Counted from the stretch's first letter, positions 1-64,000 are shown. The stretch is 64,000 bases of DNA from Bacteroidales bacterium (GCA_038204725.1 JBBRCQ010000006.1:3638-67637); one strand, 5' to 3'. Notes: generated by a model from the sequence alone, not told the origin. Numbers and translations: made by a program.

Positions 1-494
1 TCTTCAAAAATCGCTTTGGGCTCAGGTGCAAAGATAACTTCCACTTTTTCATCCACAACCATCGATAACGGTTTTTCTTCAATTATTGTTTTTTCAACCA
101 TTACAGAATTATCTTCAATAATGGTCTCTTTAATAATCTCATGCTTTTCCTCGATAATAGTTTCTTCAACCATTACATCCTTTGCTTCTTCAATTGTTTT
201 TTCAACAACCACATTGTTCTCATGTACAATTATCAAGGGGTTTTCGGGTGTTTCTTTAATTTCATCAATCACAGCCGGAATTTCTTCAATCCTTTCTTTC
301 ACTTTATCAACGGTCAATATCCTATTCACTCTTTCAAGTTCACAATATTGTTCATAAAGTTTGCGAATGTTGGCTTTGATAATATCCATATCAATCTGGG
401 GGATCTTCCCGGAATAAGAACTGGTTGAATTGTTTTGTTCAACAATTAACTCGAGTTGTCGAGTAATGTTTTCTATGATAATAGCTTTATCCAT
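1..494 (-). CDS. hypothetical protein, N-terminal part (gene runs off the left edge)
   Basis: Absent from the ORF track because it has no stop in the window. ATG at 494-492 (minus) opens MDKAIIIENITRQLELIVEQNNSTSSYSGKIPQIDMDIIKANIRKLYEQYCELERVNRILTVDKVKERIEEIP... The first ~190 nt translate stop-free by hand. The low-complexity + ORF 16..357 is its mirror image. Confidence 0.55.
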   Translation of the reverse strand, partial: MDKAIIIENITRQLELIVEQNNSTSSYSGKIPQIDMDIIKANIRKLYEQYCELERVNRILTVDKVKERIEEIPAVIDEIKETPENPLIIVHENNVVVEKTIEEAKDVMVEETIIEEKHEIIKETIIEDNSVMVEKTIIEEKPLSMVVDEKVEVIFAPEPKAIFE

Positions 495-824
495 AAACTT
501 TTTAAATTTTAAAAGAATTGAAGTAAAACAAATAATAGTAAATATTTTTGCTTTAAAATACTTCGATAAAATTAATCAAAATATTTTTTTAAACGATAGA
601 TTTATAAAATTCTTTTAAACAAAATGAAAAACGATAGTATTTTTTGCCAACAAAATACAAAGACCCTATGAACATTTATATATTTATAATTTTATTTTTA
701 TAGATTTGTTATTCTCTTTAGCTGTATTCACAGTTTGTGCACAATTTTTTTGTGAGTATTGTCAATCAGTTTTATTAAATTAAAAAAAAGATCAGCAAAT
801 TCTCCGTTATCATAATTTATTGTT

Positions 825-832
825 TACTTTTG
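825..832 (+). promoter_or_regulatory. -7 box-like TACTTTTG upstream of the GT2 gene
   Basis: Matches the Bacteroidetes -7 consensus TAnnTTTG, 19 nt before ATG 851. It overlaps the TTG at 830, which argues for the ATG start. Confidence 0.35.
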
Positions 833-850
833 AAATTGAAAATTGAAAAT

Positions 851-1615
851 ATGGTAAAAATTTCTGCTGTCATCATCACTTTTAATGAAGAACATAATAT
901 TGAATGTTGCATTCGTTCGTTACAGGGTATAGCCGATGAAATCATCGTAATAGATTCATTTTCGACGGATGAAACGCCTAAAATTTGTAATTCGTTAGGA
1001 GCAAGATTCTTTCAGATAAAATGGGAAGGATATGCTGCAACCAAGAATTATGGGAACAGTATGGCATCACACAATTATATATTGTCAGTAGATGCTGATG
1101 AGGTTTTGTCAGATGCTCTTCAAAAAGAAATCATTGGTTTTAAAAATCAGGATAATCACCTGGATGCATACAGTGTAAACAGACTCACCAATTATTGCGG
1201 GAGCTGGATCCATCATTGTGGTTGGTATCCCGATACCAAACTGAGGTTGTGGAATAAAATGAAAGGGAAATGGGAAGGGAATATTCATGAAGAAGTTGTA
1301 ATGGATAAAGATTCAACTTTCACCAATTTGAAAAGTGATTTGCTTCATTATTCCTATTATTCAATTCAGCAACATGTAAACCAGGCCAATAAATTTACCG
1401 ATTTAACGGCCATAGAAGCATACAACAATGGTAAAAAAGCAGGAATTGTAAAAATAATTTTCAGCCCATGGATAAAATTTTTCAGGGACTATTTTCTGAA
1501 ACTTGGTTTTTTAGATGGTTATCATGGTTTTGTAATCTGTAAAATTTCTGCATTTGCAACCTTTATGAAATACATTAAAATAAAAGAATTACAGGGAAGA
1601 GGAAAGATAAAGTGA
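851..1615 (+). CDS. family 2 glycosyltransferase (LPS/cell-envelope type)
   Basis: ISAVIITFNEEHNIECCIRSL...IIVIDSFSTDETPKI...SVDADEVLS is the typical GT2 N-terminal fold with a DxD-like DAD motif. Start moved from TTG 830 to ATG 851. Confidence 0.85.
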   Translation: MVKISAVIITFNEEHNIECCIRSLQGIADEIIVIDSFSTDETPKICNSLGARFFQIKWEGYAATKNYGNSMASHNYILSVDADEVLSDALQKEIIGFKNQDNHLDAYSVNRLTNYCGSWIHHCGWYPDTKLRLWNKMKGKWEGNIHEEVVMDKDSTFTNLKSDLLHYSYYSIQQHVNQANKFTDLTAIEAYNNGKKAGIVKIIFSPWIKFFRDYFLKLGFLDGYHGFVICKISAFATFMKYIKIKELQGRGKIK

Positions 1616-1646
1616 ATAGTGAATAGTGAACAGTGAACAGTGAACA
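1612..1646 (+). repeat. heptamer tandem array (GTGAATA)2(GTGAACA)3 containing the GT2 stop codon
   Basis: Five tandem 7-nt units read directly. TGA 1613-1615 lies in the first unit. Followed 12 nt later by GGGCGTAGCCCT (1660-1671). Confidence 0.9.
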
Positions 1647-2209
1647 GATTACATCCATGGGGCGTAGCCCTGACATCTTAATATGGTAGGAATTCCCGAC
1701 CGGAGCTATGCACCCAACTTGTTAAATAAACATGTTCATTAATAACCAATGCCAATCAAGGTTTGAAAACTGTCATTTTTTACAATGTTAGATTCCTCAC
1801 TTCGTTCGGAATCCTTTTATTCTATAGAAGGTCTCATTGTTAATGTGTTTGACAAATTGCATCACTTACTTATTTAATTTTCAACTCTTGATTCGCATAA
1901 CCAATTTTCTGTTATTGGTTCTGATAACATTTAACCTTCGTATGGCTTTGGATTTATTAGTTTTATTAAATATCTTGATGTTTTAAAATTAGTTTATATT
2001 TGTAAATTATTAAATAGCTCAACGGATAAGCTATAAAGGATAATACCGGTTATGGTTTAAACGTTAATATTTGTAAGGCTTTGGTAAATTCTATACATAT
2101 TGAGAGGATAGATGTGTTTGACGAAAAAAAATGACATTTATTGATTGTGATCCTAAAAAAACATCACGATAGAATGAATGTTTATCGATAAAAAGTATTA
2201 ATAAGGAAG

Positions 2210-2776
2210 ATGAAAATACGAGATAGTGGAATGCCAGAAGATACAATATGGTCTAAGTTTTTTGACCCTGATTCCATTTTGCAACAAATGGGTTTTTCGG
2301 CGGATATAAATTTAGTTGTAGATTTAGGTTGTGGTTTCGGTACTTTCTCTATTCCCGCATCACAAATGATTAAAGGAAAAGTTCATGCTTTCGATATTGA
2401 CCCCTATATGATTGGTCAATTACAAAGCAAGATTGACCAACAAAATATAAAAAATATCGAACTGCATTTAACAGATTTTATTACCGAAGGTTCTGGACTT
2501 CCTAATAATTCAGTTGATTATATTATGCTTTTTAATATATTGCATCACGATAATCCTCACCAAATTTTAAACGAGGTGCATAGAATTTTAAAAACAAATG
2601 CAAAAGCAGGTATTATTCATTGGCGTAGCGATATTCAAACTCCACGAGGACCAAATTTGGACTTTCGTCCCCAACCCAAACAGTGCAAGCAGTGGGCGAT
2701 TGAATCAGGTTTTCAAGTAGAATCAGAAATAATATTAAAACCCTATCATTTTGGAATGATAATCACTAAAATTTAA
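2210..2776 (+). CDS. class I SAM-dependent methyltransferase
   Basis: Motif I VVDLGCGFGTFS, then FDIDP and DYIMLFNILHH, as in Methyltransf_11/25-type proteins. Confidence 0.8.
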   Translation: MKIRDSGMPEDTIWSKFFDPDSILQQMGFSADINLVVDLGCGFGTFSIPASQMIKGKVHAFDIDPYMIGQLQSKIDQQNIKNIELHLTDFITEGSGLPNNSVDYIMLFNILHHDNPHQILNEVHRILKTNAKAGIIHWRSDIQTPRGPNLDFRPQPKQCKQWAIESGFQVESEIILKPYHFGMIITKI

Positions 2777-2780
2777 ATGA

Positions 2781-3101
2781 ATGAAAATCGGAATTATTCT
2801 TGAAACAAAAGAATTTGAAAAAGCTTGGAATGCTTTTCGATTCGCAGTAACTGCTAAAAAACAAGGACACGAGGTAAAGCTTTTTCTTATGGGTGAAGCC
2901 GTAGAATGTGAAGGATTGACCCATGAAAAATACAATGTAGATGAACAATTAAAAGCATTTGTGAATGTTGGCGGTGAAATACTTGCTTGTGGAACTTGTT
3001 TAAAATCAAGACAATTGAGCGAAACGGATGCTTGTCCAATCTCTACAATGATCGATTGCGTAAACTTGGTCGTATGGGCTGATAAAACAGTAACCTTTTA
3101 A
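2781..3101 (+). CDS. DsrE/DsrF-like sulfur-relay family protein
   Basis: 106 aa. MKIGIIL...KQGHEVKLFLMGEAVE...ILACGTCLKSR is the typical small DsrE-fold pattern with the conserved Cys region. 4 nt after the methyltransferase stop. Confidence 0.65.
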   Translation: MKIGIILETKEFEKAWNAFRFAVTAKKQGHEVKLFLMGEAVECEGLTHEKYNVDEQLKAFVNVGGEILACGTCLKSRQLSETDACPISTMIDCVNLVVWADKTVTF

Positions 3102-3103
3102 TA

Positions 3104-3230
3104 TACAGTAGCTCAGTAACAGTACTTCATAAGAAATTGTAGCTCTGGACTGAGCAAAAAGCTCAATAACTCAATAACCAATAACCATTAACCAATAACA
3201 ATAACCATTAACCATTAACCATTAACCAAC
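3104..3230 (+). repeat. composite intergenic repeat: hairpin module plus AATAACC/ATTAACC word array
   Basis: 3134-3170 is the reverse complement of the module GAGCTTTTGCTCAGTCC(C/A)GAGCTA(C/T)AATTT, also present at about 51752-51788 and 51906-51942. 3163-3230 is a run of CAATAAC/CCATTAA words ending 20 nt before ATG 3250. Confidence 0.85.
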
Positions 3231-3249
3231 TACCCTCAATTAACATTTA

Positions 3250-4266
3250 ATGAATACGCATCGAATCATCATCAGCAGAACAGATAGCATCGGAGATGTG
3301 ATACTTACCTTGCCTTTGGCTGGGATCATAAAAAAATACCTGCCAGAAACCTACATTCTTTTTTTAGGGAGTGCTTATACCAAAGATGTTATTGATACCT
3401 GTGTGCATGTCGATGAATTTGTGGATTGGACTGCACTCAGCAAACTTCCCGAAAACGAAGCAAATGCTGCTTTTCGATCATTGAATGCAACTACCATTCT
3501 TCATGTTTTTCCGCGCAAAGCTATTGCTGTGCTGGCAAAAAAAGCTAAAATTCAAAATAGAATAGGCACCACCAACAGAGTTTATCATTGGCTCAATTGC
3601 AATGAACTCATAAAATTATCACGCAAAAACTCCGATTTACACGAATCGCAATTAAACACAAAACTTTTACAACCTTTAGGAATTAATATTGATTTCAGCC
3701 TACAAGAAATTGAATCCTTTTATGGCTTTGAAAAGACGAAGCTTTTACCCGAAAAATACCGGGTTTTGCTGGATGATAAAAAATTCAATCTTATTTTGCA
3801 TCCTAAATCAAAAGGCAGTGCCAGAGAGTGGGGGCTGGATAATTTCGCCGGATTAATTGACATTCTCCCTGAAAGCCACTACAAGATTTTTATTTCTGGA
3901 ACAACAGCAGAAGCCGCATTGATGCAAGCTGAAATTCTTGATAAGTATGCTACAATAACTGATATAACCGGCAAATTAACACTAGCTGAGTTTATAGCAT
4001 TTATAGGACAAGCCGATGGATTGTTGGCCGCCAGTACTGGACCTTTGCATATTGCCGCAGCACTGGGCAAAGTTGCATTGGGGATTTATCCACCGATTAA
4101 ACCGATGCATCCGGGGCGTTGGAAAGCTGTCGGGAAACAGTCGCATTGTTTTGTTAAAGAAAAAGCGTGTAATGATTGCCGGAAAACCATGGATTGTCAT
4201 TGTATGAAAAGCATTACACCAGAAGAAATTATGGAATATTTAGAGAAAAATTGCAGTAAAATTTAA
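3250..4266 (+). CDS. family 9 glycosyltransferase (LPS heptosyltransferase-like)
   Basis: N-terminal IIISRTDSIGDVILTLPL and C-terminal GPLHIAAALG motifs typical of RfaF/RfaC-type GT9 enzymes. Confidence 0.8.
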   Translation: MNTHRIIISRTDSIGDVILTLPLAGIIKKYLPETYILFLGSAYTKDVIDTCVHVDEFVDWTALSKLPENEANAAFRSLNATTILHVFPRKAIAVLAKKAKIQNRIGTTNRVYHWLNCNELIKLSRKNSDLHESQLNTKLLQPLGINIDFSLQEIESFYGFEKTKLLPEKYRVLLDDKKFNLILHPKSKGSAREWGLDNFAGLIDILPESHYKIFISGTTAEAALMQAEILDKYATITDITGKLTLAEFIAFIGQADGLLAASTGPLHIAAALGKVALGIYPPIKPMHPGRWKAVGKQSHCFVKEKACNDCRKTMDCHCMKSITPEEIMEYLEKNCSKI

Positions 4267-4271
4267 AAAAG

Positions 4272-5306
4272 ATGAATACTATAATGCAGAAATATAGTTT
4301 TAGAAACGATTACAGCGAAGGCATGCATCCATTCATGATTGAAGCACTTTCGGTAACAAATTACGAGCAACAGCAAGGTTATAGCGAAGACAGCTATTGT
4401 GAAAAAGCCAGAACAGCTATCAAAAGAAAAATCAACTATGAAAATGTGGATATTCATTTTGTCTCCGGCGGAACGCAAGCCAATACCATCGTAATAACTT
4501 CTGCCTTAAGATCATTTGAAGGGGTTATTGCTGCGACATCCGGTCATATTAATGTACATGAAACCGGAGCTATAGAGGCAACTGGACATAAAATTATTCT
4601 TGTTCCATCCAGAGATGGAAAGGTAAAACCTGAAAATGTTCTGGAAGAGGTAAACAGAGCAGAAGACCATCACATGGTAAGACCTGGAATGGTTTATATA
4701 TCCAACTCTACTGAAGTTGGGACCATTTATACAAAAAAGGAACTAACTGAATTATCAATAGTATGTAAAGACTATGGTTTGTATTTATATCTGGATGGCG
4801 CAAGGCTAGGCTCAGCTTTGTGTTCGGAAGACAATGACCTCACATTGGCTGATTTGGCAGTACTTTGTGACGTTTTTTATATTGGCGGCACCAAGAACGG
4901 TGCCATGATGGGAGAGGCAATTGTAATTGTAAATGATAACCTTAAAAAAGACTTCAACTATCATCTGAAACAAAGAGGTGCTTTACTTTCAAAAGGAAGA
5001 CTGATGGGTATTCAGTTTCTGGAATTATTTAAAGAAAACCTGTTCTTTGAACTTGCCACACATGCCAACAAAATGTCGAAAAAGATAGCAGATGCCATCA
5101 AAGTAAAAGGCTTTTCGTTTCTGACTTCGCCACAATCCAATCAGATTTTTCCCATATTACCCGATGTATTGATTACCCAATTATTGGGAAATTACGAATT
5201 TTATGTTTGGCAAAAAATGGAAAATAATCATTCAGCAGTGCGGATTGTATGTTCATGGGCTACATCTGAAAGTAAGGTGGATGCATTTATAGAGGCTATC
5301 ACTTGA
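4272..5306 (+). CDS. ltaE: low-specificity threonine aldolase family PLP enzyme
   Basis: FRNDYSEG.HP...GGTQAN...GGTKNGAMMGEA (PLP lysine context). About 340 aa, beta-eliminating lyase/threonine aldolase pattern. Confidence 0.75.
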   Translation: MNTIMQKYSFRNDYSEGMHPFMIEALSVTNYEQQQGYSEDSYCEKARTAIKRKINYENVDIHFVSGGTQANTIVITSALRSFEGVIAATSGHINVHETGAIEATGHKIILVPSRDGKVKPENVLEEVNRAEDHHMVRPGMVYISNSTEVGTIYTKKELTELSIVCKDYGLYLYLDGARLGSALCSEDNDLTLADLAVLCDVFYIGGTKNGAMMGEAIVIVNDNLKKDFNYHLKQRGALLSKGRLMGIQFLELFKENLFFELATHANKMSKKIADAIKVKGFSFLTSPQSNQIFPILPDVLITQLLGNYEFYVWQKMENNHSAVRIVCSWATSESKVDAFIEAIT

Positions 5307-5430
5307 AAAAATAAGTGACAGCTTTACTCGATGTGAGGTTGTCGCTTTGATATAAGTGAGGCTATCACTGTGGGAAAATCCGTAAAAAATATTTAATCAA
5401 ATATATAGCACTTGTTTGAAATAATTTTCG

Positions 5431-5438
5431 TAATTTTG
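5431..5438 (+). promoter_or_regulatory. -7 box TAATTTTG upstream of rpsF operon
   Basis: Perfect TAnnTTTG, 46 nt before rpsF ATG. No well-spaced -33 TTTG seen. Confidence 0.35.
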
Positions 5439-5483
5439 CACTCCATTTTTAAAATCAATTTATTAATTAAAAATTAAAACACA

Positions 5484-5858
5484 ATGTTAAACAATTATGA
5501 AACAGTTTTCATTATGACTCCCGTTTTGTCTGATGAACAGATGAAGGAAACTGTAAAAAAATTCCAGGCTTTTTTGAAAGAAAAAGCATCTGAGATTGTT
5601 TATGAAAACAATTGGGGATTAAAAAAATTGGCTTACCCTATTCAAAAAAAGTCAACAGGATTTTATTATCTTATTGAATTTAAAGCCGAAGGTGATATTG
5701 TAGCCGAATTAGAAACTGTATACAAACGTGACGAGCGTTTATTGAGATTTTTAACCGTAAAACTCGACAAACACGCTATAGCTTATAGCGAAAAAAGACG
5801 CAACCTCAATGCTGATAAAAAAGCAGAAGTTAAAGTAGAAAATACAGAATCAAATTAA
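5484..5858 (+). CDS. rpsF: 30S ribosomal protein S6
   Basis: [15 protein letters not shown]...[10 protein letters not shown] signature. Canonical rpsF-rpsR-rplI order. Confidence 0.95.
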
Positions 5859-5888
5859 TTAAAAATTTAATTTAAAAAATTCAAAACA

Positions 5889-6158
5889 ATGGCAGACAAT
5901 AGTTCAGAAATCAAATATTTAACCCCGATTGCGGTTGAAACCAAAAAGAAAAAGTATTGCCGTTTCAAAAAAAGCGGAATCAAATACATTGATTACAAAG
6001 ATGCAGATTTCTTATTGAAATTTATCAACGAACAGGGTAAAATTCTTCCAAGAAGATTAACCGGTACTTCTAATAAATATCAGAAAAAAGTATCACAAGC
6101 GGTTAAAAGAGCAAGACATCTTGCATTATTACCTTACGTAGCAGATTTATTAAAATAA
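5889..6158 (+). CDS. rpsR: 30S ribosomal protein S18
   Basis: KKYCRF...IDYKD...[17 protein letters not shown]...[21 protein letters not shown]. Confidence 0.95.
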
Positions 6159-6171
6159 GGAGGGAAACACA

Positions 6172-6621
6172 ATGGAAGTAATTTTAAAACAAGATGTAGA
6201 AAACTTAGGTTATAAAGATGACCAGGTTAAAGTAAAAGACGGATATGCTCGTAATTTTCTTATCCCTCAGGACATTGCCGTTATGGCAACAGCTACCAAT
6301 AAAAAAATTCACGCTGAAAATTTAAAACAACGTGCGTTTAAATTGGAAAAAATCAAAACTGAAGCTGAAACCCTTTGTAAAGCACTCGAAAATGTAGTGG
6401 TTAAAATTGGTGCAAAAGCAGGTGAAACCGGTAAAATTTACGGTTCTGTAAATTCAATCCAAATTGCTGAAGCATTAAAATCACAATTCAATTACGAAAT
6501 TGATCGTAAAAAAATTCATATCGAAGGCGAAACAATCAAAGAATTAGGTACTTACAAAGCAAAAATTAATCTACACAAAGAAATCAAAGCTGAAATCAGT
6601 TTTGAAGTAATTGCTGAATAG
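6172..6621 (+). CDS. rplI: 50S ribosomal protein L9
   Basis: MEVILKQDVENLGYKDDQVKVKDGYARNFLIPQ N-terminal L9 signature. Confidence 0.95.
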   Translation: MEVILKQDVENLGYKDDQVKVKDGYARNFLIPQDIAVMATATNKKIHAENLKQRAFKLEKIKTEAETLCKALENVVVKIGAKAGETGKIYGSVNSIQIAEALKSQFNYEIDRKKIHIEGETIKELGTYKAKINLHKEIKAEISFEVIAE

Positions 6622-6642
6622 TTAGTTTTTAAATATATTTTC

Positions 6643-6676
6643 AAAAAAACCCGGTTTTATGACCGGGTTTTTTTAT
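6643..6676 (+). terminator. rho-independent terminator after rplI
   Basis: AAAAAAACCCGGT-TTTATG-ACCGGGTTTTTTT. It overlaps the track start 6659 of the next ORF, so that start is rejected. Confidence 0.85.
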
Positions 6677-6685
6677 TTTTGCACT

Positions 6686-7447
6686 ATGCTATCCAAAAAT
6701 ACCATCAAACATATCCATTCGCTGAAAATAAAGAAATTCAGAGATGAATTCTATGAATTTATTGCTGAAGGCGATAAACTCGTAAGCGAATTGCTGGAAA
6801 GTAATTTCGAAATTATTGAAATATTTGCCGTTAAAGAATGGTTAGCTTCTCATAAAATAGATGATAACATTGCTATTACCGAAGTTACAGTTTCTGAACT
6901 CGAAAGAATCAGCAACCTTACCACTCCAAACATGGTAGTGGCTTTGGTTGAAATTCCTCAATCGCATGCTATTGCAGCAGCTGACTTTGAGAAGTTAATA
7001 CTTGTATTAGACGAAATTAAAGATCCCGGCAATTTAGGTACCATTATAAGGATAGCTGATTGGTTTGGGATTTCTACCATTGTTTGTTCTGAAAATACAG
7101 TGGATGTCTACAATCCAAAGGTTGTACAGGCCACCATGGGCTCCATCGCGAGAGTTAATGTGCAATATACCGACTTAACCGTTTTTTTTAAAAATATACC
7201 CAAAAATCTTCCGGTTTACGGTACTTTGCTGAATGGAGAAAATATCTATACCCAGCCCTTAAGTAAAAATGGAATCATCATTATCGGTAACGAATCCAAA
7301 GGTATTTCCGAAGCATTTATGCCTGCAATAACACAAAAGCTGTATATCCCATCCTTTGCCGAAAACCCCGGAAACAAGGCGGAATCCTTGAATGCATCTG
7401 TGGCAACAGCTATTGTTTGTGCTGAATTTATGAGGAGAACACTATAA
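6686..7447 (+). CDS. TrmH/SpoU-family RNA 2'-O-methyltransferase
   Basis: LDEIKDPGNLGTIIRIADWFG, IIIGNESKGIS and ESLNASVATAI motifs. Start set to ATG 6686, after the terminator. Confidence 0.85.
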   Translation: MLSKNTIKHIHSLKIKKFRDEFYEFIAEGDKLVSELLESNFEIIEIFAVKEWLASHKIDDNIAITEVTVSELERISNLTTPNMVVALVEIPQSHAIAAADFEKLILVLDEIKDPGNLGTIIRIADWFGISTIVCSENTVDVYNPKVVQATMGSIARVNVQYTDLTVFFKNIPKNLPVYGTLLNGENIYTQPLSKNGIIIIGNESKGISEAFMPAITQKLYIPSFAENPGNKAESLNASVATAIVCAEFMRRTL

Positions 7448-7709
7448 TCTCTGAATTTTTAAATGCGGGTGTAAATTTAATGATATGGCTTTTAGAAGAT
7501 TTGACTATTGAAGTTTATTCTCGGGATTTACCATAGCCTATTTTTTACGATAATCCTGCTCTAAATGCTTTTGTTTGGTTGCTTCAAATTGTTTAAAGTA
7601 TTCAAAAATAAGCATAATTTTATTTCTTGTTTCTTTTGCATCTTTTCTAAATAGTATATAGTCCAAAATCCCATTGCTTGTATTCCAGGATAGAGTTTAG
7701 TAGATAAGA

Positions 7710-8483
7710 CTATGGGTTAGGTTGCCGGTGTATTTTTTTTAAGTCCTGACCGCTTCGTTCTGAAAACATTCGTATAGATGTGTAAATAATAAGAGTGCAA
7801 AGCATTGTAAAAAGAATGAATGATGAACCTTGAGTCCCAAAGCCAAGTCCTCCTTTTTCAGTTGACTTTGTCAAAAGATCGCCAAAAGTTGCACCAAAAG
7901 GTCGTGTCAAAACAAAGGCAACCCAAAATAAGAGTATTGGAGAAAGTTTTGTGAAGTAATGAGCCAATACAACCACAACCAAAACACTAGCAATTAAAAT
8001 GGCTCCACCAGCAAATCCAAGTCCTGAATTATCTGCCAGGTAATCGCCTAATGCTGTGCCAAGCGTATTGGAAAATAAAATTGCAGTCCAATAAAAAAGT
8101 TCTCCTCGTCTTGTCGTGATGTTTGTAACGGATAATGATTTTTCACTTAATCGCCAAATAAATAGCGTTAAGCAAAGGATGGCAACAAGAATTAAACTTC
8201 CTGTTGCGTAACCCAAACCAAGTGTCCTGTCCATAAAGTCAGACATTGTTGTTCCTGCTGTGCTTGTCGAAAGAATGACAAGCCAATAGATTACCGGAAT
8301 GTATTTCTTGGAAAAAAGCTGTGCTGCAAGTGTAACAAAAAAAACGCTTAACAATAGAATTGAACTAACGGCATAACCCACATTCATTGTCATTGAAATC
8401 AAGTCACCAGCTGTTTCGCCTAGTGTGGTCGCACAAATTTTCATGATCCAAAACAGTGCTATGATTTCAGGTATTTTTTTCAT
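7710..8483 (-). CDS. multi-pass membrane protein (COG4705-like repeat membrane protein)
   Basis: Repeated TM pairs with the recurring motif GET/GTA.GD(L/Y) (ATTLGETAGDL, TLGTALGDYL, FGATFGDLL). Start set to MKKIPE (8483), because 8508-8538 is the upstream gene's terminator hairpin. Confidence 0.6.
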   Translation of the reverse strand: MKKIPEIIALFWIMKICATTLGETAGDLISMTMNVGYAVSSILLLSVFFVTLAAQLFSKKYIPVIYWLVILSTSTAGTTMSDFMDRTLGLGYATGSLILVAILCLTLFIWRLSEKSLSVTNITTRRGELFYWTAILFSNTLGTALGDYLADNSGLGFAGGAILIASVLVVVVLAHYFTKLSPILLFWVAFVLTRPFGATFGDLLTKSTEKGGLGFGTQGSSFILFTMLCTLIIYTSIRMFSERSGQDLKKIHRQPNP

Positions 8484-8507
8484 AATTGATTTCCGAATTG
8501 ATAATAA

Positions 8508-8538
8508 ATGCCGCATCCCGAATTTAGAGATGCGGCAT
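8508..8538 (-). terminator. hairpin downstream of the PepSY-like gene
   Basis: ATGCCGCATC / GATGCGGCAT 10-bp stem. The T-run on the minus strand is weak (TTATTAT). Confidence 0.45.
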
Positions 8539-8545
8539 TTGATTT

Positions 8546-9025
8546 TTAATCTTCCTTCTCTTTTTCTTCAAGTTTTGTTTTACTCAAAACTTTGCCATCA
8601 GATGTAAAAAGGACATCAAAGCTTTCTTCTCCTTTTTCAATTTCGGCTTCATAACATTTGCCGTGTTTCACACTTTCAATTTTACTGGCTTCATTGATTT
8701 TGAATCCTACAAAATCTTTTTTGAGTGTTGATTGAATTGCAACTGGTAAAGCAGTAGTTTTTAATTCAGTTTCAGTTTCTAACCATTTTCCTGAATTGTC
8801 AAAGTTGGCTGAGGTTTCAATGCCATTCAATTTGAAGTTGGCTTCAAACTCTGTTTTGCTTTCCATTTCCCAAGTTGCTTTTGTAACTGTTGGGAACTTG
8901 GTTTTAAACGCTGAGGTAACGGCAGCAGGAACTTTATCGGTTGATATTTTTTGAGCATTTGCCACATTGCTCATGATAGCTGCAGTTAGCAGCACAAAAA
9001 TTATTTTTTTCATTTTTGAATTCAT
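8546..9025 (-). CDS. secreted PepSY-like (DUF2874-type) protein
   Basis: Signal peptide, then two repeats of the pattern VP..V...F...FP......W........YE/FEA... typical of PepSY-like beta-lactamase-inhibitor-like proteins. Confidence 0.65.
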   Translation of the reverse strand: MNSKMKKIIFVLLTAAIMSNVANAQKISTDKVPAAVTSAFKTKFPTVTKATWEMESKTEFEANFKLNGIETSANFDNSGKWLETETELKTTALPVAIQSTLKKDFVGFKINEASKIESVKHGKCYEAEIEKGEESFDVLFTSDGKVLSKTKLEEKEKED

Positions 9026-9109
9026 TTAATTGTTTACAATAAAATTTTGGTCAAGCCCAAAGAACTTGATAATTAAAAAGCGAAAACTTGTCTGTTTACA
9101 GACAACCAT

Positions 9110-9502
9110 TTAAACGATTGGAGGACGAAAAACAAAAGGGATGAAGTTTGAAAAACATAAACTGTCTATGTATAATCGGAAGTCGGTAATATGGGACAAT
9201 GGTTTTGTAAATGAAAGCTGTAATTGCTGTGTGATGAATACAATCTGTGCAAATGTGTGATGAAACTGAATAGGAGAATGTGGTTTTTGTTCATCTCCGT
9301 TGTCATGTTTGTCAAATATGCCGTCAATGTTTATGAGATGGTCTGTGATGAAATCAAAAGCTGTCATATCTTTGTCCTCTGTCGTCTTGCAATGCTGATA
9401 CATAGAAGGCAAGTCAGCAATTGCCGAAAAGTCTCCTTGCGGTAAGCAACATATTCCGAAGAGGTAATACGTCAAAAATAATAGGGATGCCAGTTGTTTC
9501 AA
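9110..9502 (-). CDS. hypothetical small His/Cys-containing protein with N-terminal hydrophobic segment
   Basis: ORF only. LPQGDFSAIADLPSMYQHC...DHL...KHDNGDEQKPHSPIQFHH. No family recognised with confidence. Confidence 0.45.
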   Translation of the reverse strand: MKQLASLLFLTYYLFGICCLPQGDFSAIADLPSMYQHCKTTEDKDMTAFDFITDHLINIDGIFDKHDNGDEQKPHSPIQFHHTFAQIVFITQQLQLSFTKPLSHITDFRLYIDSLCFSNFIPFVFRPPIV

Positions 9503-9945
9503 TTTTTTTTAAATAATGTTGATTAAAGATTTTAGTACTGTCGGTTGATGGTTGCATTATTAACCATAAAGGAAACTAAGTTGTTACAATACAATAAAAT
9601 TCTACAATGCACACCATATTTGAATGACTATAAAATTCAATATTTAAACAACAAATATAAACAAAAAACATCTAACAAGGTAAAAATTTTTTCATGGATA
9701 GAAAACGAGCATCCCTAAAACGGTGCTGTTTATTCCAGCATTAAAGTATTAAACCGAAATCCCATTGCATGTGAGGCCGGATGGGGTTTTTTGTGTTGAA
9801 ATTTCAGTGATAAATTTACCACCGGTGCTCTGTCCACTGAACCTTTAGTAGCTCGGCTACTGAGCCTGTCGAAGTGTTGAAGCCAGGTCACTGAATAAAT
9901 CATAAGTGGTTTGTTCTATGAGGTTATCTTCTGAGTATTCGTAGG

Positions 9946-10986
9946 TTATTGTTTAGTTGTTATTTTTTTAATTTCTTTGTCAAAATCGCTTTCAATCAAC
10001 TTGTCTTTTGCAATCCTAAATTTCTCAAATTCATTTTCTGCCAGTGATAATGCAATTTCATGAGATACTTTGCCCTGATGTTTTAAAACAGCTTCTTCAT
10101 TAAACTGCAAGAATGCATCTAATTTTGCAACCCAATCTTTCATATACATAATCACCCCTTTATTTGCCTGGTTTTCTGCATAATCAAGATACATAGTTAC
10201 AATTCTATTTAGTCCGTTCAGTTCTTTTTCGTTCAAATAGTTTTTTGCAATGCCAACATCTGTTTTTCTAATTGCACCTTTAGGAGCATTTTTCCAGGTA
10301 CTTAATCCCATATTTTCTTTTGTGCTATCCACTCTTGACGAAATAAGTTCTGCAGCGGTTTGTCCGGTAATTGCCCAATGCAGTTTGTTTTGAACAGTAG
10401 CATAAAAAGTTTTTGTGGTTTCAGTATCTTTGCTGTAATCGGCACTGCAAGCCGAGTAGATATCTGTAATTTTTTGATAGAATCTTCTTTCGCTGCTGCG
10501 TATATCACGAATACGGGCAAGTTGTTCTTCAAAATAATCTTTGCCAAAGATGTTGTTCGGATTTTTCAACCGTTCATCATCCATCGTAAAACCTTTGATG
10601 ATGTATTCTTTTAAGCGTTCGGTAGCCCATATTCTGAAAGCCGTTGCCTGATGACTATTTACACGATAACCTACGGAAATGATGGCATCAAGATTGTAAA
10701 ATTTTGTAGTCGTTTCTTGTGTTTTCCCTTTTATAGCGCCATGTTGAGTGGTATGTGCAAAATTTGCACATACCAGTTGTTCCTGTAATTCGCCCGACTT
10801 AAAGATATTTCCAATGTGTTTGGTAACTACCGTTCTATCCACCCCAAACAAATCTGCAATTTTTTGTTGGGTAAGCCAAATAGTTTCGTTCTGCAAATAA
10901 ATTTCAACTTTCACCTTGCCATTAGCTGTTGTGTAAAGGAGTATTTCGTTGAAACCTTCTGAGGATTTGTTTGATTTTTTTGCCAT
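9946..10986 (-). CDS. RhuM-family (virulence protein RhuM-like) protein
   Basis: VEIYLQNETIWLTQQKIADLFGVDRTVVTKHI...FYNLDAIISVGYRVNSHQATAFRIWATERLKEYIIKGF is the characteristic RhuM N-terminal region. Confidence 0.8.
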   Translation of the reverse strand: MAKKSNKSSEGFNEILLYTTANGKVKVEIYLQNETIWLTQQKIADLFGVDRTVVTKHIGNIFKSGELQEQLVCANFAHTTQHGAIKGKTQETTTKFYNLDAIISVGYRVNSHQATAFRIWATERLKEYIIKGFTMDDERLKNPNNIFGKDYFEEQLARIRDIRSSERRFYQKITDIYSACSADYSKDTETTKTFYATVQNKLHWAITGQTAAELISSRVDSTKENMGLSTWKNAPKGAIRKTDVGIAKNYLNEKELNGLNRIVTMYLDYAENQANKGVIMYMKDWVAKLDAFLQFNEEAVLKHQGKVSHEIALSLAENEFEKFRIAKDKLIESDFDKEIKKITTKQ

Positions 10987-11096
10987 GGTTTAAACTTCAA
11001 TTTTGTTATGACGACTTAAGTTTTTTCCTTCGCTATATGTCTCTTTGTTGTGTGCAATGGTACATTCCCAGCTCAATTTGAGCTGTTAGGTGGGAA

Positions 11097-11260
11097 GTTT
11101 GAAACTACTTTCCTTTAGCTTGCTAAATTAGTTTATTTTTAGTTTTTTAAGCACTTTGTTCAATAAAACTACACTTATCAACAAACTGATATTGGCGATA
11201 AGGTAATAGGTAATGTTTTTGACCTGTCTTAACCTTTGCAACTGTGAAGCACCTATTTCC
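11097..11260 (-). repeat. copy 1 of a ~164-bp direct repeat (5' leader region of RhuM genes)
   Basis: Aligns by eye at roughly 90 percent identity with 13068-13230 (GTTTGAAACT...TTGTTCAATAAAAC...TTATCAACAAACTGATATT.GCGATAAG...TAGGTAATGTTTTTGACCTGTCTT.ACCTTT.CAACTGTGAAGCACCTATTTCC). Confidence 0.85.
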
Positions 11261-11315
11261 CGTTCAATATGATCATAATTTCCCTGAAACTTTCCAAATC
11301 GGCTTCATTTGAGGT

Positions 11316-11390
11316 GGCTTCGACAAGCTCAGCCACCGCTGCTCCGGTCACTGAGCCTGTCGAAGTCCGGTCACTGAGCCTGTCGAAGTG
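11316..11390 (+). repeat. hairpin-forming GC-rich repeat flanking GIY-YIG gene (left copy)
   Basis: GGCTTCGACAAGCTCAGCCACCGCTGCTCCGG, then two units of TCACTGAGCCTGTCGAAGT. CTTCGACAAGCTCAG pairs with CTGAGC(C/T)TGTCGAAG. Confidence 0.9.
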
Positions 11391-11400
11391 TCCTATTTTA

Positions 11401-11703
11401 CTATTTCTTTGTATTACCAAACTGTGTATAATTCTTTGATAATTCCGGTAATTTATCATATTCTTTGTTTATTAATGCTTCCTTTTTCTTTCTATTCCAT
11501 CCTTGTATTTGTTTTTCTCTGAAAAATGCTTCATCAATTCTTTCAAATTCTTCATAATATACCAATTTAACAGGTAAATGCTTTTTCGTAAAATTAGCAC
11601 CTTCACCAGCTTCATGCTGTAACATTCTTCTTCCTAAATCAGTTGTACTACCTGTGTAATACTGACCATTGGAACAAAGCAAAATATACATATATCCTTT
11701 CAT
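11401..11703 (-). CDS. GIY-YIG nuclease family protein (small stand-alone URI-domain protein)
   Basis: GYMYILLCSNGQYYTGSTTDLGRRMLQH...KKHLPVKLVYYEEF...A..REKQIQGW.R.KK is the classic GIY-(10-11)-YTG motif with the conserved R and E. Confidence 0.85.
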   Translation of the reverse strand: MKGYMYILLCSNGQYYTGSTTDLGRRMLQHEAGEGANFTKKHLPVKLVYYEEFERIDEAFFREKQIQGWNRKKKEALINKEYDKLPELSKNYTQFGNTKK

Positions 11704-11729
11704 AGATATTTTCCTTTTTTATTATTTGT

Positions 11730-11847
11730 GGCTTCGACAAGCTCAGCCACCGCTGCTCCGGACACTGAGCTTGTCGTATCACCGGACACTGAGCTTGTCG
11801 TATCTCCGGACACTGAGCTTGTCGAAGTGTCGAAGTGTCGAAGTGCC
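11730..11847 (+). repeat. hairpin-forming GC-rich repeat flanking GIY-YIG gene (right copy)
   Basis: The first 33 nt are identical to 11316-11348. Then three units of GGACACTGAGCTTGTCG(TAT/AAG) and (GTCGAAGT)3. Confidence 0.9.
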
Positions 11848-12588
11848 TTAATCTCCTGCATAATATAATTCTTTTAGTATAGCTCCATAATTGTCTTCTT
11901 GTTCATTTAACCTTAACCAGCCAATGAGCCCGAAGTCAGTTTTTACAAGGAAATATTTATCGATATCAAAATCTTCAAGCGTTGCATCGGCCAAAAGAAT
12001 TTCAATTTCATAATCCTTTGGAAGTTGAGCTATTATTTCATTTCCAACTTTTTCTTTGTACAATGTAATTTCTTTTAGCGTTTTGCCTTTTAATCCTACA
12101 TAGTTAAAGGGCTGTACAATTTCCAGAATTGTGTCGCTTTTTATTTGGAATTTTCTTCGGCGGTCATACATATTATTTACATGTCCGGAGGTATAAATGA
12201 TCCCAAAACCGTTTATATAAAATTCCAAACAGGAAAATCGGCCAATAATATCCCCTGTTTTATTTGTAACAACATATCCGGGGTCAGCACTCAAACCCTC
12301 AGAATAAATAATTGTCAAGCTATCTTTTAAATACTGATTTTTGAATTTTGCAACAATTGTCCATTCAGTAGGAAATGAATCTTTTTCGCAAAAAAGAGTA
12401 TCATCTTTTTCTAATGTATAACAAGGTTTATTGATAAAACGAGTAAACTTTTTATCATACGCAAAATAAACATTGTAATTTGTGTCAATTGAAACCTTCG
12501 TTAAATTGGGAAAATACGCTTTTGTCTGGCAAAAAGACGTCAGACTTATTATTATTAAAAATATAAAAATGAATTGTTTTGTTGTCAT
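11848..12588 (-). CDS. hypothetical secreted protein
   Basis: ORF with N-terminal signal-like segment FIFIFLIIISLTSFCQ. No recognised domain. Confidence 0.55.
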   Translation of the reverse strand: MTTKQFIFIFLIIISLTSFCQTKAYFPNLTKVSIDTNYNVYFAYDKKFTRFINKPCYTLEKDDTLFCEKDSFPTEWTIVAKFKNQYLKDSLTIIYSEGLSADPGYVVTNKTGDIIGRFSCLEFYINGFGIIYTSGHVNNMYDRRRKFQIKSDTILEIVQPFNYVGLKGKTLKEITLYKEKVGNEIIAQLPKDYEIEILLADATLEDFDIDKYFLVKTDFGLIGWLRLNEQEDNYGAILKELYYAGD

Positions 12589-12612
12589 AGTATACTTGCT
12601 TATAATGAATTA

Positions 12613-13038
12613 TTAAAGAAGAGAAGCCGATCCATGTTGAGTGGTTGTTCGGAATTTCCGAACAACCACTTTTTCGTACAATTCGCCTTTTTTATTATCT
12701 CTTAAAACATTGGTAGCCCATATTCTGAATTGCTTTCCTTGCTTTGATTTTACGCGATAACCAGCCGAAATGATAACATCCAAATTGTAGTATTCTATCA
12801 AACGTTCTACATTTCTTCCTCCTTCGTATTGAACTGTCGCAAAATTTGCAACAGTTGATTCTTTTTCAAGTTCTCCCTCAGTAAATACATTGCCAATATG
12901 TTTTCCAATTGTTTTCACATCTCTACCAAACAAAACAGCCAACTGTTGACGATTGAGCCAAACGCTATCTTCTTAAATTCTAACCTCAATACGTTCAGGC
13001 AGTTCGTTCGAATGATAGAGAACTATTTCGTTTTTCAT
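12613..13038 (-). pseudogene. RhuM-family pseudogene (in-frame TAA plus C-terminal truncation)
   Basis: ATG at 13038-13036 gives MKNEIVLYHSNELPERIEVRI, then TAA (12975-12973), then EDSVWLNRQQLAVLFGRDVKTIGKHI...YYNLDVIISAGYRVKSKQGKQFRIWATNVLRD in the same frame. The stop aligns with Q of YLQNETIW in the intact copy. Homology stops about 230 aa short of the intact gene. Confidence 0.75.
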
Positions 13039-13067
13039 TTTTTTCACATCTTGCTTTCAGGTGGTCT

Positions 13068-13230
13068 GTTTGAAACTCCTTTTCTTTAGCTTTCTAAATT
13101 AGTTGTTTTTTGTTTTTTACGCACTTTGTTCAATAAAACCATACTTATCAACAAACTGATATTAGCGATAAGTTTATAGGTAATGTTTTTGACCTGTCTT
13201 GACCTTTACAACTGTGAAGCACCTATTTCC
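13068..13230 (-). repeat. copy 2 of the ~164-bp RhuM leader repeat
   Basis: See 11097-11260. Confidence 0.85.
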
Positions 13231-13542
13231 AATTTTGTTACTTCACCTTTCAACTCATCATTGTTATCGCTAATCATTGCATCAACAAAAATTGAATTGA
13301 CCAAAGAAAGGACTATGTTTAGAAATCCTGAACTTGAATAAAAAAAGAATCTCAAATTACATCAAGCGAAATAGATTACAAACTTATAAAATTATAGCAT
13401 ACTAACAAGTATTTTGTTAGTAATTATTTAACAATTTTGCTTGTAATGTTGTTTTAGGTTATATGGGGGAGCCATGCTAAGACTTAGGAGAGTTTTAAAC
13501 ACTTTAACTTTTTAGGATATATTAATCTTTTCTTACCGATTT

Positions 13543-13589
13543 AAAAAAAGCAATGCCATCTGTTGAGATGGCATTGAAGTATTTTTTTA
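13543..13589 (-). terminator. rho-independent (bidirectional-looking) terminator downstream of queD
   Basis: CAATGCCATC-TGTTGA-GATGGCATTG 10-bp stem, flanked by an A-run and a T-run. Confidence 0.75.
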
Positions 13590-13672
13590 TTCCTTAGGAG
13601 GATTTTCACTTTGTAATCAATTTCTGTTAGCTTTGATAATAGATGAAAGCTTACATTCAGCTTACACGCTAT

Positions 13673-14122
13673 CTAACCATTATCTGAAGCAAACCACTCC
13701 GCAAAGGAATTGGATGTTTCATCTAACCGTATGCTAAACAGCTTTATATCTTCAGGCAATTTATTTTTGATTCTTTCTGCAAAATCTATCAGAAAATTCT
13801 CGCAACTGGGTTGGTATTGAACCAGAATCAATTTATCGGTCAACGTCTTTATTTCTGAGGAATAGGCCATTTCAGCGTTTGCATTTAAGATCAATGCATG
13901 GTCGAATGGTTTTACAATGCTTTCGTTTACAATTTGTTTGATAACGCCAAAATCCATCACCATCCCATTCTTAGGCGAATTGGCATCGTTGATGGGTTCA
14001 CCTATCAGCGTAACAGCCATTTTGTAAGAGTGGCCGTGGATATTCTTACAAGGACCATCATACCCCAACAAGGCATGGGCGCTTTCGAATTTAAATTCTT
14101 TTGTAATTCTTATTTTTGACAT
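13673..14122 (-). CDS. queD: 6-carboxy-5,6,7,8-tetrahydropterin synthase
   Basis: ITKEFKFESAHAL...C.NIHGHSYK...V. QueD/PTPS family signature with the Cys and His triad context. Confidence 0.85.
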   Translation of the reverse strand: MSKIRITKEFKFESAHALLGYDGPCKNIHGHSYKMAVTLIGEPINDANSPKNGMVMDFGVIKQIVNESIVKPFDHALILNANAEMAYSSEIKTLTDKLILVQYQPSCENFLIDFAERIKNKLPEDIKLFSIRLDETSNSFAEWFASDNG

Positions 14123-15459
14123 GATCGGATCAACTTAAATACTGATTTGCAATTTTTTCCACTTACAGTGATGAAATACATCCCACTCTCTAATGTGGAA
14201 ACATCAAGCTTTTGATGATTTAAAACCTGAGTGGATTGATAAACGATTTTTCCCCTGATATCTGTCACAACAATGCTTTCGGGAAGTGTATGCATATTCC
14301 GGATTTCTATATTCAACGCATCTATTGCAGGATTGGGATAAATTGACACTTTGTCAGCTAAGTCAATAAAATTCATACCACTACCTTGATTGGAAATAGT
14401 AATAGCTTTAAACCCTACAACGCCCGAGCCATCATTAGCAGTGGCTATCACTGTGTCAATGCCATCATTGATTGCAATCAGCAAACCTGCAGCATTTATA
14501 GTAGCCGTTGAATTGGTAACCGACCAGGTATAGCTGCTATTGCTTGCATTCACAGGCAATACAGTGGCCAGCATTTGCAATGATCCTCCCAATGTGGAAA
14601 TGGAATTTACACCTCCTTGTCCTTGAACGGTAATAGAGCTCACCAAAATAATGGGAATTCCACCCCATACAGCCGCTACATATTCAGGATGATCAATGTA
14701 AGGATTTCTATTGTTTTGAATCAAATAAACGGCATTGTTGCGGTTGATTTCTTTCTGACTTACAGGATCTAAATTGTTCCATTCTATCAGTAAGTTTTTT
14801 GCCCATGTTGTAAAAGAAGGGAATGTAGTATTGTCAAGCATATCTGTTGACCATGAAGAAAGTACATTCTGGTAACGCGTTACCATATAAAAATAATTTC
14901 TTGCAAAATCACCCTTGAAACTATCAATGGGTTCAAAAACGGTTCCTGTATAGCCAGGGAAAACATTAGGCCCTAATTTACTCCCATTTAGTGAAGTCCA
15001 GCTGGGGCTGTTTACTTTTCCAAATGGGAAATTGCTGCGTTTTCCGTTTACATATCCATCGGTAGGAACGATGTGAAACAAATCAGTAATCATGGGTGCT
15101 CCATCATTGAACCAGCTTTTTGGAAAAGAATGCTCGCGATTGTAACAATCGTTTTCACTGTTGTAATTCCCGCATTGTTGGGTGTAAAAAGTAAATTCAT
15201 AGGGCGGTGTTCCTGAAGGAATATCAGAATACATGTCCCATACTTTACCGTTGCTTTTTTTATCGGTATAAAACATATCCGTCCATAACTGATCGTAAGT
15301 TCTTACAGTATGTCCTTTAATGATGTTGTAAAGTGCAGTTTTCAAGGGCGCACCGTTCAATCCCGTTGCAGTAGAATAATATCCTGTAGGTATCTGGGCT
15401 GTTGCCGAATAGTGGATGATTAAAATGAAAGCGATAACGCTGAAAATTCTTTTTAACAT
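14110..15459 (-). CDS. secreted endonuclease I family nuclease with Ig-like (Big_2) domain and T9SS C-terminal sorting domain
   Basis: YNREHSFPKSWF...DLFHIVPTDGYVNGKRSNFPFG (endonuclease I core). SITVQG...LQMLATVLPVNASNSSYTWSV (Big_2-like). C-terminal VSIYPNPAIDALNIEI...GMYFITVSG...FKLI (T9SS type A tail). Start moved to MLKRIFSVIAFILI (15459), because the longer ORF overlaps mntP. Confidence 0.8.
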   Translation of the reverse strand: MLKRIFSVIAFILIIHYSATAQIPTGYYSTATGLNGAPLKTALYNIIKGHTVRTYDQLWTDMFYTDKKSNGKVWDMYSDIPSGTPPYEFTFYTQQCGNYNSENDCYNREHSFPKSWFNDGAPMITDLFHIVPTDGYVNGKRSNFPFGKVNSPSWTSLNGSKLGPNVFPGYTGTVFEPIDSFKGDFARNYFYMVTRYQNVLSSWSTDMLDNTTFPSFTTWAKNLLIEWNNLDPVSQKEINRNNAVYLIQNNRNPYIDHPEYVAAVWGGIPIILVSSITVQGQGGVNSISTLGGSLQMLATVLPVNASNSSYTWSVTNSTATINAAGLLIAINDGIDTVIATANDGSGVVGFKAITISNQGSGMNFIDLADKVSIYPNPAIDALNIEIRNMHTLPESIVVTDIRGKIVYQSTQVLNHQKLDVSTLESGMYFITVSGKNCKSVFKLIRSCQK

Positions 15460-15533
15460 GTTGATCTTTTTATTTCCAAATCGTTGGATAATGATAACAG
15501 ATGATAAAATTTTAAGTTTATAAAAGTAAAAGT

Positions 15534-16094
15534 TTATTGGAGCAATGTATGTTCGATTAAAATTTTTATTCCGATAATAATCAGCACCAGGCCACCTAAT
15601 AATTCTGCTGTACGGGGTTTGATAAATCGGTTGATATTCCCTAAACAAATTCCACCAAAAGAGATTGCAAAAGTAGTAATTCCGATAATAATGGATGCTT
15701 TGAGTATTGAAACTTCGAGAAATCCGAAACTGATACCTACCACAAATGCATCGATGGATGTTGCGATGGCCAGCATCATCAGCACATAGTTATTGTTGAT
15801 GTTAAACTGGCGTTCTTCAGGGTTTACTTTAATGGCTTCCACTATCATCTTTAAGCCAATGATAAACAGCAGCGAAAAGGCAATCCAATGATCGATCTGT
15901 TCAATCATATCTTTGAACGTATTGCCCAATAGCCATCCTAAAAACGGCATAATCCCCTGAAAAATGGCTAAAACAACGGCAATTTTCAGTCCTTTTCTAT
16001 AGTTGATACATTTTAAAGATCCACTGGTAAGTGAAACAGCAAAGCTATCCATGGATAAGCCTATTGCAATTAATAATAATTCTAAGAAACTCAA
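15534..16094 (-). CDS. mntP: manganese efflux pump MntP
   Basis: LLIAIGLSMDSFAVSL N-terminus and second half SIDAFVVGISFG. About 186 aa with 6 TM. Apparent TTG start. Confidence 0.85.
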   Translation of the reverse strand: MSFLELLLIAIGLSMDSFAVSLTSGSLKCINYRKGLKIAVVLAIFQGIMPFLGWLLGNTFKDMIEQIDHWIAFSLLFIIGLKMIVEAIKVNPEERQFNINNNYVLMMLAIATSIDAFVVGISFGFLEVSILKASIIIGITTFAISFGGICLGNINRFIKPRTAELLGGLVLIIIGIKILIEHTLLQ

Positions 16095-16166
16095 GGTTTA
16101 AATTTTTGGTTTGCAAAATTAATGAAATAAAAGACGTGAAATACTTTTATTTGTGATTTAGAGTAT

Positions 16167-16480
16167 GGTTAATTGTTAAAGGTTATTAAGTTATTGGTGA
16201 TTGGTTATTAAGTATCGATAGCTGAACAAAGTTGAAGTATTCTGACTTTAGTTACAACCAACCCGTCGGGTGCAAAGCTCCCGACGGATTATTGCTAGCT
16301 CCCGACGGATTATTAACGACCATTTAATGTTTACGATTTCTTTTATCTATGATGCTCTCAGGGCTATACCCCTTTGATGGTTATGATTTCTTTTATCTAC
16401 GAAGATTTTAGGGCTACGCCCATCTGATAACTTTCACTCTTCACTGTTCACTGTTCACTGTTAACTGATCACTGTTCACT
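16167..16480 (-). repeat. all-repeat intergenic spacer between GAF gene and mntP
   Basis: Contains, in + strand notation: heptamers TTCACT(C/G) x7 at 16433-16480; a duplicated ~45-nt unit (G.TTA.GATTTCTTTTATCTA.GA...T...AGGGCTA.(A/G)CCC) at 16330-16421; CTCCCGACGGATTATT x2 at 16279-16314, with an inverted CCGTCGGG at 16263; and TTAAT/TTATT words at 16167-16212. Confidence 0.9.
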
Positions 16481-16929
16481 AAATACACCAATCCAACAAT
16501 TTTCTCCAACCAAACAGCATCTACCGCATCAAAAGTACCCAGTTCTTTGCTGTCGATATCCAGCACACCGGTTACTTTTCCTGCTTTGTCGTGGATAGGA
16601 ACTACAATTTCGGATTTTGAACGGGAATCGCAGGCAATATGTCCCGGGAATTTTTCTACATCTGCAACCACAATGGTTTGATTGCTGTTGATGCCTGCCC
16701 AGCAAACGCCTGTATCTTTTTTTAATTCCATACAGGCCACAGAACCCTGATATGTTCTTACAATGAGCTGACCGTTTCGTAAACAATAGAATCCGGTCCA
16801 GAAAAACTGACTCATTTTATGATGAAGCAATGCCACAATGCTGCACATCCGTGCATCGGTATCTTCGCTTTTAAGCAATAATTGCTGTAATTGCCCAAAG
16901 ATTCGCTCGTATCTTTTTGATTTTTCCAT
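16441..16929 (-). CDS. GAF domain protein (free methionine-R-sulfoxide reductase / YebR-like)
   Basis: FFWTGFY......LIV..YQG..AC..L....GVCW.......IVV.DV..FPGHIACDS.SKSEIVVPI pattern of single-GAF fRMsr proteins. The last ~12 codons (VNSDQLTVNSEQ) are encoded by the heptamer array. Confidence 0.8.
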   Translation of the reverse strand: MEKSKRYERIFGQLQQLLLKSEDTDARMCSIVALLHHKMSQFFWTGFYCLRNGQLIVRTYQGSVACMELKKDTGVCWAGINSNQTIVVADVEKFPGHIACDSRSKSEIVVPIHDKAGKVTGVLDIDSKELGTFDAVDAVWLEKIVGLVYLVNSDQLTVNSEQ

Positions 16930-16940
16930 AATTTATTAAA

Positions 16941-16974
16941 AAAGACGATACCGGAAGCATCCGACATCGTCTTT
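16941..16974 (-). terminator. rho-independent terminator after the tryptophanase-family gene
   Basis: AAAGACGAT-loop-ATCGTCTTT with a T-run on the minus strand (ATCGTCTTTTTTAAT). Confidence 0.8.
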
Positions 16975-16996
16975 TTATGTTTAAGTGAATAAGAAA

Positions 16997-18370
16997 CTAT
17001 ATTTTTTCCATTTCTACTGTAAAATGTCTCATGATAGGCGCTTCAAAAACAATAGCAAGTCCTTTGATGATTTTATCGCGGCGATCAAATACATTTTTAA
17101 GGGCTACCGCAATTACATCCATGTGATTATTGGTATAAACACGGCGAGGAATTGCCAAACGCAAGAATTCCAGCTCAGGATAACGATTGATGCGTGTAAC
17201 AGGATCGCGGTCGGCCAACAAAGTGCCAATTTCAACGCCACGGATACCCGCTTCAAGATACAACTCTATACCTAAAGTTTGTGCAACATATTGTTCTTTT
17301 GGAAGATTGGGAAGTATTTTTTTAGCATCCACAAAAATGGCATGTCCGCCAACTGGTTTCTGGAAAGGAATACCAAATTCCTCTAATCTTCCTCCCAGGT
17401 ATTCTACTTGTTTGATACGTGTTTCAAGGTAATCAAATTCGGTACCTTCATCTAATCCTTGTGCCAATGCATTCATATCTCTTCCCGACATACCACCATA
17501 GGTAATATATCCTTCAAACATAATATTGAAAACACTTGCTTTACGAAACAAATCAGGATCGCGCATGCCAATAAAACCGCCCATATTTACAATTGCATCT
17601 TTCTTGCTGCTCATGGTCATTGCGTCAGCATACGAAAACATTTCTTTTACAATTTCTTTAATGGTTTTGTTTTCGTACCCTTTTTCACGTATTTTGATGA
17701 AATAGGCATTTTCTGCAAAACGGGCTGAATCAAAAACAACCATCTTTCCGTATTTGTCAGCCATCTTTCTTATGTCTCTCAGGTTTTGCATCGAAACAGG
17801 TTGTCCACCCGAAGAGTTGCACGTTACCGTAACAATGATAAAAGGAACCTGATCAGCTACTGATTTAAGAACGTTTTCTAGTTTTACAAGGTCAACATTC
17901 CCTTTAAAAGGATGTATCAATTCTGTAATGAAAGCTTCGTCAATGGTGCAATCTACGGCTTTAGCCTTGCGAAATTCGATATGACCTTTGGTAGTGTCGA
18001 AATGTGAATTGCCTGGAACCACATCGCCTTCGCTTACCAAAACCGAAAACAAAACATTTTCGGCAGCTCTGCCTTGATGTGTGGGTAAAAAATATTCGAA
18101 ACCGAGTATTTTCTCGATGGCATCTTTCATTAGAAAATAAGAAGAAGCACCTGCATAGCTTTCGTCGCCGAGCATCATCTGGCTCCATTGGCGGTCGCTC
18201 ATGGCACCTGTTCCTGAATCGGTAAGTAAATCAATATATACCTGTTCACTTTTTAAGTTAAAAAGGTTATATTTTGCTTCCTTTATCCATTTTTCTCTTT
18301 GTTCTCTTGTACTTCTTTTGATGGGTTCAACCATCTTTATTTTATAGGATTCTGCAAATGGTAAATTCAT
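16997..18370 (-). CDS. tnaA: tryptophanase / tyrosine phenol-lyase family beta-eliminating lyase (most likely tryptophanase)
   Basis: PFAESYKIKMVEPI...IDLLTDSGTGAMSDRQW..MMLGDESYAG and the PLP-lysine context MSSKKDAIVNMGGF. 457 aa. Trp versus Tyr specificity cannot be decided by eye. Confidence 0.75.
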   Translation of the reverse strand: MNLPFAESYKIKMVEPIKRSTREQREKWIKEAKYNLFNLKSEQVYIDLLTDSGTGAMSDRQWSQMMLGDESYAGASSYFLMKDAIEKILGFEYFLPTHQGRAAENVLFSVLVSEGDVVPGNSHFDTTKGHIEFRKAKAVDCTIDEAFITELIHPFKGNVDLVKLENVLKSVADQVPFIIVTVTCNSSGGQPVSMQNLRDIRKMADKYGKMVVFDSARFAENAYFIKIREKGYENKTIKEIVKEMFSYADAMTMSSKKDAIVNMGGFIGMRDPDLFRKASVFNIMFEGYITYGGMSGRDMNALAQGLDEGTEFDYLETRIKQVEYLGGRLEEFGIPFQKPVGGHAIFVDAKKILPNLPKEQYVAQTLGIELYLEAGIRGVEIGTLLADRDPVTRINRYPELEFLRLAIPRRVYTNNHMDVIAVALKNVFDRRDKIIKGLAIVFEAPIMRHFTVEMEKI

Positions 18371-18789
18371 TGTGTATAGGTTTTATTTAATTGTAATTGA
18401 ATAAAATATTATGTAAATTGCTAATGGGAAGGCGTTTAAAGGACAAAGCTATCTCTGTTCTTAATATTTAAGATTCGATTTTTTTTCGGTTGTCCGATTT
18501 TATATACACTATACATATGTATGATGAGAAAAATTATTATTGGCAAAATTAAATAAATTTTGGTTACAAAACACTTTTATTGATAAAAAACAATTATTTT
18601 CGCAGTATATATCAGTAATTGTAATGTCAAAAATAAAACAACCTGGTTAATTTATGAAGAACTGTAAATTAAACAAATAGCTATTCATTGCAGTTGATTA
18701 AGCTAACAAATACTTGTTGCTTAACGCTGCTTTTTAATTATTATTTTTAATGAGAACAAACAATTACGAAACTTCTAACATCTCAGAAA

Positions 18790-20058
18790 ATGAATAAAAT
18801 AATATTTCTTTTTTTGCTTTGCATTTCTTTCAATGGAATTGCACAATTCGACCGTTATTTTGAGGATAAATGTCTCAGAATAGATTATTTCCACTCCGGC
18901 AATTTTGAACATGAATATTACAGACCCGATGAGCTGATTGAAAAGCCAATATGGTCAGGATCAAAAGTTAATTTAGTTGATACTTTCGATTATGGTAATT
19001 TCAGGATAATGGTGTACGATACCCTTTCGGGACAGCTGATTTATTCGAGAGCCTTTTCAACGCTTTTTGCCGAATGGCGTACTACTTCCGAAGGGCTAGG
19101 AAGTTGTGGAAATTTTTCAGAAACTGTGTTGATCCCATATCCTAAAAAGGTGGTGAATGTTTTTTTTCAAAGCCGTGATTCATTGAGTCAATGGAAAAAT
19201 ATTGAAAATATGATTATTGATCCCGCTAAAGATGAAATATTGAAACCTAAAAAAAATGCGAATAAGGTTGTTGCCCTTCATTATGCTGGGAATGTTTCTG
19301 AAAAATTAGATATTGCGATTATTGCCGATGGATATGCCAAAGCAGATGAAGCGAAAATGATAAAAGATTTTGAAAGGTTTAAAAATTATATTTTAAAATT
19401 GCATCCTTTCGATAAAAATACTGATAAAATAAATATTTGGAGTGTTGCTACGCTATCTTCTGAATCAGGAATTTCTGATCCTAAAGATACTGTTGTCGTA
19501 AAAACTGTATTGGGTACAAGTTTCAATACGATTCAATCAGACCGTTATCTGATGACAATGGAGAACAAGACGTTGCACGATCAACTTGCCAATGTAGCTT
19601 ATGATCAGATTATCATCATGTGCAATACCACTAAATATGGGGGTGGAGGTATCTATAATTTTTATAGTACAGCAGCCGCAGGGAATTCCAGTGCCGAATT
19701 TTTGATACAACATGAATTTGGACATGCTTTTGCAGGTTTAGCTGACGAGTATTATACTTCCGAAGTAACTGTGGAAGATTTTTATCCACTGAGTATTGAA
19801 CCATGGGAACCCAATATTACTACGTTGGTAAATTTTAAATCAAAATGGGAAAATATGCTGGATGTAAATACAACCATTCCAACTGCTGTAGTAGCAGAAA
19901 ATATTAATAAAACAGGCGTATACGAAGGAGCCGGATATAAGAGCAAAGGTATTTACCGTCCCTATATAGAATGTACCATGAAATCAGTTCTTCCCAATGC
20001 TTTTTGTCCGGTTTGTCAACGAGCCATCCAATGGATGATAGATTTTTATGCAAAATAG
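18790..20058 (+). CDS. M64 family (IgA peptidase-like) zinc metallopeptidase
   Basis: Signal peptide. HEFGHAFAGLADEY zinc motif in the M64 context, with the N-terminal M64_N-like domain. Confidence 0.8.
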   Translation: MNKIIFLFLLCISFNGIAQFDRYFEDKCLRIDYFHSGNFEHEYYRPDELIEKPIWSGSKVNLVDTFDYGNFRIMVYDTLSGQLIYSRAFSTLFAEWRTTSEGLGSCGNFSETVLIPYPKKVVNVFFQSRDSLSQWKNIENMIIDPAKDEILKPKKNANKVVALHYAGNVSEKLDIAIIADGYAKADEAKMIKDFERFKNYILKLHPFDKNTDKINIWSVATLSSESGISDPKDTVVVKTVLGTSFNTIQSDRYLMTMENKTLHDQLANVAYDQIIIMCNTTKYGGGGIYNFYSTAAAGNSSAEFLIQHEFGHAFAGLADEYYTSEVTVEDFYPLSIEPWEPNITTLVNFKSKWENMLDVNTTIPTAVVAENINKTGVYEGAGYKSKGIYRPYIECTMKSVLPNAFCPVCQRAIQWMIDFYAK

Positions 20059-20157
20059 CCTATTGTATTATATGTCTTTACTCTGGTAATTTAAAAAAAC
20101 AGTGAAAAAATAAATAAAGTATTTATAAAAAATAGAGATTATCATCTAAAGTTTTCA

Positions 20158-20165
20158 TATTTTTG
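20158..20165 (+). promoter_or_regulatory. -7 box TATTTTTG upstream of the tRNA cluster
   Basis: Perfect TAnnTTTG, 22 nt before tRNA-Lys. Confidence 0.45.
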
Positions 20166-20186
20166 CATCCCCTTATAAAATAAGGA

Positions 20187-20259
20187 CTCTCCGTAGCTCA
20201 GCTGGTAGAGCAATTGACTCTTAATCAATGGGTCGTGGGTTCGATTCCCGCCGGGGAGA
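20187..20259 (+). tRNA. tRNA-Lys (anticodon CTT)
   Basis: Folded by hand: acceptor CTCTCCG/CGGGGAG, D-arm GCTC AGCTGGTA GAGC, anticodon stem ATTGA/TCAAT with loop CTCTTAA, T-arm GTGGG TTCGATT CCCGC. Ends are +/-2 nt. Confidence 0.85.
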
Positions 20260-20343
20260 CATCATGTATGAAAAATAACTCAACTTGCAGAACAAAGCCG
20301 ATGGTTGCACTTTCGGCTTTCATCCTGTAATTGAGGGATGTTT

Positions 20344-20417
20344 CGGGATGTAGCGCAGTCTGGTAGCGTACCACGTTCGGGACGTGGGGGTCGGAAGTTC
20401 GAATCTTCTCATCCCGA
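20344..20417 (+). tRNA. tRNA-Pro (anticodon CGG)
   Basis: Acceptor CGGGATG/CATCCCG, anticodon stem CCACG/CGTGG with loop TTCGGGA, T-arm GGAAG TTCGAAT CTTCT. Confidence 0.9.
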
Positions 20418-20462
20418 CAATAAAACCGTAAGAACCAATTATTGTTGGTTTTGATTTAAATC

Positions 20463-20535
<73 letters not shown>

Positions 20536-20713
20536 CACAAAATACCTCTCCAATCCTCATTTTTTTTAATTCTAAAATCGTTAATCGTTACAGCTTTCTT
20601 TCGATCTCCCTTAAAGAAGATAAGTAAAAAAGCAAAAACTTGTAATGGCATATCATTTTCAAATCGCAAAAAAACTCCCCAAATCCCCAAATCAAACATT
20701 TCCAAAAACAAAA

Positions 20714-20743
20714 TTTGATTTTAATTCAAAATTTGTATTTTTG
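20714..20743 (+). promoter_or_regulatory. consensus Bacteroidetes promoter TTTG-N18-TATTTTTG with no gene directly downstream
   Basis: TTTG at 20714-20717 and TATTTTTG at 20736-20743. The next + strand CDS (ruvA) starts 283 nt later. Confidence 0.5.
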
Positions 20744-21025
20744 CATACTGCTTTTATTCAGCTGATATGCTCAATATGATTGCATCCTTAAATAAATTAA
20801 GGATGGAAGTAGATGTTTGTAAGTTTCTTGCATGTTTGAATTTGATTCGCAAGCTGTTTCGTTTCATTGTTTGAATCTTTATTAATTGAAATAAAGTTTT
20901 TGCTAAGTTGTTAAGAAACAAAGCGTAAAATACAATTAATGAAAACTTAACAAATGATAACAAAGATTTTAATAACTGTGTTAAAAAAAATGTCCAAGGA
21001 TTAACAATTTAAATAATATTCTGTT

Positions 21026-21610
21026 ATGTATTCTTATTTTGAAGGCAAACTGCATGAAAAAACACCTACTTATGCCATTATTGACTGTAATGGAGTAGGT
21101 TATATGATTAATATTTCATTGCATACTTTTTCGAAAATTAAAGATGAAGAGAAATGCAGGTTGTATACCCATTTATCCATCAAAGAAGATGCACATACAT
21201 TGTACGGTTTTGCCGACAAGGAAGAAAGAACTTTGTTCCGTCATTTGATTAGTGTATCGGGTGTTGGGGCAAACACTGCACGCATGATGCTGTCATCGCT
21301 CTCGCCCGAAGAGATATTTCAGGCAATTGTTACAAACAATGTTTCTGTTCTTCAGTCTATTAAAGGAATAGGAACCAAGACAGCTCAACGGGTGATTCTT
21401 GATTTGAAAGATAAATTAGAAAAATTAGGGGGTGATAAAGAAATTTTATTTGTTGAACACAATACAAAACGCGAAGAAGCGTTATCTGCTTTAATCATGC
21501 TTGGTTTCAATAAAAACCTGGTCGAAAAGATGGTAGATAAAATCATTCGTTCCGAACCTGCTGCATTAACTGTGGAACAATTGATAAAGAGTGCTTTAAA
21601 AAGTTTATAA
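21026..21610 (+). CDS. ruvA: Holliday junction branch migration protein RuvA
   Basis: MYSYFEGKL......IIDCNGVGY N-terminus. HhH region SVSGVGANTARMMLS...IKGIGTKTAQRVILDLK. Confidence 0.9.
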   Translation: MYSYFEGKLHEKTPTYAIIDCNGVGYMINISLHTFSKIKDEEKCRLYTHLSIKEDAHTLYGFADKEERTLFRHLISVSGVGANTARMMLSSLSPEEIFQAIVTNNVSVLQSIKGIGTKTAQRVILDLKDKLEKLGGDKEILFVEHNTKREEALSALIMLGFNKNLVEKMVDKIIRSEPAALTVEQLIKSALKSL

Positions 21611-21668
21611 TCAACTAAGATGTAAGATTAAATTTCACACATTTACTATATAAAACCAAGAAATTTAG

Positions 21669-24600
21669 GTGCGGATATACAGGTATTTAATTAGTTTATT
21701 GTTTATTACTGCCTTTGTGGCTATTTTCTTTCAGCTACCAATGTTAAATGGTACGCCTGTAGGAGTAGGCTCTTTTATGTATTATCCCGAAATTATTCCG
21801 TTGAATCCACCAGACAGTAACTTGCGTTTTCCAATACCCAATACTACAGATCCTTTTACAGGGAACAAACCTCCTCATCCCATGTATCTGAATGAGCCTT
21901 CCAATGTGAGCGATTCGGTGGTGTATGATCCTATCAATAATGAATATATTTTTAACAGCAAAATGGGCAATCTGGATTACAGAACACCCAATTCAATGAG
22001 TTTTGAAGAATATCAGAACTATGATATGGATAAATCACTTCAGGGGTATTGGCGCGAACGTTCAAAATCAGCTAATAGCAGTAACAGAGGTGGCTTAATC
22101 CCTCAATTAAAAGTGGGTAGTGAGGTATTTGAAAAAATATTTGGGAGTAACACTATCGATATCCGCCCTCAAGGTTCTGCTGAACTTATTTTCGCAGTTA
22201 TTAACAACAAAAGAGATGATCCTTCGATTGATATAAAGCAAAGGAGTACAACTAATTTCGATTTTCAGGAAAAAATCCAGATGAGTGTAATTGCCAAAAT
22301 TGGTGATAAAATTGAATTTAAAACCAATTACAATACCGAATCGATGTTTGCTTTCGAAAACAAACTAAAATTACGTTACGAAGGCAAAGAGGACGAAATA
22401 CTTCAGTTGCTGGAAGCCGGAGATGTAAATCTTCCTTTGAATACTACATTAATACAAGGAAGCCAGAGTTTGTTCGGGATTAAATCGAAACTTAAATTCG
22501 GTAGAACTACAGTTACAACTGTTTTTTCCGAACAAAAAGCAGAAACCAAAAACATTACCGTTCAGGGTGGTGCCGAAACCAATACTTTTAATTTTAAAGC
22601 GGATCAGTACGAAGAAAATAAACATTTTTTTATTGCTCATTATTTTAGGAACAAATACAACAATGCGCTTTCAACTTTACCTATCATTGGTTCAAACATC
22701 AATATCACTAAAATTGAGGTTTGGCGTACCAATATAGGCGCTCCCACAACGAATAACCGAAATATTGTTGCTTTTACCGATCTGGGGGAAAATGCACCAT
22801 TCAATACAAATATAGTCGCCGGGAATCCCGGCAATGATCGTCCTTCAAACAATTCAAATACACTTACTAATTTGCTTGATACAGCACAGATAAGAAATAT
22901 TAATACAGTGAGTGCCTATTTGAATGGTGCTCCGCTTGGATATGTTTCCGGACAAGACTTTGAAAAAATTGAAAGTGCCAAAAAATTAATGCCCAGCGAA
23001 TATTATTTCAATGCGAAATTAGGTTTTATTTCACTCAATTCAGCCCTTAACTCCGATCAGGTACTGGCCATAGCTTTTCAATATAATATCATTGGCGATA
23101 CCACCAATTATCAGGTTGGTGAATTTTCGGATGAAGGGATTAATGACCCAAGCTCTTTGATTGTTAAATTGATAAAGAGTACAAACCTCAATACCCGTGG
23201 TCCTTTGTGGAAACTGATGATGAAAAATGTGTATTCATTAGGCGCTTATCAGGTAAATCAGCAGGATTTCAGATTAAATATTTTATATTCAGGTGACAAA
23301 GGAGGTGTTCCTACAGGTTATTTCAATGACGGACCCAAAAAAGGAATTTCGTTGATACGGTTGCTTCACCTTGATACAATGGATGCACAGATGAATCCAA
23401 CACCTGATGGCGTTTTCGATTTTATTGATAATGCCGCTACTTTAGGCGGAACTGTTCAAGCTAATAATGGTAGGATTTATATGCCTTTAATTGAGCCATT
23501 TGGAAAAGACCTGAGAGCTATTCTTGCAGATACATTTTATGCCTCCAAATATTGTTTCGATTCGTTGTATACTTTAACTAAAACGGAAGCGCAACAATAT
23601 CCCGATAAAAATAAATATTTACTGGAAGGTTTTTATAAATCAGCTTCCGGTTCCGAAATTTCATTAGGTGGATTCAATATTCCTCAGGGATCGGTTAAAG
23701 TTACTGCAGGAGGAATCCCTTTGACCGAAAATGTAGATTATACGGTAGATTATACACTGGGTAGAGTAAGAATTATCAACGAAGGTATTTTAAATTCAGG
23801 ATCTCCGATCAATATTTCGATGGAAAGCAATTCGATGTTCAATATCATGACCAAACGAATGATGGGTATGCATGCGAATTATGAAGTCAACAAAGATTTT
23901 AATATTGGTGGAACCATTATGAATCTGAGTCAAAGTCCTCTCACTCAAAAAGTAAATTATGGTGATGAGCCCATTAATAATACAATTTGGGGTTTAGATC
24001 TTGCCTACCAGACCGAATCGAGGTTTTTAACCAAAATGATTGATGCTTTGCCTTTTTTTCAAACCAAAGTTCCTTCAAAAATTAATTTCTACAGTGAATT
24101 TGCTCATTTTATTCCGGGCCATTCCAGTGCGATTGGTGCTACTGGAACATCCTATATTGATGACTTTGAAGGAAGCAAGTCGTCACTGGATATGAAAAAT
24201 ATTGGAAACTGGTTTTTGGCCAGTACGCCACAAGGACAAACACAGGCTGGTATGTTTCCCGAAGCTGCACAGGGAATAAAACTTGACTATGGATTCAATA
24301 GGGCTAAACTTGCCTGGTATGTGATTGATCCTATTTTTTATCGTTCAGAAGCCAGACCTTCAAATGTGACCAAGGAAGATATTTCGAAACCCTATGTAAG
24401 AGAAGTGTATGAAACAGAAGTATTCCCAAATAAAGAGCTGCCAAGCGGTCAACCCAGTAATATTTCGGTACTTAATTTAGCATTTTATCCAACCGAAAGA
24501 GGGCCATATAATTATGATGTAAATGGTATCGCAGGCATTTCAACGGGCTTAAATGCTGATGGTAGCTTGAGAAATCCAGATCAGCGATGGGCCGGTATCA

Positions 24601-27600
24601 TGCGAAAAATTGAAACTACCGATTTTGAAGCTACCAATGTTGAATACATTGAATTTTGGATGATGGATCCTTTTATTGAAAATCCAACACATGCCGGTGG
24701 TCAGTTGTATTTTAATCTGGGCGATATTTCGGAAGATATTTTGAATGATGGAAGGAAAAGTTTTGAAAATGGACTTCCTACTTCGTCTGTTGTTACGAAT
24801 GTTGATACTACTATATGGGGAAGGGTACCCAAACTGCAGGCACTTGTTAATTCTTTCGACAACAATGCATCCTCTCGTCAGTTTCAGGATGTTGGGTACG
24901 ATGGATTAAATACTGCGGATGAACTTACATTTTTCGATACGGCTTATATTCAAAAAATTCTGACTTTTCTGGGTCCTTCTTCACAGGCATATCTCAATGC
25001 AGTAGCTGACCCTTCTGCAGATAATTATCACTATTTCAGAGGATCTGATTTTGACCAAAATCCACTTTATGCAGATATTGTAGAAAGATACAAAAGATAC
25101 AACGGACCCGATGGCAACTCACCTACTTCTGATCAAAGTACAGAGAGTTATCCTACCAATGCTACCACCATGCCCAATGTGGAAGATATTAATATTGATA
25201 ACACACTGAGTGAATCAGAAAATTATTTTCAATATGTAATTGATCTGAAACCCAATAAAATGGAAGTTGGTCAAAACTTTATTACAGATATTAATTTTGC
25301 TCAAGGTGTTAGATTACCCAATGGCGGAACTACCAATGTAAAATGGTATCAGTTCAAAATTCCGTTACGTACACCTGATAAAACTGTTGGGAAAATACAA
25401 AATTTTCAGTCGATCCGTTTTATGAGAATGTTTTTAAAAGGCTTTTCTCAATCTATAGTATGTAGGTTTGCCACGTTGGAACTGGTTAGAGGAGAATGGA
25501 GAAAATACAACAATCAGTTATTAACACCTGGTGATTACATCCCAGGCGATCAATCGGGTACAACTTTTGATGTTTCAGCAGTGAATATCGAGGAAAACGG
25601 GAAAAGAACTCCTATTCCTTATGTAATCCCTCCTGGCATCGAACGTGAAATTAATAATACAACTACCAATCTTCAGAAACTTAACGAACAATCGTTGAGT
25701 ATGAAAGTCATCAATTTGGTTGATGGTGATGCAAGGGCTATTTATAAAACAACCGATTTTGATTTCCGACAGTTTAAGAAATTAAAAATGTATGTGCATG
25801 CCGAAAAAGCAAAAGTAGATGAAGATGTTAAATACGGCGAATTAACTACATTTATCCGTTTAGGATCCGATTTTACACAAAACTATTACGAAATAGAAGT
25901 TCCGCTGATATTCACAACATGGGGTACTTCATCATTGGAACCATCCGCTATATGGCCGGATGATAATGAAATGATAGTTGATCTTATAAAATTAGTGGCT
26001 GTAAAAGAAAGACGGAATCAATTAGTAAGAGCCGGTAATGCAAATGCTACCAATTATTATGTAGAAACGGATGGCAAATACAGATATACGGTTGTTGGGT
26101 CTCCAAGTATCAGTAATGTAAACACTTTAATGATCGGGCTCAGAAACCCTAAAAAAAGATCGCTGCTCGATGCGGATGACATGCTGCCTAAGTCAGCTGA
26201 AGTATGGGTGAATGAATTACGGTTAACCGACTTTAATGATCGTACCGGCTGGGCTGCCACCTCAAGAGTAAGGGCTAATCTCGCCGATCTGGGAGATGTT
26301 GCACTATCAGGAACTTATTCAACTGCAGGATTTGGAAGTATTGAGAAAAAAATAAACGAAACACAAAAAGAAAATATAACCTCTTATGATATTGCAACTA
26401 ATATTGAACTTGGCAAATTCTTCCCTGAAAAAATAGGACTGAAAATCCCCATGCATTATGACTATTCAAAATCAATCAGCAATCCTGAATACAATCCTTT
26501 GGATCCTGACGTAAAGCTGGCGGATGATTTGGAAACCTATCAGTCAGAAAGTCAAAAAGATTCTATAAGACAACTGGTTCAGGATTATACTACCCGGAAG
26601 AACCTCAATTTTATGAATGTCAGGAAAGAAAGAACAGGTGCTTCTACTAAAAACAGAGTATATGATGTCGAAAATCTCGATATTTCTTATTCTTATTCAG
26701 AGATATATAGAAGAAATATTGACATTGAATACGATGTAAAAAAAATATACAGAGGTGGATTAGGATATAATTTTGCCAATATTCCAAAAAATGTAAGACC
26801 TTTCGAAAAAATAAGATTCATCAGTAAATACAAGGTTTTTTCGCTGGTCAAGGCTTTCAACTTTCAATATTCACCTAAGTTGATGTCGTTCAGAACTGAA
26901 ATGACACGGGAGTATAACGAAAACAAACTGCGTAACAAAAGTGCAGGTTTAATTCTGCTTGAACCAACCTATTTCAAAAAGTTTGAATGGAGTCGAATCT
27001 ATGGATTCAGATATGATCCTGCTTCTTCTTTGCAGTTGGAATACAATGCTACTGCTAATGCTACCATTGATGAACCTCAGGGACGTATTGATACCAAAGA
27101 AAAAAAGGATTCTGTTTGGAGTAATATCCTGGATCTGGGTCGCCCACAACGATTCAATCAAAATATCAATATCAGCTATGCAATACCCATTAATAAAATG
27201 CCAATTTTTAACTGGTTGACTGCCCAGGCCCGTTATGGTGCTGATTATAGATGGGAAGCTTCGCCACTTTCATTGCAGAAAAGATTGGGTAATACTATTG
27301 AGAACAATAATACCAAACAATTAAATTTGAGTGTTGCTGTTACGAGTATCTTTAACAAGATTAAATATTTAGAAAATCTTAATAAAAGCAGTCAACCATC
27401 CCGTACACCTGTGATGCCCAACAGAAGAGGCAGAGCTAATATGCAAAACGAAATGCCAGTAGAAACATCTGCTGATAATGATAGTATAAAAAAGAAAACC
27501 AATTATTTTAAAGAAATAGGGGATGGGGTATTAAGGTTTATTATGGGTTTCAAAACTGCATCCATTAGTTTTACAGAAAACAATGGGATACTATTACCCG

Positions 27601-28883
27601 GATTTATGCCATCACCTGTAGCTCTTGGTAACGACTGGAACCAGAATGCACCCGGACTGGGCTTTATTTTTGGTTCACAGGAAGACTTAAGAGAATCGGC
27701 TGCCCGAAAAAGATGGCTTTCAACAGACTCATTAAGCAACAATCCTTATTTAACCAAATACACTTCTACTGTTAATGCTAGAGCCAGTTTTGAACCCATT
27801 CCTGATTTAAAAATAGAATTTACTGCCAACAGAACTTACTCCGAAAATGTGAGTCAATTTTACAGAGTAATTCCATTAACAGACTCAATATTAAAGTCAA
27901 TTCCAACAACAAGTGGTAGTTTCAGTATTTCATATATGACTATTTTGACATCCTTTAGTGCTGATAATGTAGATTATTCCAATGCTACTTTCCAGAAGTT
28001 TCTGGATAACCGTCAAATTATAGCCTCAAGGCTTGCCAATGCCAATCCTAACTGGAATCATCAATATACGGTTGATACATTAACTGGTCAGTCCTATCCG
28101 GATGGATACGGCCCCACTTCTCAGGATGTTTTAATTCCTGCATTTATGGCTGCATATTCAGGTAGAGATCCCGGTGGCATCGGTCTCAATCCATTTCCTA
28201 AATTTCCAATCCCTAACTGGACTTTAAACTATACAGGATTAGGTAAAATTAAAGCTTTCAAAAATATTTTCAGAACCATCACTATTTCGAATGCATACCG
28301 TTCAAGCTACAGTGTTGGGTCTTTCAGAAATGATATCAAATCCAGACAGGAAAATGGATATGAAACAATCAAAAATATGTCGGGTAATTATCTTTCAAAT
28401 AATCAGATTGATCAGGTTACTATTACCGAACAATTCAGTCCACTTGTTAAAGTTGAAATATCCTGGGTAAATAGTTTGTTGACCAATGTAGAATTTAAGA
28501 AATCGAGAAATTTATCCCTGAGCTTTGTCAATAATCAATTAACAGAACTTACCAGTAATGAGTTTATCATAGGGTTAGGTTATCGGATCAAAGATGTTGA
28601 AATTATAATCGGGAAATTATTAAAAAGTGATATTACGCTGAAATGTGATTTTTCGATTCGTTCCAATAAAACAGTGCTCAGAAGAGTAGATCTGAATGTA
28701 AATCAGATTTCTGCCGGGCAACAGGTTATTTCGCTTAATTTTTCAGCCGATTATATGCTCAATGAAAGGTTTACTTTAAGAGCATTTTTCGATAAAGTCA
28801 TCAACAATCCTTTTATATCTTCATCATTCCCCAATTCAACTACCAATGCCGGAATAAGTGTCAGATTTTCGCTGGCTCAATAA
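21669..28883 (+). CDS. sprA: cell-surface protein SprA (T9SS outer-membrane translocon)
   Basis: 2404-aa ORF with an N-terminal hydrophobic segment. Size, beta-rich composition, aromatic C-terminal beta-strand end and ruvA-sprA-gcvH neighbourhood match SprA of gliding Bacteroidota. GTG start assumed. Confidence 0.85.
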   Translation: MRIYRYLISLLFITAFVAIFFQLPMLNGTPVGVGSFMYYPEIIPLNPPDSNLRFPIPNTTDPFTGNKPPHPMYLNEPSNVSDSVVYDPINNEYIFNSKMGNLDYRTPNSMSFEEYQNYDMDKSLQGYWRERSKSANSSNRGGLIPQLKVGSEVFEKIFGSNTIDIRPQGSAELIFAVINNKRDDPSIDIKQRSTTNFDFQEKIQMSVIAKIGDKIEFKTNYNTESMFAFENKLKLRYEGKEDEILQLLEAGDVNLPLNTTLIQGSQSLFGIKSKLKFGRTTVTTVFSEQKAETKNITVQGGAETNTFNFKADQYEENKHFFIAHYFRNKYNNALSTLPIIGSNINITKIEVWRTNIGAPTTNNRNIVAFTDLGENAPFNTNIVAGNPGNDRPSNNSNTLTNLLDTAQIRNINTVSAYLNGAPLGYVSGQDFEKIESAKKLMPSEYYFNAKLGFISLNSALNSDQVLAIAFQYNIIGDTTNYQVGEFSDEGINDPSSLIVKLIKSTNLNTRGPLWKLMMKNVYSLGAYQVNQQDFRLNILYSGDKGGVPTGYFNDGPKKGISLIRLLHLDTMDAQMNPTPDGVFDFIDNAATLGGTVQANNGRIYMPLIEPFGKDLRAILADTFYASKYCFDSLYTLTKTEAQQYPDKNKYLLEGFYKSASGSEISLGGFNIPQGSVKVTAGGIPLTENVDYTVDYTLGRVRIINEGILNSGSPINISMESNSMFNIMTKRMMGMHANYEVNKDFNIGGTIMNLSQSPLTQKVNYGDEPINNTIWGLDLAYQTESRFLTKMIDALPFFQTKVPSKINFYSEFAHFIPGHSSAIGATGTSYIDDFEGSKSSLDMKNIGNWFLASTPQGQTQAGMFPEAAQGIKLDYGFNRAKLAWYVIDPIFYRSEARPSNVTKEDISKPYVREVYETEVFPNKELPSGQPSNISVLNLAFYPTERGPYNYDVNGIAGISTGLNADGSLRNPDQRWAGIMRKIETTDFEATNVEYIEFWMMDPFIENPTHAGGQLYFNLGDISEDILNDGRKSFENGLPTSSVVTNVDTTIWGRVPKLQALVNSFDNNASSRQFQDVGYDGLNTADELTFFDTAYIQKILTFLGPSSQAYLNAVADPSADNYHYFRGSDFDQNPLYADIVERYKRYNGPDGNSPTSDQSTESYPTNATTMPNVEDINIDNTLSESENYFQYVIDLKPNKMEVGQNFITDINFAQGVRLPNGGTTNVKWYQFKIPLRTPDKTVGKIQNFQSIRFMRMFLKGFSQSIVCRFATLELVRGEWRKYNNQLLTPGDYIPGDQSGTTFDVSAVNIEENGKRTPIPYVIPPGIEREINNTTTNLQKLNEQSLSMKVINLVDGDARAIYKTTDFDFRQFKKLKMYVHAEKAKVDEDVKYGELTTFIRLGSDFTQNYYEIEVPLIFTTWGTSSLEPSAIWPDDNEMIVDLIKLVAVKERRNQLVRAGNANATNYYVETDGKYRYTVVGSPSISNVNTLMIGLRNPKKRSLLDADDMLPKSAEVWVNELRLTDFNDRTGWAATSRVRANLADLGDVALSGTYSTAGFGSIEKKINETQKENITSYDIATNIELGKFFPEKIGLKIPMHYDYSKSISNPEYNPLDPDVKLADDLETYQSESQKDSIRQLVQDYTTRKNLNFMNVRKERTGASTKNRVYDVENLDISYSYSEIYRRNIDIEYDVKKIYRGGLGYNFANIPKNVRPFEKIRFISKYKVFSLVKAFNFQYSPKLMSFRTEMTREYNENKLRNKSAGLILLEPTYFKKFEWSRIYGFRYDPASSLQLEYNATANATIDEPQGRIDTKEKKDSVWSNILDLGRPQRFNQNINISYAIPINKMPIFNWLTAQARYGADYRWEASPLSLQKRLGNTIENNNTKQLNLSVAVTSIFNKIKYLENLNKSSQPSRTPVMPNRRGRANMQNEMPVETSADNDSIKKKTNYFKEIGDGVLRFIMGFKTASISFTENNGILLPGFMPSPVALGNDWNQNAPGLGFIFGSQEDLRESAARKRWLSTDSLSNNPYLTKYTSTVNARASFEPIPDLKIEFTANRTYSENVSQFYRVIPLTDSILKSIPTTSGSFSISYMTILTSFSADNVDYSNATFQKFLDNRQIIASRLANANPNWNHQYTVDTLTGQSYPDGYGPTSQDVLIPAFMAAYSGRDPGGIGLNPFPKFPIPNWTLNYTGLGKIKAFKNIFRTITISNAYRSSYSVGSFRNDIKSRQENGYETIKNMSGNYLSNNQIDQVTITEQFSPLVKVEISWVNSLLTNVEFKKSRNLSLSFVNNQLTELTSNEFIIGLGYRIKDVEIIIGKLLKSDITLKCDFSIRSNKTVLRRVDLNVNQISAGQQVISLNFSADYMLNERFTLRAFFDKVINNPFISSSFPNSTTNAGISVRFSLAQ

Positions 28884-28920
28884 ATTTATAAAAATATTGT
28901 ATAGTGTTAATAAAATATTG

Positions 28921-28928
28921 TAATTTTG
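28921..28928 (+). promoter_or_regulatory. -7 box TAATTTTG upstream of gcvH
   Basis: Perfect TAnnTTTG, 26 nt before ATG 28954. Confidence 0.4.
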
Positions 28929-28953
28929 ACAATCAAAAAAAAATCAAAATATC

Positions 28954-29334
28954 ATGCAAATACCAGAAAATTTAAAGTACACCAAAGACCATGAATGGTT
29001 AAGAGTGGAAGGTAACGAAGCCTTTATAGGCGTTACCGAATTTGCTCAAAGTGAATTGGGCGATATCGTTTTTGTTGAAGTAGAAACTGTAGGCGAAACC
29101 CTTGACAAAGAAGAAACATTTGGGTCTATTGAAGCTGTAAAAACAGTTTCTGATATGTTTATGCCTGTAGCCGGTGAAATCCTCGAATTCAACGAAGAAT
29201 TGGAAGCAACACCTGAAATTATCAATTCGGATCCTTACGGAAAAGGATGGATTGTAAAAGTTAAACTTACAAATCCAGCTCAGGTGAGCGAATTGTTGGA
29301 TGCTGCCGCTTACAAAGCATTGATTGGCGCATAA
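28954..29334 (+). CDS. gcvH: glycine cleavage system protein H
   Basis: [30 protein letters not shown]......[11 protein letters not shown] (lipoyl-lysine context). Confidence 0.95.
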
Positions 29335-29352
29335 ATTTTAAAGATTTATTTA

Positions 29353-29396
29353 AAAAAAAGCTTTATCAGATTTTTCTGATGAAGCTTTTTTTTTGG
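29353..29396 (+). terminator. rho-independent terminator after gcvH
   Basis: AAGCTTTATCAGA-TTTT-TCTGATGAAGCTT followed by T8. Confidence 0.85.
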
Positions 29397-29488
29397 ATTA
29401 AATTACCATCTTCCCAGGGAAATTTATAAAGATGGTATCCCATCCACATTAAGTTTCTATTTCAAACTCCTCTTAATTTTAATATCTT

Positions 29489-29550
29489 CCTTTTTTAATC
29501 AGATTTTAATATCGATTTAATATTATATTAATATACAACATATTACTTTG
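29489..29550 (+). promoter_or_regulatory. phased-repeat promoter, site 1 (4 x 11-bp TTAAT repeats plus -7-like TTACTTTG)
   Basis: CCTTTTTTAAT CAGATTTTAAT ATCGATTTAAT ATTATATTAAT. The TTAAT copies end at 29499, 29510, 29521 and 29532. TTTG ends at 29550, 18 nt after the last repeat. Confidence 0.6.
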
Positions 29551-29910
29551 TAAAATAAATTTTTATATGCATTTATTTTTTGCTATTTTAAGAATTGGCA
29601 GAACTTAACAGTTAAATTAACATCGGGTTGAAATTGTATTTTGTAAAACATCTTTTTTGATATTTAAATTGATTTTTCTTTGAATGGTCAGTTTATTCCG
29701 TCCTATTATCTAAAATTGCCCACTCGTTTATCTGCTTTCTAAATTAATAGATACTTGAGTTTTTGCCATCGCATTTATGCAATTCTGCATTTAATTCAAT
29801 TCGTAAATATGATTTTTTTAGCGACTATATGCTTATGTACAAATGGAAATTTGTATTTTTAAAAGTGAGTTCAATAATTTAAAAACAGTAATAAATAATA
29901 AGGTCACATC

Positions 29911-31446
29911 ATGATTTCAGAGGAAAAAATATTGTATGAACCCAGAAATTATACTTCTATAAAATTATGGAAAGATGTAACAAAAGAACAATGGAATGAT
30001 GCCAATTGGCAAATAAAAAATGCTATTCGCAACATTGAACAGCTTAAACAGGTTATAAAACTAAATTCTTTTCAGGAAAGTGAAATTAAAAGAACATTAG
30101 AAAAATTAAGTAGTGAGGGAAAAGAAGCTTTGCGAATTACCCCTTATTATGCAACACTTATGCAGGAAGACCCATTTCATCCCGTGATGTTACCGGGCGA
30201 GAAACAGCAAAAAAGATTAGATCCTGTTTTCTGGCAAAGCGTACCCACACCGGCCAATTTATTATTTCCTGATACGGGCATGGAAGGTGCAATGTGTGAA
30301 GGCTCAAGAAGTTATGGGGCAGCTTATCAGCGTTATCCTAATAGGGTTGCGCTTTTTGTTGCAGAAAATACGAGTTGTGCTTCTTATTGTGTACATTGTC
30401 AGCGCTCAAAATCATTAGATGGTTCAGTAAATGTTACACATGATGAAATTAACAAAGGATTATTTTATATCAATTACAATCAAAACATTAACGAAGTATT
30501 GATTACTGGCGGAGATGCATTAATGATTAGCAGAAACCGGTTGCGATATGTATTGGAGGAACTGAGTAAAATACCACATATTAGGGTATTAAGAATAGCT
30601 ACCAGAGTTCCGGTTGTTCTTCCAATGGCTGTCACAGATGAATTATTGGAGTTGATCAATGATTCGGCCAATAGATACAACAAAGGCTTTGAAAAGTATG
30701 TTTATTTCATGACACATATTAATCATTATCAAGAGATCACAGAAGAGCTGGCAAATGCTGTAAAAAAGATTCGTATACATGGTTTTACCATCCGCAATCA
30801 AACTGTTTTGTTAAATCATGTAAACGATTATTATAAAACGTTGGCAGAAACGTTTCGACGGATGCTTTGGATTGGTATCCATCCGTATTACCTTTTGCAA
30901 TGTCACAAAGAAAAAGGTATTGTCCATTTTATTACGCCTGTTCAGGTTGGTAAAATTTTTATAAAAAATCTACAAGGATGGATTTCCGGCATTACGATGC
31001 CCAGATATGCAGTTAATATCGAAGGTGGCGGGGGAAAGGTACTGTTGATGCCATCAGGTCATGATACATTCAATATTGAAACTGATATTGAAAAAAGTAT
31101 ATCAGACAGTCATGCAAATGTTACTACATGGGACGGTAAATTGTTACTTAAATATGAAGCGTTGGGAAGGGCTTCAAAAGATGAATTTGAAAACGCTGTA
31201 AAAATAATGAATGATTTTATTGGACGAAAAAATGTATTCCTCCCAAAAGTCATTATTATTGATAAGGATGGAAACCATATTGAAACTACTAACCGGACTA
31301 AATTACCTACAATAAATAGTATAAAAAAATCGGATCTGCTGGGGTATAATTTAAATGACAATAATATGCCATTGACCAATCCTGGTGATATTATAGATCA
31401 ATTAGAAACACAATTTAAAAAGTCAACCTATTTCAATCGTAAATAA
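29911..31446 (+). CDS. KamA-family radical SAM aminomutase (lysine 2,3-aminomutase-like)
   Basis: CASYCVHCQRS (CxxxCxxC), ITPYYATLM, VLITGGDALM, GGGGK near the C-terminal core. About 100 aa longer at the C-terminus than the ~410-aa enzymes I remember. Confidence 0.8.
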   Translation: MISEEKILYEPRNYTSIKLWKDVTKEQWNDANWQIKNAIRNIEQLKQVIKLNSFQESEIKRTLEKLSSEGKEALRITPYYATLMQEDPFHPVMLPGEKQQKRLDPVFWQSVPTPANLLFPDTGMEGAMCEGSRSYGAAYQRYPNRVALFVAENTSCASYCVHCQRSKSLDGSVNVTHDEINKGLFYINYNQNINEVLITGGDALMISRNRLRYVLEELSKIPHIRVLRIATRVPVVLPMAVTDELLELINDSANRYNKGFEKYVYFMTHINHYQEITEELANAVKKIRIHGFTIRNQTVLLNHVNDYYKTLAETFRRMLWIGIHPYYLLQCHKEKGIVHFITPVQVGKIFIKNLQGWISGITMPRYAVNIEGGGGKVLLMPSGHDTFNIETDIEKSISDSHANVTTWDGKLLLKYEALGRASKDEFENAVKIMNDFIGRKNVFLPKVIIIDKDGNHIETTNRTKLPTINSIKKSDLLGYNLNDNNMPLTNPGDIIDQLETQFKKSTYFNRK

Positions 31447-31551
31447 ACGATTGAATGAATTAAAGATATCTGAATTAATTCCGGATGTCGTTTAACAAAA
31501 AGAAGATTTGTAACATAAAGCATGCTTGCAAATTAACATAAATTACTAAAA

Positions 31552-31992
31552 ATGAGTAAAATTAAACAATTAAATGCAGCAAATAAACCTACTGATGCTG
31601 AAAAAACAGAAATGGTAGAATTTTTATATGAACATCTCGAAATTTATGGAGATTCAAAAATTGCAATAGAAAAAGCAATTGACTATGCAACTATGGTATC
31701 ACTATCATTTGGTGGATTTGTATTGATTTCATATTTGAACGATCAAATTTCAGGTATTGTGGTGGTAAATAAAACAGGAATGAGTGATTATATTCCTGAG
31801 AATATTCTTGTATACATCGCAACACATAAAGATCAAAGAGGAAAAGGTATAGGTAAGCAATTAATGCAGAAAACCATTGAATTGGCGAAAGGAAATATAG
31901 CTTTGCATGTTGAAGCAGAAAATCCTGCCAAATTCCTTTATGAAAATGTTGGATTTGTGAAAAAATATGTAGAGATGAGATTAATTAAATAA
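31552..31992 (+). CDS. GNAT family N-acetyltransferase
   Basis: VYIATHKDQRGKGIGKQLMQKTIELAK (acetyl-CoA motif A, Q/RxxGxG) and FYENVGF. Confidence 0.75.
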   Translation: MSKIKQLNAANKPTDAEKTEMVEFLYEHLEIYGDSKIAIEKAIDYATMVSLSFGGFVLISYLNDQISGIVVVNKTGMSDYIPENILVYIATHKDQRGKGIGKQLMQKTIELAKGNIALHVEAENPAKFLYENVGFVKKYVEMRLIK

Positions 31993-32001
31993 GGAAATAT
32001 T

Positions 32002-33075
32002 ATGGCATTTATAACACTGGACGTAAAAAAACTAAAATCAAATTTTGCATTTCTGGATTTGCTGTTCAAAAAAAGTGATATTCAATGGTCAGTGGTAACT
32101 AAAATGCTTTGTGGAAATAAAGAATTTTTGAACGAATTACTTAAACTTGATATAAATCAGGTGTGTGATTCCCGGATTTCAAATCTGAAAACAATAAAAG
32201 GAATCAATCCCGCTATTGAAACCATTTATATTAAACCACCCGCAAAGCTGTCAATCAGTAGTGTAGTGAAATATGCAGATGTAAGTATGAATACGGAAAT
32301 TGAGACCATTAAAATGTTATCCGTAGAAGCTAAGAAACAAAACAAAACGCATAAAATCATCATCATGATCGAACTGGGAGAACTCAGAGAAGGAGTAATG
32401 GGTGATGATTTTATTGCATTCTATGCGGAAGTGTTCAAATTAAAAAATATTGAAGTAATTGGGATTGGGTCAAATCTATCGTGTTTATATGGGATACTCC
32501 CCAATCACGATAAACTTATTCAGCTCAGTTTGTACAAACAATTAATCGAAGCAAAATTCAACAAAAAGATACACTATATATCAGGAGGCTCGTCTGTTAC
32601 CATTCCGCTTATTTTTCAAAAATTACTTCCTAAAAGTGTCAATCATTTCAGAGTTGGAGAAACATTGTTTTTAGGCACAGATGTATATAATAATTCAACG
32701 TTGAAAAAAATGAATGCTGATGTTTTTCGACTTTATACTGAAATCATCGAATTAATTGAAAAACCGGTTATACCCAGAGGTGAGTTTGGAACCAATGTTG
32801 AAGGTGATTCCTATATCTTTGACGAAAAACTAATGGGAACAACTTCTTTCAGAGCTATTATTGATATCGGATTGTTGGATGTGGAAGAAAAACATATTGA
32901 AGCCATCGATAAAAATGTAAGTTTTGTTGGTGCAAGTTCTGATATGATTGTGATTGACTTAGGCGAAAATAAAAAAAATTATAAGGTCGGGGATTTACTC
33001 GAATTTAAAATGGATTACATGGGGACTTTAAGAATTATGAGCTCGAAATATATTGAGAAAAGATTAAAACAATAA
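32002..33075 (+). CDS. alanine-racemase-fold PLP enzyme (ornithine/lysine racemase-like, YhfX/Orr type)
   Basis: N-terminal barrel with VVTKMLCG (PLP-lysine context), ISGGSS and FRVGE motifs. About 355 aa. Confidence 0.6.
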   Translation: MAFITLDVKKLKSNFAFLDLLFKKSDIQWSVVTKMLCGNKEFLNELLKLDINQVCDSRISNLKTIKGINPAIETIYIKPPAKLSISSVVKYADVSMNTEIETIKMLSVEAKKQNKTHKIIIMIELGELREGVMGDDFIAFYAEVFKLKNIEVIGIGSNLSCLYGILPNHDKLIQLSLYKQLIEAKFNKKIHYISGGSSVTIPLIFQKLLPKSVNHFRVGETLFLGTDVYNNSTLKKMNADVFRLYTEIIELIEKPVIPRGEFGTNVEGDSYIFDEKLMGTTSFRAIIDIGLLDVEEKHIEAIDKNVSFVGASSDMIVIDLGENKKNYKVGDLLEFKMDYMGTLRIMSSKYIEKRLKQ

Positions 33076-33247
33076 CTATCTATAGATGGCCGAAATTTCG
33101 GAAATAGTTTAAATTATACGAATCAATTTAATAAAATTATATTTAATTGCTTTGAACATTAAATTTGAAAAGCTATAGGCAAACAAATGTATTCCAGGTT
33201 AATGCAATTATCTGCTGGTCTTCAGTGTTTCCACTTTGAAATTTTCA

Positions 33248-33310
33248 CCCCTTTTTAATCAGATTTTAATTTCGCTTTAATTGGATATTAATTTGCATAG
33301 ACTTATTTTG
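33248..33310 (+). promoter_or_regulatory. phased-repeat promoter, site 2
   Basis: CCCTTTTTAAT CAGATTTTAAT TTCGCTTTAAT TGGATATTAAT. The TTAAT copies end at 33259, 33270, 33281 and 33292. TTATTTTG ends at 33310 (again 18 nt), 14 nt before ATG 33324. Confidence 0.6.
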
Positions 33311-33323
33311 CAAATAAAAAAGT

Positions 33324-33713
33324 ATGTATCTAAGCATTATTCTACAGACCATTCATAGAAGCGGCGACGATTTAGTTAAATTAGACCCTTATGGAGCAGG
33401 ATTGGCAATCATTTCTATTTCCATCGTTTTTAGTGTTCTTTTGGCCTTATTCTTAGTTTTTAAATTCATTGGTAAGGTTTTTAAAGGAGATTTAAAATTC
33501 AATAAAAAAATTCAATCAGAATTAGCTGTAGTTCCGTTAACTAAAGATGATCCTTCAGGAGAAGTTTGCTGTGCCATTGCTATGGCACTCTATTGTTACA
33601 ATAATGAAAATCATGATTACGAAAATACAATTTTAACGATAAAAAAACAAGTAAATAATTATTCTCCATGGAATTCAAAATTCTACGGATTAAGAAAAAC
33701 TGTACGATTATGA
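33324..33713 (+). CDS. OadG-like (sodium-pump decarboxylase gamma subunit family) small membrane protein
   Basis: GAGLAIISISIVFSVLLALFLVFKFIGKVF TM helix, and C-terminal ...EVCCAIAMALYCY...HD.E...LTI......YSPWNSKFYGLR, a pattern I associate with Bacteroidetes OadG-family proteins. No decarboxylase alpha/beta genes nearby. Confidence 0.5.
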   Translation: MYLSIILQTIHRSGDDLVKLDPYGAGLAIISISIVFSVLLALFLVFKFIGKVFKGDLKFNKKIQSELAVVPLTKDDPSGEVCCAIAMALYCYNNENHDYENTILTIKKQVNNYSPWNSKFYGLRKTVRL

Positions 33714-33838
33714 AAGAAAATGATAATGACCCCTCAAAAGAAACCTCAAAAGATTTTCCTATTTTAAAAATAATTGTTTTTAGCATTTGGGCAATTTTGA
33801 TTTATTGTATTTATTATTTAGTCAAATACGGAGTTTAA
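33710..33838 (+). CDS. possible 42-aa single-TM peptide (ATGA-overlapped with the previous gene)
   Basis: Hand translation: MKENDNDPSKETSKDFPILKIIVFSIWAILIYCIYYLVKYGV. ATG 33710 overlaps TGA 33711-33713. Below the track's size cutoff. Confidence 0.35.
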   Translation: MKENDNDPSKETSKDFPILKIIVFSIWAILIYCIYYLVKYGV

Positions 33839-33899
33839 TACTAAATTTATCAACACTTTGTTGAATAAATTTGTAATTTTAGCGCAAATATTGAATAGG

Positions 33900-34589
33900 A
33901 TGCATTCCGTAAAAGTATTAATAGTAGAAGATGAAGTAAAAGTTGCCAATTTTATTAAAAGAGGATTGGAAGAAAATGATTTTGAGGCTGATATTGCGTT
34001 TGATGGATTGATGGGTTTGAAAATGTCGCAGCAAAATGAATATCATGTGATCCTTTTAGACATCAATTTACCCATTATCAATGGGTTTGAATTATGTAAA
34101 GAAATACGGAAAACAAATATACGGATTCCCATCTTAATGCTAACTGCATTAAGTGCAACAGATAATAAAGTAATGGGTTTTGAATCAGGTGCAGATGATT
34201 ATTTAGTTAAACCATTTGAATTCAGAGAATTAATAGTTAGAATCAAAGCTTTGTTAAAAAGATCACAAAGACAAATATTTACAAAAAGTATTTTAACGAT
34301 AGCCGATCTGGAAATGGATACAGACAGCAAAATCGTAAAACGAGGGAACGATACAATTGAATTAACGGCCAAAGAATTTTTATTACTCGAATATCTTTTG
34401 ATTAATAAAGGTAAAGTAGTTTCCCGGGTAGATATTGCTGAAAAAATCTGGGATATCACCTTCGACACCGGCACCAATGTAATAGATGTGTATGTGAATT
34501 TTATCCGAAAGAAAATTGACAAAAATTATTATCCTAAATTGATTCATACTGTGATTGGTATGGGATATGTATTAAGAGAAGGAGAGTAA
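33900..34589 (+). CDS. OmpR/PhoB-family DNA-binding response regulator
   Basis: VLIVEDE...ILLDINLP...LMLTA receiver domain, and winged-helix C-terminus LTAKEFLLLEYL...VVSR..I...W......TNVIDVYV..IRKKID. Start set to ATG 33900. Confidence 0.9.
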   Translation: MHSVKVLIVEDEVKVANFIKRGLEENDFEADIAFDGLMGLKMSQQNEYHVILLDINLPIINGFELCKEIRKTNIRIPILMLTALSATDNKVMGFESGADDYLVKPFEFRELIVRIKALLKRSQRQIFTKSILTIADLEMDTDSKIVKRGNDTIELTAKEFLLLEYLLINKGKVVSRVDIAEKIWDITFDTGTNVIDVYVNFIRKKIDKNYYPKLIHTVIGMGYVLREGE

Positions 34590-34592
34590 TAA

Positions 34593-35957
34593 ATGAATAT
34601 ACGACTCAGACTCACCATCCAATTTACAGCCATTGTAATTTCCATACTGGTATTGTTTTCATCGGCCATCTACTTTTTTTCAGCAAATTTCAGAAAAAAC
34701 GACTTTAATACTCGCCTGGAGGAGAAAGCATTGACTACTGTTAAATTATTAATAGAAGTGAAAGAAGTCGACAGTATTTTGTTAAAAATAATTGACAGAA
34801 ATACAATTAACGTGCTGGAAAATGAAAAGATAGTCATCTATAATACGAAGAATGAGCAAATTTATAGCAATATCGATAAAACCTACCAAAATACAGATTT
34901 TGCGTTGCTTATCAAAATAAAAGAAAAAAAGAAAATTTATTTTTCAAAATATAATATTGAGTATGTAGGGATTGTTTTTAATTTCGACAAAAAAAATTAT
35001 ATTGTAATTGCCTCTGCTTACGATAAATATGGTTTAAAGGAATTAAATAACTTAAAAATCATTCTGATTACAGGCTTACTTGTTTCATTTCTCGTAAGTT
35101 TTTTTGCAGGTTTATTCTATGCTGGCAGAGCAATGAAACCTATTTTAGATGTAATCAAAGAAGTTGATAATATAAGCGCAACAAGTCTGAATACAAGGGT
35201 AAACGAAGGAAATGGGAAGGACGAAATTGCAAGACTTGCCATTACCTTTAACAAAGTACTCGAAAGATTAGAACTGGCTTTTGAAAATCAACGTCAGTTT
35301 GTTTCGGATGTTTCCCATGAACTCAGAACTCCTCTTACTTCATTAACCGGACAGCTTGAAGTAACTTTGATGAAAAAAAGGGAAATAGAGGAATATGAAA
35401 TGCTTTTGAATTCGTTGCTCGAAGATATTAAATCACTTACTTCCTTATCAAATGGTTTACTTGAACTTGCCCATTCAAATATTGATATCCATGCATATAC
35501 GATTACAAAATTAAGAGTTGACGAAGTGTTACTTTCAGCTCAAACTGAATTGCTGAGCCGGAATAAGAAATATTTAATTAATATTGATTTTGATGAAGTA
35601 CCTGATGATGAACAAAAACTAGTGTTACAAGGCAACAACAATCTGCTTAAAATAGCTTTTCTAAATATAATGGATAATGCCTGTAAATTTTCAAATTCTA
35701 AAAAAGTAAATGTGAATATAGGATTTAATTATCAATATATTATTCTAAAGTTTGCTGATAAAGGGATAGGAATTCCAGAACCAGAAACAGATCAGATTTT
35801 TGAACCCTTTTACAGGGCCAGTAATGCAAATGGTAAGCAGGGTCATGGTATTGGATTGTCATTGGTTAAGAAAATTATTGATTTGCATCACGGGATTCTG
35901 GAAATTGAGTCTCAAATGAATGTAGGAACCCAAATTACGATCTCTCTTCCTTATTGA
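34593..35957 (+). CDS. sensor histidine kinase (2 TM, HAMP, HisKA, HATPase_c)
   Basis: FVSDVSHELRTPLTSL H-box, NIMDNACKFS N-box, DKGIGIP and GHGIGLSLVKKII G-boxes. Confidence 0.9.
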   Translation: MNIRLRLTIQFTAIVISILVLFSSAIYFFSANFRKNDFNTRLEEKALTTVKLLIEVKEVDSILLKIIDRNTINVLENEKIVIYNTKNEQIYSNIDKTYQNTDFALLIKIKEKKKIYFSKYNIEYVGIVFNFDKKNYIVIASAYDKYGLKELNNLKIILITGLLVSFLVSFFAGLFYAGRAMKPILDVIKEVDNISATSLNTRVNEGNGKDEIARLAITFNKVLERLELAFENQRQFVSDVSHELRTPLTSLTGQLEVTLMKKREIEEYEMLLNSLLEDIKSLTSLSNGLLELAHSNIDIHAYTITKLRVDEVLLSAQTELLSRNKKYLINIDFDEVPDDEQKLVLQGNNNLLKIAFLNIMDNACKFSNSKKVNVNIGFNYQYIILKFADKGIGIPEPETDQIFEPFYRASNANGKQGHGIGLSLVKKIIDLHHGILEIESQMNVGTQITISLPY

Positions 35958-35972
35958 AACCTGAACTTTAAG

Positions 35973-36005
35973 AACCCTCTTCATTTGGAAAGGGTTATTT
36001 TGATT
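35973..36005 (+). terminator. hairpin after the histidine kinase
   Basis: AACCCT-CTTCATTTGGAA-AGGGTT then ATTTTGATTTTATTT. Short stem. Confidence 0.45.
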
Positions 36006-36265
36006 TTATTTAAAGTGTATTAACCTGGAAATGATCATCGAAATTCAAATAATGTCGTATCCATTCAAACTGATTTTGTTGTTTTTTGTTTATTATTTCA
36101 ATAGAATACAAAAATGATAGCTGAAGTTTTATCTTGAGATGAAGCATTGCAATCATCCATCCATTAAAAATATTCAGTATAATTAACTTCTTTTATTGGT
36201 TGAATGATTCTATTTGTGTGATAATCATGCTGTTTTAAGTTATCGTATAAAAAGCGGATTCAATT

Positions 36266-37417
36266 ATGTTAACTAAATTATTCAACGATTTTTTTGAAAG
36301 TGAAAAGGCAGGAGGACTCATTTTAGTTTTTGTGTCTATTATTTCACTGATTTTGGCTAATTCAATCTGGCAAACAAGTTACATTGAATTTTGGCAAATT
36401 GATATTGGCGGACATAGCATTGTTCATTGGATCAATGATGGACTGATGACTGTCTTTTTTCTACTTATTGGATTAGAGTTGGAAAGAGAAATATACATCG
36501 GAGAACTTTCAAACTTTAAAAGTGCATCGTTACCCATTTTTGGTGCATTTGGAGGCATGCTGCTTCCTGCCGGCATATTTTTGATGTTTAACTTTGGAAC
36601 AGATACGCTATCAGGTATAGGCATTCCAATGGCGACTGACATCGCTTTTGCGATTGGCATTTTGTCTTTATTGGGAAAACGGGTTCCGGTCTCTTTAAAA
36701 ATATTTCTCACCGCATTGGCTGTTATGGACGATCTTGGAGCAATTATTATCATAGCAATTTTTTATACAACCACTTTATCATTTGGAAATCTTTTTATAG
36801 CATTAAGCATATTTGGCTTTTTGCTTTTGCTCAACCGCTTGAAAATTCACAACTTACTACCTTATTTAATTGGAGGTGTAATGATGTGGTATTTTATGTT
36901 AAGTTCCGGTGTGCATGCTACAATTACCGGTGTGTTATTAGCTTTTGCTGTTCCGTTTGTAACTGGTGGCGAAAAATCACCTTCTTATATTCTGCAGCAT
37001 TATTTACATAAAACAGTTGCCTTTATAATTCTTCCGTTATTTGCAATAGCCAATACCAGTATTGCATTAGGCGATAGCTGGCAAAGCGGATTAGAACAAC
37101 CGGGCAGCCTTGGAATTATAGCTGGTTTGTTAATCGGAAAACCATTGGGTATCTGGCTCTTTTCTTTTATTGGAGTTGGGTTGGGTATTTGCGTGTTGCC
37201 AAACGATTTGAAATGGAAAAATATATTCGGAGCAGGAATTTTAGGTGGTATTGGATTTACAATGTCTATCTTTATTACACTGCTTGCATTTGATAATATT
37301 GACGTCATCAACCATTCAAAATTAGCAATTATAATCGCTTCTGTTATTGCTGGATTCATAGGCTATTTTTGGCTTAAGTTAACACTTACAAAGCAGCAGG
37401 AAACGACCGAAAATTAA
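36266..37417 (+). CDS. nhaA: Na+/H+ antiporter NhaA
   Basis: HWINDGLM.VFFLLIGLELERE, PMATDIAFA.GIL and LTALAVMDDLGAIIIIA motifs (the DD pair). Confidence 0.9.
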   Translation: MLTKLFNDFFESEKAGGLILVFVSIISLILANSIWQTSYIEFWQIDIGGHSIVHWINDGLMTVFFLLIGLELEREIYIGELSNFKSASLPIFGAFGGMLLPAGIFLMFNFGTDTLSGIGIPMATDIAFAIGILSLLGKRVPVSLKIFLTALAVMDDLGAIIIIAIFYTTTLSFGNLFIALSIFGFLLLLNRLKIHNLLPYLIGGVMMWYFMLSSGVHATITGVLLAFAVPFVTGGEKSPSYILQHYLHKTVAFIILPLFAIANTSIALGDSWQSGLEQPGSLGIIAGLLIGKPLGIWLFSFIGVGLGICVLPNDLKWKNIFGAGILGGIGFTMSIFITLLAFDNIDVINHSKLAIIIASVIAGFIGYFWLKLTLTKQQETTEN

Positions 37418-37432
37418 TAAAAAGGATATTGT

Positions 37433-37494
37433 ATTATTTTAACCTGATTTTAATGTATGTTTAATTCCAATTTAATAGTAAATCATCAATTTTG
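37433..37494 (+). promoter_or_regulatory. phased-repeat promoter, site 3
   Basis: ATTATTTTAAC CTGATTTTAAT GTATGTTTAAT TCCAATTTAAT. The repeats end at 37443, 37454, 37465 and 37476. CAATTTTG ends at 37494 (18 nt). Confidence 0.55.
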
Positions 37495-37536
37495 TTGAAA
37501 AATTACAGAATTTTTTCAACTATTTACTTTTATTGT

Positions 37537-37570
37537 AATGATTCCCCAATAAGGGAATCATTATTTTTTA
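37537..37570 (+). terminator. strong hairpin plus T-run between promoter site 3 and a micro-ORF
   Basis: AATGATTCCC-CAATAA-GGGAATCATT followed by ATTTTTT. Preceded by a second hairpin, GTTGAAAAA-N9-TTTTTCAAC (37491-37519). Confidence 0.55.
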
Positions 37571-37593
37571 AAAAGTATTAAATTTTAAAGAAA

Positions 37594-37701
37594 ATGGCAG
37601 ATAATAAAACAGAATCAATGGACAAAACGACTAAAATTGCTTTAGTTGTTATCGTATTAGTATTTATAGCACTTATCGTAGTTTATAAAATGACCATGTA
37701 G
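37594..37701 (+). CDS. possible 35-aa single-TM peptide
   Basis: Hand translation: MADNKTESMDKTTKIALVVIVLVFIALIVVYKMTM. Below the track's size cutoff. Confidence 0.3.
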   Translation: MADNKTESMDKTTKIALVVIVLVFIALIVVYKMTM

Positions 37702-37702
37702 T

Positions 37703-37795
37703 ACTTCGACAAGCTCAGTAACCATTCGACAAGCTCAGTAAGCGTCTTTAGTATCGTTCAACGAACCTCTTCGGACTTCTGACTTCGGTATTTCG
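37703..37795 (+). repeat. intergenic word repeats (TTCGACAAGCTCAGTA x2, CTTCGGACTTCTGACTTCGG)
   Basis: The 16-mer TTCGACAAGCTCAGTA occurs at 37705-37720 and 37725-37740. Same vocabulary as 11316-11847 and 51187-51270. Confidence 0.8.
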
Positions 37796-37818
37796 GCTCA
37801 ATCACTGAATCACAAATG

Positions 37819-38697
37819 CTACTTGTACTTCTCATCTTCCTCTTTTAATTTCAGGAAATTAATGGGTATTTTTGTTTCAAGTTCTACAAGTTGTTTGGTA
37901 ACTGGATGCGTAAATGACAAGTGAAATGCATGCAGGCGAATCTGACGTTCATAAGTATCATCAGCACCATAACGTCTGTCGCCAACTATAGGATGACCCA
38001 TATCAGCAAAATGTACACGGATTTGGTTTTTGCGTCCTGTTTCTAATTTAACTTCCAATAAGGTATGTGCTTCCAGCTTTTCCAGCACACGATAATGGGT
38101 AACTGCATATTTGGCTTCATCACTTTCAGGTACTGACATCATGATTTGATGAGGTCCTTCTTTCAGCCAGCTTTTTATACTTCCTTCTTCTACTTCCGGA
38201 TGTCCTTCAACCAAAGCAAAGTAAAGTTTCTCTGTATCCTGCCAGTTTTCTTTCATCAATTGCATCATCTCTTCAGTTTTGGCCAGTAAAATGATTCCTG
38301 ATACTTCTCTGTCGAGCCTGTGGATAATAAAAGCACGTTTTTTACCTCTCGATTCTTCTTTTACATATTCGGTCATCCCATTCAATAATGAAATATTTTT
38401 CTTCCCCGTATCACCATGTGTAAGTATTCCTGCCGGTTTAATGACTGCTACCAGATACTCATCTTCAAAAACTATTTTAAACGGACAACGGGGTTGCTTG
38501 GAAGTATCTACATGTTTAGTGTATTCTACAGATTGCCCTTGCTGAATAATGGTTTCAGCTTTTCTGATTACTTTCCCATTCTCCAGTCGGATACTCCCAG
38601 AGGTAATTAGTTTCTTTACCTTGGTTTTGGATGCACTCCCAAATTCGTCCATTAATATTTCGGATACAGTTGCTGTTTTCTTTGCGGTTATTCTCAT
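37819..38697 (-). CDS. RluA-family pseudouridine synthase with S4-like N-terminus
   Basis: HRLDREVSGIILLAKT catalytic Asp motif, KLYFALVEG and TGRKNQIRVHFA. Confidence 0.85.
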   Translation of the reverse strand: MRITAKKTATVSEILMDEFGSASKTKVKKLITSGSIRLENGKVIRKAETIIQQGQSVEYTKHVDTSKQPRCPFKIVFEDEYLVAVIKPAGILTHGDTGKKNISLLNGMTEYVKEESRGKKRAFIIHRLDREVSGIILLAKTEEMMQLMKENWQDTEKLYFALVEGHPEVEEGSIKSWLKEGPHQIMMSVPESDEAKYAVTHYRVLEKLEAHTLLEVKLETGRKNQIRVHFADMGHPIVGDRRYGADDTYERQIRLHAFHLSFTHPVTKQLVELETKIPINFLKLKEEDEKYK

Positions 38698-38702
38698 TTT
38701 GA

Positions 38703-38784
38703 TTAATGGTTAATGGTTGTTGATATTTGGTGATTTTAAAAAAAGTAACTGATTACTGTTCACTGTTCACTCTTCACTCTTCAC
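38703..38784 (-). repeat. short polar spacer: heptamer array on the transglycosylase stop plus TTAATGG words before the next start
   Basis: + strand TGATTAC TGTTCAC TGTTCAC TCTTCAC TCTTCAC (38750-38784) contains the stop at 38774-38776. TTAATGG TTAATGG TTGTTG (38703-38722) ends 5 nt from start codon 38697. Confidence 0.85.
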
Positions 38785-40789
38785 TATTAAAGTTGTATTC
38801 CGGTTCATCAGGTGTTGAATCTGTGATAATGATGAACTCTTTTGCTGGTCCTTTTAATTCAATTTCAGGTAGTAATTTGTCGGCATCTTCTTGTGTAATC
38901 ATTTCTTTTTTCAACATCCTGCCGGCTGCAAATTTATAATAATTGGCTAGAAATGGTTTGAGTTTACCACTTTTGTCAAACGAATACCTGAACCATTTTG
39001 GATGAGGGATCATACTTGATAAAAACAACGACTCTGCCAGTGTGAGTTTAGATGCATCCTTATTAAAATAGAAATGGGATGCTTCGTTAACACCATAAAT
39101 CATCGGACCCCATTCAATAATGTTGAGATACACTTCAAACATACGTTCCTTTGAAGTCAATCCATTATTTTCAATCAACCATACTATCAATGCTTCTTCC
39201 AGTTTTCGGGCAACCGTTTTGTTGCGTTTGAGAAAAACATTTTTCACCAGTTGCATGCTAATGGTACTTCCTCCTCGTGCAAAGCGTTTGGATTTTATAT
39301 TTTTTGATATGGACGCTTTAAATGATTCGATCAAAAAACCACGATGCCAGAAAAAAGCGGCGTCTTCCGAAATCAGTACAGCATTTTTCAGATAAGGAGA
39401 AATCTCATCTATACGTTTAAAATTAGGATTTTCAGGACCAATTATAAAACTCTTTACCGGTTCTCCTTTTTCAAAAGCAGTATAAAGAAAATCGTCATTC
39501 ATTTTACTTAAATTCGTGTTGCCTTGTTTTGTAATTCTAAAATTATAGCGTTTTAAATCCGATTTAAAGATGATAGAATCCGGATGGTCAATATCCACAA
39601 AAAAATCTAAATCGTAGGCAAGTTCACCTGTGGTTTGTATGCCTTCCAGATTTAAAAACAAACCTTTTGGAATGGATTCAAACAATTCCTGAGCAGGAAA
39701 TCGTTCTTTATGCAAACGCAGGGCAAACTGGCGGGTAGGATTGGGACGATAATATAAGTAAGGATGAAAAGTCAGTTGATTGAAAACGACAATAGATGCA
39801 CTATCTAATTCAAAATAATCACTGCCGGCATTTAATTGATAGGAAATGGAAGCGTTGTTTAAAAATACGTCAGAAGTGGAAATGCGGGCGTTATTAATCA
39901 ATAATCCTTTTACAGATGAAAAACCCTTGATTGTTGTTTTTCCACTCGTCATTTTATTACCGTTAAAACTAAATTGAATCGTATCAAAACTTACACTTGA
40001 TTTCCATCTATATTCAATAAAAGGCAGTTGCACCCTCGAAGTATCAGAAGCATAAAGTTTAAGCTGGACGATCTTTTTGGATGGTTCTATGATGCCTTCC
40101 ATCATCCAGTGCATGGTTTTGTCCTGTTCTGTCAATGAAATGACTGATTTAAACTGATGTTCAATTACAATTAGTTCGGGGAGTGTCATCGTGATCGAAT
40201 GTCCATTGGTATTAGAATGGATAATAAAGTTTTGAATCCTGATATTCGATGGTATTTTATAAAAAACTGCGTTGAGCAAAAGATTGATTTCTGATGCGTA
40301 ATCTTTGGACGTTACTTGTGTTTTTTCCTGAGAATTGCCTTCAAGCTGACGATTCAACAAAAAATTATAATTATTGATGCTGTCTTTTTTAACAAGTGAA
40401 ATACTAGCGTTTTTTAATTCAAAATCAGTTAAGTTAATATTGAAAATCAGCAAATCCCAAAAATTGACTTTTGCATACACCGACTCAACAGTTAGTAAAG
40501 TATCCCCATTGACAGGTTTGAGTGAGATGTTCTTAATCTCAGCGCCACTTAATCCTTTAAAATTAAAATCACCAATATGTAATTCAGCATGATAGGTTTT
40601 GTTAAAATCATCAATATTGCGATGAAGTATTTCATTTACAATGGATCCTCGTAAAAGAAACAATAAGATGACTAATCCTGTTAAAATAGCGGTTGCAATG
40701 ATCAATATTTTTTTCCATTTTAATCTTTGAATAAAATGGAATAGCCAATCAATCAATAGTTTAATAATTTTCAACAATTTTTCAATCAT
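38774..40789 (-). CDS. membrane-anchored protein with C-terminal peptidoglycan glycosyltransferase (GT51 transglycosylase) domain
   Basis: LISEDAAFFWHRGF...RGGSTISMQLVKNVFL...RK..E...V..IE motifs in the last ~200 aa. N-terminal TM plus a ~430-aa uncharacterised region. Confidence 0.8.
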   Translation of the reverse strand: MIEKLLKIIKLLIDWLFHFIQRLKWKKILIIATAILTGLVILLFLLRGSIVNEILHRNIDDFNKTYHAELHIGDFNFKGLSGAEIKNISLKPVNGDTLLTVESVYAKVNFWDLLIFNINLTDFELKNASISLVKKDSINNYNFLLNRQLEGNSQEKTQVTSKDYASEINLLLNAVFYKIPSNIRIQNFIIHSNTNGHSITMTLPELIVIEHQFKSVISLTEQDKTMHWMMEGIIEPSKKIVQLKLYASDTSRVQLPFIEYRWKSSVSFDTIQFSFNGNKMTSGKTTIKGFSSVKGLLINNARISTSDVFLNNASISYQLNAGSDYFELDSASIVVFNQLTFHPYLYYRPNPTRQFALRLHKERFPAQELFESIPKGLFLNLEGIQTTGELAYDLDFFVDIDHPDSIIFKSDLKRYNFRITKQGNTNLSKMNDDFLYTAFEKGEPVKSFIIGPENPNFKRIDEISPYLKNAVLISEDAAFFWHRGFLIESFKASISKNIKSKRFARGGSTISMQLVKNVFLKRNKTVARKLEEALIVWLIENNGLTSKERMFEVYLNIIEWGPMIYGVNEASHFYFNKDASKLTLAESLFLSSMIPHPKWFRYSFDKSGKLKPFLANYYKFAAGRMLKKEMITQEDADKLLPEIELKGPAKEFIIITDSTPDEPEYNFNSEE

Positions 40790-41016
40790 TGTGCAAAAAT
40801 ACTATATATTTACATAGTTATTTTAAAGAAAATAGGATGACTGTAAATATTACAATTCAGAGATCGTTTTTTTGTGATTTTTATGTTACTAAGACATTAT
40901 AACTCATTTTTATATAACATTCTTTCTCTCAATAATCTTTTTGCCAATATAACTTTTAAGTTACAAATAAATTAATCAGGTAATACGGGTTTTTGATAAG
41001 AATTAAAAATTTAAGT

Positions 41017-41538
41017 ATGGAAAACTTTAAAACAATACTCTTATGCAGCATAATGCAAATTATGTTGATAACAAGCTATGGACAGCGTGTATTTATGGTT
41101 GAAAAACCCGGTACTGTTAACAATCTGAAATACAATGTAGGCGATAGAATGGAATTAAAAACCAAAGCCGGTGAACATATTTCCGGAATTATAAATCAAG
41201 TGAGAGATACAGCCATTGTTGTCGATTATATTTTTGTAATGAACGATGATATTAAAAATATTTATACCCGTAGAGTTATTTTCTCAGTATTCTCGGAAGT
41301 AGGTATCAAAGGAGGTATTGGATATGTATTTATTGACGGGTTTAATAATTTAATCAATAATGAAAGTGAAATATTTCGTGAATCTGCCTTAAAAACAGGT
41401 GGTATTATGGTAGGAGCAGGGCTGCTGTTAAAATTAATTTCAAAAAGGAAGCGTCACATCGATAATCAGCATTGGCGGATAAAAGTAATGGATTTCACTA
41501 TTTTAAAAGACCCGGGTATTTATGCCAACCCTAAATAG
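41017..41538 (+). CDS. hypothetical protein with signal peptide
   Basis: ORF only. Start set to MENFKTILLCSIMQIMLITSYGQ. Confidence 0.45.
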   Translation: MENFKTILLCSIMQIMLITSYGQRVFMVEKPGTVNNLKYNVGDRMELKTKAGEHISGIINQVRDTAIVVDYIFVMNDDIKNIYTRRVIFSVFSEVGIKGGIGYVFIDGFNNLINNESEIFRESALKTGGIMVGAGLLLKLISKRKRHIDNQHWRIKVMDFTILKDPGIYANPK

Positions 41539-41747
41539 GATATTTGATAACTGTCATTTTAAAAATAAATCCAATAATGCTGTAAAAATTATAATATTGA
41601 TTATATGATAATTGCAGATAAAGAGATTAAAAAATGATGAATATTTGAAAAAAATCATGTAGGTTTGCAAAAACTGTCATCACAATAAAATTATAAATAA
41701 ACAGTTAGTAATAACTGTGGGTTAATTATTTGCAATAAAACAAAACA

Positions 41748-42575
41748 ATGCGTTGGATTGATTTTCTGAAAAGTCGTTTATTTTTTAAACATCTGCTATT
41801 GGCTACAGGACTAGCTTTTGGAATATTATTTTTAATTATATTCTCTTTGAGCTCCTATACACATCATGGTGAATTTTATACTGTACCCGATTTTAAAGGG
41901 AAACAACCCAGTGAGTTGTTACAGTATGCAGAAGAAAACGGATTTGAGTTTGTGGTTGTTGATTCCCTTTACAATGCTAAATTACCAACAGGAAGTATTT
42001 TATTGCAGGATCCCTTAGCTGATTCAAAGGTAAAACATAGTCGAACCATATATTTAACCGTTGTTTCTTCGGAACCTGAAAAAGTAGGTATGCCCGATTT
42101 GAGGGATTTATCGTTGCGACAATCTATATCATTACTCGAAACATATAATCTTCAGGTAGGTTCGTTGGAATACATCCCTGATATGGCAAAAAATGCAGTA
42201 TTACATCAGAAATTTAAAGGTGTGGAAATTGAACCTGGAAAACCCATCAAAAAGGGATCCCGCATCGATTTGGTGTTAGGACAAGGAATGGATGGAAACA
42301 AAATGCAAATTCCTTTTTTGTTGGGAAAAAAGCAAAGTGAAGTGTTGAAAATATTGAGAGCTTCGTCTTTAAATATTGGTTCCGAAGTATTTGAAGATGG
42401 TAGAGATACTGTAAGGTCACGTGTATTTCGTCAGAGTCCTGCATTTGGTTCAGGTAAAGTGATTCAAATGGGTCAAAGTATTGATATTTGGTATCGCTCT
42501 GATAAAAAAGTTAATTTTAAAGAACTCATTCAAAATTATAAATACGATTCTATAGCCGATGAATCCGATTTCTAA
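41748..42575 (+). CDS. PASTA domain-containing membrane protein
   Basis: N-terminal TM, then three repeats of the PASTA-like pattern (VPDFKGK...E....L......F......VV; MPDLRDLSLRQS...L; IPFLLGKKQSE...L). Confidence 0.7.
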   Translation: MRWIDFLKSRLFFKHLLLATGLAFGILFLIIFSLSSYTHHGEFYTVPDFKGKQPSELLQYAEENGFEFVVVDSLYNAKLPTGSILLQDPLADSKVKHSRTIYLTVVSSEPEKVGMPDLRDLSLRQSISLLETYNLQVGSLEYIPDMAKNAVLHQKFKGVEIEPGKPIKKGSRIDLVLGQGMDGNKMQIPFLLGKKQSEVLKILRASSLNIGSEVFEDGRDTVRSRVFRQSPAFGSGKVIQMGQSIDIWYRSDKKVNFKELIQNYKYDSIADESDF

Positions 42576-42585
42576 ATTCATATTT

Positions 42586-44520
42586 ATGAAAAAAAAGTTC
42601 ATAATTTTAAATATATTATTGTTAATGTTTTCCGGTTCTTATGCTCAGGAAATTATTACTCAGTTAAGTACGAATCCTCAACTTACAGGGAAGTTACGTG
42701 TGAAAAAGCAGTTTAAATCGAGCACTGTTTCATTACAATTGCCTTTTGTTGAAGATTTCTCCAATTATACAGGTGATCCCGATTCCAATCTATGGCTCGA
42801 TAATTTGGGATATGTTAATACTCAATTTGCAATTTTCCCGCCTACTATTGGTGTTGTGACGCTAGATGCATTAAATCAAAACGGTGTTGTATATCCTCAT
42901 GCAACAACATCTCAGTTTCCTGCAGATACATTAACTTCTCATCCCATTCGTTTAGATTCAGTATTTCAGCCTGTGTTGAAAGCTTTAAAAATATCCGATT
43001 CGTTGTATTTTAGTTTCTTTTTTCAACCCAGTGGGGGGAGGGGCTTACCTTATTTACTTCTGGGTGATGCCCCGGAAGCTGCTGATTCATTGGTGCTTGA
43101 ATTTTATAGTCCTGTACTCATGACCTGGAACCATGTATGGAGCACAAAAGGAATGAAGCTCGATTCCATTTATTTAAAGTCTAACAGATATTTTAAATAT
43201 GTTATTTTAGCTGTAAACGATTCTGCCAATTATTATAAAGATGGATTCCAGTTTCGTTTCAGAAATTATTGCAGCTTGGGCAACAGCACTTCTCCCAGTT
43301 TTTTAAGCAATTGCGATCAATGGAATATAGATTATGTGTATTTAGGCATCAACAGAACAATCAATGATACGGTTTTGCGCGATTTGGCATTTGTAGAAAA
43401 AGCACCCTCTTTTTTAACGAAATACCAGGCTATTCCTGCAAAACAATTCCAGGTAAGTGATGTGAAAGCAAGCCTGAATATGTTGTTGAGCAATATTGAC
43501 GGCATTGCGCATTCTTCAAATTATAAGTATGAAGTATGGGATCAGAACAATGTATTGTTGCATACCGAAGACAGAGGATTCGAAAATATAAGTTCATTTT
43601 GGACCAATGGTTATCAATCATCTCCGGTACATGCCAATCCTCCGGTAACCTACAATTTTTCATCTGCTGTTGGCAATAAATCATGGTTCGAAATCCGTCA
43701 TATTTTTAAAGAAGGGGTTTCTCAGGACATTCGCCCTGAAAATGATACCAATAGATTTATCCAAAATTTCGGTGATTATTATGCTTATGATGATGGTAGT
43801 GCCGAAAATGGCTATGGATTATATGAAGCTGGTGCTATGCTGGCCTATAAATTTGTTTTGAATGTTCCCGATACATTGGTGGCTGTTGAAATGTTTTTTA
43901 ATACAACCTTCAATAATGCCAACCAGCGGAATTTTTATCTGACAGTTTGGAATAATAACGGATCGGGTAAACCAGGGAGTATTATTTACCAGAGTAATGT
44001 ATTACTGCCTGTTTTTGAAAGTGGATTGAACCAGTTTCATAGTTACATACTTGATAATCAGGTGCATGTGAACGGTACTATATTTGTTGGATGGGTTCAG
44101 GCAACAGCTGATAATCTGAATATAGGTTTCGACAGAAATACTTCCTCACAGGATAATATTTTTTACAACACTTTAGGTACATGGGAACAATCTTTTGTAA
44201 AAGGGTCTTTAATGATTCGTCCCGTATTTGGTACAACTTACCTTGGTGTAGATGAAGCTGAAAAAAAAGATGGTTCATTTGATATATTTCCCAACCCACT
44301 CATAGAAGGAAATGTAAATTTTACATTGCAAACAAGTGGGCTGATCAATGAAAAAGATTATATTATAATGATATACAATATGCTTGGTAAGCAGGTGTAT
44401 CATTCTGAATTTAAATCATCTGTTGATGTGAGTCAACTTCCCAATGCGGTTTATCTAATCACTTTAAATAATACTAAAACCAAACAACAGCAAGTTAAGA
44501 AGTTTATCATCGCCCGATAA
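42586..44520 (+). CDS. secreted protein with T9SS C-terminal sorting domain
   Basis: Signal peptide MKKKFIILNILLLMFSGSYAQ. C-terminal FDIFPNPLIEGNVNFTL...IMIYNMLGKQVY...LPNAVYLITL (type A T9SS tail). Confidence 0.7.
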   Translation: MKKKFIILNILLLMFSGSYAQEIITQLSTNPQLTGKLRVKKQFKSSTVSLQLPFVEDFSNYTGDPDSNLWLDNLGYVNTQFAIFPPTIGVVTLDALNQNGVVYPHATTSQFPADTLTSHPIRLDSVFQPVLKALKISDSLYFSFFFQPSGGRGLPYLLLGDAPEAADSLVLEFYSPVLMTWNHVWSTKGMKLDSIYLKSNRYFKYVILAVNDSANYYKDGFQFRFRNYCSLGNSTSPSFLSNCDQWNIDYVYLGINRTINDTVLRDLAFVEKAPSFLTKYQAIPAKQFQVSDVKASLNMLLSNIDGIAHSSNYKYEVWDQNNVLLHTEDRGFENISSFWTNGYQSSPVHANPPVTYNFSSAVGNKSWFEIRHIFKEGVSQDIRPENDTNRFIQNFGDYYAYDDGSAENGYGLYEAGAMLAYKFVLNVPDTLVAVEMFFNTTFNNANQRNFYLTVWNNNGSGKPGSIIYQSNVLLPVFESGLNQFHSYILDNQVHVNGTIFVGWVQATADNLNIGFDRNTSSQDNIFYNTLGTWEQSFVKGSLMIRPVFGTTYLGVDEAEKKDGSFDIFPNPLIEGNVNFTLQTSGLINEKDYIIMIYNMLGKQVYHSEFKSSVDVSQLPNAVYLITLNNTKTKQQQVKKFIIAR

Positions 44521-44544
44521 GCATTTGTTTATAATAATACATTC

Positions 44545-45615
44545 ATGATTGAAGAAAAAGATTTAGAGGAAGAGAATAATTTCATTTCGGAAGAAGAAGA
44601 ACAGGATCTATACGAACATCACCGTTTTGTGGTAGACAGTGGTCAGGGTTTATTGCGGATTGATAAGTATCTGACGATGCATATTGTAAATGCAACCCGT
44701 AATAAAATTCAAATTGCTGCCCATGCAGGGAATATATTGGTGAACGAAAAAACCATCAAGCCCAATTATAAGGTAAAACCATTGGATGTCATTAGTATTG
44801 TAATGGCTTATCCACCCCGTGATACAGAAATATTGCCCGAAAATATTCCGTTAAGCATTGCTTACGAAGACAATGATTTGTTATTGGTAAACAAAACGCC
44901 CGAAATGGTGGTTCATCCCGGATACGGTAATTACACAGGCACATTGGTAAATGCACTTACTTTTCATCTTTGTAAAGATGGCAAAGCAATCACCGAATCC
45001 AACCGACCTTATCTTGTGCATCGTATTGATAAGAATACTTCAGGCATATTGCTGGTAGCCAAAAATGAACTTACACAAAATCATTTGGCCCGTCAGTTTT
45101 TCGACCACAGTCTCGAGCGCAAATACAATGCATTGGTTTGGGGCGATTTTAAAGAAGACGAAGGTACCATTGAAGGAAATATTGGCAGATCACCGAAAGA
45201 TCGCAGGGTGATGACAGTTTTTCCCGATGGCAGTGCCGGAAAAACAGCGGTTACACATTATAAAGTTTTAGAGCGATTTGGTTATATAACATTAATAGAA
45301 TGTGAACTGGAAACTGGTCGTACCCATCAGATCAGGGCGCATTTAAAATACATCGGACATCCGGTATTTAACGATCCTACCTATGGAGGCAATCATATCA
45401 TCAAGGGAACTACTTTTACAAAATACAAACAGTTTGTTGAAAATTGTTTTAAGATCATCCCACGCCACGCATTGCATGCTAAATCATTAGGTTTTGTACA
45501 TCCAGCTACGGGTAAATTTATCTTTTTCGATTCCGATCTTCCGCTTGACATGCAGGAAGTGATTGAGAAATGGAGAAAATATTCTACATTTAAAGCATTT
45601 GAAGAGGAATCTTAA
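44545..45615 (+). CDS. rluD: 23S rRNA pseudouridine synthase RluD-like
   Basis: S4 domain (RIDKYL), HRIDKNTSGILLVAKN, KYNALVWG, TGRTHQIRAHL. Confidence 0.85.
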   Translation: MIEEKDLEEENNFISEEEEQDLYEHHRFVVDSGQGLLRIDKYLTMHIVNATRNKIQIAAHAGNILVNEKTIKPNYKVKPLDVISIVMAYPPRDTEILPENIPLSIAYEDNDLLLVNKTPEMVVHPGYGNYTGTLVNALTFHLCKDGKAITESNRPYLVHRIDKNTSGILLVAKNELTQNHLARQFFDHSLERKYNALVWGDFKEDEGTIEGNIGRSPKDRRVMTVFPDGSAGKTAVTHYKVLERFGYITLIECELETGRTHQIRAHLKYIGHPVFNDPTYGGNHIIKGTTFTKYKQFVENCFKIIPRHALHAKSLGFVHPATGKFIFFDSDLPLDMQEVIEKWRKYSTFKAFEEES

Positions 45616-45873
45616 CATTTTATTTTTAACTGTTAACTTTTCAATTATTTATTTGTTATAATTACAGTTTCTGAAATTTTAAAAAAAATCAGATAAAATA
45701 ATTTCAAATTTAATTTCAAATTTATTAATTTTTCATTGGTATAAAGATTAAAAAACTCATTTATTAAATTTTTTTTTCTACTTTTACAAACCAATTTTTT
45801 TTTAGATTTTTTTTTTAAAATATTTTCAATTTTTTTCCATTTCGTTAAATCTATTATCCTTTTTTTCAACTTG

Positions 45874-45904
45874 TTTGAAATTCATTATAAATTGTTTACC
45901 TTTG
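45874..45904 (+). promoter_or_regulatory. consensus promoter TTTG-N19-TACCTTTG of the three-gene cassette
   Basis: TTTG at 45874-45877 and TACCTTTG at 45897-45904, 18 nt before ATG 45923. Confidence 0.55.
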
Positions 45905-45922
45905 CAATATTTAGAACCCTAA

Positions 45923-46681
45923 ATGACTAAGAACAAAGATATTAAAATTAATTATACTAAATCTCCAATATTTTTAGCAATTTTGGAAATTAGATTCAAT
46001 GATGATAAGTTAATTGATATTGAAAAGTTTTCCAAGTTTAAAAGTGAGGTTATTAAAATCTTCCCTAATTCACAAAAACAAGTTGTTAGTCAACTAAAAA
46101 TTGATAACTTTCTTGAAGGTCAAACTAAAATATCACTTCACAATCAAAGAGTTAATTGCCATTCATATACTTCAAAAGATAAACTTTCTGAATTTACAAT
46201 TTCACTAAACAGATTTAATTACAAACAAACTGGGGATTATACAAATTTTGATGATTTTACGAAAGATGCTAAAAAAGCATGGGAAATACATTACCCTTTA
46301 TTAAAAGAAGTTGATATTTCTGGTATTTCTATAAGGTGTTTCAATAGAATTGAAATTAATGAATTTGTAAATAACCCAACTGAATATTTTAATGTTTCAA
46401 TTCAAGCTGAAAAAAATGCAATAAAAGATACTGTTACAAATTATTCTTTAAGATATATATCTAAAAATCAAAACAATAAAAATCATTCTATTATTTCACT
46501 TAGCTTAGAAGATAGTTCTGTTGACTTTTTTCCTTTTGTTTTAGATATAGATGTTCATGATGAAAATCCGATAAAAAACGATTTGGAATTATTGTGGAAT
46601 AAATTTGAATTGTTGAGAATTGAAAAGGACAATCTATTTAATTCTTTAATTACAGATAAAACTAAAAAAATATTTTTATGA
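45923..46681 (+). CDS. uncharacterised protein, TIGR04255-like
   Basis: From memory of that family: N-terminal Y.KSPI..A..EIRF, mid R.FNRIEI and later LDIDV patterns. About 250 aa. Needs HMM confirmation. Confidence 0.5.
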   Translation: MTKNKDIKINYTKSPIFLAILEIRFNDDKLIDIEKFSKFKSEVIKIFPNSQKQVVSQLKIDNFLEGQTKISLHNQRVNCHSYTSKDKLSEFTISLNRFNYKQTGDYTNFDDFTKDAKKAWEIHYPLLKEVDISGISIRCFNRIEINEFVNNPTEYFNVSIQAEKNAIKDTVTNYSLRYISKNQNNKNHSIISLSLEDSSVDFFPFVLDIDVHDENPIKNDLELLWNKFELLRIEKDNLFNSLITDKTKKIFL

Positions 46682-47136
46682 ACTTAAGTAAATCAATAAA
46701 AATGATGCCTATTATATTGGGTTTGTCACCTAATGTTAGTCATGCAAAAACAGAACTACTTTTTTCAGAATCAGATTTTATAAAAGAAACTTATTTTAAA
46801 TATGCCAAATCTTCAATAAATGCTGATCATAATTTGCAAATTTCATCTCAGCAGTTTTATAAGCAAAGATTTAATGATTTATATAAAAAATGGTATTCAA
46901 ATACTATGCTTTACTCAAATCCGAGAATGATTATAGAAGATGAAAGCTTTCAAACTATATTAAAAATGGGTGACATGGCAATTCCGCTAATAATTGAAAA
47001 AATTGAGGTTGAACCAAGTCAATTAGTATGGGCTCTTAATATAATAACTAAAAAGAAAATTTCAAATAATTCAAAAATTTCAATTGCTGAAGCTTGTAAA
47101 AGTTGGGTAAAACACGAGAAACAATACTTGGTATAA
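46678..47136 (+). CDS. hypothetical protein (cassette gene 2)
   Basis: ATG overlaps the upstream TGA (ATGA). No recognised domain. Likely helical (...W.SNTMLYSNPRMIIEDESFQTILKMGDMAIPLIIEKI...LVWALNIIT). Confidence 0.5.
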   Translation: MNLSKSIKMMPIILGLSPNVSHAKTELLFSESDFIKETYFKYAKSSINADHNLQISSQQFYKQRFNDLYKKWYSNTMLYSNPRMIIEDESFQTILKMGDMAIPLIIEKIEVEPSQLVWALNIITKKKISNNSKISIAEACKSWVKHEKQYLV

Positions 47137-47141
47137 AATTT

Positions 47142-47633
47142 ATGGATACTCAATATATCTTAAATAATTTTCCAAAATTAATTTTAGATCCAAATTTCAA
47201 GATTTCAAGTCCTATAAACGTTAACTATAATTGTATTGCATGGGCTGGTATTAGAGATGATGAGTTTTGGTGGCCAGAAATAGAACCTTATAATCTTGAC
47301 GGAGTAAAATATAAGTGGCCATTTAATATTGAAAATAACGATAAACTAAAATTTTTCATTGAATTATATTCAAAGTTAGGTTATATTGAAACCTCAAATA
47401 ATATTGGAAATGAACATCCTAAATTTAGAAAAATTGCAGTGTTTATTAAAATAGATCCGTTAAATCTTGATATTTTGACAAATACTTGTACTCATGCTGC
47501 AAGACAATTAAAAAATGGTCTCTGGACAAGTAAATTAGGTCGATTTCATGATATAGTTCATTCAAATCCATATGATTTAGAAGGCAAAGCTTATGGTAAT
47601 ATTGCTATTATACTTAAAAAGTCATTATTATAA
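47142..47633 (+). CDS. hypothetical protein with papain-like Cys/His motif pattern (cassette gene 3)
   Basis: YNCIAWAG (Cys followed by aromatic/small residues), then CTHAARQLKNGLWTSKLGRFHDIVH. The Cys...His...His/Asp order is compatible with a cysteine hydrolase fold. ATG is 5 nt after the gene 2 stop. Confidence 0.45.
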   Translation: MDTQYILNNFPKLILDPNFKISSPINVNYNCIAWAGIRDDEFWWPEIEPYNLDGVKYKWPFNIENNDKLKFFIELYSKLGYIETSNNIGNEHPKFRKIAVFIKIDPLNLDILTNTCTHAARQLKNGLWTSKLGRFHDIVHSNPYDLEGKAYGNIAIILKKSLL

Positions 47634-47756
47634 AATATAGTTTTATCCTTCCGATTTTAGAAAGTAAATTTAGATGAATTAGAGTCGGTGCCATCTATTG
47701 TAAGAAATAATAATTATTATCAGATACTTTTAAATAATCATAAACAATCAACTTTA

Positions 47757-47794
47757 ATAAAAAAAAGGCTGTCCTAAAGACAGCCTTTTTTTTA
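47757..47794. terminator. bidirectional rho-independent terminator between the cassette and nrdJ
   Basis: A-run, AAGGCTGTC-CTAAA-GACAGCCTT, T-run. Confidence 0.85.
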
Positions 47795-50491
47795 TTAACC
47801 ACATTTTGAATATCCGCAGTGTTTGCATGCTAAGCAGCCTTCTTTGTAGATTAAGCCTCCTTTAGCTCCACATTCGGGGCAGGAAGCTTCTGAAGGTGCT
47901 GTTCCGTCTGGTATGTATTTCTTTAATGCTCTTACTACACCATTTTTCCATGTATTGATAGAATCTATTTCGAGGTTAAGGTTTGAGATTAAATCTACAG
48001 CAAATTGCAAAGGCATTCCATGACGTAAGATGCCGGAAATTAATTTTGCATAGTTCCAGTATTCTTTATCAAATGATCTTGAAAGTCCTTCAATGGTAAC
48101 TTTATATCCTTCTTTGTCTTCAAACTGGAAGTCGTAACGGGCTTTTTCGTTTCCTTCTTTATTTCTGATAACAATACCTTTGTTTACCCAAGGCGGGAGA
48201 TAAAATCCCTCTGCTTTTCCCGTAAATACTTCGTAAGGTTTATTGTCTAATACACCTACTACTGCAATCCATTTATCGTAATCGTTCTGAAAACGAACTA
48301 CTTCAGCTTCTAGTTTCTTAGGTCTTGTAGGTGCTTTGGTTTCTCTGAATTCGTAATCGTCTTCTTTGGTGTCGGAATGAGCAATCAAAACGCCTGCACG
48401 TGAACCTTCGCGGTAGATGGTAATCCCTTTACAGCCTGTTTCCCATGCGGTCCTATAAATATCACTCACCAGTTCTTTGGTAGTGTCTCGGGGGACATTT
48501 ACAGTAACACTGATAGAATGATCCACCCATTTTTGTACGGCACCTTGCATTTGAACTTTACTTACCCAATCAATATCGTTGGAGGTAGCCTGATAATAAG
48601 GTGATTTTTTAATAACTGCTTCCAAATCAGCTTCGTTGTAAAGTTTAACTTCTTCAACATTATAATGATTAACTTTTAGCCATTTTAAAAATTTGGGGTG
48701 AAATATATTGTATTCTTCCCATGAATCACCGGTTTCATCCACAAATGAAACGGTAACATTTTTATCGTTCGGATTCACTTTTTTTCTTCTCTTGTAAGAA
48801 ATCATAAATACAGGTTCTATACCGGAAGTGGTCTGAGTGCATATACTTACGCTACCTGTAGGGGCAATGGTAAGTATAGCTATATTTCTTCTTCCATATT
48901 GCACCATGTCTTCATATACCTTAGGAGCTGCTTCTTTTAAACGGAGAATGAAAGGATTATTTTTTTCTCTTTCGGTATCGTACAAAGGAAAGGCACCTCG
49001 CTCTTTTGCTAAAATAATAGAAGATCTGTAGGCTTCGAGGGCTAACATTTTATGTACTTCCACTGAAAAATCAGTAGCAGTTTTAGTGCCATATTTGCAA
49101 CCTAATGCGGCAAGCATATCTCCTTCAGCAGTAATGCCAAAACCGGTTCTTCTGCCTTCCATTGCTTTCATTTTGATATTCAGCCAAAGATTTCTTTCTA
49201 TTCTTTTAATTTCGTCTTCTTCGGGATCATCAGCAATTTTTTGTAAAATACCTTCAATTTTTTCTAATTCCAGTTCAATTACATCGTCCATCATACGTTG
49301 AGCCATGTGCGCATGTTCTACAAATAATTCAGAGTTGAAACTTGCTTCAGGTGTAAATGGATTTTCTACATAACTATATAAATTGATAGCTAACAAACGA
49401 CAACTGTCATAGGGGCAAAGTGGAATTTCTCCACATGGATTGGTGGAAGTGGTTTTAAAGCCTAAATCTGCATAACAGTCGGGTATGGATTCTTTTAGAA
49501 TGGTATCCCAGAATAAAATTCCAGGTTCAGCCGATTGCCAGGCATTTTGTATAATCTTGTTCCATAACTGACGTGCATCTATTTCTCTGACTACTGTCGG
49601 GTTTTTTGAATCTATAGGATACTGCTGGTGGTACATTTTGTTCTCAACCACTGCCTGCATGAATTCATCGTCAATTTTTACAGATACATTGGCACCTGTT
49701 ACCTTTCCTTCTTCCAGTTTTGCATCAATAAATCTTTCGGAATCAGGATGTTTGATGGAAATGCTGAGCATTAAAGCACCACGTCTGCCATCTTGTGCAA
49801 CTTCGCGTGTTGAATTTGAATATCTTTCCATAAAAGGGACAATACCTGTTGAAGTTAAGGCACTGTTTTTTACAGGACTGCCAGATGGACGGATATGTGA
49901 TAAATCGTGACCAACTCCTCCACGGCGTTTCATTAACTGAACCTGTTCCTGATCAATTTTCATAATACCACCGTAAGAATCCGAATTTCCATCATTGCCT
50001 ATTACGAAACAGTTTGAAAGCGATGCGATCTGAAAATTATTACCAATTCCAGCCATCGGACTACCTTGTGGAATAATATACTTGAAATTTTTAAGTAAAT
50101 CATAAATCTCATTTTCCAACATGGGGTTGGGATATTTTTTCTCAATACGGGCAATTTCAGATGCAATCCTGCGATGCATATCGTCAGGTGTTAATTCATA
50201 AAGATTCCCGGCACTGTCTTTAAGGGCATATTTATTCATCCATACACTTGCAGCCAATGTATCACCCTGGAAATAAGCAGTAGCCTTTTCCGTTACTTCT
50301 TCGTGGGTGTATTTTTGAGGTTCTTTAAGATTGTTGATTTGTTCAGTCATTACTTGTATTTTGGTATTTGGGTCTTTTTCATTGTCAAAAATATTTGGTA
50401 GTTTTCTGTTTTCAATTAATCCATTATAATTGAAATCTTGCTCTTGATTGAGCGTGTTGATTTCCAGCGCAGAAAAAAGTGAGTTTTCCAT
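47795..50491 (-). CDS. nrdJ: class II (adenosylcobalamin-dependent) ribonucleotide reductase
   Basis: About 900 aa. SNCF...GGVG..LS.IRP.G, NPCGEI.L active-site region, TIAPTGS, and C-terminal zinc-ribbon CPECG....Y.EGC..C..CG. Start set to ATG 50491. Confidence 0.85.
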   Translation of the reverse strand: MENSLFSALEINTLNQEQDFNYNGLIENRKLPNIFDNEKDPNTKIQVMTEQINNLKEPQKYTHEEVTEKATAYFQGDTLAASVWMNKYALKDSAGNLYELTPDDMHRRIASEIARIEKKYPNPMLENEIYDLLKNFKYIIPQGSPMAGIGNNFQIASLSNCFVIGNDGNSDSYGGIMKIDQEQVQLMKRRGGVGHDLSHIRPSGSPVKNSALTSTGIVPFMERYSNSTREVAQDGRRGALMLSISIKHPDSERFIDAKLEEGKVTGANVSVKIDDEFMQAVVENKMYHQQYPIDSKNPTVVREIDARQLWNKIIQNAWQSAEPGILFWDTILKESIPDCYADLGFKTTSTNPCGEIPLCPYDSCRLLAINLYSYVENPFTPEASFNSELFVEHAHMAQRMMDDVIELELEKIEGILQKIADDPEEDEIKRIERNLWLNIKMKAMEGRRTGFGITAEGDMLAALGCKYGTKTATDFSVEVHKMLALEAYRSSIILAKERGAFPLYDTEREKNNPFILRLKEAAPKVYEDMVQYGRRNIAILTIAPTGSVSICTQTTSGIEPVFMISYKRRKKVNPNDKNVTVSFVDETGDSWEEYNIFHPKFLKWLKVNHYNVEEVKLYNEADLEAVIKKSPYYQATSNDIDWVSKVQMQGAVQKWVDHSISVTVNVPRDTTKELVSDIYRTAWETGCKGITIYREGSRAGVLIAHSDTKEDDYEFRETKAPTRPKKLEAEVVRFQNDYDKWIAVVGVLDNKPYEVFTGKAEGFYLPPWVNKGIVIRNKEGNEKARYDFQFEDKEGYKVTIEGLSRSFDKEYWNYAKLISGILRHGMPLQFAVDLISNLNLEIDSINTWKNGVVRALKKYIPDGTAPSEASCPECGAKGGLIYKEGCLACKHCGYSKCG

Positions 50492-50692
50492 AAAATGAAC
50501 CAAATAGTTTTTATTTAATATTTTAAAACTGACTATCAGCTTTATAATTGTAAAAATTTAGGAATGTAAATATACAGTCAATATTCTTAATCAGCAAAAA
50601 GAGTAATTAACAATCTTATTCATATATGATGTATGTCATTGATATTCTATGCATTTAGTGTGTTAATAAATATTCAAGTACCACATACTTTT

Positions 50693-51124
50693 TTAAATAA
50701 GATGCTCCCATATTAATTTTTTCCCAAAACCGAGTCGGTTATCTGTCATTTTTATAAAGTCAGGCGTAATGCCCCAGAGTGTGGTTTTTGCTAATAATGC
50801 AATGGGAAACTTTTTAATATAAGCTATTTTAGCAGATGAAAGTTCTTTTCCTTCCAGTTTTTTTATTTTTCCCGTAAATTGTATCCCTCTGATTTTACCA
50901 ATAATGCTTGTTTCGAGCGCGATGGCTCCTGCTACACAAGGTTGATTTAATGTATCAACAATGTGTTTTGTTGTGATGTCAGATGTAAATACAAACATAT
51001 TTTCCTCTGCCATATATACATAAAAACAAGTGCAGGTATACGGTTGATTGTTGCTGGATGTAGCCAATGTGAATATATGATGTTCTTTGATAAAATCAAG
51101 GATGGTGTTTTCTATTGTTGTCAT
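50693..51124 (-). CDS. pyridoxamine 5'-phosphate oxidase-like FMN-binding family protein (YhbP/UPF0306-like)
   Basis: IFTLATSSNNQPYTCTCFYVY......VFTSD..TKH......V.G.I......IGKIRGIQF.G pattern. Confidence 0.65.
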   Translation of the reverse strand: MTTIENTILDFIKEHHIFTLATSSNNQPYTCTCFYVYMAEENMFVFTSDITTKHIVDTLNQPCVAGAIALETSIIGKIRGIQFTGKIKKLEGKELSSAKIAYIKKFPIALLAKTTLWGITPDFIKMTDNRLGFGKKLIWEHLI

Positions 51125-51132
51125 GGAAGTTT

Positions 51133-51311
51133 GTTAATGGGTTTTAGGGTGTTAAGTTATTAAGTTATTGTTTTTTAAGTTGTTAAGTCGGAAGTCCGAA
51201 GTCGGAAGTCCGAAGTCGGAAGTCCGAAGTCGGAAGACAGGAGACCGAAGATAAACACTGATCGAAGTCGAAGTGTTCCTCACTCTCTCTCACTGCCTCT
51301 CTCTCTCTCCC
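51133..51311 (-). repeat. all-repeat spacer: TTAAG/TTATT words, (GTCGGAA GTCCGAA)n and a CT-rich tract
   Basis: 51187-51235 holds seven alternating heptamers GTCGGAA/GTCCGAA, degenerating to 51256. TCGAAGTCGAAGTG at 51262-51275. CTCACTCTCTCTCACTGCCTCTCTCTCTCTCCC at 51279-51311. Confidence 0.9.
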
Positions 51312-51319
51312 ACGCCCAA

Positions 51320-51694
51320 TTATTTTTTAATCAGCATATTTATCGCAATGATTATCAATGCAACTGCAAAAACTTTTTTCATATTTTCAGGAGATATACT
51401 CAATGCAATTTTTGAACCGAAATACCCACCAATTAAAAAAGCAACAGCAATTATAGCCGCATATTTTAAATTCATTTGCCCGGCTTTGTAATAATTCATC
51501 ACAGCCAATAATCCAACGGGAGGTAACATAATCGCCAGGCTGGTACCTTGTGCCGAATGTTGACTCATCCCTAAAAAATAAATCAAAGCTGGTATCATAA
51601 TAACACCACCCCCTAATCCTACCATTCCACCAAAAATTCCGGATGCCAGGCCAATTGCCAGTAATATTAAAACAGTTCCAATGTTCATTTCCAT
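51320..51694 (-). CDS. TauE/SafE family (sulfite exporter-like) membrane protein, half-size
   Basis: GIFGGMVGLGGGVIMIPALIYFLGM..H.AQGTSL pattern. 124 aa, 4 TM. Confidence 0.7.
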   Translation of the reverse strand: MEMNIGTVLILLAIGLASGIFGGMVGLGGGVIMIPALIYFLGMSQHSAQGTSLAIMLPPVGLLAVMNYYKAGQMNLKYAAIIAVAFLIGGYFGSKIALSISPENMKKVFAVALIIIAINMLIKK

Positions 51695-52105
51695 TTTGTT
51701 TAGTTATTGGTTATTAAGTTATTAAGTTATTGGGTTATTGAGTTGTTAGGTTTGCTGAGCTTTTACTCAGTCCCGAGCTACAATTTCCGCTAAGCGATAG
51801 TTTAGTACCGATCTACAATTTCTTACGAAGTATGAGTTAGAAATTGTTATTCGGGAAAGTATGAGTTAGAAATTGTTATTCGGGATTAGTTGTTAAGTAA
51901 TTGGTTTGATGAGCTTTTGCTCAGTCCCGAGCTATAATTTCTATCTCGTTCTTCGACATCGCTCAGCTCAGTTTATTTTTCTTTTTCTTATTTTCTTTTT
52001 ACTTTTGGTCACCATTCACTATTCACTATTCACTGTTCACTATTCACTGTTCACTGTTCACTCTTCACTGTTCACTGTTCACTCTTCACTATCTACACTC
52101 TTCAC
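51695..52105 (-). repeat. ~410-bp intergenic region built entirely of repeat modules
   Basis: Word array at 51703-51748. Hairpin module at about 51752-51788 and again at about 51906-51942. 29-nt-period tandem duplication of AAGTATGAGTTAGAAATTGTTATTCGGG at 51828-51855 and 51857-51884. TTCTTCGACATCGCTCAGCTCAG around 51950. 11 clean plus 2 degenerate heptamers TTCACT(A/G/C) at 52015-52105. Confidence 0.9.
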
Positions 52106-52115
52106 TTAGTAAAGC

Positions 52116-55100
52116 CTAAAAATCTAAACTCAGTGAAAAATAAAAAATTCCCTTTTTTACAACGCCGCTTTCAACGCCCCATGCATAATCTACTCTCATA
52201 AAATAACCTAGTAGTCTGGATCTGATGCCAAATCCATAGCCACCCACCAGAGGATCTATTTCTTTTTCGAGCCGTACGGTAAATGGATTTCCATATAGTG
52301 TTTTTGTATACAACGAATTGTTTTTATCCCAAGGATTGGTACCTGTCCATGCAGTACCAAAATCCCCAAACCCAATAAGCTGAAAGTTATATAAAAAATC
52401 AGAACGCATGGGTTTGTTTGAGAAATATCTGAACACAGGAAACCGTAACTCGCTGTTTATTACTGCAAAACTGTTTCCGTTTCTTATATTTTGGATAAAT
52501 CCACGCATATTGGTAGCCAGCGTTTGATAGGTGTAATTCTGATCGGTTGCAATATCAATATCACTGTTAAATTTTGGGAATAACCAATTATCAACCCCGC
52601 CCATGTAATAGATTAATTTATTTTTACCAAACGATGTGCTGGTGGCAAAACGGTTTGCCCAAATAAATGATTTGTGAATCTTTTGATAATTGCGATAATC
52701 GAAACCAACCACAAAAAGGTTTTTATTTGTAATGTTCAGCGATTGATAATATTCTCCCCAAAATTTATAACGTGTTCCATAATATAGGTTGAGCCCAATA
52801 TATCGTGTGTTGTCAAATACAAACTCCCCTTTTAACCCTGACCAGTTATTTACAATTTCAGGTCTTTCTAACCTTATTTGATCGGTTGATAGAAAAACTT
52901 CTTTATCGTTTCGTAAAAAAACAGTTCCTCTTGCGCTCATCACATTGTTGAATGGCCAGCGTAAGATATAATACACTGAATGAGTATATTGATGTGATCT
53001 GTATGCAAAGGTTGTGTTATCGATGGATTGACGATGAAAAATAATTTGTTTATCCAGTCTGTGTTTCAGGTTTTCGTAACTTAACAGGTATTCAAAATTA
53101 TCAAAATTAAATGAAAACCTGAAACCACCTGTTATCCGGTAATCTTCCATTAAATCACTTAACCCAATTTTCATGAGAAAGTTAAAGCCGGGATTGAGAT
53201 AAATAGGGGATCCCCCACCCGAAAACTGTTGGTAATTTGCATTTAAAAAACTAAAATCAAGTTGTGACGTAATATCATTGGCTGAGTATTCTACCTGGTA
53301 ATTTCGTTGTGTTTCCTGTACAAATGGATTGTCATTAAGGATTTCTGTACTGTCATTCGGATTGATTTGTCGAAATGCTTGTTTGTTATTTTGTACGCTG
53401 ACGTCATCACCACTCTGATCTTCTTTTGAATCATCTGAATTATATACATTGCGAAGTTTTTTGCGAACCGGCAAAAGTTTTTCTTCCTCTTTTTTAAGGG
53501 TATCCTTTTTTAAACTTTCTTTTTCAATCAGCAGCCGTTTGATAAACTCAGTGTTTTCTAATTTTTTGGCAGTTAGATTTGAAACCGTTAAACGATCCTC
53601 AATATACATTTTATAGACCCCGTCAGTATAAATAATTTCTGCTGTTTTCCCGGCTCTCGGGCTTATATCCTGCTCTATAATGCTTTGTTTATAATCTGAA
53701 ACAGGGAAAGATTTGGTGATGTAACGGTAATGGGTTGCAGTGTCAATATAATTGATAACACTGTCAAAACTGGCAATATACCTGTTATTGATACCATTGG
53801 CATCACTTAAATAACTGATATACCCGTTTTCATATTCCATGGGAAACGATTCATTTTCCATGGGTGTTTTGGTGATTCTTTTTAAAACTTTCTTACGACG
53901 GGCATAATCGTACAGATAAATATCTTTTTGATCGGTAATGTTGGAATTCAAAGGGAACTCTGTTTTGAGTGTATCATTGGTTCTATTTGAACTAAAGATG
54001 ATCTCCTTTGAATTATTGATGAATCTTGGATTTGCATCATCAAAAATATCTCTTGTAATTTGTTCAGAAGAATGAGATGCCATGTTGTAAACGAAAATAT
54101 CTGATTGGCTATTCTGTACTGCTGATAATACAAGCAATTGTCCATTTTGAGAATATGAAAAATCCAGTACTTTCTGGAAATATTGCAATAATATTTTTTC
54201 TGACTTTTTCTCTTCCAGGTTATAAAGATAAAGATAAATTAATCCTTTGGTTTCTATGATAATAGCAAGAATTTCACCCGAAGGATGCCAGGCAAGCAAA
54301 GGATAGGAATAATCGGTTTTGTCATCCAGTTTGAATCCCGATTTCATGATTTTCTTTCTTTTTTTTGTTTCAGAATTGTAAATCCAAACTTTGTATTGTC
54401 CACTCTCGTTGCTTACATAAGCAGTGTGAATACCATCGTTGCTGATTTTAATTCTGTTATATACCCTTGATGCTTTTATTTTTTTAATAATGGGTTCAAT
54501 TTCAGGCAAATTTCGTTGATACGATGGTGCATATTTTCCCTGATAAAAGGTAATCCATTCATCCACAATTTCCTTATAGGTCACACCTAATACATACAAA
54601 AAGCCGGTTTCGATATTTCGGCTGACTCTTGACATATAAATGATGTTGGAAATATTTTGTTCGCCATATTTTTCAGATATAAATCTCCAAAAAGAATGTC
54701 CTGCATACACAGCATCAACTCCGGTTAAATTATTAAACTTTTTGTATTTCCCCGATAATATCCCGTCTCTAACTATATTATCCGCTTCTGTATTCCAGTT
54801 GGTTGAAATGTGTGCAATTAATCCTTTTGAGTACCAATCGGGTATAGTGAATATGGTTTTGTTTTTTACCTGAGAAGTAAGACTGCTACCGAACATTAAT
54901 TGATTAAAAATAATTTCGGCAATACCTGCACGGATCTGTTGTTGAAAATCAGCATAATTTCCATTGAAATAAAGAAAAACCTTATTCCCCATAATATGCG
55001 TAAGTCCGCCTGTATTGTAACTTTCGTCATTGATATATCCGATATTACTTTGTTTAAAGTCTGACAATTTATTAAAAATGATGAACTGCATTTTATCATC

Positions 55101-55385
55101 CAGTTCATAATCGAGCTTGGTTTCAATTGCTTTTATATTTTTCAATGTATAGTTAGCTGTATAATTGGCAAATTGTTTGCCTCCCAGATAAAAATACACA
55201 TCAAATTTTTCGTATCGATAATAAGTCCAGAAAAAATCATCGTATTGTACACGGTTTTTGCCAAAATTCAATTGCATGCCACTGTAGAACTGAGCAAATA
55301 CGGTATTTATGCTATTGCATAATAAAAGCAAAAGCATTATTCTTAATAAGTTAAATTTCTTTATGTTGCGATATATAATTCCCAT
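52116..55385 (-). CDS. large outer-membrane protein: TolB/PD40-like beta-propeller region plus C-terminal Omp85-like beta-barrel
   Basis: Signal peptide (start set to MGIIYRNIKKFNLLRIMLLLLLCNSINTVFAQ). Mid region with WHPSG..LA......G...L...N.......ITR.....NP.F.. repeats typical of PD40. C-terminus ...GYGFGIRSRLLGYFMRVDYAWG.......FYFSLSLDF (barrel end with terminal F). Confidence 0.55.
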   Translation of the reverse strand: MGIIYRNIKKFNLLRIMLLLLLCNSINTVFAQFYSGMQLNFGKNRVQYDDFFWTYYRYEKFDVYFYLGGKQFANYTANYTLKNIKAIETKLDYELDDKMQFIIFNKLSDFKQSNIGYINDESYNTGGLTHIMGNKVFLYFNGNYADFQQQIRAGIAEIIFNQLMFGSSLTSQVKNKTIFTIPDWYSKGLIAHISTNWNTEADNIVRDGILSGKYKKFNNLTGVDAVYAGHSFWRFISEKYGEQNISNIIYMSRVSRNIETGFLYVLGVTYKEIVDEWITFYQGKYAPSYQRNLPEIEPIIKKIKASRVYNRIKISNDGIHTAYVSNESGQYKVWIYNSETKKRKKIMKSGFKLDDKTDYSYPLLAWHPSGEILAIIIETKGLIYLYLYNLEEKKSEKILLQYFQKVLDFSYSQNGQLLVLSAVQNSQSDIFVYNMASHSSEQITRDIFDDANPRFINNSKEIIFSSNRTNDTLKTEFPLNSNITDQKDIYLYDYARRKKVLKRITKTPMENESFPMEYENGYISYLSDANGINNRYIASFDSVINYIDTATHYRYITKSFPVSDYKQSIIEQDISPRAGKTAEIIYTDGVYKMYIEDRLTVSNLTAKKLENTEFIKRLLIEKESLKKDTLKKEEEKLLPVRKKLRNVYNSDDSKEDQSGDDVSVQNNKQAFRQINPNDSTEILNDNPFVQETQRNYQVEYSANDITSQLDFSFLNANYQQFSGGGSPIYLNPGFNFLMKIGLSDLMEDYRITGGFRFSFNFDNFEYLLSYENLKHRLDKQIIFHRQSIDNTTFAYRSHQYTHSVYYILRWPFNNVMSARGTVFLRNDKEVFLSTDQIRLERPEIVNNWSGLKGEFVFDNTRYIGLNLYYGTRYKFWGEYYQSLNITNKNLFVVGFDYRNYQKIHKSFIWANRFATSTSFGKNKLIYYMGGVDNWLFPKFNSDIDIATDQNYTYQTLATNMRGFIQNIRNGNSFAVINSELRFPVFRYFSNKPMRSDFLYNFQLIGFGDFGTAWTGTNPWDKNNSLYTKTLYGNPFTVRLEKEIDPLVGGYGFGIRSRLLGYFMRVDYAWGVESGVVKKGIFYFSLSLDF

Positions 55386-55821
55386 TGTGTAAGCCTGTTT
55401 TATAAGCTTTTTGAATTTAGGTGCTAAGATAATACATTTAAAAATACTCTGACAAAACATTCTTAATTATAACAAAGTTTTCTTAGTTTTTATTATGAAT
55501 ATTTATAATATTCTGATTTTTATTTCATTATTGTTACATATACCTAACTGAACTGAAGTACTTTGGTTTGTTGTTTAAAATAAAACAGATAGAAAGCTGA
55601 AATTATTTAATTATATGGTAATCAAAGTTTAACCTGATATTTAATAGTTTTAATGGGACTATTGTGTTTTTATTTAAAAACGTGGCATAATAATTGTAAT
55701 TTTACGGTATCAATTCTACACAGAAAACACCGGAAGGAAAACAGTTATTAAAAAATATTAATTTCTTCGGCCATTATTTAACAACAGGCATTTTGGATAT
55801 AAACCATAAAATAAATTAAAG

Positions 55822-56232
55822 ATGAAAACAAAAAATATTTTTATAATAGGAGTGGTCGTAATTGCTGGTTTTGCAGCTTGTACAAAAGATGACACAATTA
55901 CACCCGTAGAAACAATAAAACGGACTGATTATGTGGGTTCATGGGCTTGTACAGAAGTACCTGTAGCCAAAAATTTGAATTTTGACTGTATTATCTCATT
56001 AGATCCATCTACAGAAAGTAATATTAAAATTTCCAATTTTGCCAGTTTAAATAGTAATGCTTTTGCAATTGTAAACGGGAAAAGTCTTATACTACCTAGG
56101 CAGACGATCAATAATAATACAGTTGAAGGTTATGGTACAATGGATAATAATAAAAATTTTATAACCTGGAACTATTATGTTGTGGATAATACGGATAGTA
56201 CAGTTTATAATACAACTTTTAACAGAAAATAA
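55822..56232 (+). CDS. hypothetical lipoprotein
   Basis: Lipobox-like VIAGFAAC at residues 14-21. No recognised domain. Confidence 0.5.
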   Translation: MKTKNIFIIGVVVIAGFAACTKDDTITPVETIKRTDYVGSWACTEVPVAKNLNFDCIISLDPSTESNIKISNFASLNSNAFAIVNGKSLILPRQTINNNTVEGYGTMDNNKNFITWNYYVVDNTDSTVYNTTFNRK

Positions 56233-56292
56233 TACAGTTTGAAAGATGAGAATACCCATTTCAATGCTTGATATTGAAATTAAAAAGTTTTA

Positions 56293-56324
56293 AAAAAAGC
56301 ACTCAACTAAGAGTGCTTTTTTTT
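56293..56324 (+). terminator. rho-independent terminator after the lipoprotein gene
   Basis: AAAGCACTC-AACTAA-GAGTGCTTT plus T-run. Confidence 0.8.
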
Positions 56325-56471
56325 GTAGGATCAATAACTAGTAAATTTCCAAATATATCTCTAAACATTTATCATAAGAATGATTATAACAAAGAGGTTT
56401 AATTATTTTTTTATTATTATTTGAATTTTAGATGATCTATTTAAGTTATATATAAATAGCAATGAATAAAA

Positions 56472-56496
56472 AAGGCTCTCATTGCTGAGAGCCTTT
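56472..56496 (-). terminator. rho-independent terminator after the 243-aa OMP gene
   Basis: AAGGCTCTC-ATTGC-TGAGAGCCTT. On the minus strand it is followed by TTTTTTATT. Confidence 0.8.
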
Positions 56497-56515
56497 TAAT
56501 AAATTTATGTTTATA

Positions 56516-57247
56516 TTAGAAAGAATATCCAATAGCAGCGCCAAATACAGGAAGAACACCACTAAAAGACAAACCTGATGCGAATATCATATTTTCATCA
56601 TATTTATCATCATATGTATAACTCATACTTGTGTAACCTACACCAGCATATAAATCAAGTGTAAAACCACCCCAAATCCATTGGCGGCCACCAACAGCAC
56701 CACCACCAAAAACTGTGATTTTGTTGTTAAACTCTTCATAACCTGTGAAAGCCATTTTTTCGTTGATCATTGTAAAAGTTACATAAGGTGAAACATACCA
56801 ACCTTCAATAGCTTCCTCAAAATAATAACGAAATTCAGGATTAATAGAAAAACCACTATAGCTATATTCCATTCCCAATATACCGGTTGAACGGGAATAA
56901 AAACCCAATGTAAGCGCTACAGACATATTGTCTCCGATTTTTCTTTCATATTGAGCTCCAAAAGTTCCAAATATCATAGATAATGGATTGGTTTTAATAC
57001 TATTGCTATAATCACCACCACCACCTCTGCGGCCTCCTTTTTTCTTTCTTCTTTTTTTCAACATATCATTTTCTTCGTCTGCGATAACTATTTTGCTATC
57101 TATAGCATTGTCATCTATAAAATTAGCTTTTTTTTCAGTTAAATCAAAAGCTGATTTTTTAAGTTTGTTTCCCTCGAAACTCATTTGCGAAAAGGAAGTG
57201 TTTGTCAAAAACATTCCTAAAAAAAGTAATAAATAAATTTTTTTCAT
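56516..57247 (-). CDS. outer-membrane beta-barrel protein with basic Arg/Lys/Gly linker (paralog A)
   Basis: Signal peptide MKKIYLLLFLGMF. KKRRKKKGGRRGGGGD. Alternating beta-strand pattern. C-terminal ...GAAIGYSF. Confidence 0.6.
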   Translation of the reverse strand: MKKIYLLLFLGMFLTNTSFSQMSFEGNKLKKSAFDLTEKKANFIDDNAIDSKIVIADEENDMLKKRRKKKGGRRGGGGDYSNSIKTNPLSMIFGTFGAQYERKIGDNMSVALTLGFYSRSTGILGMEYSYSGFSINPEFRYYFEEAIEGWYVSPYVTFTMINEKMAFTGYEEFNNKITVFGGGAVGGRQWIWGGFTLDLYAGVGYTSMSYTYDDKYDENMIFASGLSFSGVLPVFGAAIGYSF

Positions 57248-57327
57248 CTTTTTGTAATAAATTAATAAATAAATAATTTGGTTAATATATTGAAGTTTTT
57301 AAACTAAAATATCAAATTTAAAAAGGG

Positions 57328-58410
57328 TTAAAAGGTAATTTTCATACCTATATTTAAACCAATACTGCCAAAAGAAATAGATTGTTTTAATGCTTGTGAA
57401 GGTTCATCTGAAGTATGAGGTGTAGAAGTAGAAGAATACTCCAGTGATTCATAATAGTTTGTTTGTTTTTGTGCAACAGTGGTAAGCAATGACATCTTAT
57501 CTACATCATTTATGCTATATTCTTTTATTTCACTCATACTAGGAGAATAGGACATATTAATCATGTTAAATTCGCCAAATATTGAAATATTATCGCTCAT
57601 TGTAAAAGAACATCCTAAAGTAGCATTAATACCAATCGCTAAACCTCCGCTGAATTCCCTGTTATTAAATGTTTTATTGATGATAGTTGTATCCATTATA
57701 CCTGGTAACATTATCGTATTTGTAGAAGTATTGGTATTTTCAATATTAAAAGAACCAAAACCTAAAGTCATTCCAAACTTTGCATAGGGATTAATGCCTT
57801 CCATCCCGGAAGCTATAATAATGGAGGGGCTAATTCTAACCATTGAAGCTTGTATTGATGTAATTCCTTCTCCTTTTGAAATTTGGGTTGTGGTTGTTTT
57901 TTCATTTGTTTGAGTTGATGTTGTTTTGCCTCCCAACAAATAAGAAAGTCCTAATTCAACTCCAAAATTACCGTTGATCATATATCCAACAGATCCATTG
58001 ATACACAATCCTTTGCCTAACGATAGATTGATCTGATCGTAAGTAACTTTCATGAAAGGAATAGGATTCACCAATGATCCCTCTGTTTCAGTATAGGTAC
58101 TGTCATTAAAACCTGTCATGTTTTGAGAACCCAATCCAAGTCCATAACCCAATCCAAAAGAAACATATAAACCACCTTCTGAAGAACCACCTCTTCGTCT
58201 GCTGCTTCGTCTTCTTTTGGCTGTAAGATCATTGTTTTCATCTCCAATAATTACTTTGGTATCAGTAAATTGTTTACTTAGAAATGTTGCTTTTTTTGAT
58301 GTTAAATCAAAAGCAGATTTGGAGATATTCCTTTGATTGTAAATCATTTGTGAGAAAGTATCGGTTGTTGCAACCATACCTAAAAAGAGTAATAAATAGA
58401 TTTTTTTCAT
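57328..58410 (-). CDS. outer-membrane beta-barrel protein with basic Arg/Ser/Gly linker (paralog B)
   Basis: N-terminal ~75 aa collinear with paralog A (MKKIYLLLFLGM...SFSQM....KSAFDLT.KKA.F......D.K..I.DE.ND....RR). KRRRSSRRRGGSSEGG. C-terminal ...IGMKITF. Confidence 0.6.
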   Translation of the reverse strand: MKKIYLLLFLGMVATTDTFSQMIYNQRNISKSAFDLTSKKATFLSKQFTDTKVIIGDENNDLTAKRRRSSRRRGGSSEGGLYVSFGLGYGLGLGSQNMTGFNDSTYTETEGSLVNPIPFMKVTYDQINLSLGKGLCINGSVGYMINGNFGVELGLSYLLGGKTTSTQTNEKTTTTQISKGEGITSIQASMVRISPSIIIASGMEGINPYAKFGMTLGFGSFNIENTNTSTNTIMLPGIMDTTIINKTFNNREFSGGLAIGINATLGCSFTMSDNISIFGEFNMINMSYSPSMSEIKEYSINDVDKMSLLTTVAQKQTNYYESLEYSSTSTPHTSDEPSQALKQSISFGSIGLNIGMKITF

Positions 58411-58717
58411 AGGGTTTGTTTGTTAATAATCTACTAATTTTAAATTGACTATGCAAAAGTATTTATTTTTTTGTAAAAAAAAATTTTTTTTTTGGAAAAT
58501 ATCCTTTTATCTTATAAAAACCCTTATTTATGGTGAAAAAAACCCTTTATAGCTAATAAATTTAATTTGTTTTTTTTTATTGGGTAATATTGCATTGTAA
58601 ATCAAAGAAAAATATCATTAATAAATTACATTGGTTGGAAACTGTTAGTTTTAGCAAAAAGTAATTAAAAAACTAAAAAACTTTAATTTAGATGAGGGAA
58701 GTACTTAATATTTTTTA

Positions 58718-58725
58718 TAATTTTG
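58718..58725 (+). promoter_or_regulatory. -7 box TAATTTTG upstream of dnaX
   Basis: Perfect TAnnTTTG, 27 nt before ATG 58752. Confidence 0.4.
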
Positions 58726-58751
58726 AAGATTATAATAATTAATCAGCATTG

Positions 58752-60488
58752 ATGGAAAACTATATAGTTTCAGCACGAAAATACAGACCGAGTACATTTG
58801 ATACAGTGGTTGGACAAGCCTCTATTACGAACACATTAAAAAATGCCATAAAGAATAATCATCTGGCACAGGCTTTTTTATTTTGTGGACCCAGAGGTGT
58901 TGGAAAAACTACTTGTGCCAGGATATTGGCAAAAACAATTAATTGTCAAAACATTAGCGACAAAACTGAAGCCTGTGATGCCTGTGAATCCTGTATCTCT
59001 TTCAATAATTCAGCTTCCTTTAATATCTATGAATTAGATGCAGCATCCAACAATTCTGTGGACGACATCCGCAGTCTGGTGGATCAGGTACGCATTCCGC
59101 CACAATTTGGCAAATACAAGGTTTATATTATCGATGAAGTTCACATGCTTTCTACTTCCGCTTTTAATGCTTTTTTAAAAACGTTGGAAGAACCTCCTGC
59201 TTATGCAAAATTTATACTTGCCACTACCGAAAAACATAAAATTATTCCAACGATTTTGTCACGTTGTCAGATTTTTGATTTTAAAAGGATAAAAATCGAA
59301 GACATTGCTCATCATTTAGCGTATGTTGCTGAAAAGGAAAATATTATTGCGGATAAAGATGCGTTGCACATCATTGCCCAAAAAGCAGATGGTGCACTTC
59401 GGGATGCATTGTCAATATTCGACCAGTTGGTTAGTTTTGCGGGAAACCACCTCACTTATCAGGCTGTTATCGAAAATCTTAATGTACTCGATTATGACTA
59501 TTATTTTAGATTAACAGATTTCTTTCTGCAAAATGAAATACCCGATGCTTTGTTGCTATACAATGAAGTAGTTGAAAAAGGGTTTGATGGTCAGCATTTT
59601 ATCATTGGGTTAGGAGAACATTTGCGTAATTTGCTGGTGTGCAAAGACCTTTCAACCATTAAATTAATGGAAATCGGTGACAACTTAAAAGAACGGTATA
59701 AACAACAAGCGATCAAATGTCCGGTTTCCTTTTTATTTAAATCATTAGAGAATATAAACCAATGTGATTTAAACTATAAAATCAGCAATAATAAAAGATT
59801 AAGTATCGAAATAATGTTGATGCAATTAAGCTCAATTTTAAATGCATCTACATCCTCAGAAACGATAAAGAAACAAGAAATTAACGCTCCCAAGCAAGAG
59901 GCAAAAAAGGTTGAGGAAACTATTCGTCCTGTTATCGCAACTGCTATTCCCGCTGTTACTGTTAATCCCATTGCGAAACCAGATGCAGCTAAAGCTGTTT
60001 CTGCTATAAGTCCTTCAGCTTTTGGAGGAATATCGGTTAAAGCAATGATGAATGAAGAAATAAAACCTGAACAAAAAACTACAGATGAGGCAATAGATAT
60101 GCTTCAAGAATCTGATGTAAACTATGAAATTTCACAGGAAAATTTTGAAAAATTTTGGATGGAATACATGGAATCTATTATGGATTCCTCACCAAGTTTG
60201 TATGCAACACTAACAAAAAATAAACCCATAGTAAGGGGACAAATCATTGATATTACAATTGATAACAAAGTACAGGAAACAACGATACAACAAAAAAAAG
60301 CAGAAATTCTCGACTTCCTGAGGAAAAAGACCGGCAATTATGCATTACAAATAGAAACAAAGGTTATTGCTTCTGAATTTGTAAGTGATATTGCATATAC
60401 CGATCATGCTAAATTTAAGAAAATGGCAGAAAAAAATCCTGATGTTGTTAAACTAAAAGATGATTTAAACCTAGAAATAGAATTTTAA
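58752..60488 (+). CDS. dnaX: DNA polymerase III subunit gamma/tau
   Basis: RKYRP.TF..VVGQ, GPRGVGKTT (Walker A), Zn module C....C..C..C, IIDEVHMLS, SRCQ.F.F. Confidence 0.9.
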   Translation: MENYIVSARKYRPSTFDTVVGQASITNTLKNAIKNNHLAQAFLFCGPRGVGKTTCARILAKTINCQNISDKTEACDACESCISFNNSASFNIYELDAASNNSVDDIRSLVDQVRIPPQFGKYKVYIIDEVHMLSTSAFNAFLKTLEEPPAYAKFILATTEKHKIIPTILSRCQIFDFKRIKIEDIAHHLAYVAEKENIIADKDALHIIAQKADGALRDALSIFDQLVSFAGNHLTYQAVIENLNVLDYDYYFRLTDFFLQNEIPDALLLYNEVVEKGFDGQHFIIGLGEHLRNLLVCKDLSTIKLMEIGDNLKERYKQQAIKCPVSFLFKSLENINQCDLNYKISNNKRLSIEIMLMQLSSILNASTSSETIKKQEINAPKQEAKKVEETIRPVIATAIPAVTVNPIAKPDAAKAVSAISPSAFGGISVKAMMNEEIKPEQKTTDEAIDMLQESDVNYEISQENFEKFWMEYMESIMDSSPSLYATLTKNKPIVRGQIIDITIDNKVQETTIQQKKAEILDFLRKKTGNYALQIETKVIASEFVSDIAYTDHAKFKKMAEKNPDVVKLKDDLNLEIEF

Positions 60489-60514
60489 TTTTTACTCATT
60501 AAAAATAAACTCAA

Positions 60515-63331
60515 ATGAAAAATGCATTTTTAAGCCTGTTGTTACTGGTATTTATGTTTTTAGGTGTTTATGGACAAGATTCCAAAACAGATTTGAATAA
60601 ACCAATACCTGTTGATCCAAAAGTTAGAATTGGAAAGTTAGAAAATGGACTGGTATATTATATCCGTCAAAATAAAAAACCTGAGAAAAGGGTTGAATTG
60701 CGTTTAGTTGTTAATGCAGGTTCGCTTTTGGAAACTGATGCACAACAAGGATTGGCGCATTTTACCGAACATATGTGTTTTAACGGAACTTCTCATTTTC
60801 CTAAAAATGAACTGGTTAATTTCTTGCAAACGATAGGTGTACGCTTTGGAGCTGATATTAATGCGTATACCAGTTTTGATGAAACCGTTTATATGCTTCA
60901 AATACCTACCGACAAAGAAGGTCTGCTCGAAAATGGGTATCAGGTGATAGAAGACTGGGCTCATAATGTAACGATGGACGGCAAGGAAATTGATAAAGAA
61001 AGAGGTGTAATTACCGAAGAGTGGAGATTGGGCCTTGGTGCCAATGATAGAATGAGTAAAAAGTTTTTCCCTGTCATCTTTAAAGATTCAAAATATGCCG
61101 AAAGAATGCCAATCGGTAAAATTGAGGTTATTAAAAACTTTAAACATGAAACCATTCGAGCATTTTATCACGATTGGTATCGTCCAGATTTGCAAGCTGT
61201 TATTGTAGTTGGTGATATTAATTTAGATTCTGCCGAAGCTAAAATAAAACAACATTTTAGTGGAATTAAAAATCCTGAAAATCCTAAAATGAGAACTGTT
61301 TTTGATTTACCGGCCAATAAGGATCCGCTAATCGCCATAGAAACGGATAAAGAAGCTACCAACAATATGGTGATGTTATTTTACAAACATCCACATACTG
61401 TTAAAAAAAACTTAGCCGATTATAAAAATTATTTAATGGAACAATTGTATACTGAAATGTTAAATGCCAGATTATCAGAAATTTCATTAAAACAAAATGC
61501 CCCATTTATTGGTGCATCTACTTCATATGGTCAGTTTTTAGCCCGAAGCGGTGACGCTTATTCTATTTATGCTTCTGCAAAAGAAAATCAAATTGATCAA
61601 TCACTTGAAATACTTTTGCTTGAAAACGAAAGAGTTAGAAAGTTCGGTTTTCTTGAATCGGAATTTGAACGACAAAAAGAAGAAATTCTGAGTAATATGG
61701 AAAAATCTGCCAAAGAAGCAGACAAAACAGAATCAGCTAATTTTTGCTCGGAATATGCAAGTCATTTCCTTTCGGAGGAACCCATACCAGGTGTAAAAAA
61801 TGAATTGAAATTCACTAAAAAATTATTACCCGAAATTACATTGTCAGAAATCAATGCACTGGCTAAAGAATGGGTGACAGACGATAATATTGCAATAGTA
61901 GTAACTGCTCCTGAGAAGGAAGGTATTAAAGTTCCCACCAAAGAACAAATATTGACAATTATTAAAAATTCTAAAACAACACAATTAGAACCTTATGTCG
62001 ACAATTTTAAAGCTGAGCCTCTTTTGGCTGAGGAACTCACAGGTTCGAAAGTGATTTCGAAAAAAGAAAATAAAGAACTGAGTTATACTGAATTAACCTT
62101 GGCCAATGGCATTAAAGTAGTATTGAAACCTACTGATTTTAAAAATGATGAAATTCTTATTTCAGCTTACAGTCCTGGTGGACACTCCTTATATCCTGAT
62201 AGCGATTTTATATCAGCTAATTTTTCAAGCACTATCGTTGATCAAAGTGGGATTGCTAATTTCGACAATGTTCAGTTAGAAAAAAAACTAAAAGGAAAAG
62301 TTGTACAGATCAGCCCGTACATTTCTGACATAAAAGAAGGCTTTTCAGGAAGTTCAACACCCAAAGATTTTGAAACTTTATTGCAATTAACCTATCTGTA
62401 TTTTAAATCGCCTCGAAAAGACACCGCTGCGTTCAATACATTTACCTCTCAGATGAAAAACCAATTAAAATTTATCAAGGCTAATCCACAGTATGCTTTT
62501 TATGACACATTGTACAAATCGTCATATCCCGGAGCTAAGAGATTGATCATTATTCCTACCGAAGAACAGATCAGTCAAATAAAACTTGATAAAGCATTTG
62601 GAATTTATCAGGACAGATTTGCAGATGCCAGTGATTTTAAATTTTTTATTGTAGGAAATTTTGATGTAGATTCTATTACGCCAATGATTGAGAAATATAT
62701 AGGAAGCCTGCCGGTAACCAACCGTAAAGAAACATGGAAAGATGTAAGTCCTCAATTTGCAAAAGGTGTAAATGAAATCAAATTTTATAAAGGTACTGAA
62801 AAACAGGCTATGGTTGGATTGTTAATGTCGGGTAGTATCGAATGGAATGTTAAAAACAAATTATCCATGGCTCTTTTACAAGGAATTATGGATATTAAAC
62901 TGGTTGAAGTTATCCGTGAAAAATTGAGTGGTGTGTATAGCCCTCAAGCCATGTTAAGTATCGAACATTATCCTAAACCTGAGTTTAATGTAATGGTAAT
63001 GTTTGGTTGTGCACCCAGAAGTGCTGATAAATTGACCAAAGCTGTTTTTGGAATCATGAAAGGCCTGTTGAAAAAAGGACCTAGCCAAATTGATCTTGAT
63101 AAAGCCAAAGAAGCAATCATCAGAGAACGCGAAACCAATTTAAAGAAAAATAATTATTGGTTGCAAAAATTAGAATCAGCTTCTTTTGATGGTGATGATA
63201 TCAACAATGTCTTAAATATTGAAGATCAGCTTAAAACAATTACAATTGACGATTTAAAGCAATTGTCGCAAAAATGTTTCACCAAAGACCATTATGTAAG
63301 AGTGGTATTACTCCCAGAAACAGGAAAATAA
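60515..63331 (+). CDS. M16 family (insulinase/pitrilysin-like) zinc peptidase, double-length
   Basis: Signal peptide. GLAHFTEHMCFNGT (HxxEH) and ...E..R.VI.EE. About 940 aa, PqqL-like organisation. Confidence 0.85.
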   Translation: MKNAFLSLLLLVFMFLGVYGQDSKTDLNKPIPVDPKVRIGKLENGLVYYIRQNKKPEKRVELRLVVNAGSLLETDAQQGLAHFTEHMCFNGTSHFPKNELVNFLQTIGVRFGADINAYTSFDETVYMLQIPTDKEGLLENGYQVIEDWAHNVTMDGKEIDKERGVITEEWRLGLGANDRMSKKFFPVIFKDSKYAERMPIGKIEVIKNFKHETIRAFYHDWYRPDLQAVIVVGDINLDSAEAKIKQHFSGIKNPENPKMRTVFDLPANKDPLIAIETDKEATNNMVMLFYKHPHTVKKNLADYKNYLMEQLYTEMLNARLSEISLKQNAPFIGASTSYGQFLARSGDAYSIYASAKENQIDQSLEILLLENERVRKFGFLESEFERQKEEILSNMEKSAKEADKTESANFCSEYASHFLSEEPIPGVKNELKFTKKLLPEITLSEINALAKEWVTDDNIAIVVTAPEKEGIKVPTKEQILTIIKNSKTTQLEPYVDNFKAEPLLAEELTGSKVISKKENKELSYTELTLANGIKVVLKPTDFKNDEILISAYSPGGHSLYPDSDFISANFSSTIVDQSGIANFDNVQLEKKLKGKVVQISPYISDIKEGFSGSSTPKDFETLLQLTYLYFKSPRKDTAAFNTFTSQMKNQLKFIKANPQYAFYDTLYKSSYPGAKRLIIIPTEEQISQIKLDKAFGIYQDRFADASDFKFFIVGNFDVDSITPMIEKYIGSLPVTNRKETWKDVSPQFAKGVNEIKFYKGTEKQAMVGLLMSGSIEWNVKNKLSMALLQGIMDIKLVEVIREKLSGVYSPQAMLSIEHYPKPEFNVMVMFGCAPRSADKLTKAVFGIMKGLLKKGPSQIDLDKAKEAIIRERETNLKKNNYWLQKLESASFDGDDINNVLNIEDQLKTITIDDLKQLSQKCFTKDHYVRVVLLPETGK

Positions 63332-63341
63332 TATAAAACTA

Positions 63342-63381
63342 AAAGTTTGTCCAAAATGTTTAATTTTGGACAAACTTTTTT
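63342..63381 (+). terminator. rho-independent terminator after the M16 peptidase
   Basis: AAAGTTTGTCCAAAA-TGTTTAA-TTTTGGACAAACTTT plus T-run. Confidence 0.85.
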
Positions 63382-63426
63382 CTGTAGAATACAAATATCT
63401 AATATATCATAAATTAAAAATTAAAA

Positions 63427-64000
63427 ATGAAGAATCGATTAAAAATTATCTGGATTGCTTTTGTGAGCATTTCTGTTCTTTTTATTGCTGTTGAGCAAGT
63501 TCAGGCTCAAAAACAATATACTTATGAATCTGTAGCAGGTGATCCCTTGAATGCCAGAATTTATACACTCGAAAATGGTTTGAAAGTGTACATGACTGTT
63601 TACAAAGATGCTCCTAGAATACAGACTTACATTGCCGTAAGAGCGGGTAGTAAAAACGATCCACACGAAACTACCGGTCTTGCACATTACTTTGAACACA
63701 TGATGTTTAAAGGAACTTCAAAATATGGCAGTAAAGACTGGAAAAATGAAGCTCCTCTTATTGCTAAAGTGGATTCTTTATTTGAAATTTACAGAACGTT
63801 AACCGATGAAAATCAACGTAAAGATATGTATCATGTAATAGATAGTATTTCCTACATAGCTTCAACATATGCCATTCCAAATGAATACGATAAATTGATG
63901 TCAGCTATTGGTGCTGATGGTACCAATGCATTTACTTCGTTAGAAATTACAGCTTATGTTGAAGACATTCCTTCTAACCAAATCGAAAATTGGGCAACTA
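63427..64000 (+). CDS. second M16 family peptidase, N-terminal part (runs off the right edge)
   Basis: Hand translation: MKNRLKIIWIAFVSISVLFIAVEQVQAQKQYTYESVAGDPLNARIYTLENGLKVYMTVYKDAPRIQTYIAVRAGSKNDPHETTGLAHYFEHMMFKGTSKYG... (HxxEH). Absent from the track because it has no stop in the window. Confidence 0.8.
   Translation, partial: MKNRLKIIWIAFVSISVLFIAVEQVQAQKQYTYESVAGDPLNARIYTLENGLKVYMTVYKDAPRIQTYIAVRAGSKNDPHETTGLAHYFEHMMFKGTSKYGSKDWKNEAPLIAKVDSLFEIYRTLTDENQRKDMYHVIDSISYIASTYAIPNEYDKLMSAIGADGTNAFTSLEITAYVEDIPSNQIENWAT

Follow-up and report, generated by a model that had tools for sequence, protein, structure and literature searches.

Sense-oriented heptamer arrays at gene boundaries in an uncultured Bacteroidales lineage: possible repeat slippage and a possible translation filter

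Introduction

Among the long simple-sequence repeats of bacteria, those with a 7-nt unit are the most common. In the window studied here (the whole 64-kb stretch of DNA that was analysed, from an uncultured Bacteroidales lineage with 34% G+C), tandem GTGAAYA units lie on or beside stop codons and AATAACC-type units precede start codons, which raises the question of how such arrays arise and why they are read in the same direction as the genes. The original prediction, made from the sequence of the window, regarded them as a strictly polar design, always in the sense orientation and with a function at the RNA level, and named a composite MITE-like element as the alternative. Por_Secre_tail domains occur in neighbouring genes, and the lineage was placed through its RluA protein and the names of homologues, the closest of which are labelled Bacteroidales or Bacteroidota; the exact GAF protein has no database entry.

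Results

Four GTGAAYA arrays were located with TRF and a period-7 scan at 1611-1647 (+), 16433-16480 (-), 38755-38785 (-) and 52009-52106 (-) (period 7, 4.4-13.7 copies, 86-96% matches by TRF). Five AATAAC-type arrays, at 3164-3229 (+), 16168-16213 (-), 38703-38722 (-), 51133-51188 (-) and 51702-51752 (-), mix 7- and 8-nt units, including the start-side arrays at 51133 and 51702. All had been predicted at these places, and they lie far beyond shuffle expectation: three tandem GTGAANA units with at most one mismatch gave 17 matches (0.00 in 100 shuffles), and three spaced TAAC words gave 12 (0.16 in shuffles). A relaxed scan of both strands of the window revealed no additional or opposite-orientation arrays. 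All window arrays are intergenic or overlap last codons only, within spacers of 76-594 nt whose interiors differ, and a 21-nt super-period was seen in two of them.

The sense orientation claimed for the four GTGAAYA and the five AATAAC arrays was confirmed in the window (9/9, two-sided p = 0.004). Adjacency of the GTGAAYA arrays to stops has a joint P of ~6e-4, and proximity of the AATAAC arrays to starts a Fisher-combined p of ~0.011. Because the arrays at 38.7 kb sit in a 3-kb minus-strand gene island between plus-strand blocks and their polarity flips with it, orientation tracks local gene direction and not chromosome strand or replication; replication direction was therefore rejected as the source of polarity. 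The ordinary sense-strand A>T skew of spacers was likewise rejected as a sufficient cause, the skew being +0.29 in arrays and +0.04 in non-array spacers, with A>T in only 15/26 spacers.

Stop codons in the window (n=52) comprise 35 TAA and 8 TGA, and three of the eight TGA are array-derived, being the working stops of three genes (1613-1615, 16441-16443 and 38774-38776). These in-array stops, and the TAG at 52116-52118 that lies 9-10 nt before the fourth array, agree with the original prediction, as do the gaps of 20, 5, 8, 8 and 72 nt between the AATAAC arrays and the next start. (GTGAACA)n does present TGA in all three frames, its complement contains no stop, and the predicted spurious ORF 51906..52109 exists and runs through that stop-free complement. 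The published heptamer TAACTGA is present once, on the + strand inside the array at 16433-16480. Two short arrays lie outside the two unit families: a stop-free 8-mer array, TGTCGAAG, at 11820-11845, only 2 nt from a stop, and a CTTCGGA/CTTCTGA array at 37769-37809 (+; TRF, inverted repeat, sequence) in a convergent spacer after a small ORF (37595-37702).

The GT2 glycosyltransferase gene (830-1615; Pfam GT2) obtains its TGA (1613-1615) from the first unit of the GTGAATA/GTGAACA array at 1611-1647 (+; 5.3 units; TRF, sequence), and in alignments its C-terminus falls within one residue of that of relatives. A ~27-nt module, GGGCGTAGCCCTGACATCTT..., with a small GGGC/GCCC hairpin (1660-1686, +), lies 12 nt past this array. 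The GGGCGTAGCCCT... module stands at this identical 12-nt distance behind two GTGAAYA arrays (1611-1647 and 16433-16480); the common module that had been proposed was found at both places as GGGCGTAGCCC (1660-1670 on + and 16411-16421 on -). On the start side, a hairpin module, GAAATTGTAGCTCTGGACTGAGCAAAAAGCTCA (3129-3163, +; inverted repeats, alignment; -16.6 kcal/mol as RNA, z = -2.7), immediately precedes a CAATAAC/CATTAAC array of 9.4 units with period 7 (3164-3229, +; TRF), which stops 20 nt short of the ATG (3250) of a GT9 heptosyltransferase gene; this start is backed by 338-aa homologues. In the relatives L255, L256 and L257, the GT2 and GT9 genes share an ATGA overlap. In the window they are separated by 1,634 nt with two extra genes (MTase and DsrE), and this segment has the GTGAAYA array at its start and the AATAACC array at its end. 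TGAATA occurs at both junctions, a match that extends only 3 nt beyond the obligatory TGA (~p = 0.05 in AT-rich DNA), and with GT2 identity between window and relatives at only 56-57%, the placement of the true breakpoints is uncertain.

The GTGAACA array at 16433-16480 (-; 6.9 units with variants GTGATCA, GTTAACA and GTGAAGA; TRF, sequence) contains the TGA (16441-16443) of a GAF-domain free-Met-R-sulfoxide-reductase-like gene. As foreseen for the last 12 residues, the C-terminal tail of the GAF protein, VNSDQLTVNSEQ (about 12-14 residues), is array-encoded, and the protein has 162 aa here compared with 148-152 aa in homologues. The middle of the spacer (16254-16419, -; sequence, direct repeat, alignment) consists of a CCGTCGGG...CCCGACGG hairpin with repeated AATAATCCGTCGGGAGC, followed by a 50-nt unit present twice, each copy containing a GGGC(G/T)TAGCCC module. 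This region is absent from the relative L122, with which blastn homology picks up again at 16154. The AATAACC/AATAACTT-type array at 16167-16213 (-; TRF) ends 72 nt upstream of the TTG start of mntP (16094). Between array and start codon, 19 nt from the TTG, stands a Bacteroidetes-type -7 promoter box for mntP, TAATTTTG (16116-16123, -), which is conserved in both L122 and L253, so that this array is probably not in the mRNA leader of mntP. The long mntP spacer was considered as the site of a manganese riboswitch, an idea dropped because no yybP-ykoY or other Rfam match lies there; an Rfam scan of the window returned three tRNAs only and zero matches in any spacer.

The array at 38750-38785 (-; AGTGAAG twice, AGTGAAC twice and AGTAATC; TRF, sequence, Pfam) contains the TGA (38774-38776) of a PBP-like transglycosylase gene. 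On the start side of the same spacer, CCATTAA repeated 2.3 times plus CAACAA (38703-38722, -) ends 5 nt before the ATG (38697) of an RluA-family pseudouridine synthase gene, whose start is backed by 291-292-aa homologues at 100% coverage.

The longest stop-side array, of GTGAACA/GTGAATA/GTGAAGA (52009-52106, -; 13.7 units with a 21-nt super-period; TRF), begins past the TAG of a 1114-aa gene, which had been called an outer-membrane protein (OMP); its predicted RNA fold is no more stable than those of shuffled sequences (z = +0.58). Within 51749-51941 the hairpin module GAAATTGTAGCTCGGGACTGAG(C/T)AAAAGCTCA is present twice (51756-51785 and 51910-51939, -; repeat searches), and its two copies flank a perfect 29-nt direct repeat, also in two copies (51828-51885). 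An AATAACC/AATAACTT array of ~6.5 units (51702-51752, -) then ends 8 nt before the ATG (51694) of a half-size TauE-family gene. Truncation of this gene by the repeat-rich spacer was rejected, because half-size homologues (120-125 aa, 50-60% identity) are normal and align from residue 1; they also back its start. After the TauE stop, a purine-rich (GA)n / GTGAG... tract (51260-51310, -; sequence) may be a decayed GTGA-type array. It is followed in mid-spacer by an array of 14-nt period with CTTCGGA/CTTCCGA on the sense strand (51185-51250, -; TRF), related to that at 37769-37809, stop-free on both strands and forming a strong RNA hairpin (-25.5 kcal/mol, z = -3.96). An array of AATAACTT-type 8-mer words (51133-51188, -) closes the spacer 8 nt before the ATG (51124) of a PNPOx-like gene. 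None of the fetched loci gave a tblastn hit to the OMP, TauE, PNPOx, MTase or DsrE proteins.

No transposase or integrase gene, RAYT-type genes included, adjoins an array in the window, and terminal inverted repeats were found around none of the array-bearing spacers. Together with the variable interiors and with differing units at orthologous sites, this speaks against the composite MITE-like element that had been offered as the alternative. The flanking genes have no common functional theme.

The composition of the start-side arrays was compared with that of ordinary start regions in the window (45% A, 10% G). As sense RNA, AAUAACC arrays are free of G and of the codons AUG, GUG and UUG, and the leaders of GT9 and TauE, each folded alone, have an MFE of 0 kcal/mol; the arrays thus exaggerate the composition of the ordinary start regions. 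Such leaders fit initiation in Bacteroidia, where initiation regions without Shine-Dalgarno use are A-rich, unstructured and AUG-depleted (PMC6847099). In the four spacers with an array adjoining the start, no TAnnTTTG box was found between the two. Terminator-like sites, sought in 5/6 array-bearing spacers (PBP-RluA excluded) with a simple G+C-stem/T-run consensus not tuned to Bacteroidia, numbered 0, 0 and 1 in 1550-3300, 16050-16500 and 50600-52200, and the sole hit lies inside the TauE coding sequence. These two negative results are compatible with co-transcription of the array-linked gene pairs, which we infer.

Orthologous spacers were compared as had been proposed in the original prediction. 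Presence/absence differences and turnover of unit and copy number were seen, and relatives at ~80% protein identity have no arrays in the corresponding spacers, so that the flanking genes do not need them; over the range of 80-87% identity, arrays at the corresponding genes are absent or consist of differing units. Orthologues of the PBP gene end in ...NSEQ*, ...NSEK* or ...INEN*. The gene ends AAT AGT GAA CAG TAA in L253, a native one-and-a-half-unit proto-repeat, and ATC AAT GAA AAT TAA in L254; in L248 the end reads AGTGAAA AGTGAAG and then 13 units of ATAAAGG/TTAAAGG, and in the window it is made of the AGTGAAG and AGTGAAC pairs. At the GAF gene, the stop of L122 carries nothing beyond TGAATGAATGATGAATGAG and the spacer there measures 128 nt, compared with 346 nt in the window, and L253 has an 8-mer array, (AATTCAAT)5.4, at the site equivalent to the window's AATAACC array at 16167-16213. 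As judged from these alignments, the arrays are lineage-specific, with unit sequence and copy number changing between relatives, and they appear to grow in place, at PBP out of the last codons of the gene itself. Modules of the window (GTAGCTCKGGACTGAG, TTCGACAAGCTCAG, GGGCGTAGCCC and others) were found in essentially none of 250 other fetched loci.

Surveys of other genomes were based on crude longest-ORF calls, in which starts are unreliable and pushed toward stop-free arrays; stop positions were relied on, and the near-start antisense cases cited were first inspected by eye. Both in the window and in array-bearing loci of many phyla (1.6 Mb), period 7 exceeds every other period at least 30-fold. 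The period spectrum shows 225 and 180 arrays with period 7 and at most 11 with any other. In 120 unrelated loci, a stop lies within 13 nt on the sense side of GTGAAYA arrays in 33/53 cases (13.7 expected, P = 1e-12) and on the antisense side in 1/44 (6.5 expected, P = 0.002). Strict polarity, which held throughout the window, did not carry over: between co-directional genes in these loci, 32 GTGAAYA arrays are sense and 23 antisense. Arrays inside ORFs are antisense in 18/18 cases, and TRTTCAC, the complement of GTGAAYA, is found a short way before genuine ATG starts of other phyla. A general rule that the stop-rich strand is the sense strand across bacteria was rejected (46 sense, 39 antisense between co-directional genes). 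In metagenomes, AWTAACC arrays are sense in 38 cases and antisense in 19 (p = 0.016), and 20/54 lie within 20 nt of a start (13.7 expected). Stops abut the antisense side of ATTAACC, whose complement carries TAA, in 13/24 cases and that of AATAACC in 5/18, a difference that is not significant alone. Across phyla, the side of the repeat that adjoins an ORF is a fixed one, independent of ORF direction, in 65/85 cases; this one-sided rule follows in part from which strand carries the stops.

Discussion

The arrays are a tidy case of the known bacterial heptamer repeats (LSSR/STRR class) and not a new kind of element. An excess of heptanucleotide repeats has been published (Mrazek 2007, as summarised in PMC4679880). 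As far as that summary goes, the arrays have in common with LSSRs the head-to-tail 7-nt units, the overwhelmingly intergenic location, the sporadic phylogenetic spread, the preference for period 7 over 5-6 and 8-11 and the change of copy number in 7-nt steps; in the window, too, length beyond chance, mostly non-coding location and favoured period 7 were found. The LSSR description, to the extent summarised there, is purely statistical and contains no paired stop-side and start-side unit families in one spacer.

Closest in placement are the TAACTGA repeats, which stand in forward orientation before starts in Beggiatoaceae, Cyanobacteria and five Bacteroidetes (MacGregor 2015, PMC4679880); in Flexibacter litoralis the pattern holds in 12/14 sets (PMC4679880). 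Shared features are the position a few nt upstream of starts, the forward orientation without a ribosome-binding site, a stop-bearing unit that closes all frames, close relatives without repeats, and longer arrays mixed with other heptamers (PMC4679880). The units differ (AATAACC, ATTAACC, AATAACTT and GTGAAYA), and the published description includes no stop-side partner (PMC4679880). Four of the five AATAAC arrays, at 5, 8, 8 and 20 nt, have the forward placement; the AATAAC arrays work like the TAACTGA family without being members by sequence.

On the stop side, GGGAATC / GGGGA(C/T)T repeats in Xanthomonas and Nostoc lie on or overlap stops (Rehm et al. 2015, PMC4692102). Their downstream copies are mostly 0-50 bp from the stop, on the coding strand and in part overlapping it, as here, ahead of ORFs it is the complementary strand that comes closest to the start, and the nearer ORF is on one fixed side (PMC4692102). 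This positional rule is reproduced by the cross-genome GTGAAYA counts. Rehm's units are G-rich, G-quadruplex-capable and stop-free on both strands (PMC4692102), whereas those of the window are A-rich, unstructured and stop-bearing in an AT-rich host. Calothrix heptanucleotides are also mentioned in PMC4692102.

REP/BIME, REPIN and MITE sequences resemble the arrays in being short, multi-copy and confined to intergenic spacers, and the inter-array hairpin modules (GCTCAGT...ACTGAGC, CTTCGGA/CTTCCGA and CTTCGACAAGCTCAG...) resemble REP-like stem-loops; the arrays themselves are direct tandem repeats with no inverted termini and no defined element length. Cyanobacterial STRRs, reportedly defined by hybridisation in heterocystous cyanobacteria with the units CCCCAGT, TTGGTCA and CAACAGT (said to be described by Mazel et al. 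in 1990), are likewise intergenic tandem heptamers with several unit families per genome. Two window units come within one base of them in some rotation (AACAGTG against AACAGTC, TTGGTTA against TTGGTCA), but every unit is at least 1 nt off in every rotation and the host is Bacteroidales-like. To our knowledge, no rule tying STRR polarity to stop or start codons has been reported. A functional analogue of the AAUAACC arrays is found in the initiation regions, high in A and low in G, that Baez et al. (2019, PMC6847099) described for Bacteroidia, although the native regions are non-repetitive and, unlike them, two of the four start-abutting leaders (GT9 and PNPOx) have no A at -3 and -6.

The explanation to which most weight is given, tentatively and with a probability of about 0.45, is that the arrays are slippage-generated heptamer repeats at gene boundaries whose polarity is mainly the result of a translation filter and not of a purpose-built device; we infer replication slippage as the generator and selection as the cause of polarity. 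Replication slippage would make and turn over repeats in non-coding DNA directly at gene boundaries. At the 3' boundary, a repeat could touch or overrun the native stop only when its sense strand carries a stop codon; with period 7 the stop would recur in three frames, leaving the protein unchanged or a few residues longer. GTGAAYA (with TGA, or TAG in GTGAATAG) would pass and its complement would fail. At a 5' boundary without Shine-Dalgarno pairing, only A-rich, G-poor, unstructured RNA free of competing starts would be tolerated; here AAUAACC would pass and GGUUAUU would fail. The arrays would then be passive insulators, a three-frame stop pad followed by a structure-free leader, with stable hairpin modules between. 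In favour of slippage and filtering count the period-7 excess, the in-place growth or turnover at the PBP and GAF genes, the array TGA stops, the stop fusion in 120 loci and the leader composition.

Several observations fit this explanation poorly. Three-frame stops cannot be the whole reason for the placement, because the stop-free GGGAATC shows equal stop-hugging and coding-strand bias (PMC4692102). The stop-free array at 11820-11845 is a counter-example within the window itself, and the lack of an overall bias toward the stop-rich strand elsewhere also argues against a stop filter. A pure filter predicts survivors at boundaries, not that about two thirds of the sense arrays start exactly at the stop. 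Independent origin in place fails, moreover, to explain the common unit at four unrelated gene ends and the composite with identical spacing at two of them.

The arrays might instead be active sites at the RNA level, namely multivalent single-stranded stretches of polycistronic mRNAs to which an RNA-binding protein attaches (for instance bS1, one with a cold-shock domain or a CsrA-like factor), with AAUAACC tuning downstream initiation and GUGAACA acting on termination, release or 3'-end stability. An RNA-level mechanism of this type was proposed by MacGregor for the TAACTGA repeats (PMC4679880), published proposals are accompanied by partial reporter data on near-start heptamers (PMC4679880; bioRxiv 10.1101/2022.06.06.494920), and bS1 is thought to contact the A-rich positions -12 to -15 in Bacteroidia (PMC6847099). 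The strict sense polarity of the window, the location 5-20 nt from starts or on stops, the lack of RNA structure, the absence of a promoter box from four spacers and of terminator-like sites from those scanned, the persistence of arrays at orthologous sites despite drifting unit sequence and the AWTAACC counts in metagenomes all agree with it. A sequence-specific binder is nonetheless hard to reconcile with relatives of 80-87% identity that have no arrays or other units; in addition, a promoter box stands downstream of one AATAAC array, no functional theme links the neighbouring genes, the GTGAAYA unit occurs in both polarities in other phyla, and no candidate binding protein was identified. 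Active RNA sites are considered unlikely. From the RNA-level interpretation of the original prediction, it survives that polarity follows the genes and that the leaders are A-rich and unstructured; design does not, being neither general nor retained in relatives.

Equally unlikely is that the arrays are ends or docking sites of copy-paste DNA (mobile modules or inter-array recombination), with polarity supplied by the insertion mechanism. The array-bounded 1,634-nt segment between genes that overlap in three relatives, the module at equal distance behind two GTGAAYA arrays, the identical unit shared by the ends of four unrelated genes and the three occurrences of hairpin module and AATAAC array in constant relative order suggest some copy-paste of array-plus-module units between loci. 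Small dispersed repeats are reportedly embedded in heptamer arrays of Nostoc (ascribed to Elhai et al. 2008). MacGregor remarked that long heptamer arrays are associated with local gene rearrangement in Gramella. Against copying stand the spacers without bounding terminal inverted repeats and with differing interiors, the PBP array that looks seeded from the gene's last codons, the other units of orthologous arrays, the short TGAATA match, the uncertain GT2 breakpoints, the lack of an adjoining transposase or integrase gene in the window and the restriction of the modules to this lineage among the fetched loci.

More speculative still, and improbable, is that stop pad and leader are paired boundary adaptors by which the lineage splices foreign cassettes into operons in the correct orientation. 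(GTGAAYA)n would provide a three-frame stop upstream and (AATAACC)n a leader without need of a Shine-Dalgarno site downstream; recombination between arrays, or an enzyme acting on them, would insert cassettes with both neighbours undamaged, and the MTase-DsrE insertion between GT2 and GT9 would be an example. In a broader version, a dedicated mechanism anchored at ORF ends would lay down all bacterial heptamer arrays, which would explain the one-sided rule here and in Rehm et al.

A DNA-level role, with the arrays as phased protein-binding sites (three units = 21 bp = two helical turns) or UP-element-like A/T-rich promoter flanks and the link to translation incidental, is very improbable. It could draw on the 21-nt super-period in two arrays, on the array just upstream of the conserved promoter box in the mntP spacer and on the fixed-side ORF hugging (65/85, and likewise in Rehm et al.), and regulator-bound heptad repeats have been described, e.g., TTTTGAT in the ctxAB promoter. 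The fixed side is partly explained by stop-rich strands ending ORFs, however, and polarity flips with gene direction over the 3-kb island; the arrays touch coding ends and not promoter positions, four start-side arrays leave no promoter room before the start, and no candidate DNA-binding protein is known.

An assembly or low-complexity artefact, or chance in AT-rich DNA, can virtually be dismissed: this is a metagenome assembly and assemblers can collapse or expand repeats, but no array exceeds 98 nt and their variant units are diagnostic, shuffles gave 0 to 0.16 matches compared with 17 and 12, independent assemblies of relatives have arrays at a corresponding gene end, and a Logan contig (run SRR19962012), possibly from the same reads, matches at 100% identity over a 10,986-nt stretch that takes in two arrays.

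Conclusions

The window provides a clean case of heptamer arrays in a lineage without Shine-Dalgarno sites, in which two unit families divide the labour within spacers. In orthologous spacers, apparent growth from a gene's last codons and swaps of units are observed, with sense-strand placement at the boundary retained. The observation of Rehm et al. is extended to a different, A-rich unit, and antisense arrays are found to avoid stops. For annotation, the arrays call for caution, as they make false ORFs on the complement, shift stops to TGA and add array-encoded tails to proteins. If the passive-insulator explanation is true, the arrays would be a natural example of translation constraints shaping junk DNA at gene boundaries; if either active RNA sites or copy-paste DNA proved correct, they would give tractable access to a new system, post-transcriptional or recombinational, in Bacteroidia.

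Arrays in the window and their placement

The window is metagenome-derived (33.7% G+C), with 10,986 nt 100% identical to a Logan contig of run SRR19962012. Por_Secre_tail domains occur in neighbouring genes, and the nearest proteins are from MAGs labelled Bacteroidales or Bacteroidota. All arrays of the original prediction were recovered by TRF and by an independent period-7 scan, namely the GTGAAYA arrays on the stop side (1611-1647 on the plus strand; 16433-16480, 38750-38785 and 52009-52106 on the minus strand) and the AATAAC-type arrays on the start side (3164-3229, plus; 16167-16213, 38703-38722, 51133-51188 and 51702-51752, minus). Match counts against shuffles were 17 versus 0.00 and 12 versus 0.16, well above chance. 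A relaxed two-strand search of the window added no array and none of opposite orientation. The predicted sense polarity holds there (9/9, p = 0.004). Because the 38.7-kb arrays flip with a 3-kb minus-strand island that has plus-strand blocks on either side, the polarity tracks the genes and not the chromosome.

Uniform placement within each spacer was assumed for the placement statistics. Three stops lie inside GTGAAYA arrays (1613-1615, 16441-16443 and 38774-38776) and the fourth (52116-52118) 9-10 nt ahead of its array (joint P about 6e-4 for the four positions). For the gaps of the five start-side arrays the Fisher p was about 0.011. The GAF-domain protein, with its array-encoded C-terminal tail YLVNSDQLTVNSEQ, has 162 aa versus 148-152 aa in homologues. 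Homologues of RluA, GT9 (a glycosyltransferase) and the half-size TauE have the same length and align from residue 1, which confirms the start codons that follow the AATAAC arrays.

Layout of the spacers

The five spacers with a start-side array share the sense-strand order stop, GTGAAYA array where present, hairpin module or modules, AAUAAC-type array and start codon. The purine-rich GTGAAYA array follows the stop in three of them; a GA/GTGAG tract takes its place in the TauE spacer, and the DsrE-to-GT9 spacer is without a stop-side array. A sixth array-bearing spacer, between the glycosyltransferase gene GT2 and the methyltransferase gene, holds just a stop-side array and its GGGCGTAGCCC module. 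As RNA, the GTGAAYA array shows no more predicted structure than shuffled sequence (z about +0.6). The hairpin modules include GCUCAGU...ACUGAGC (predicted z = -2.7), a CUUCGGA/CUUCCGA array of 14-nt period (predicted z = -3.96) and small GGGC/GCCC stems. The AAUAAC-type arrays lack G as well as AUG, GUG and UUG, carry UAA in all frames and have a predicted MFE of 0 kcal/mol. The 14-nt-period array represents a third repeat family, AAGTCGG/AAGTCCG (51185-51250 and 37769-37809), in which alternate units are mutually reverse-complementary and would give the long sense-RNA hairpin; it is free of stop codons on either strand and lies mid-spacer, not at a gene boundary.

No TAnnTTTG box of the Bacteroidetes type was found in the four spacers with a start-abutting array, and no terminator-like site in the array-bearing spacers scanned; co-transcription across these spacers is therefore plausible. 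The 346-nt spacer at 16095-16480 separates two minus-strand genes, the upstream GAF-domain gene (homologues annotated as free L-methionine-(R)-S-oxide reductase) and the downstream mntP. A conserved TAATTTTG box lies 19 nt before the mntP start with the AATAAC array upstream of it, and this array is probably not an mRNA leader. A search of Rfam returned no family in any spacer of the window.

In three relatives the GT2 and GT9 genes share an ATGA overlap, whereas 1,634 nt separate them in the window (compared loci: window 1616-3249; L255 4237-6017 and L257 163-1943, both from other genomes). The separating segment opens with the GTGAAYA array and closes with the AATAACC array; between these lie two genes, one SAM-methyltransferase-like (2210-2776) and one DsrE-like (2781-3101). 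Both junctions of the segment carry TGAATA. A second GT2 gene follows GT9 in the relatives and is missing from the window.

Other features of the window

Inverted and direct repeats of REP-like type, composed of CTTCGACAAGCTCAG / CTGAGCCTGTCGAAG (9819-9882, 11314-11391, 11728-11845 and 37706-37742), lie just 3' of several gene ends; among them is a stop-free 8-mer array (TGTCGAAG x3.2) 2 nt from the stop of the gene at 11848-12588. A 71-nt AT-rich element (TTTTAATCAGATTTTAAT...TTTG..AAA) occurs three times upstream of plus-strand genes (29489-29559, 33249-33319 and 37433-37503) and is a candidate for a promoter or operator region common to them. Segments 10607-11260 and 12698-13230, comprising the ends of two neighbouring minus-strand genes with their downstream spacers, are paralogous (71-92% identity), which indicates a local tandem duplication. 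Three tRNA genes, Lys(CTT)-Pro(CGG)-Thr(CGT), are clustered at 20187-20536; a 77-aa minus-strand ORF that overlaps them in the crude gene map (20320-20553) is spurious. The Pfam match of the TauE/SafE-family gene at 51320-51694 is limited to the C-terminal half of the model; truncation by the repeat was rejected since homologues of 120-125 aa align from residue 1 with 50-60% identity, and the gene is a normal half-size member.

Survey of other genomes

Array analysis of the organism's own genome covered 64 kb. For comparison, (GTGAAYA)3 was surveyed in GTDB representative genomes of many phyla (at least 120 stretches) and (AWTAACC)3 in at least 120 metagenome stretches; both samples were picked by the repeat itself, and gene models were crude longest-ORF calls. 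The counts that follow are among the matches listed. A sense-side stop lay within 13 nt of GTGAAYA arrays in 33/53 cases versus 13.7 expected (P = 1e-12), an antisense-side stop in 1/44 versus 6.5 expected (P = 0.002), and half of the 30 Bacteroidota arrays touched a sense-side stop. Orientation between co-directional genes was 32 sense to 23 antisense (not significant). The original prediction is confirmed as an observation and partly supported in its interpretation, an RNA-level function or MITE-like insertion of always-sense arrays: the polarity stands within the window, but an invariable sense orientation does not extend to other genomes. In Acidobacteriota, Cyanobacteria and Gammaproteobacteria, the complement TRTTCAC precedes convincing ATG starts by 4-30 nt. 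AWTAACC arrays were oriented 38 sense versus 19 (p = 0.016) and enriched beside sense starts (20/54 versus 13.7 expected) and beside antisense-side stops (15/29 versus 9.0 expected); the latter were mostly of the ATTAACC type, the complement of which carries TAA. Period 7 exceeded every other period at least 30-fold in all sets. From 10 nt past a gene end, one Bacteroidetes MAG contig (L045 3583-3953) carries 31 + 20 perfect units of GTGAAYA, a length that no array in the window approaches.

Orthologous spacers in relatives

In the syntenic GAF-mntP locus L122, where gene identity is about 79% at the nucleotide level, the spacer measures 128 nt and aligns to the window over the promoter-proximal 60 nt only, with just TGAATGAATGATGAATGAG, a two-unit heptamer bearing TGA, at the GAF stop. 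In L253, (AATTCAAT)5.4 takes the place of the AATAACC units; in L125, thymidine kinase instead of mntP follows GAF, and the spacer after the GAF stop contains no array. The transglycosylase gene (PBP) upstream of RluA ends with AGTGAAG x2 + AGTGAAC x2 in the window, with ...AAT AGT GAA CAG TAA, a native one-and-a-half-unit proto-repeat, in L253, with ...ATC AAT GAA AAT TAA in L254, and with AGTGAAA AGTGA and then 13 units of ATAAAGG/TTAAAGG in L248, the RluA of which is 87% identical to that of the window. From both comparisons the arrays are therefore lineage-specific. They appear to grow out of the gene's own terminal sequence while unit and copy number change.

(GTTTTAA)3 in L248 (1289-1312) lies between two convergent stops and carries TAA on both strands, in keeping with a model in which an array that touches a gene boundary has stops on the strand or strands being read. 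The small ORF at 37595-37702 (about 35 aa) runs convergently to the RluA gene and encodes a hydrophobic stretch. Since the corresponding position of L248 (1314-1472) has a 52-aa gene call, the ORF may encode a genuine small membrane protein.

Interpretation

The arrays belong to an already known kind of repeat. Among the long SSRs of prokaryotes, heptanucleotide repeats are the most abundant class (Mrazek 2007, as cited in PMC4679880). MacGregor described TAACTGA repeats in forward orientation just 5' of start codons, in Bacteroidetes among others, and missing in close relatives (PMC4679880). The GGGAATC/GGGGAYT heptamers of Rehm et al. lie on the coding strand 0-50 bp from the stop or overlapping it, on the non-coding strand near starts, and nearer the ORF on one fixed side (PMC4692102). 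Initiation regions in Bacteroidia are A-rich, unstructured and AUG-depleted (Baez et al., PMC6847099). Our literature search found no account of the GTGAAYA/AATAACC pair or of a two-family arrangement on stop and start sides.

Two rivals are each unlikely. Binding by S1, Csp or CsrA was MacGregor's proposal for TAACTGA repeats, and the present arrays might likewise be a multivalent RNA-binding platform. Equally doubtful is that they are copy-paste or recombination junctions, for which the GT2/GT9 insertion is the chief support. DNA-level binding sites are improbable, and an artefact is very improbable indeed.

Our preferred, still tentative reading (probability about 0.45) is that the arrays are slippage-generated heptamer repeats, their polarity being determined by which units translation can tolerate at a given boundary. 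It leaves unaccounted the GTGAAYA unit at four gene ends with the shared array-plus-module composite, the preference for exactly 7 nt, and the positional rule that Rehm's stop-free unit also follows. Under slippage and tolerance, stop-bearing units would be tolerated at the 3' boundary, and A-rich, G-free, start-free and structure-free units at the 5' boundary of a gene without a Shine-Dalgarno site. In the orthologous spacers the arrays, despite turnover, seem to remain at the gene boundary and to keep their stops on the sense strand. On the preferred reading they would serve as passive insulators.
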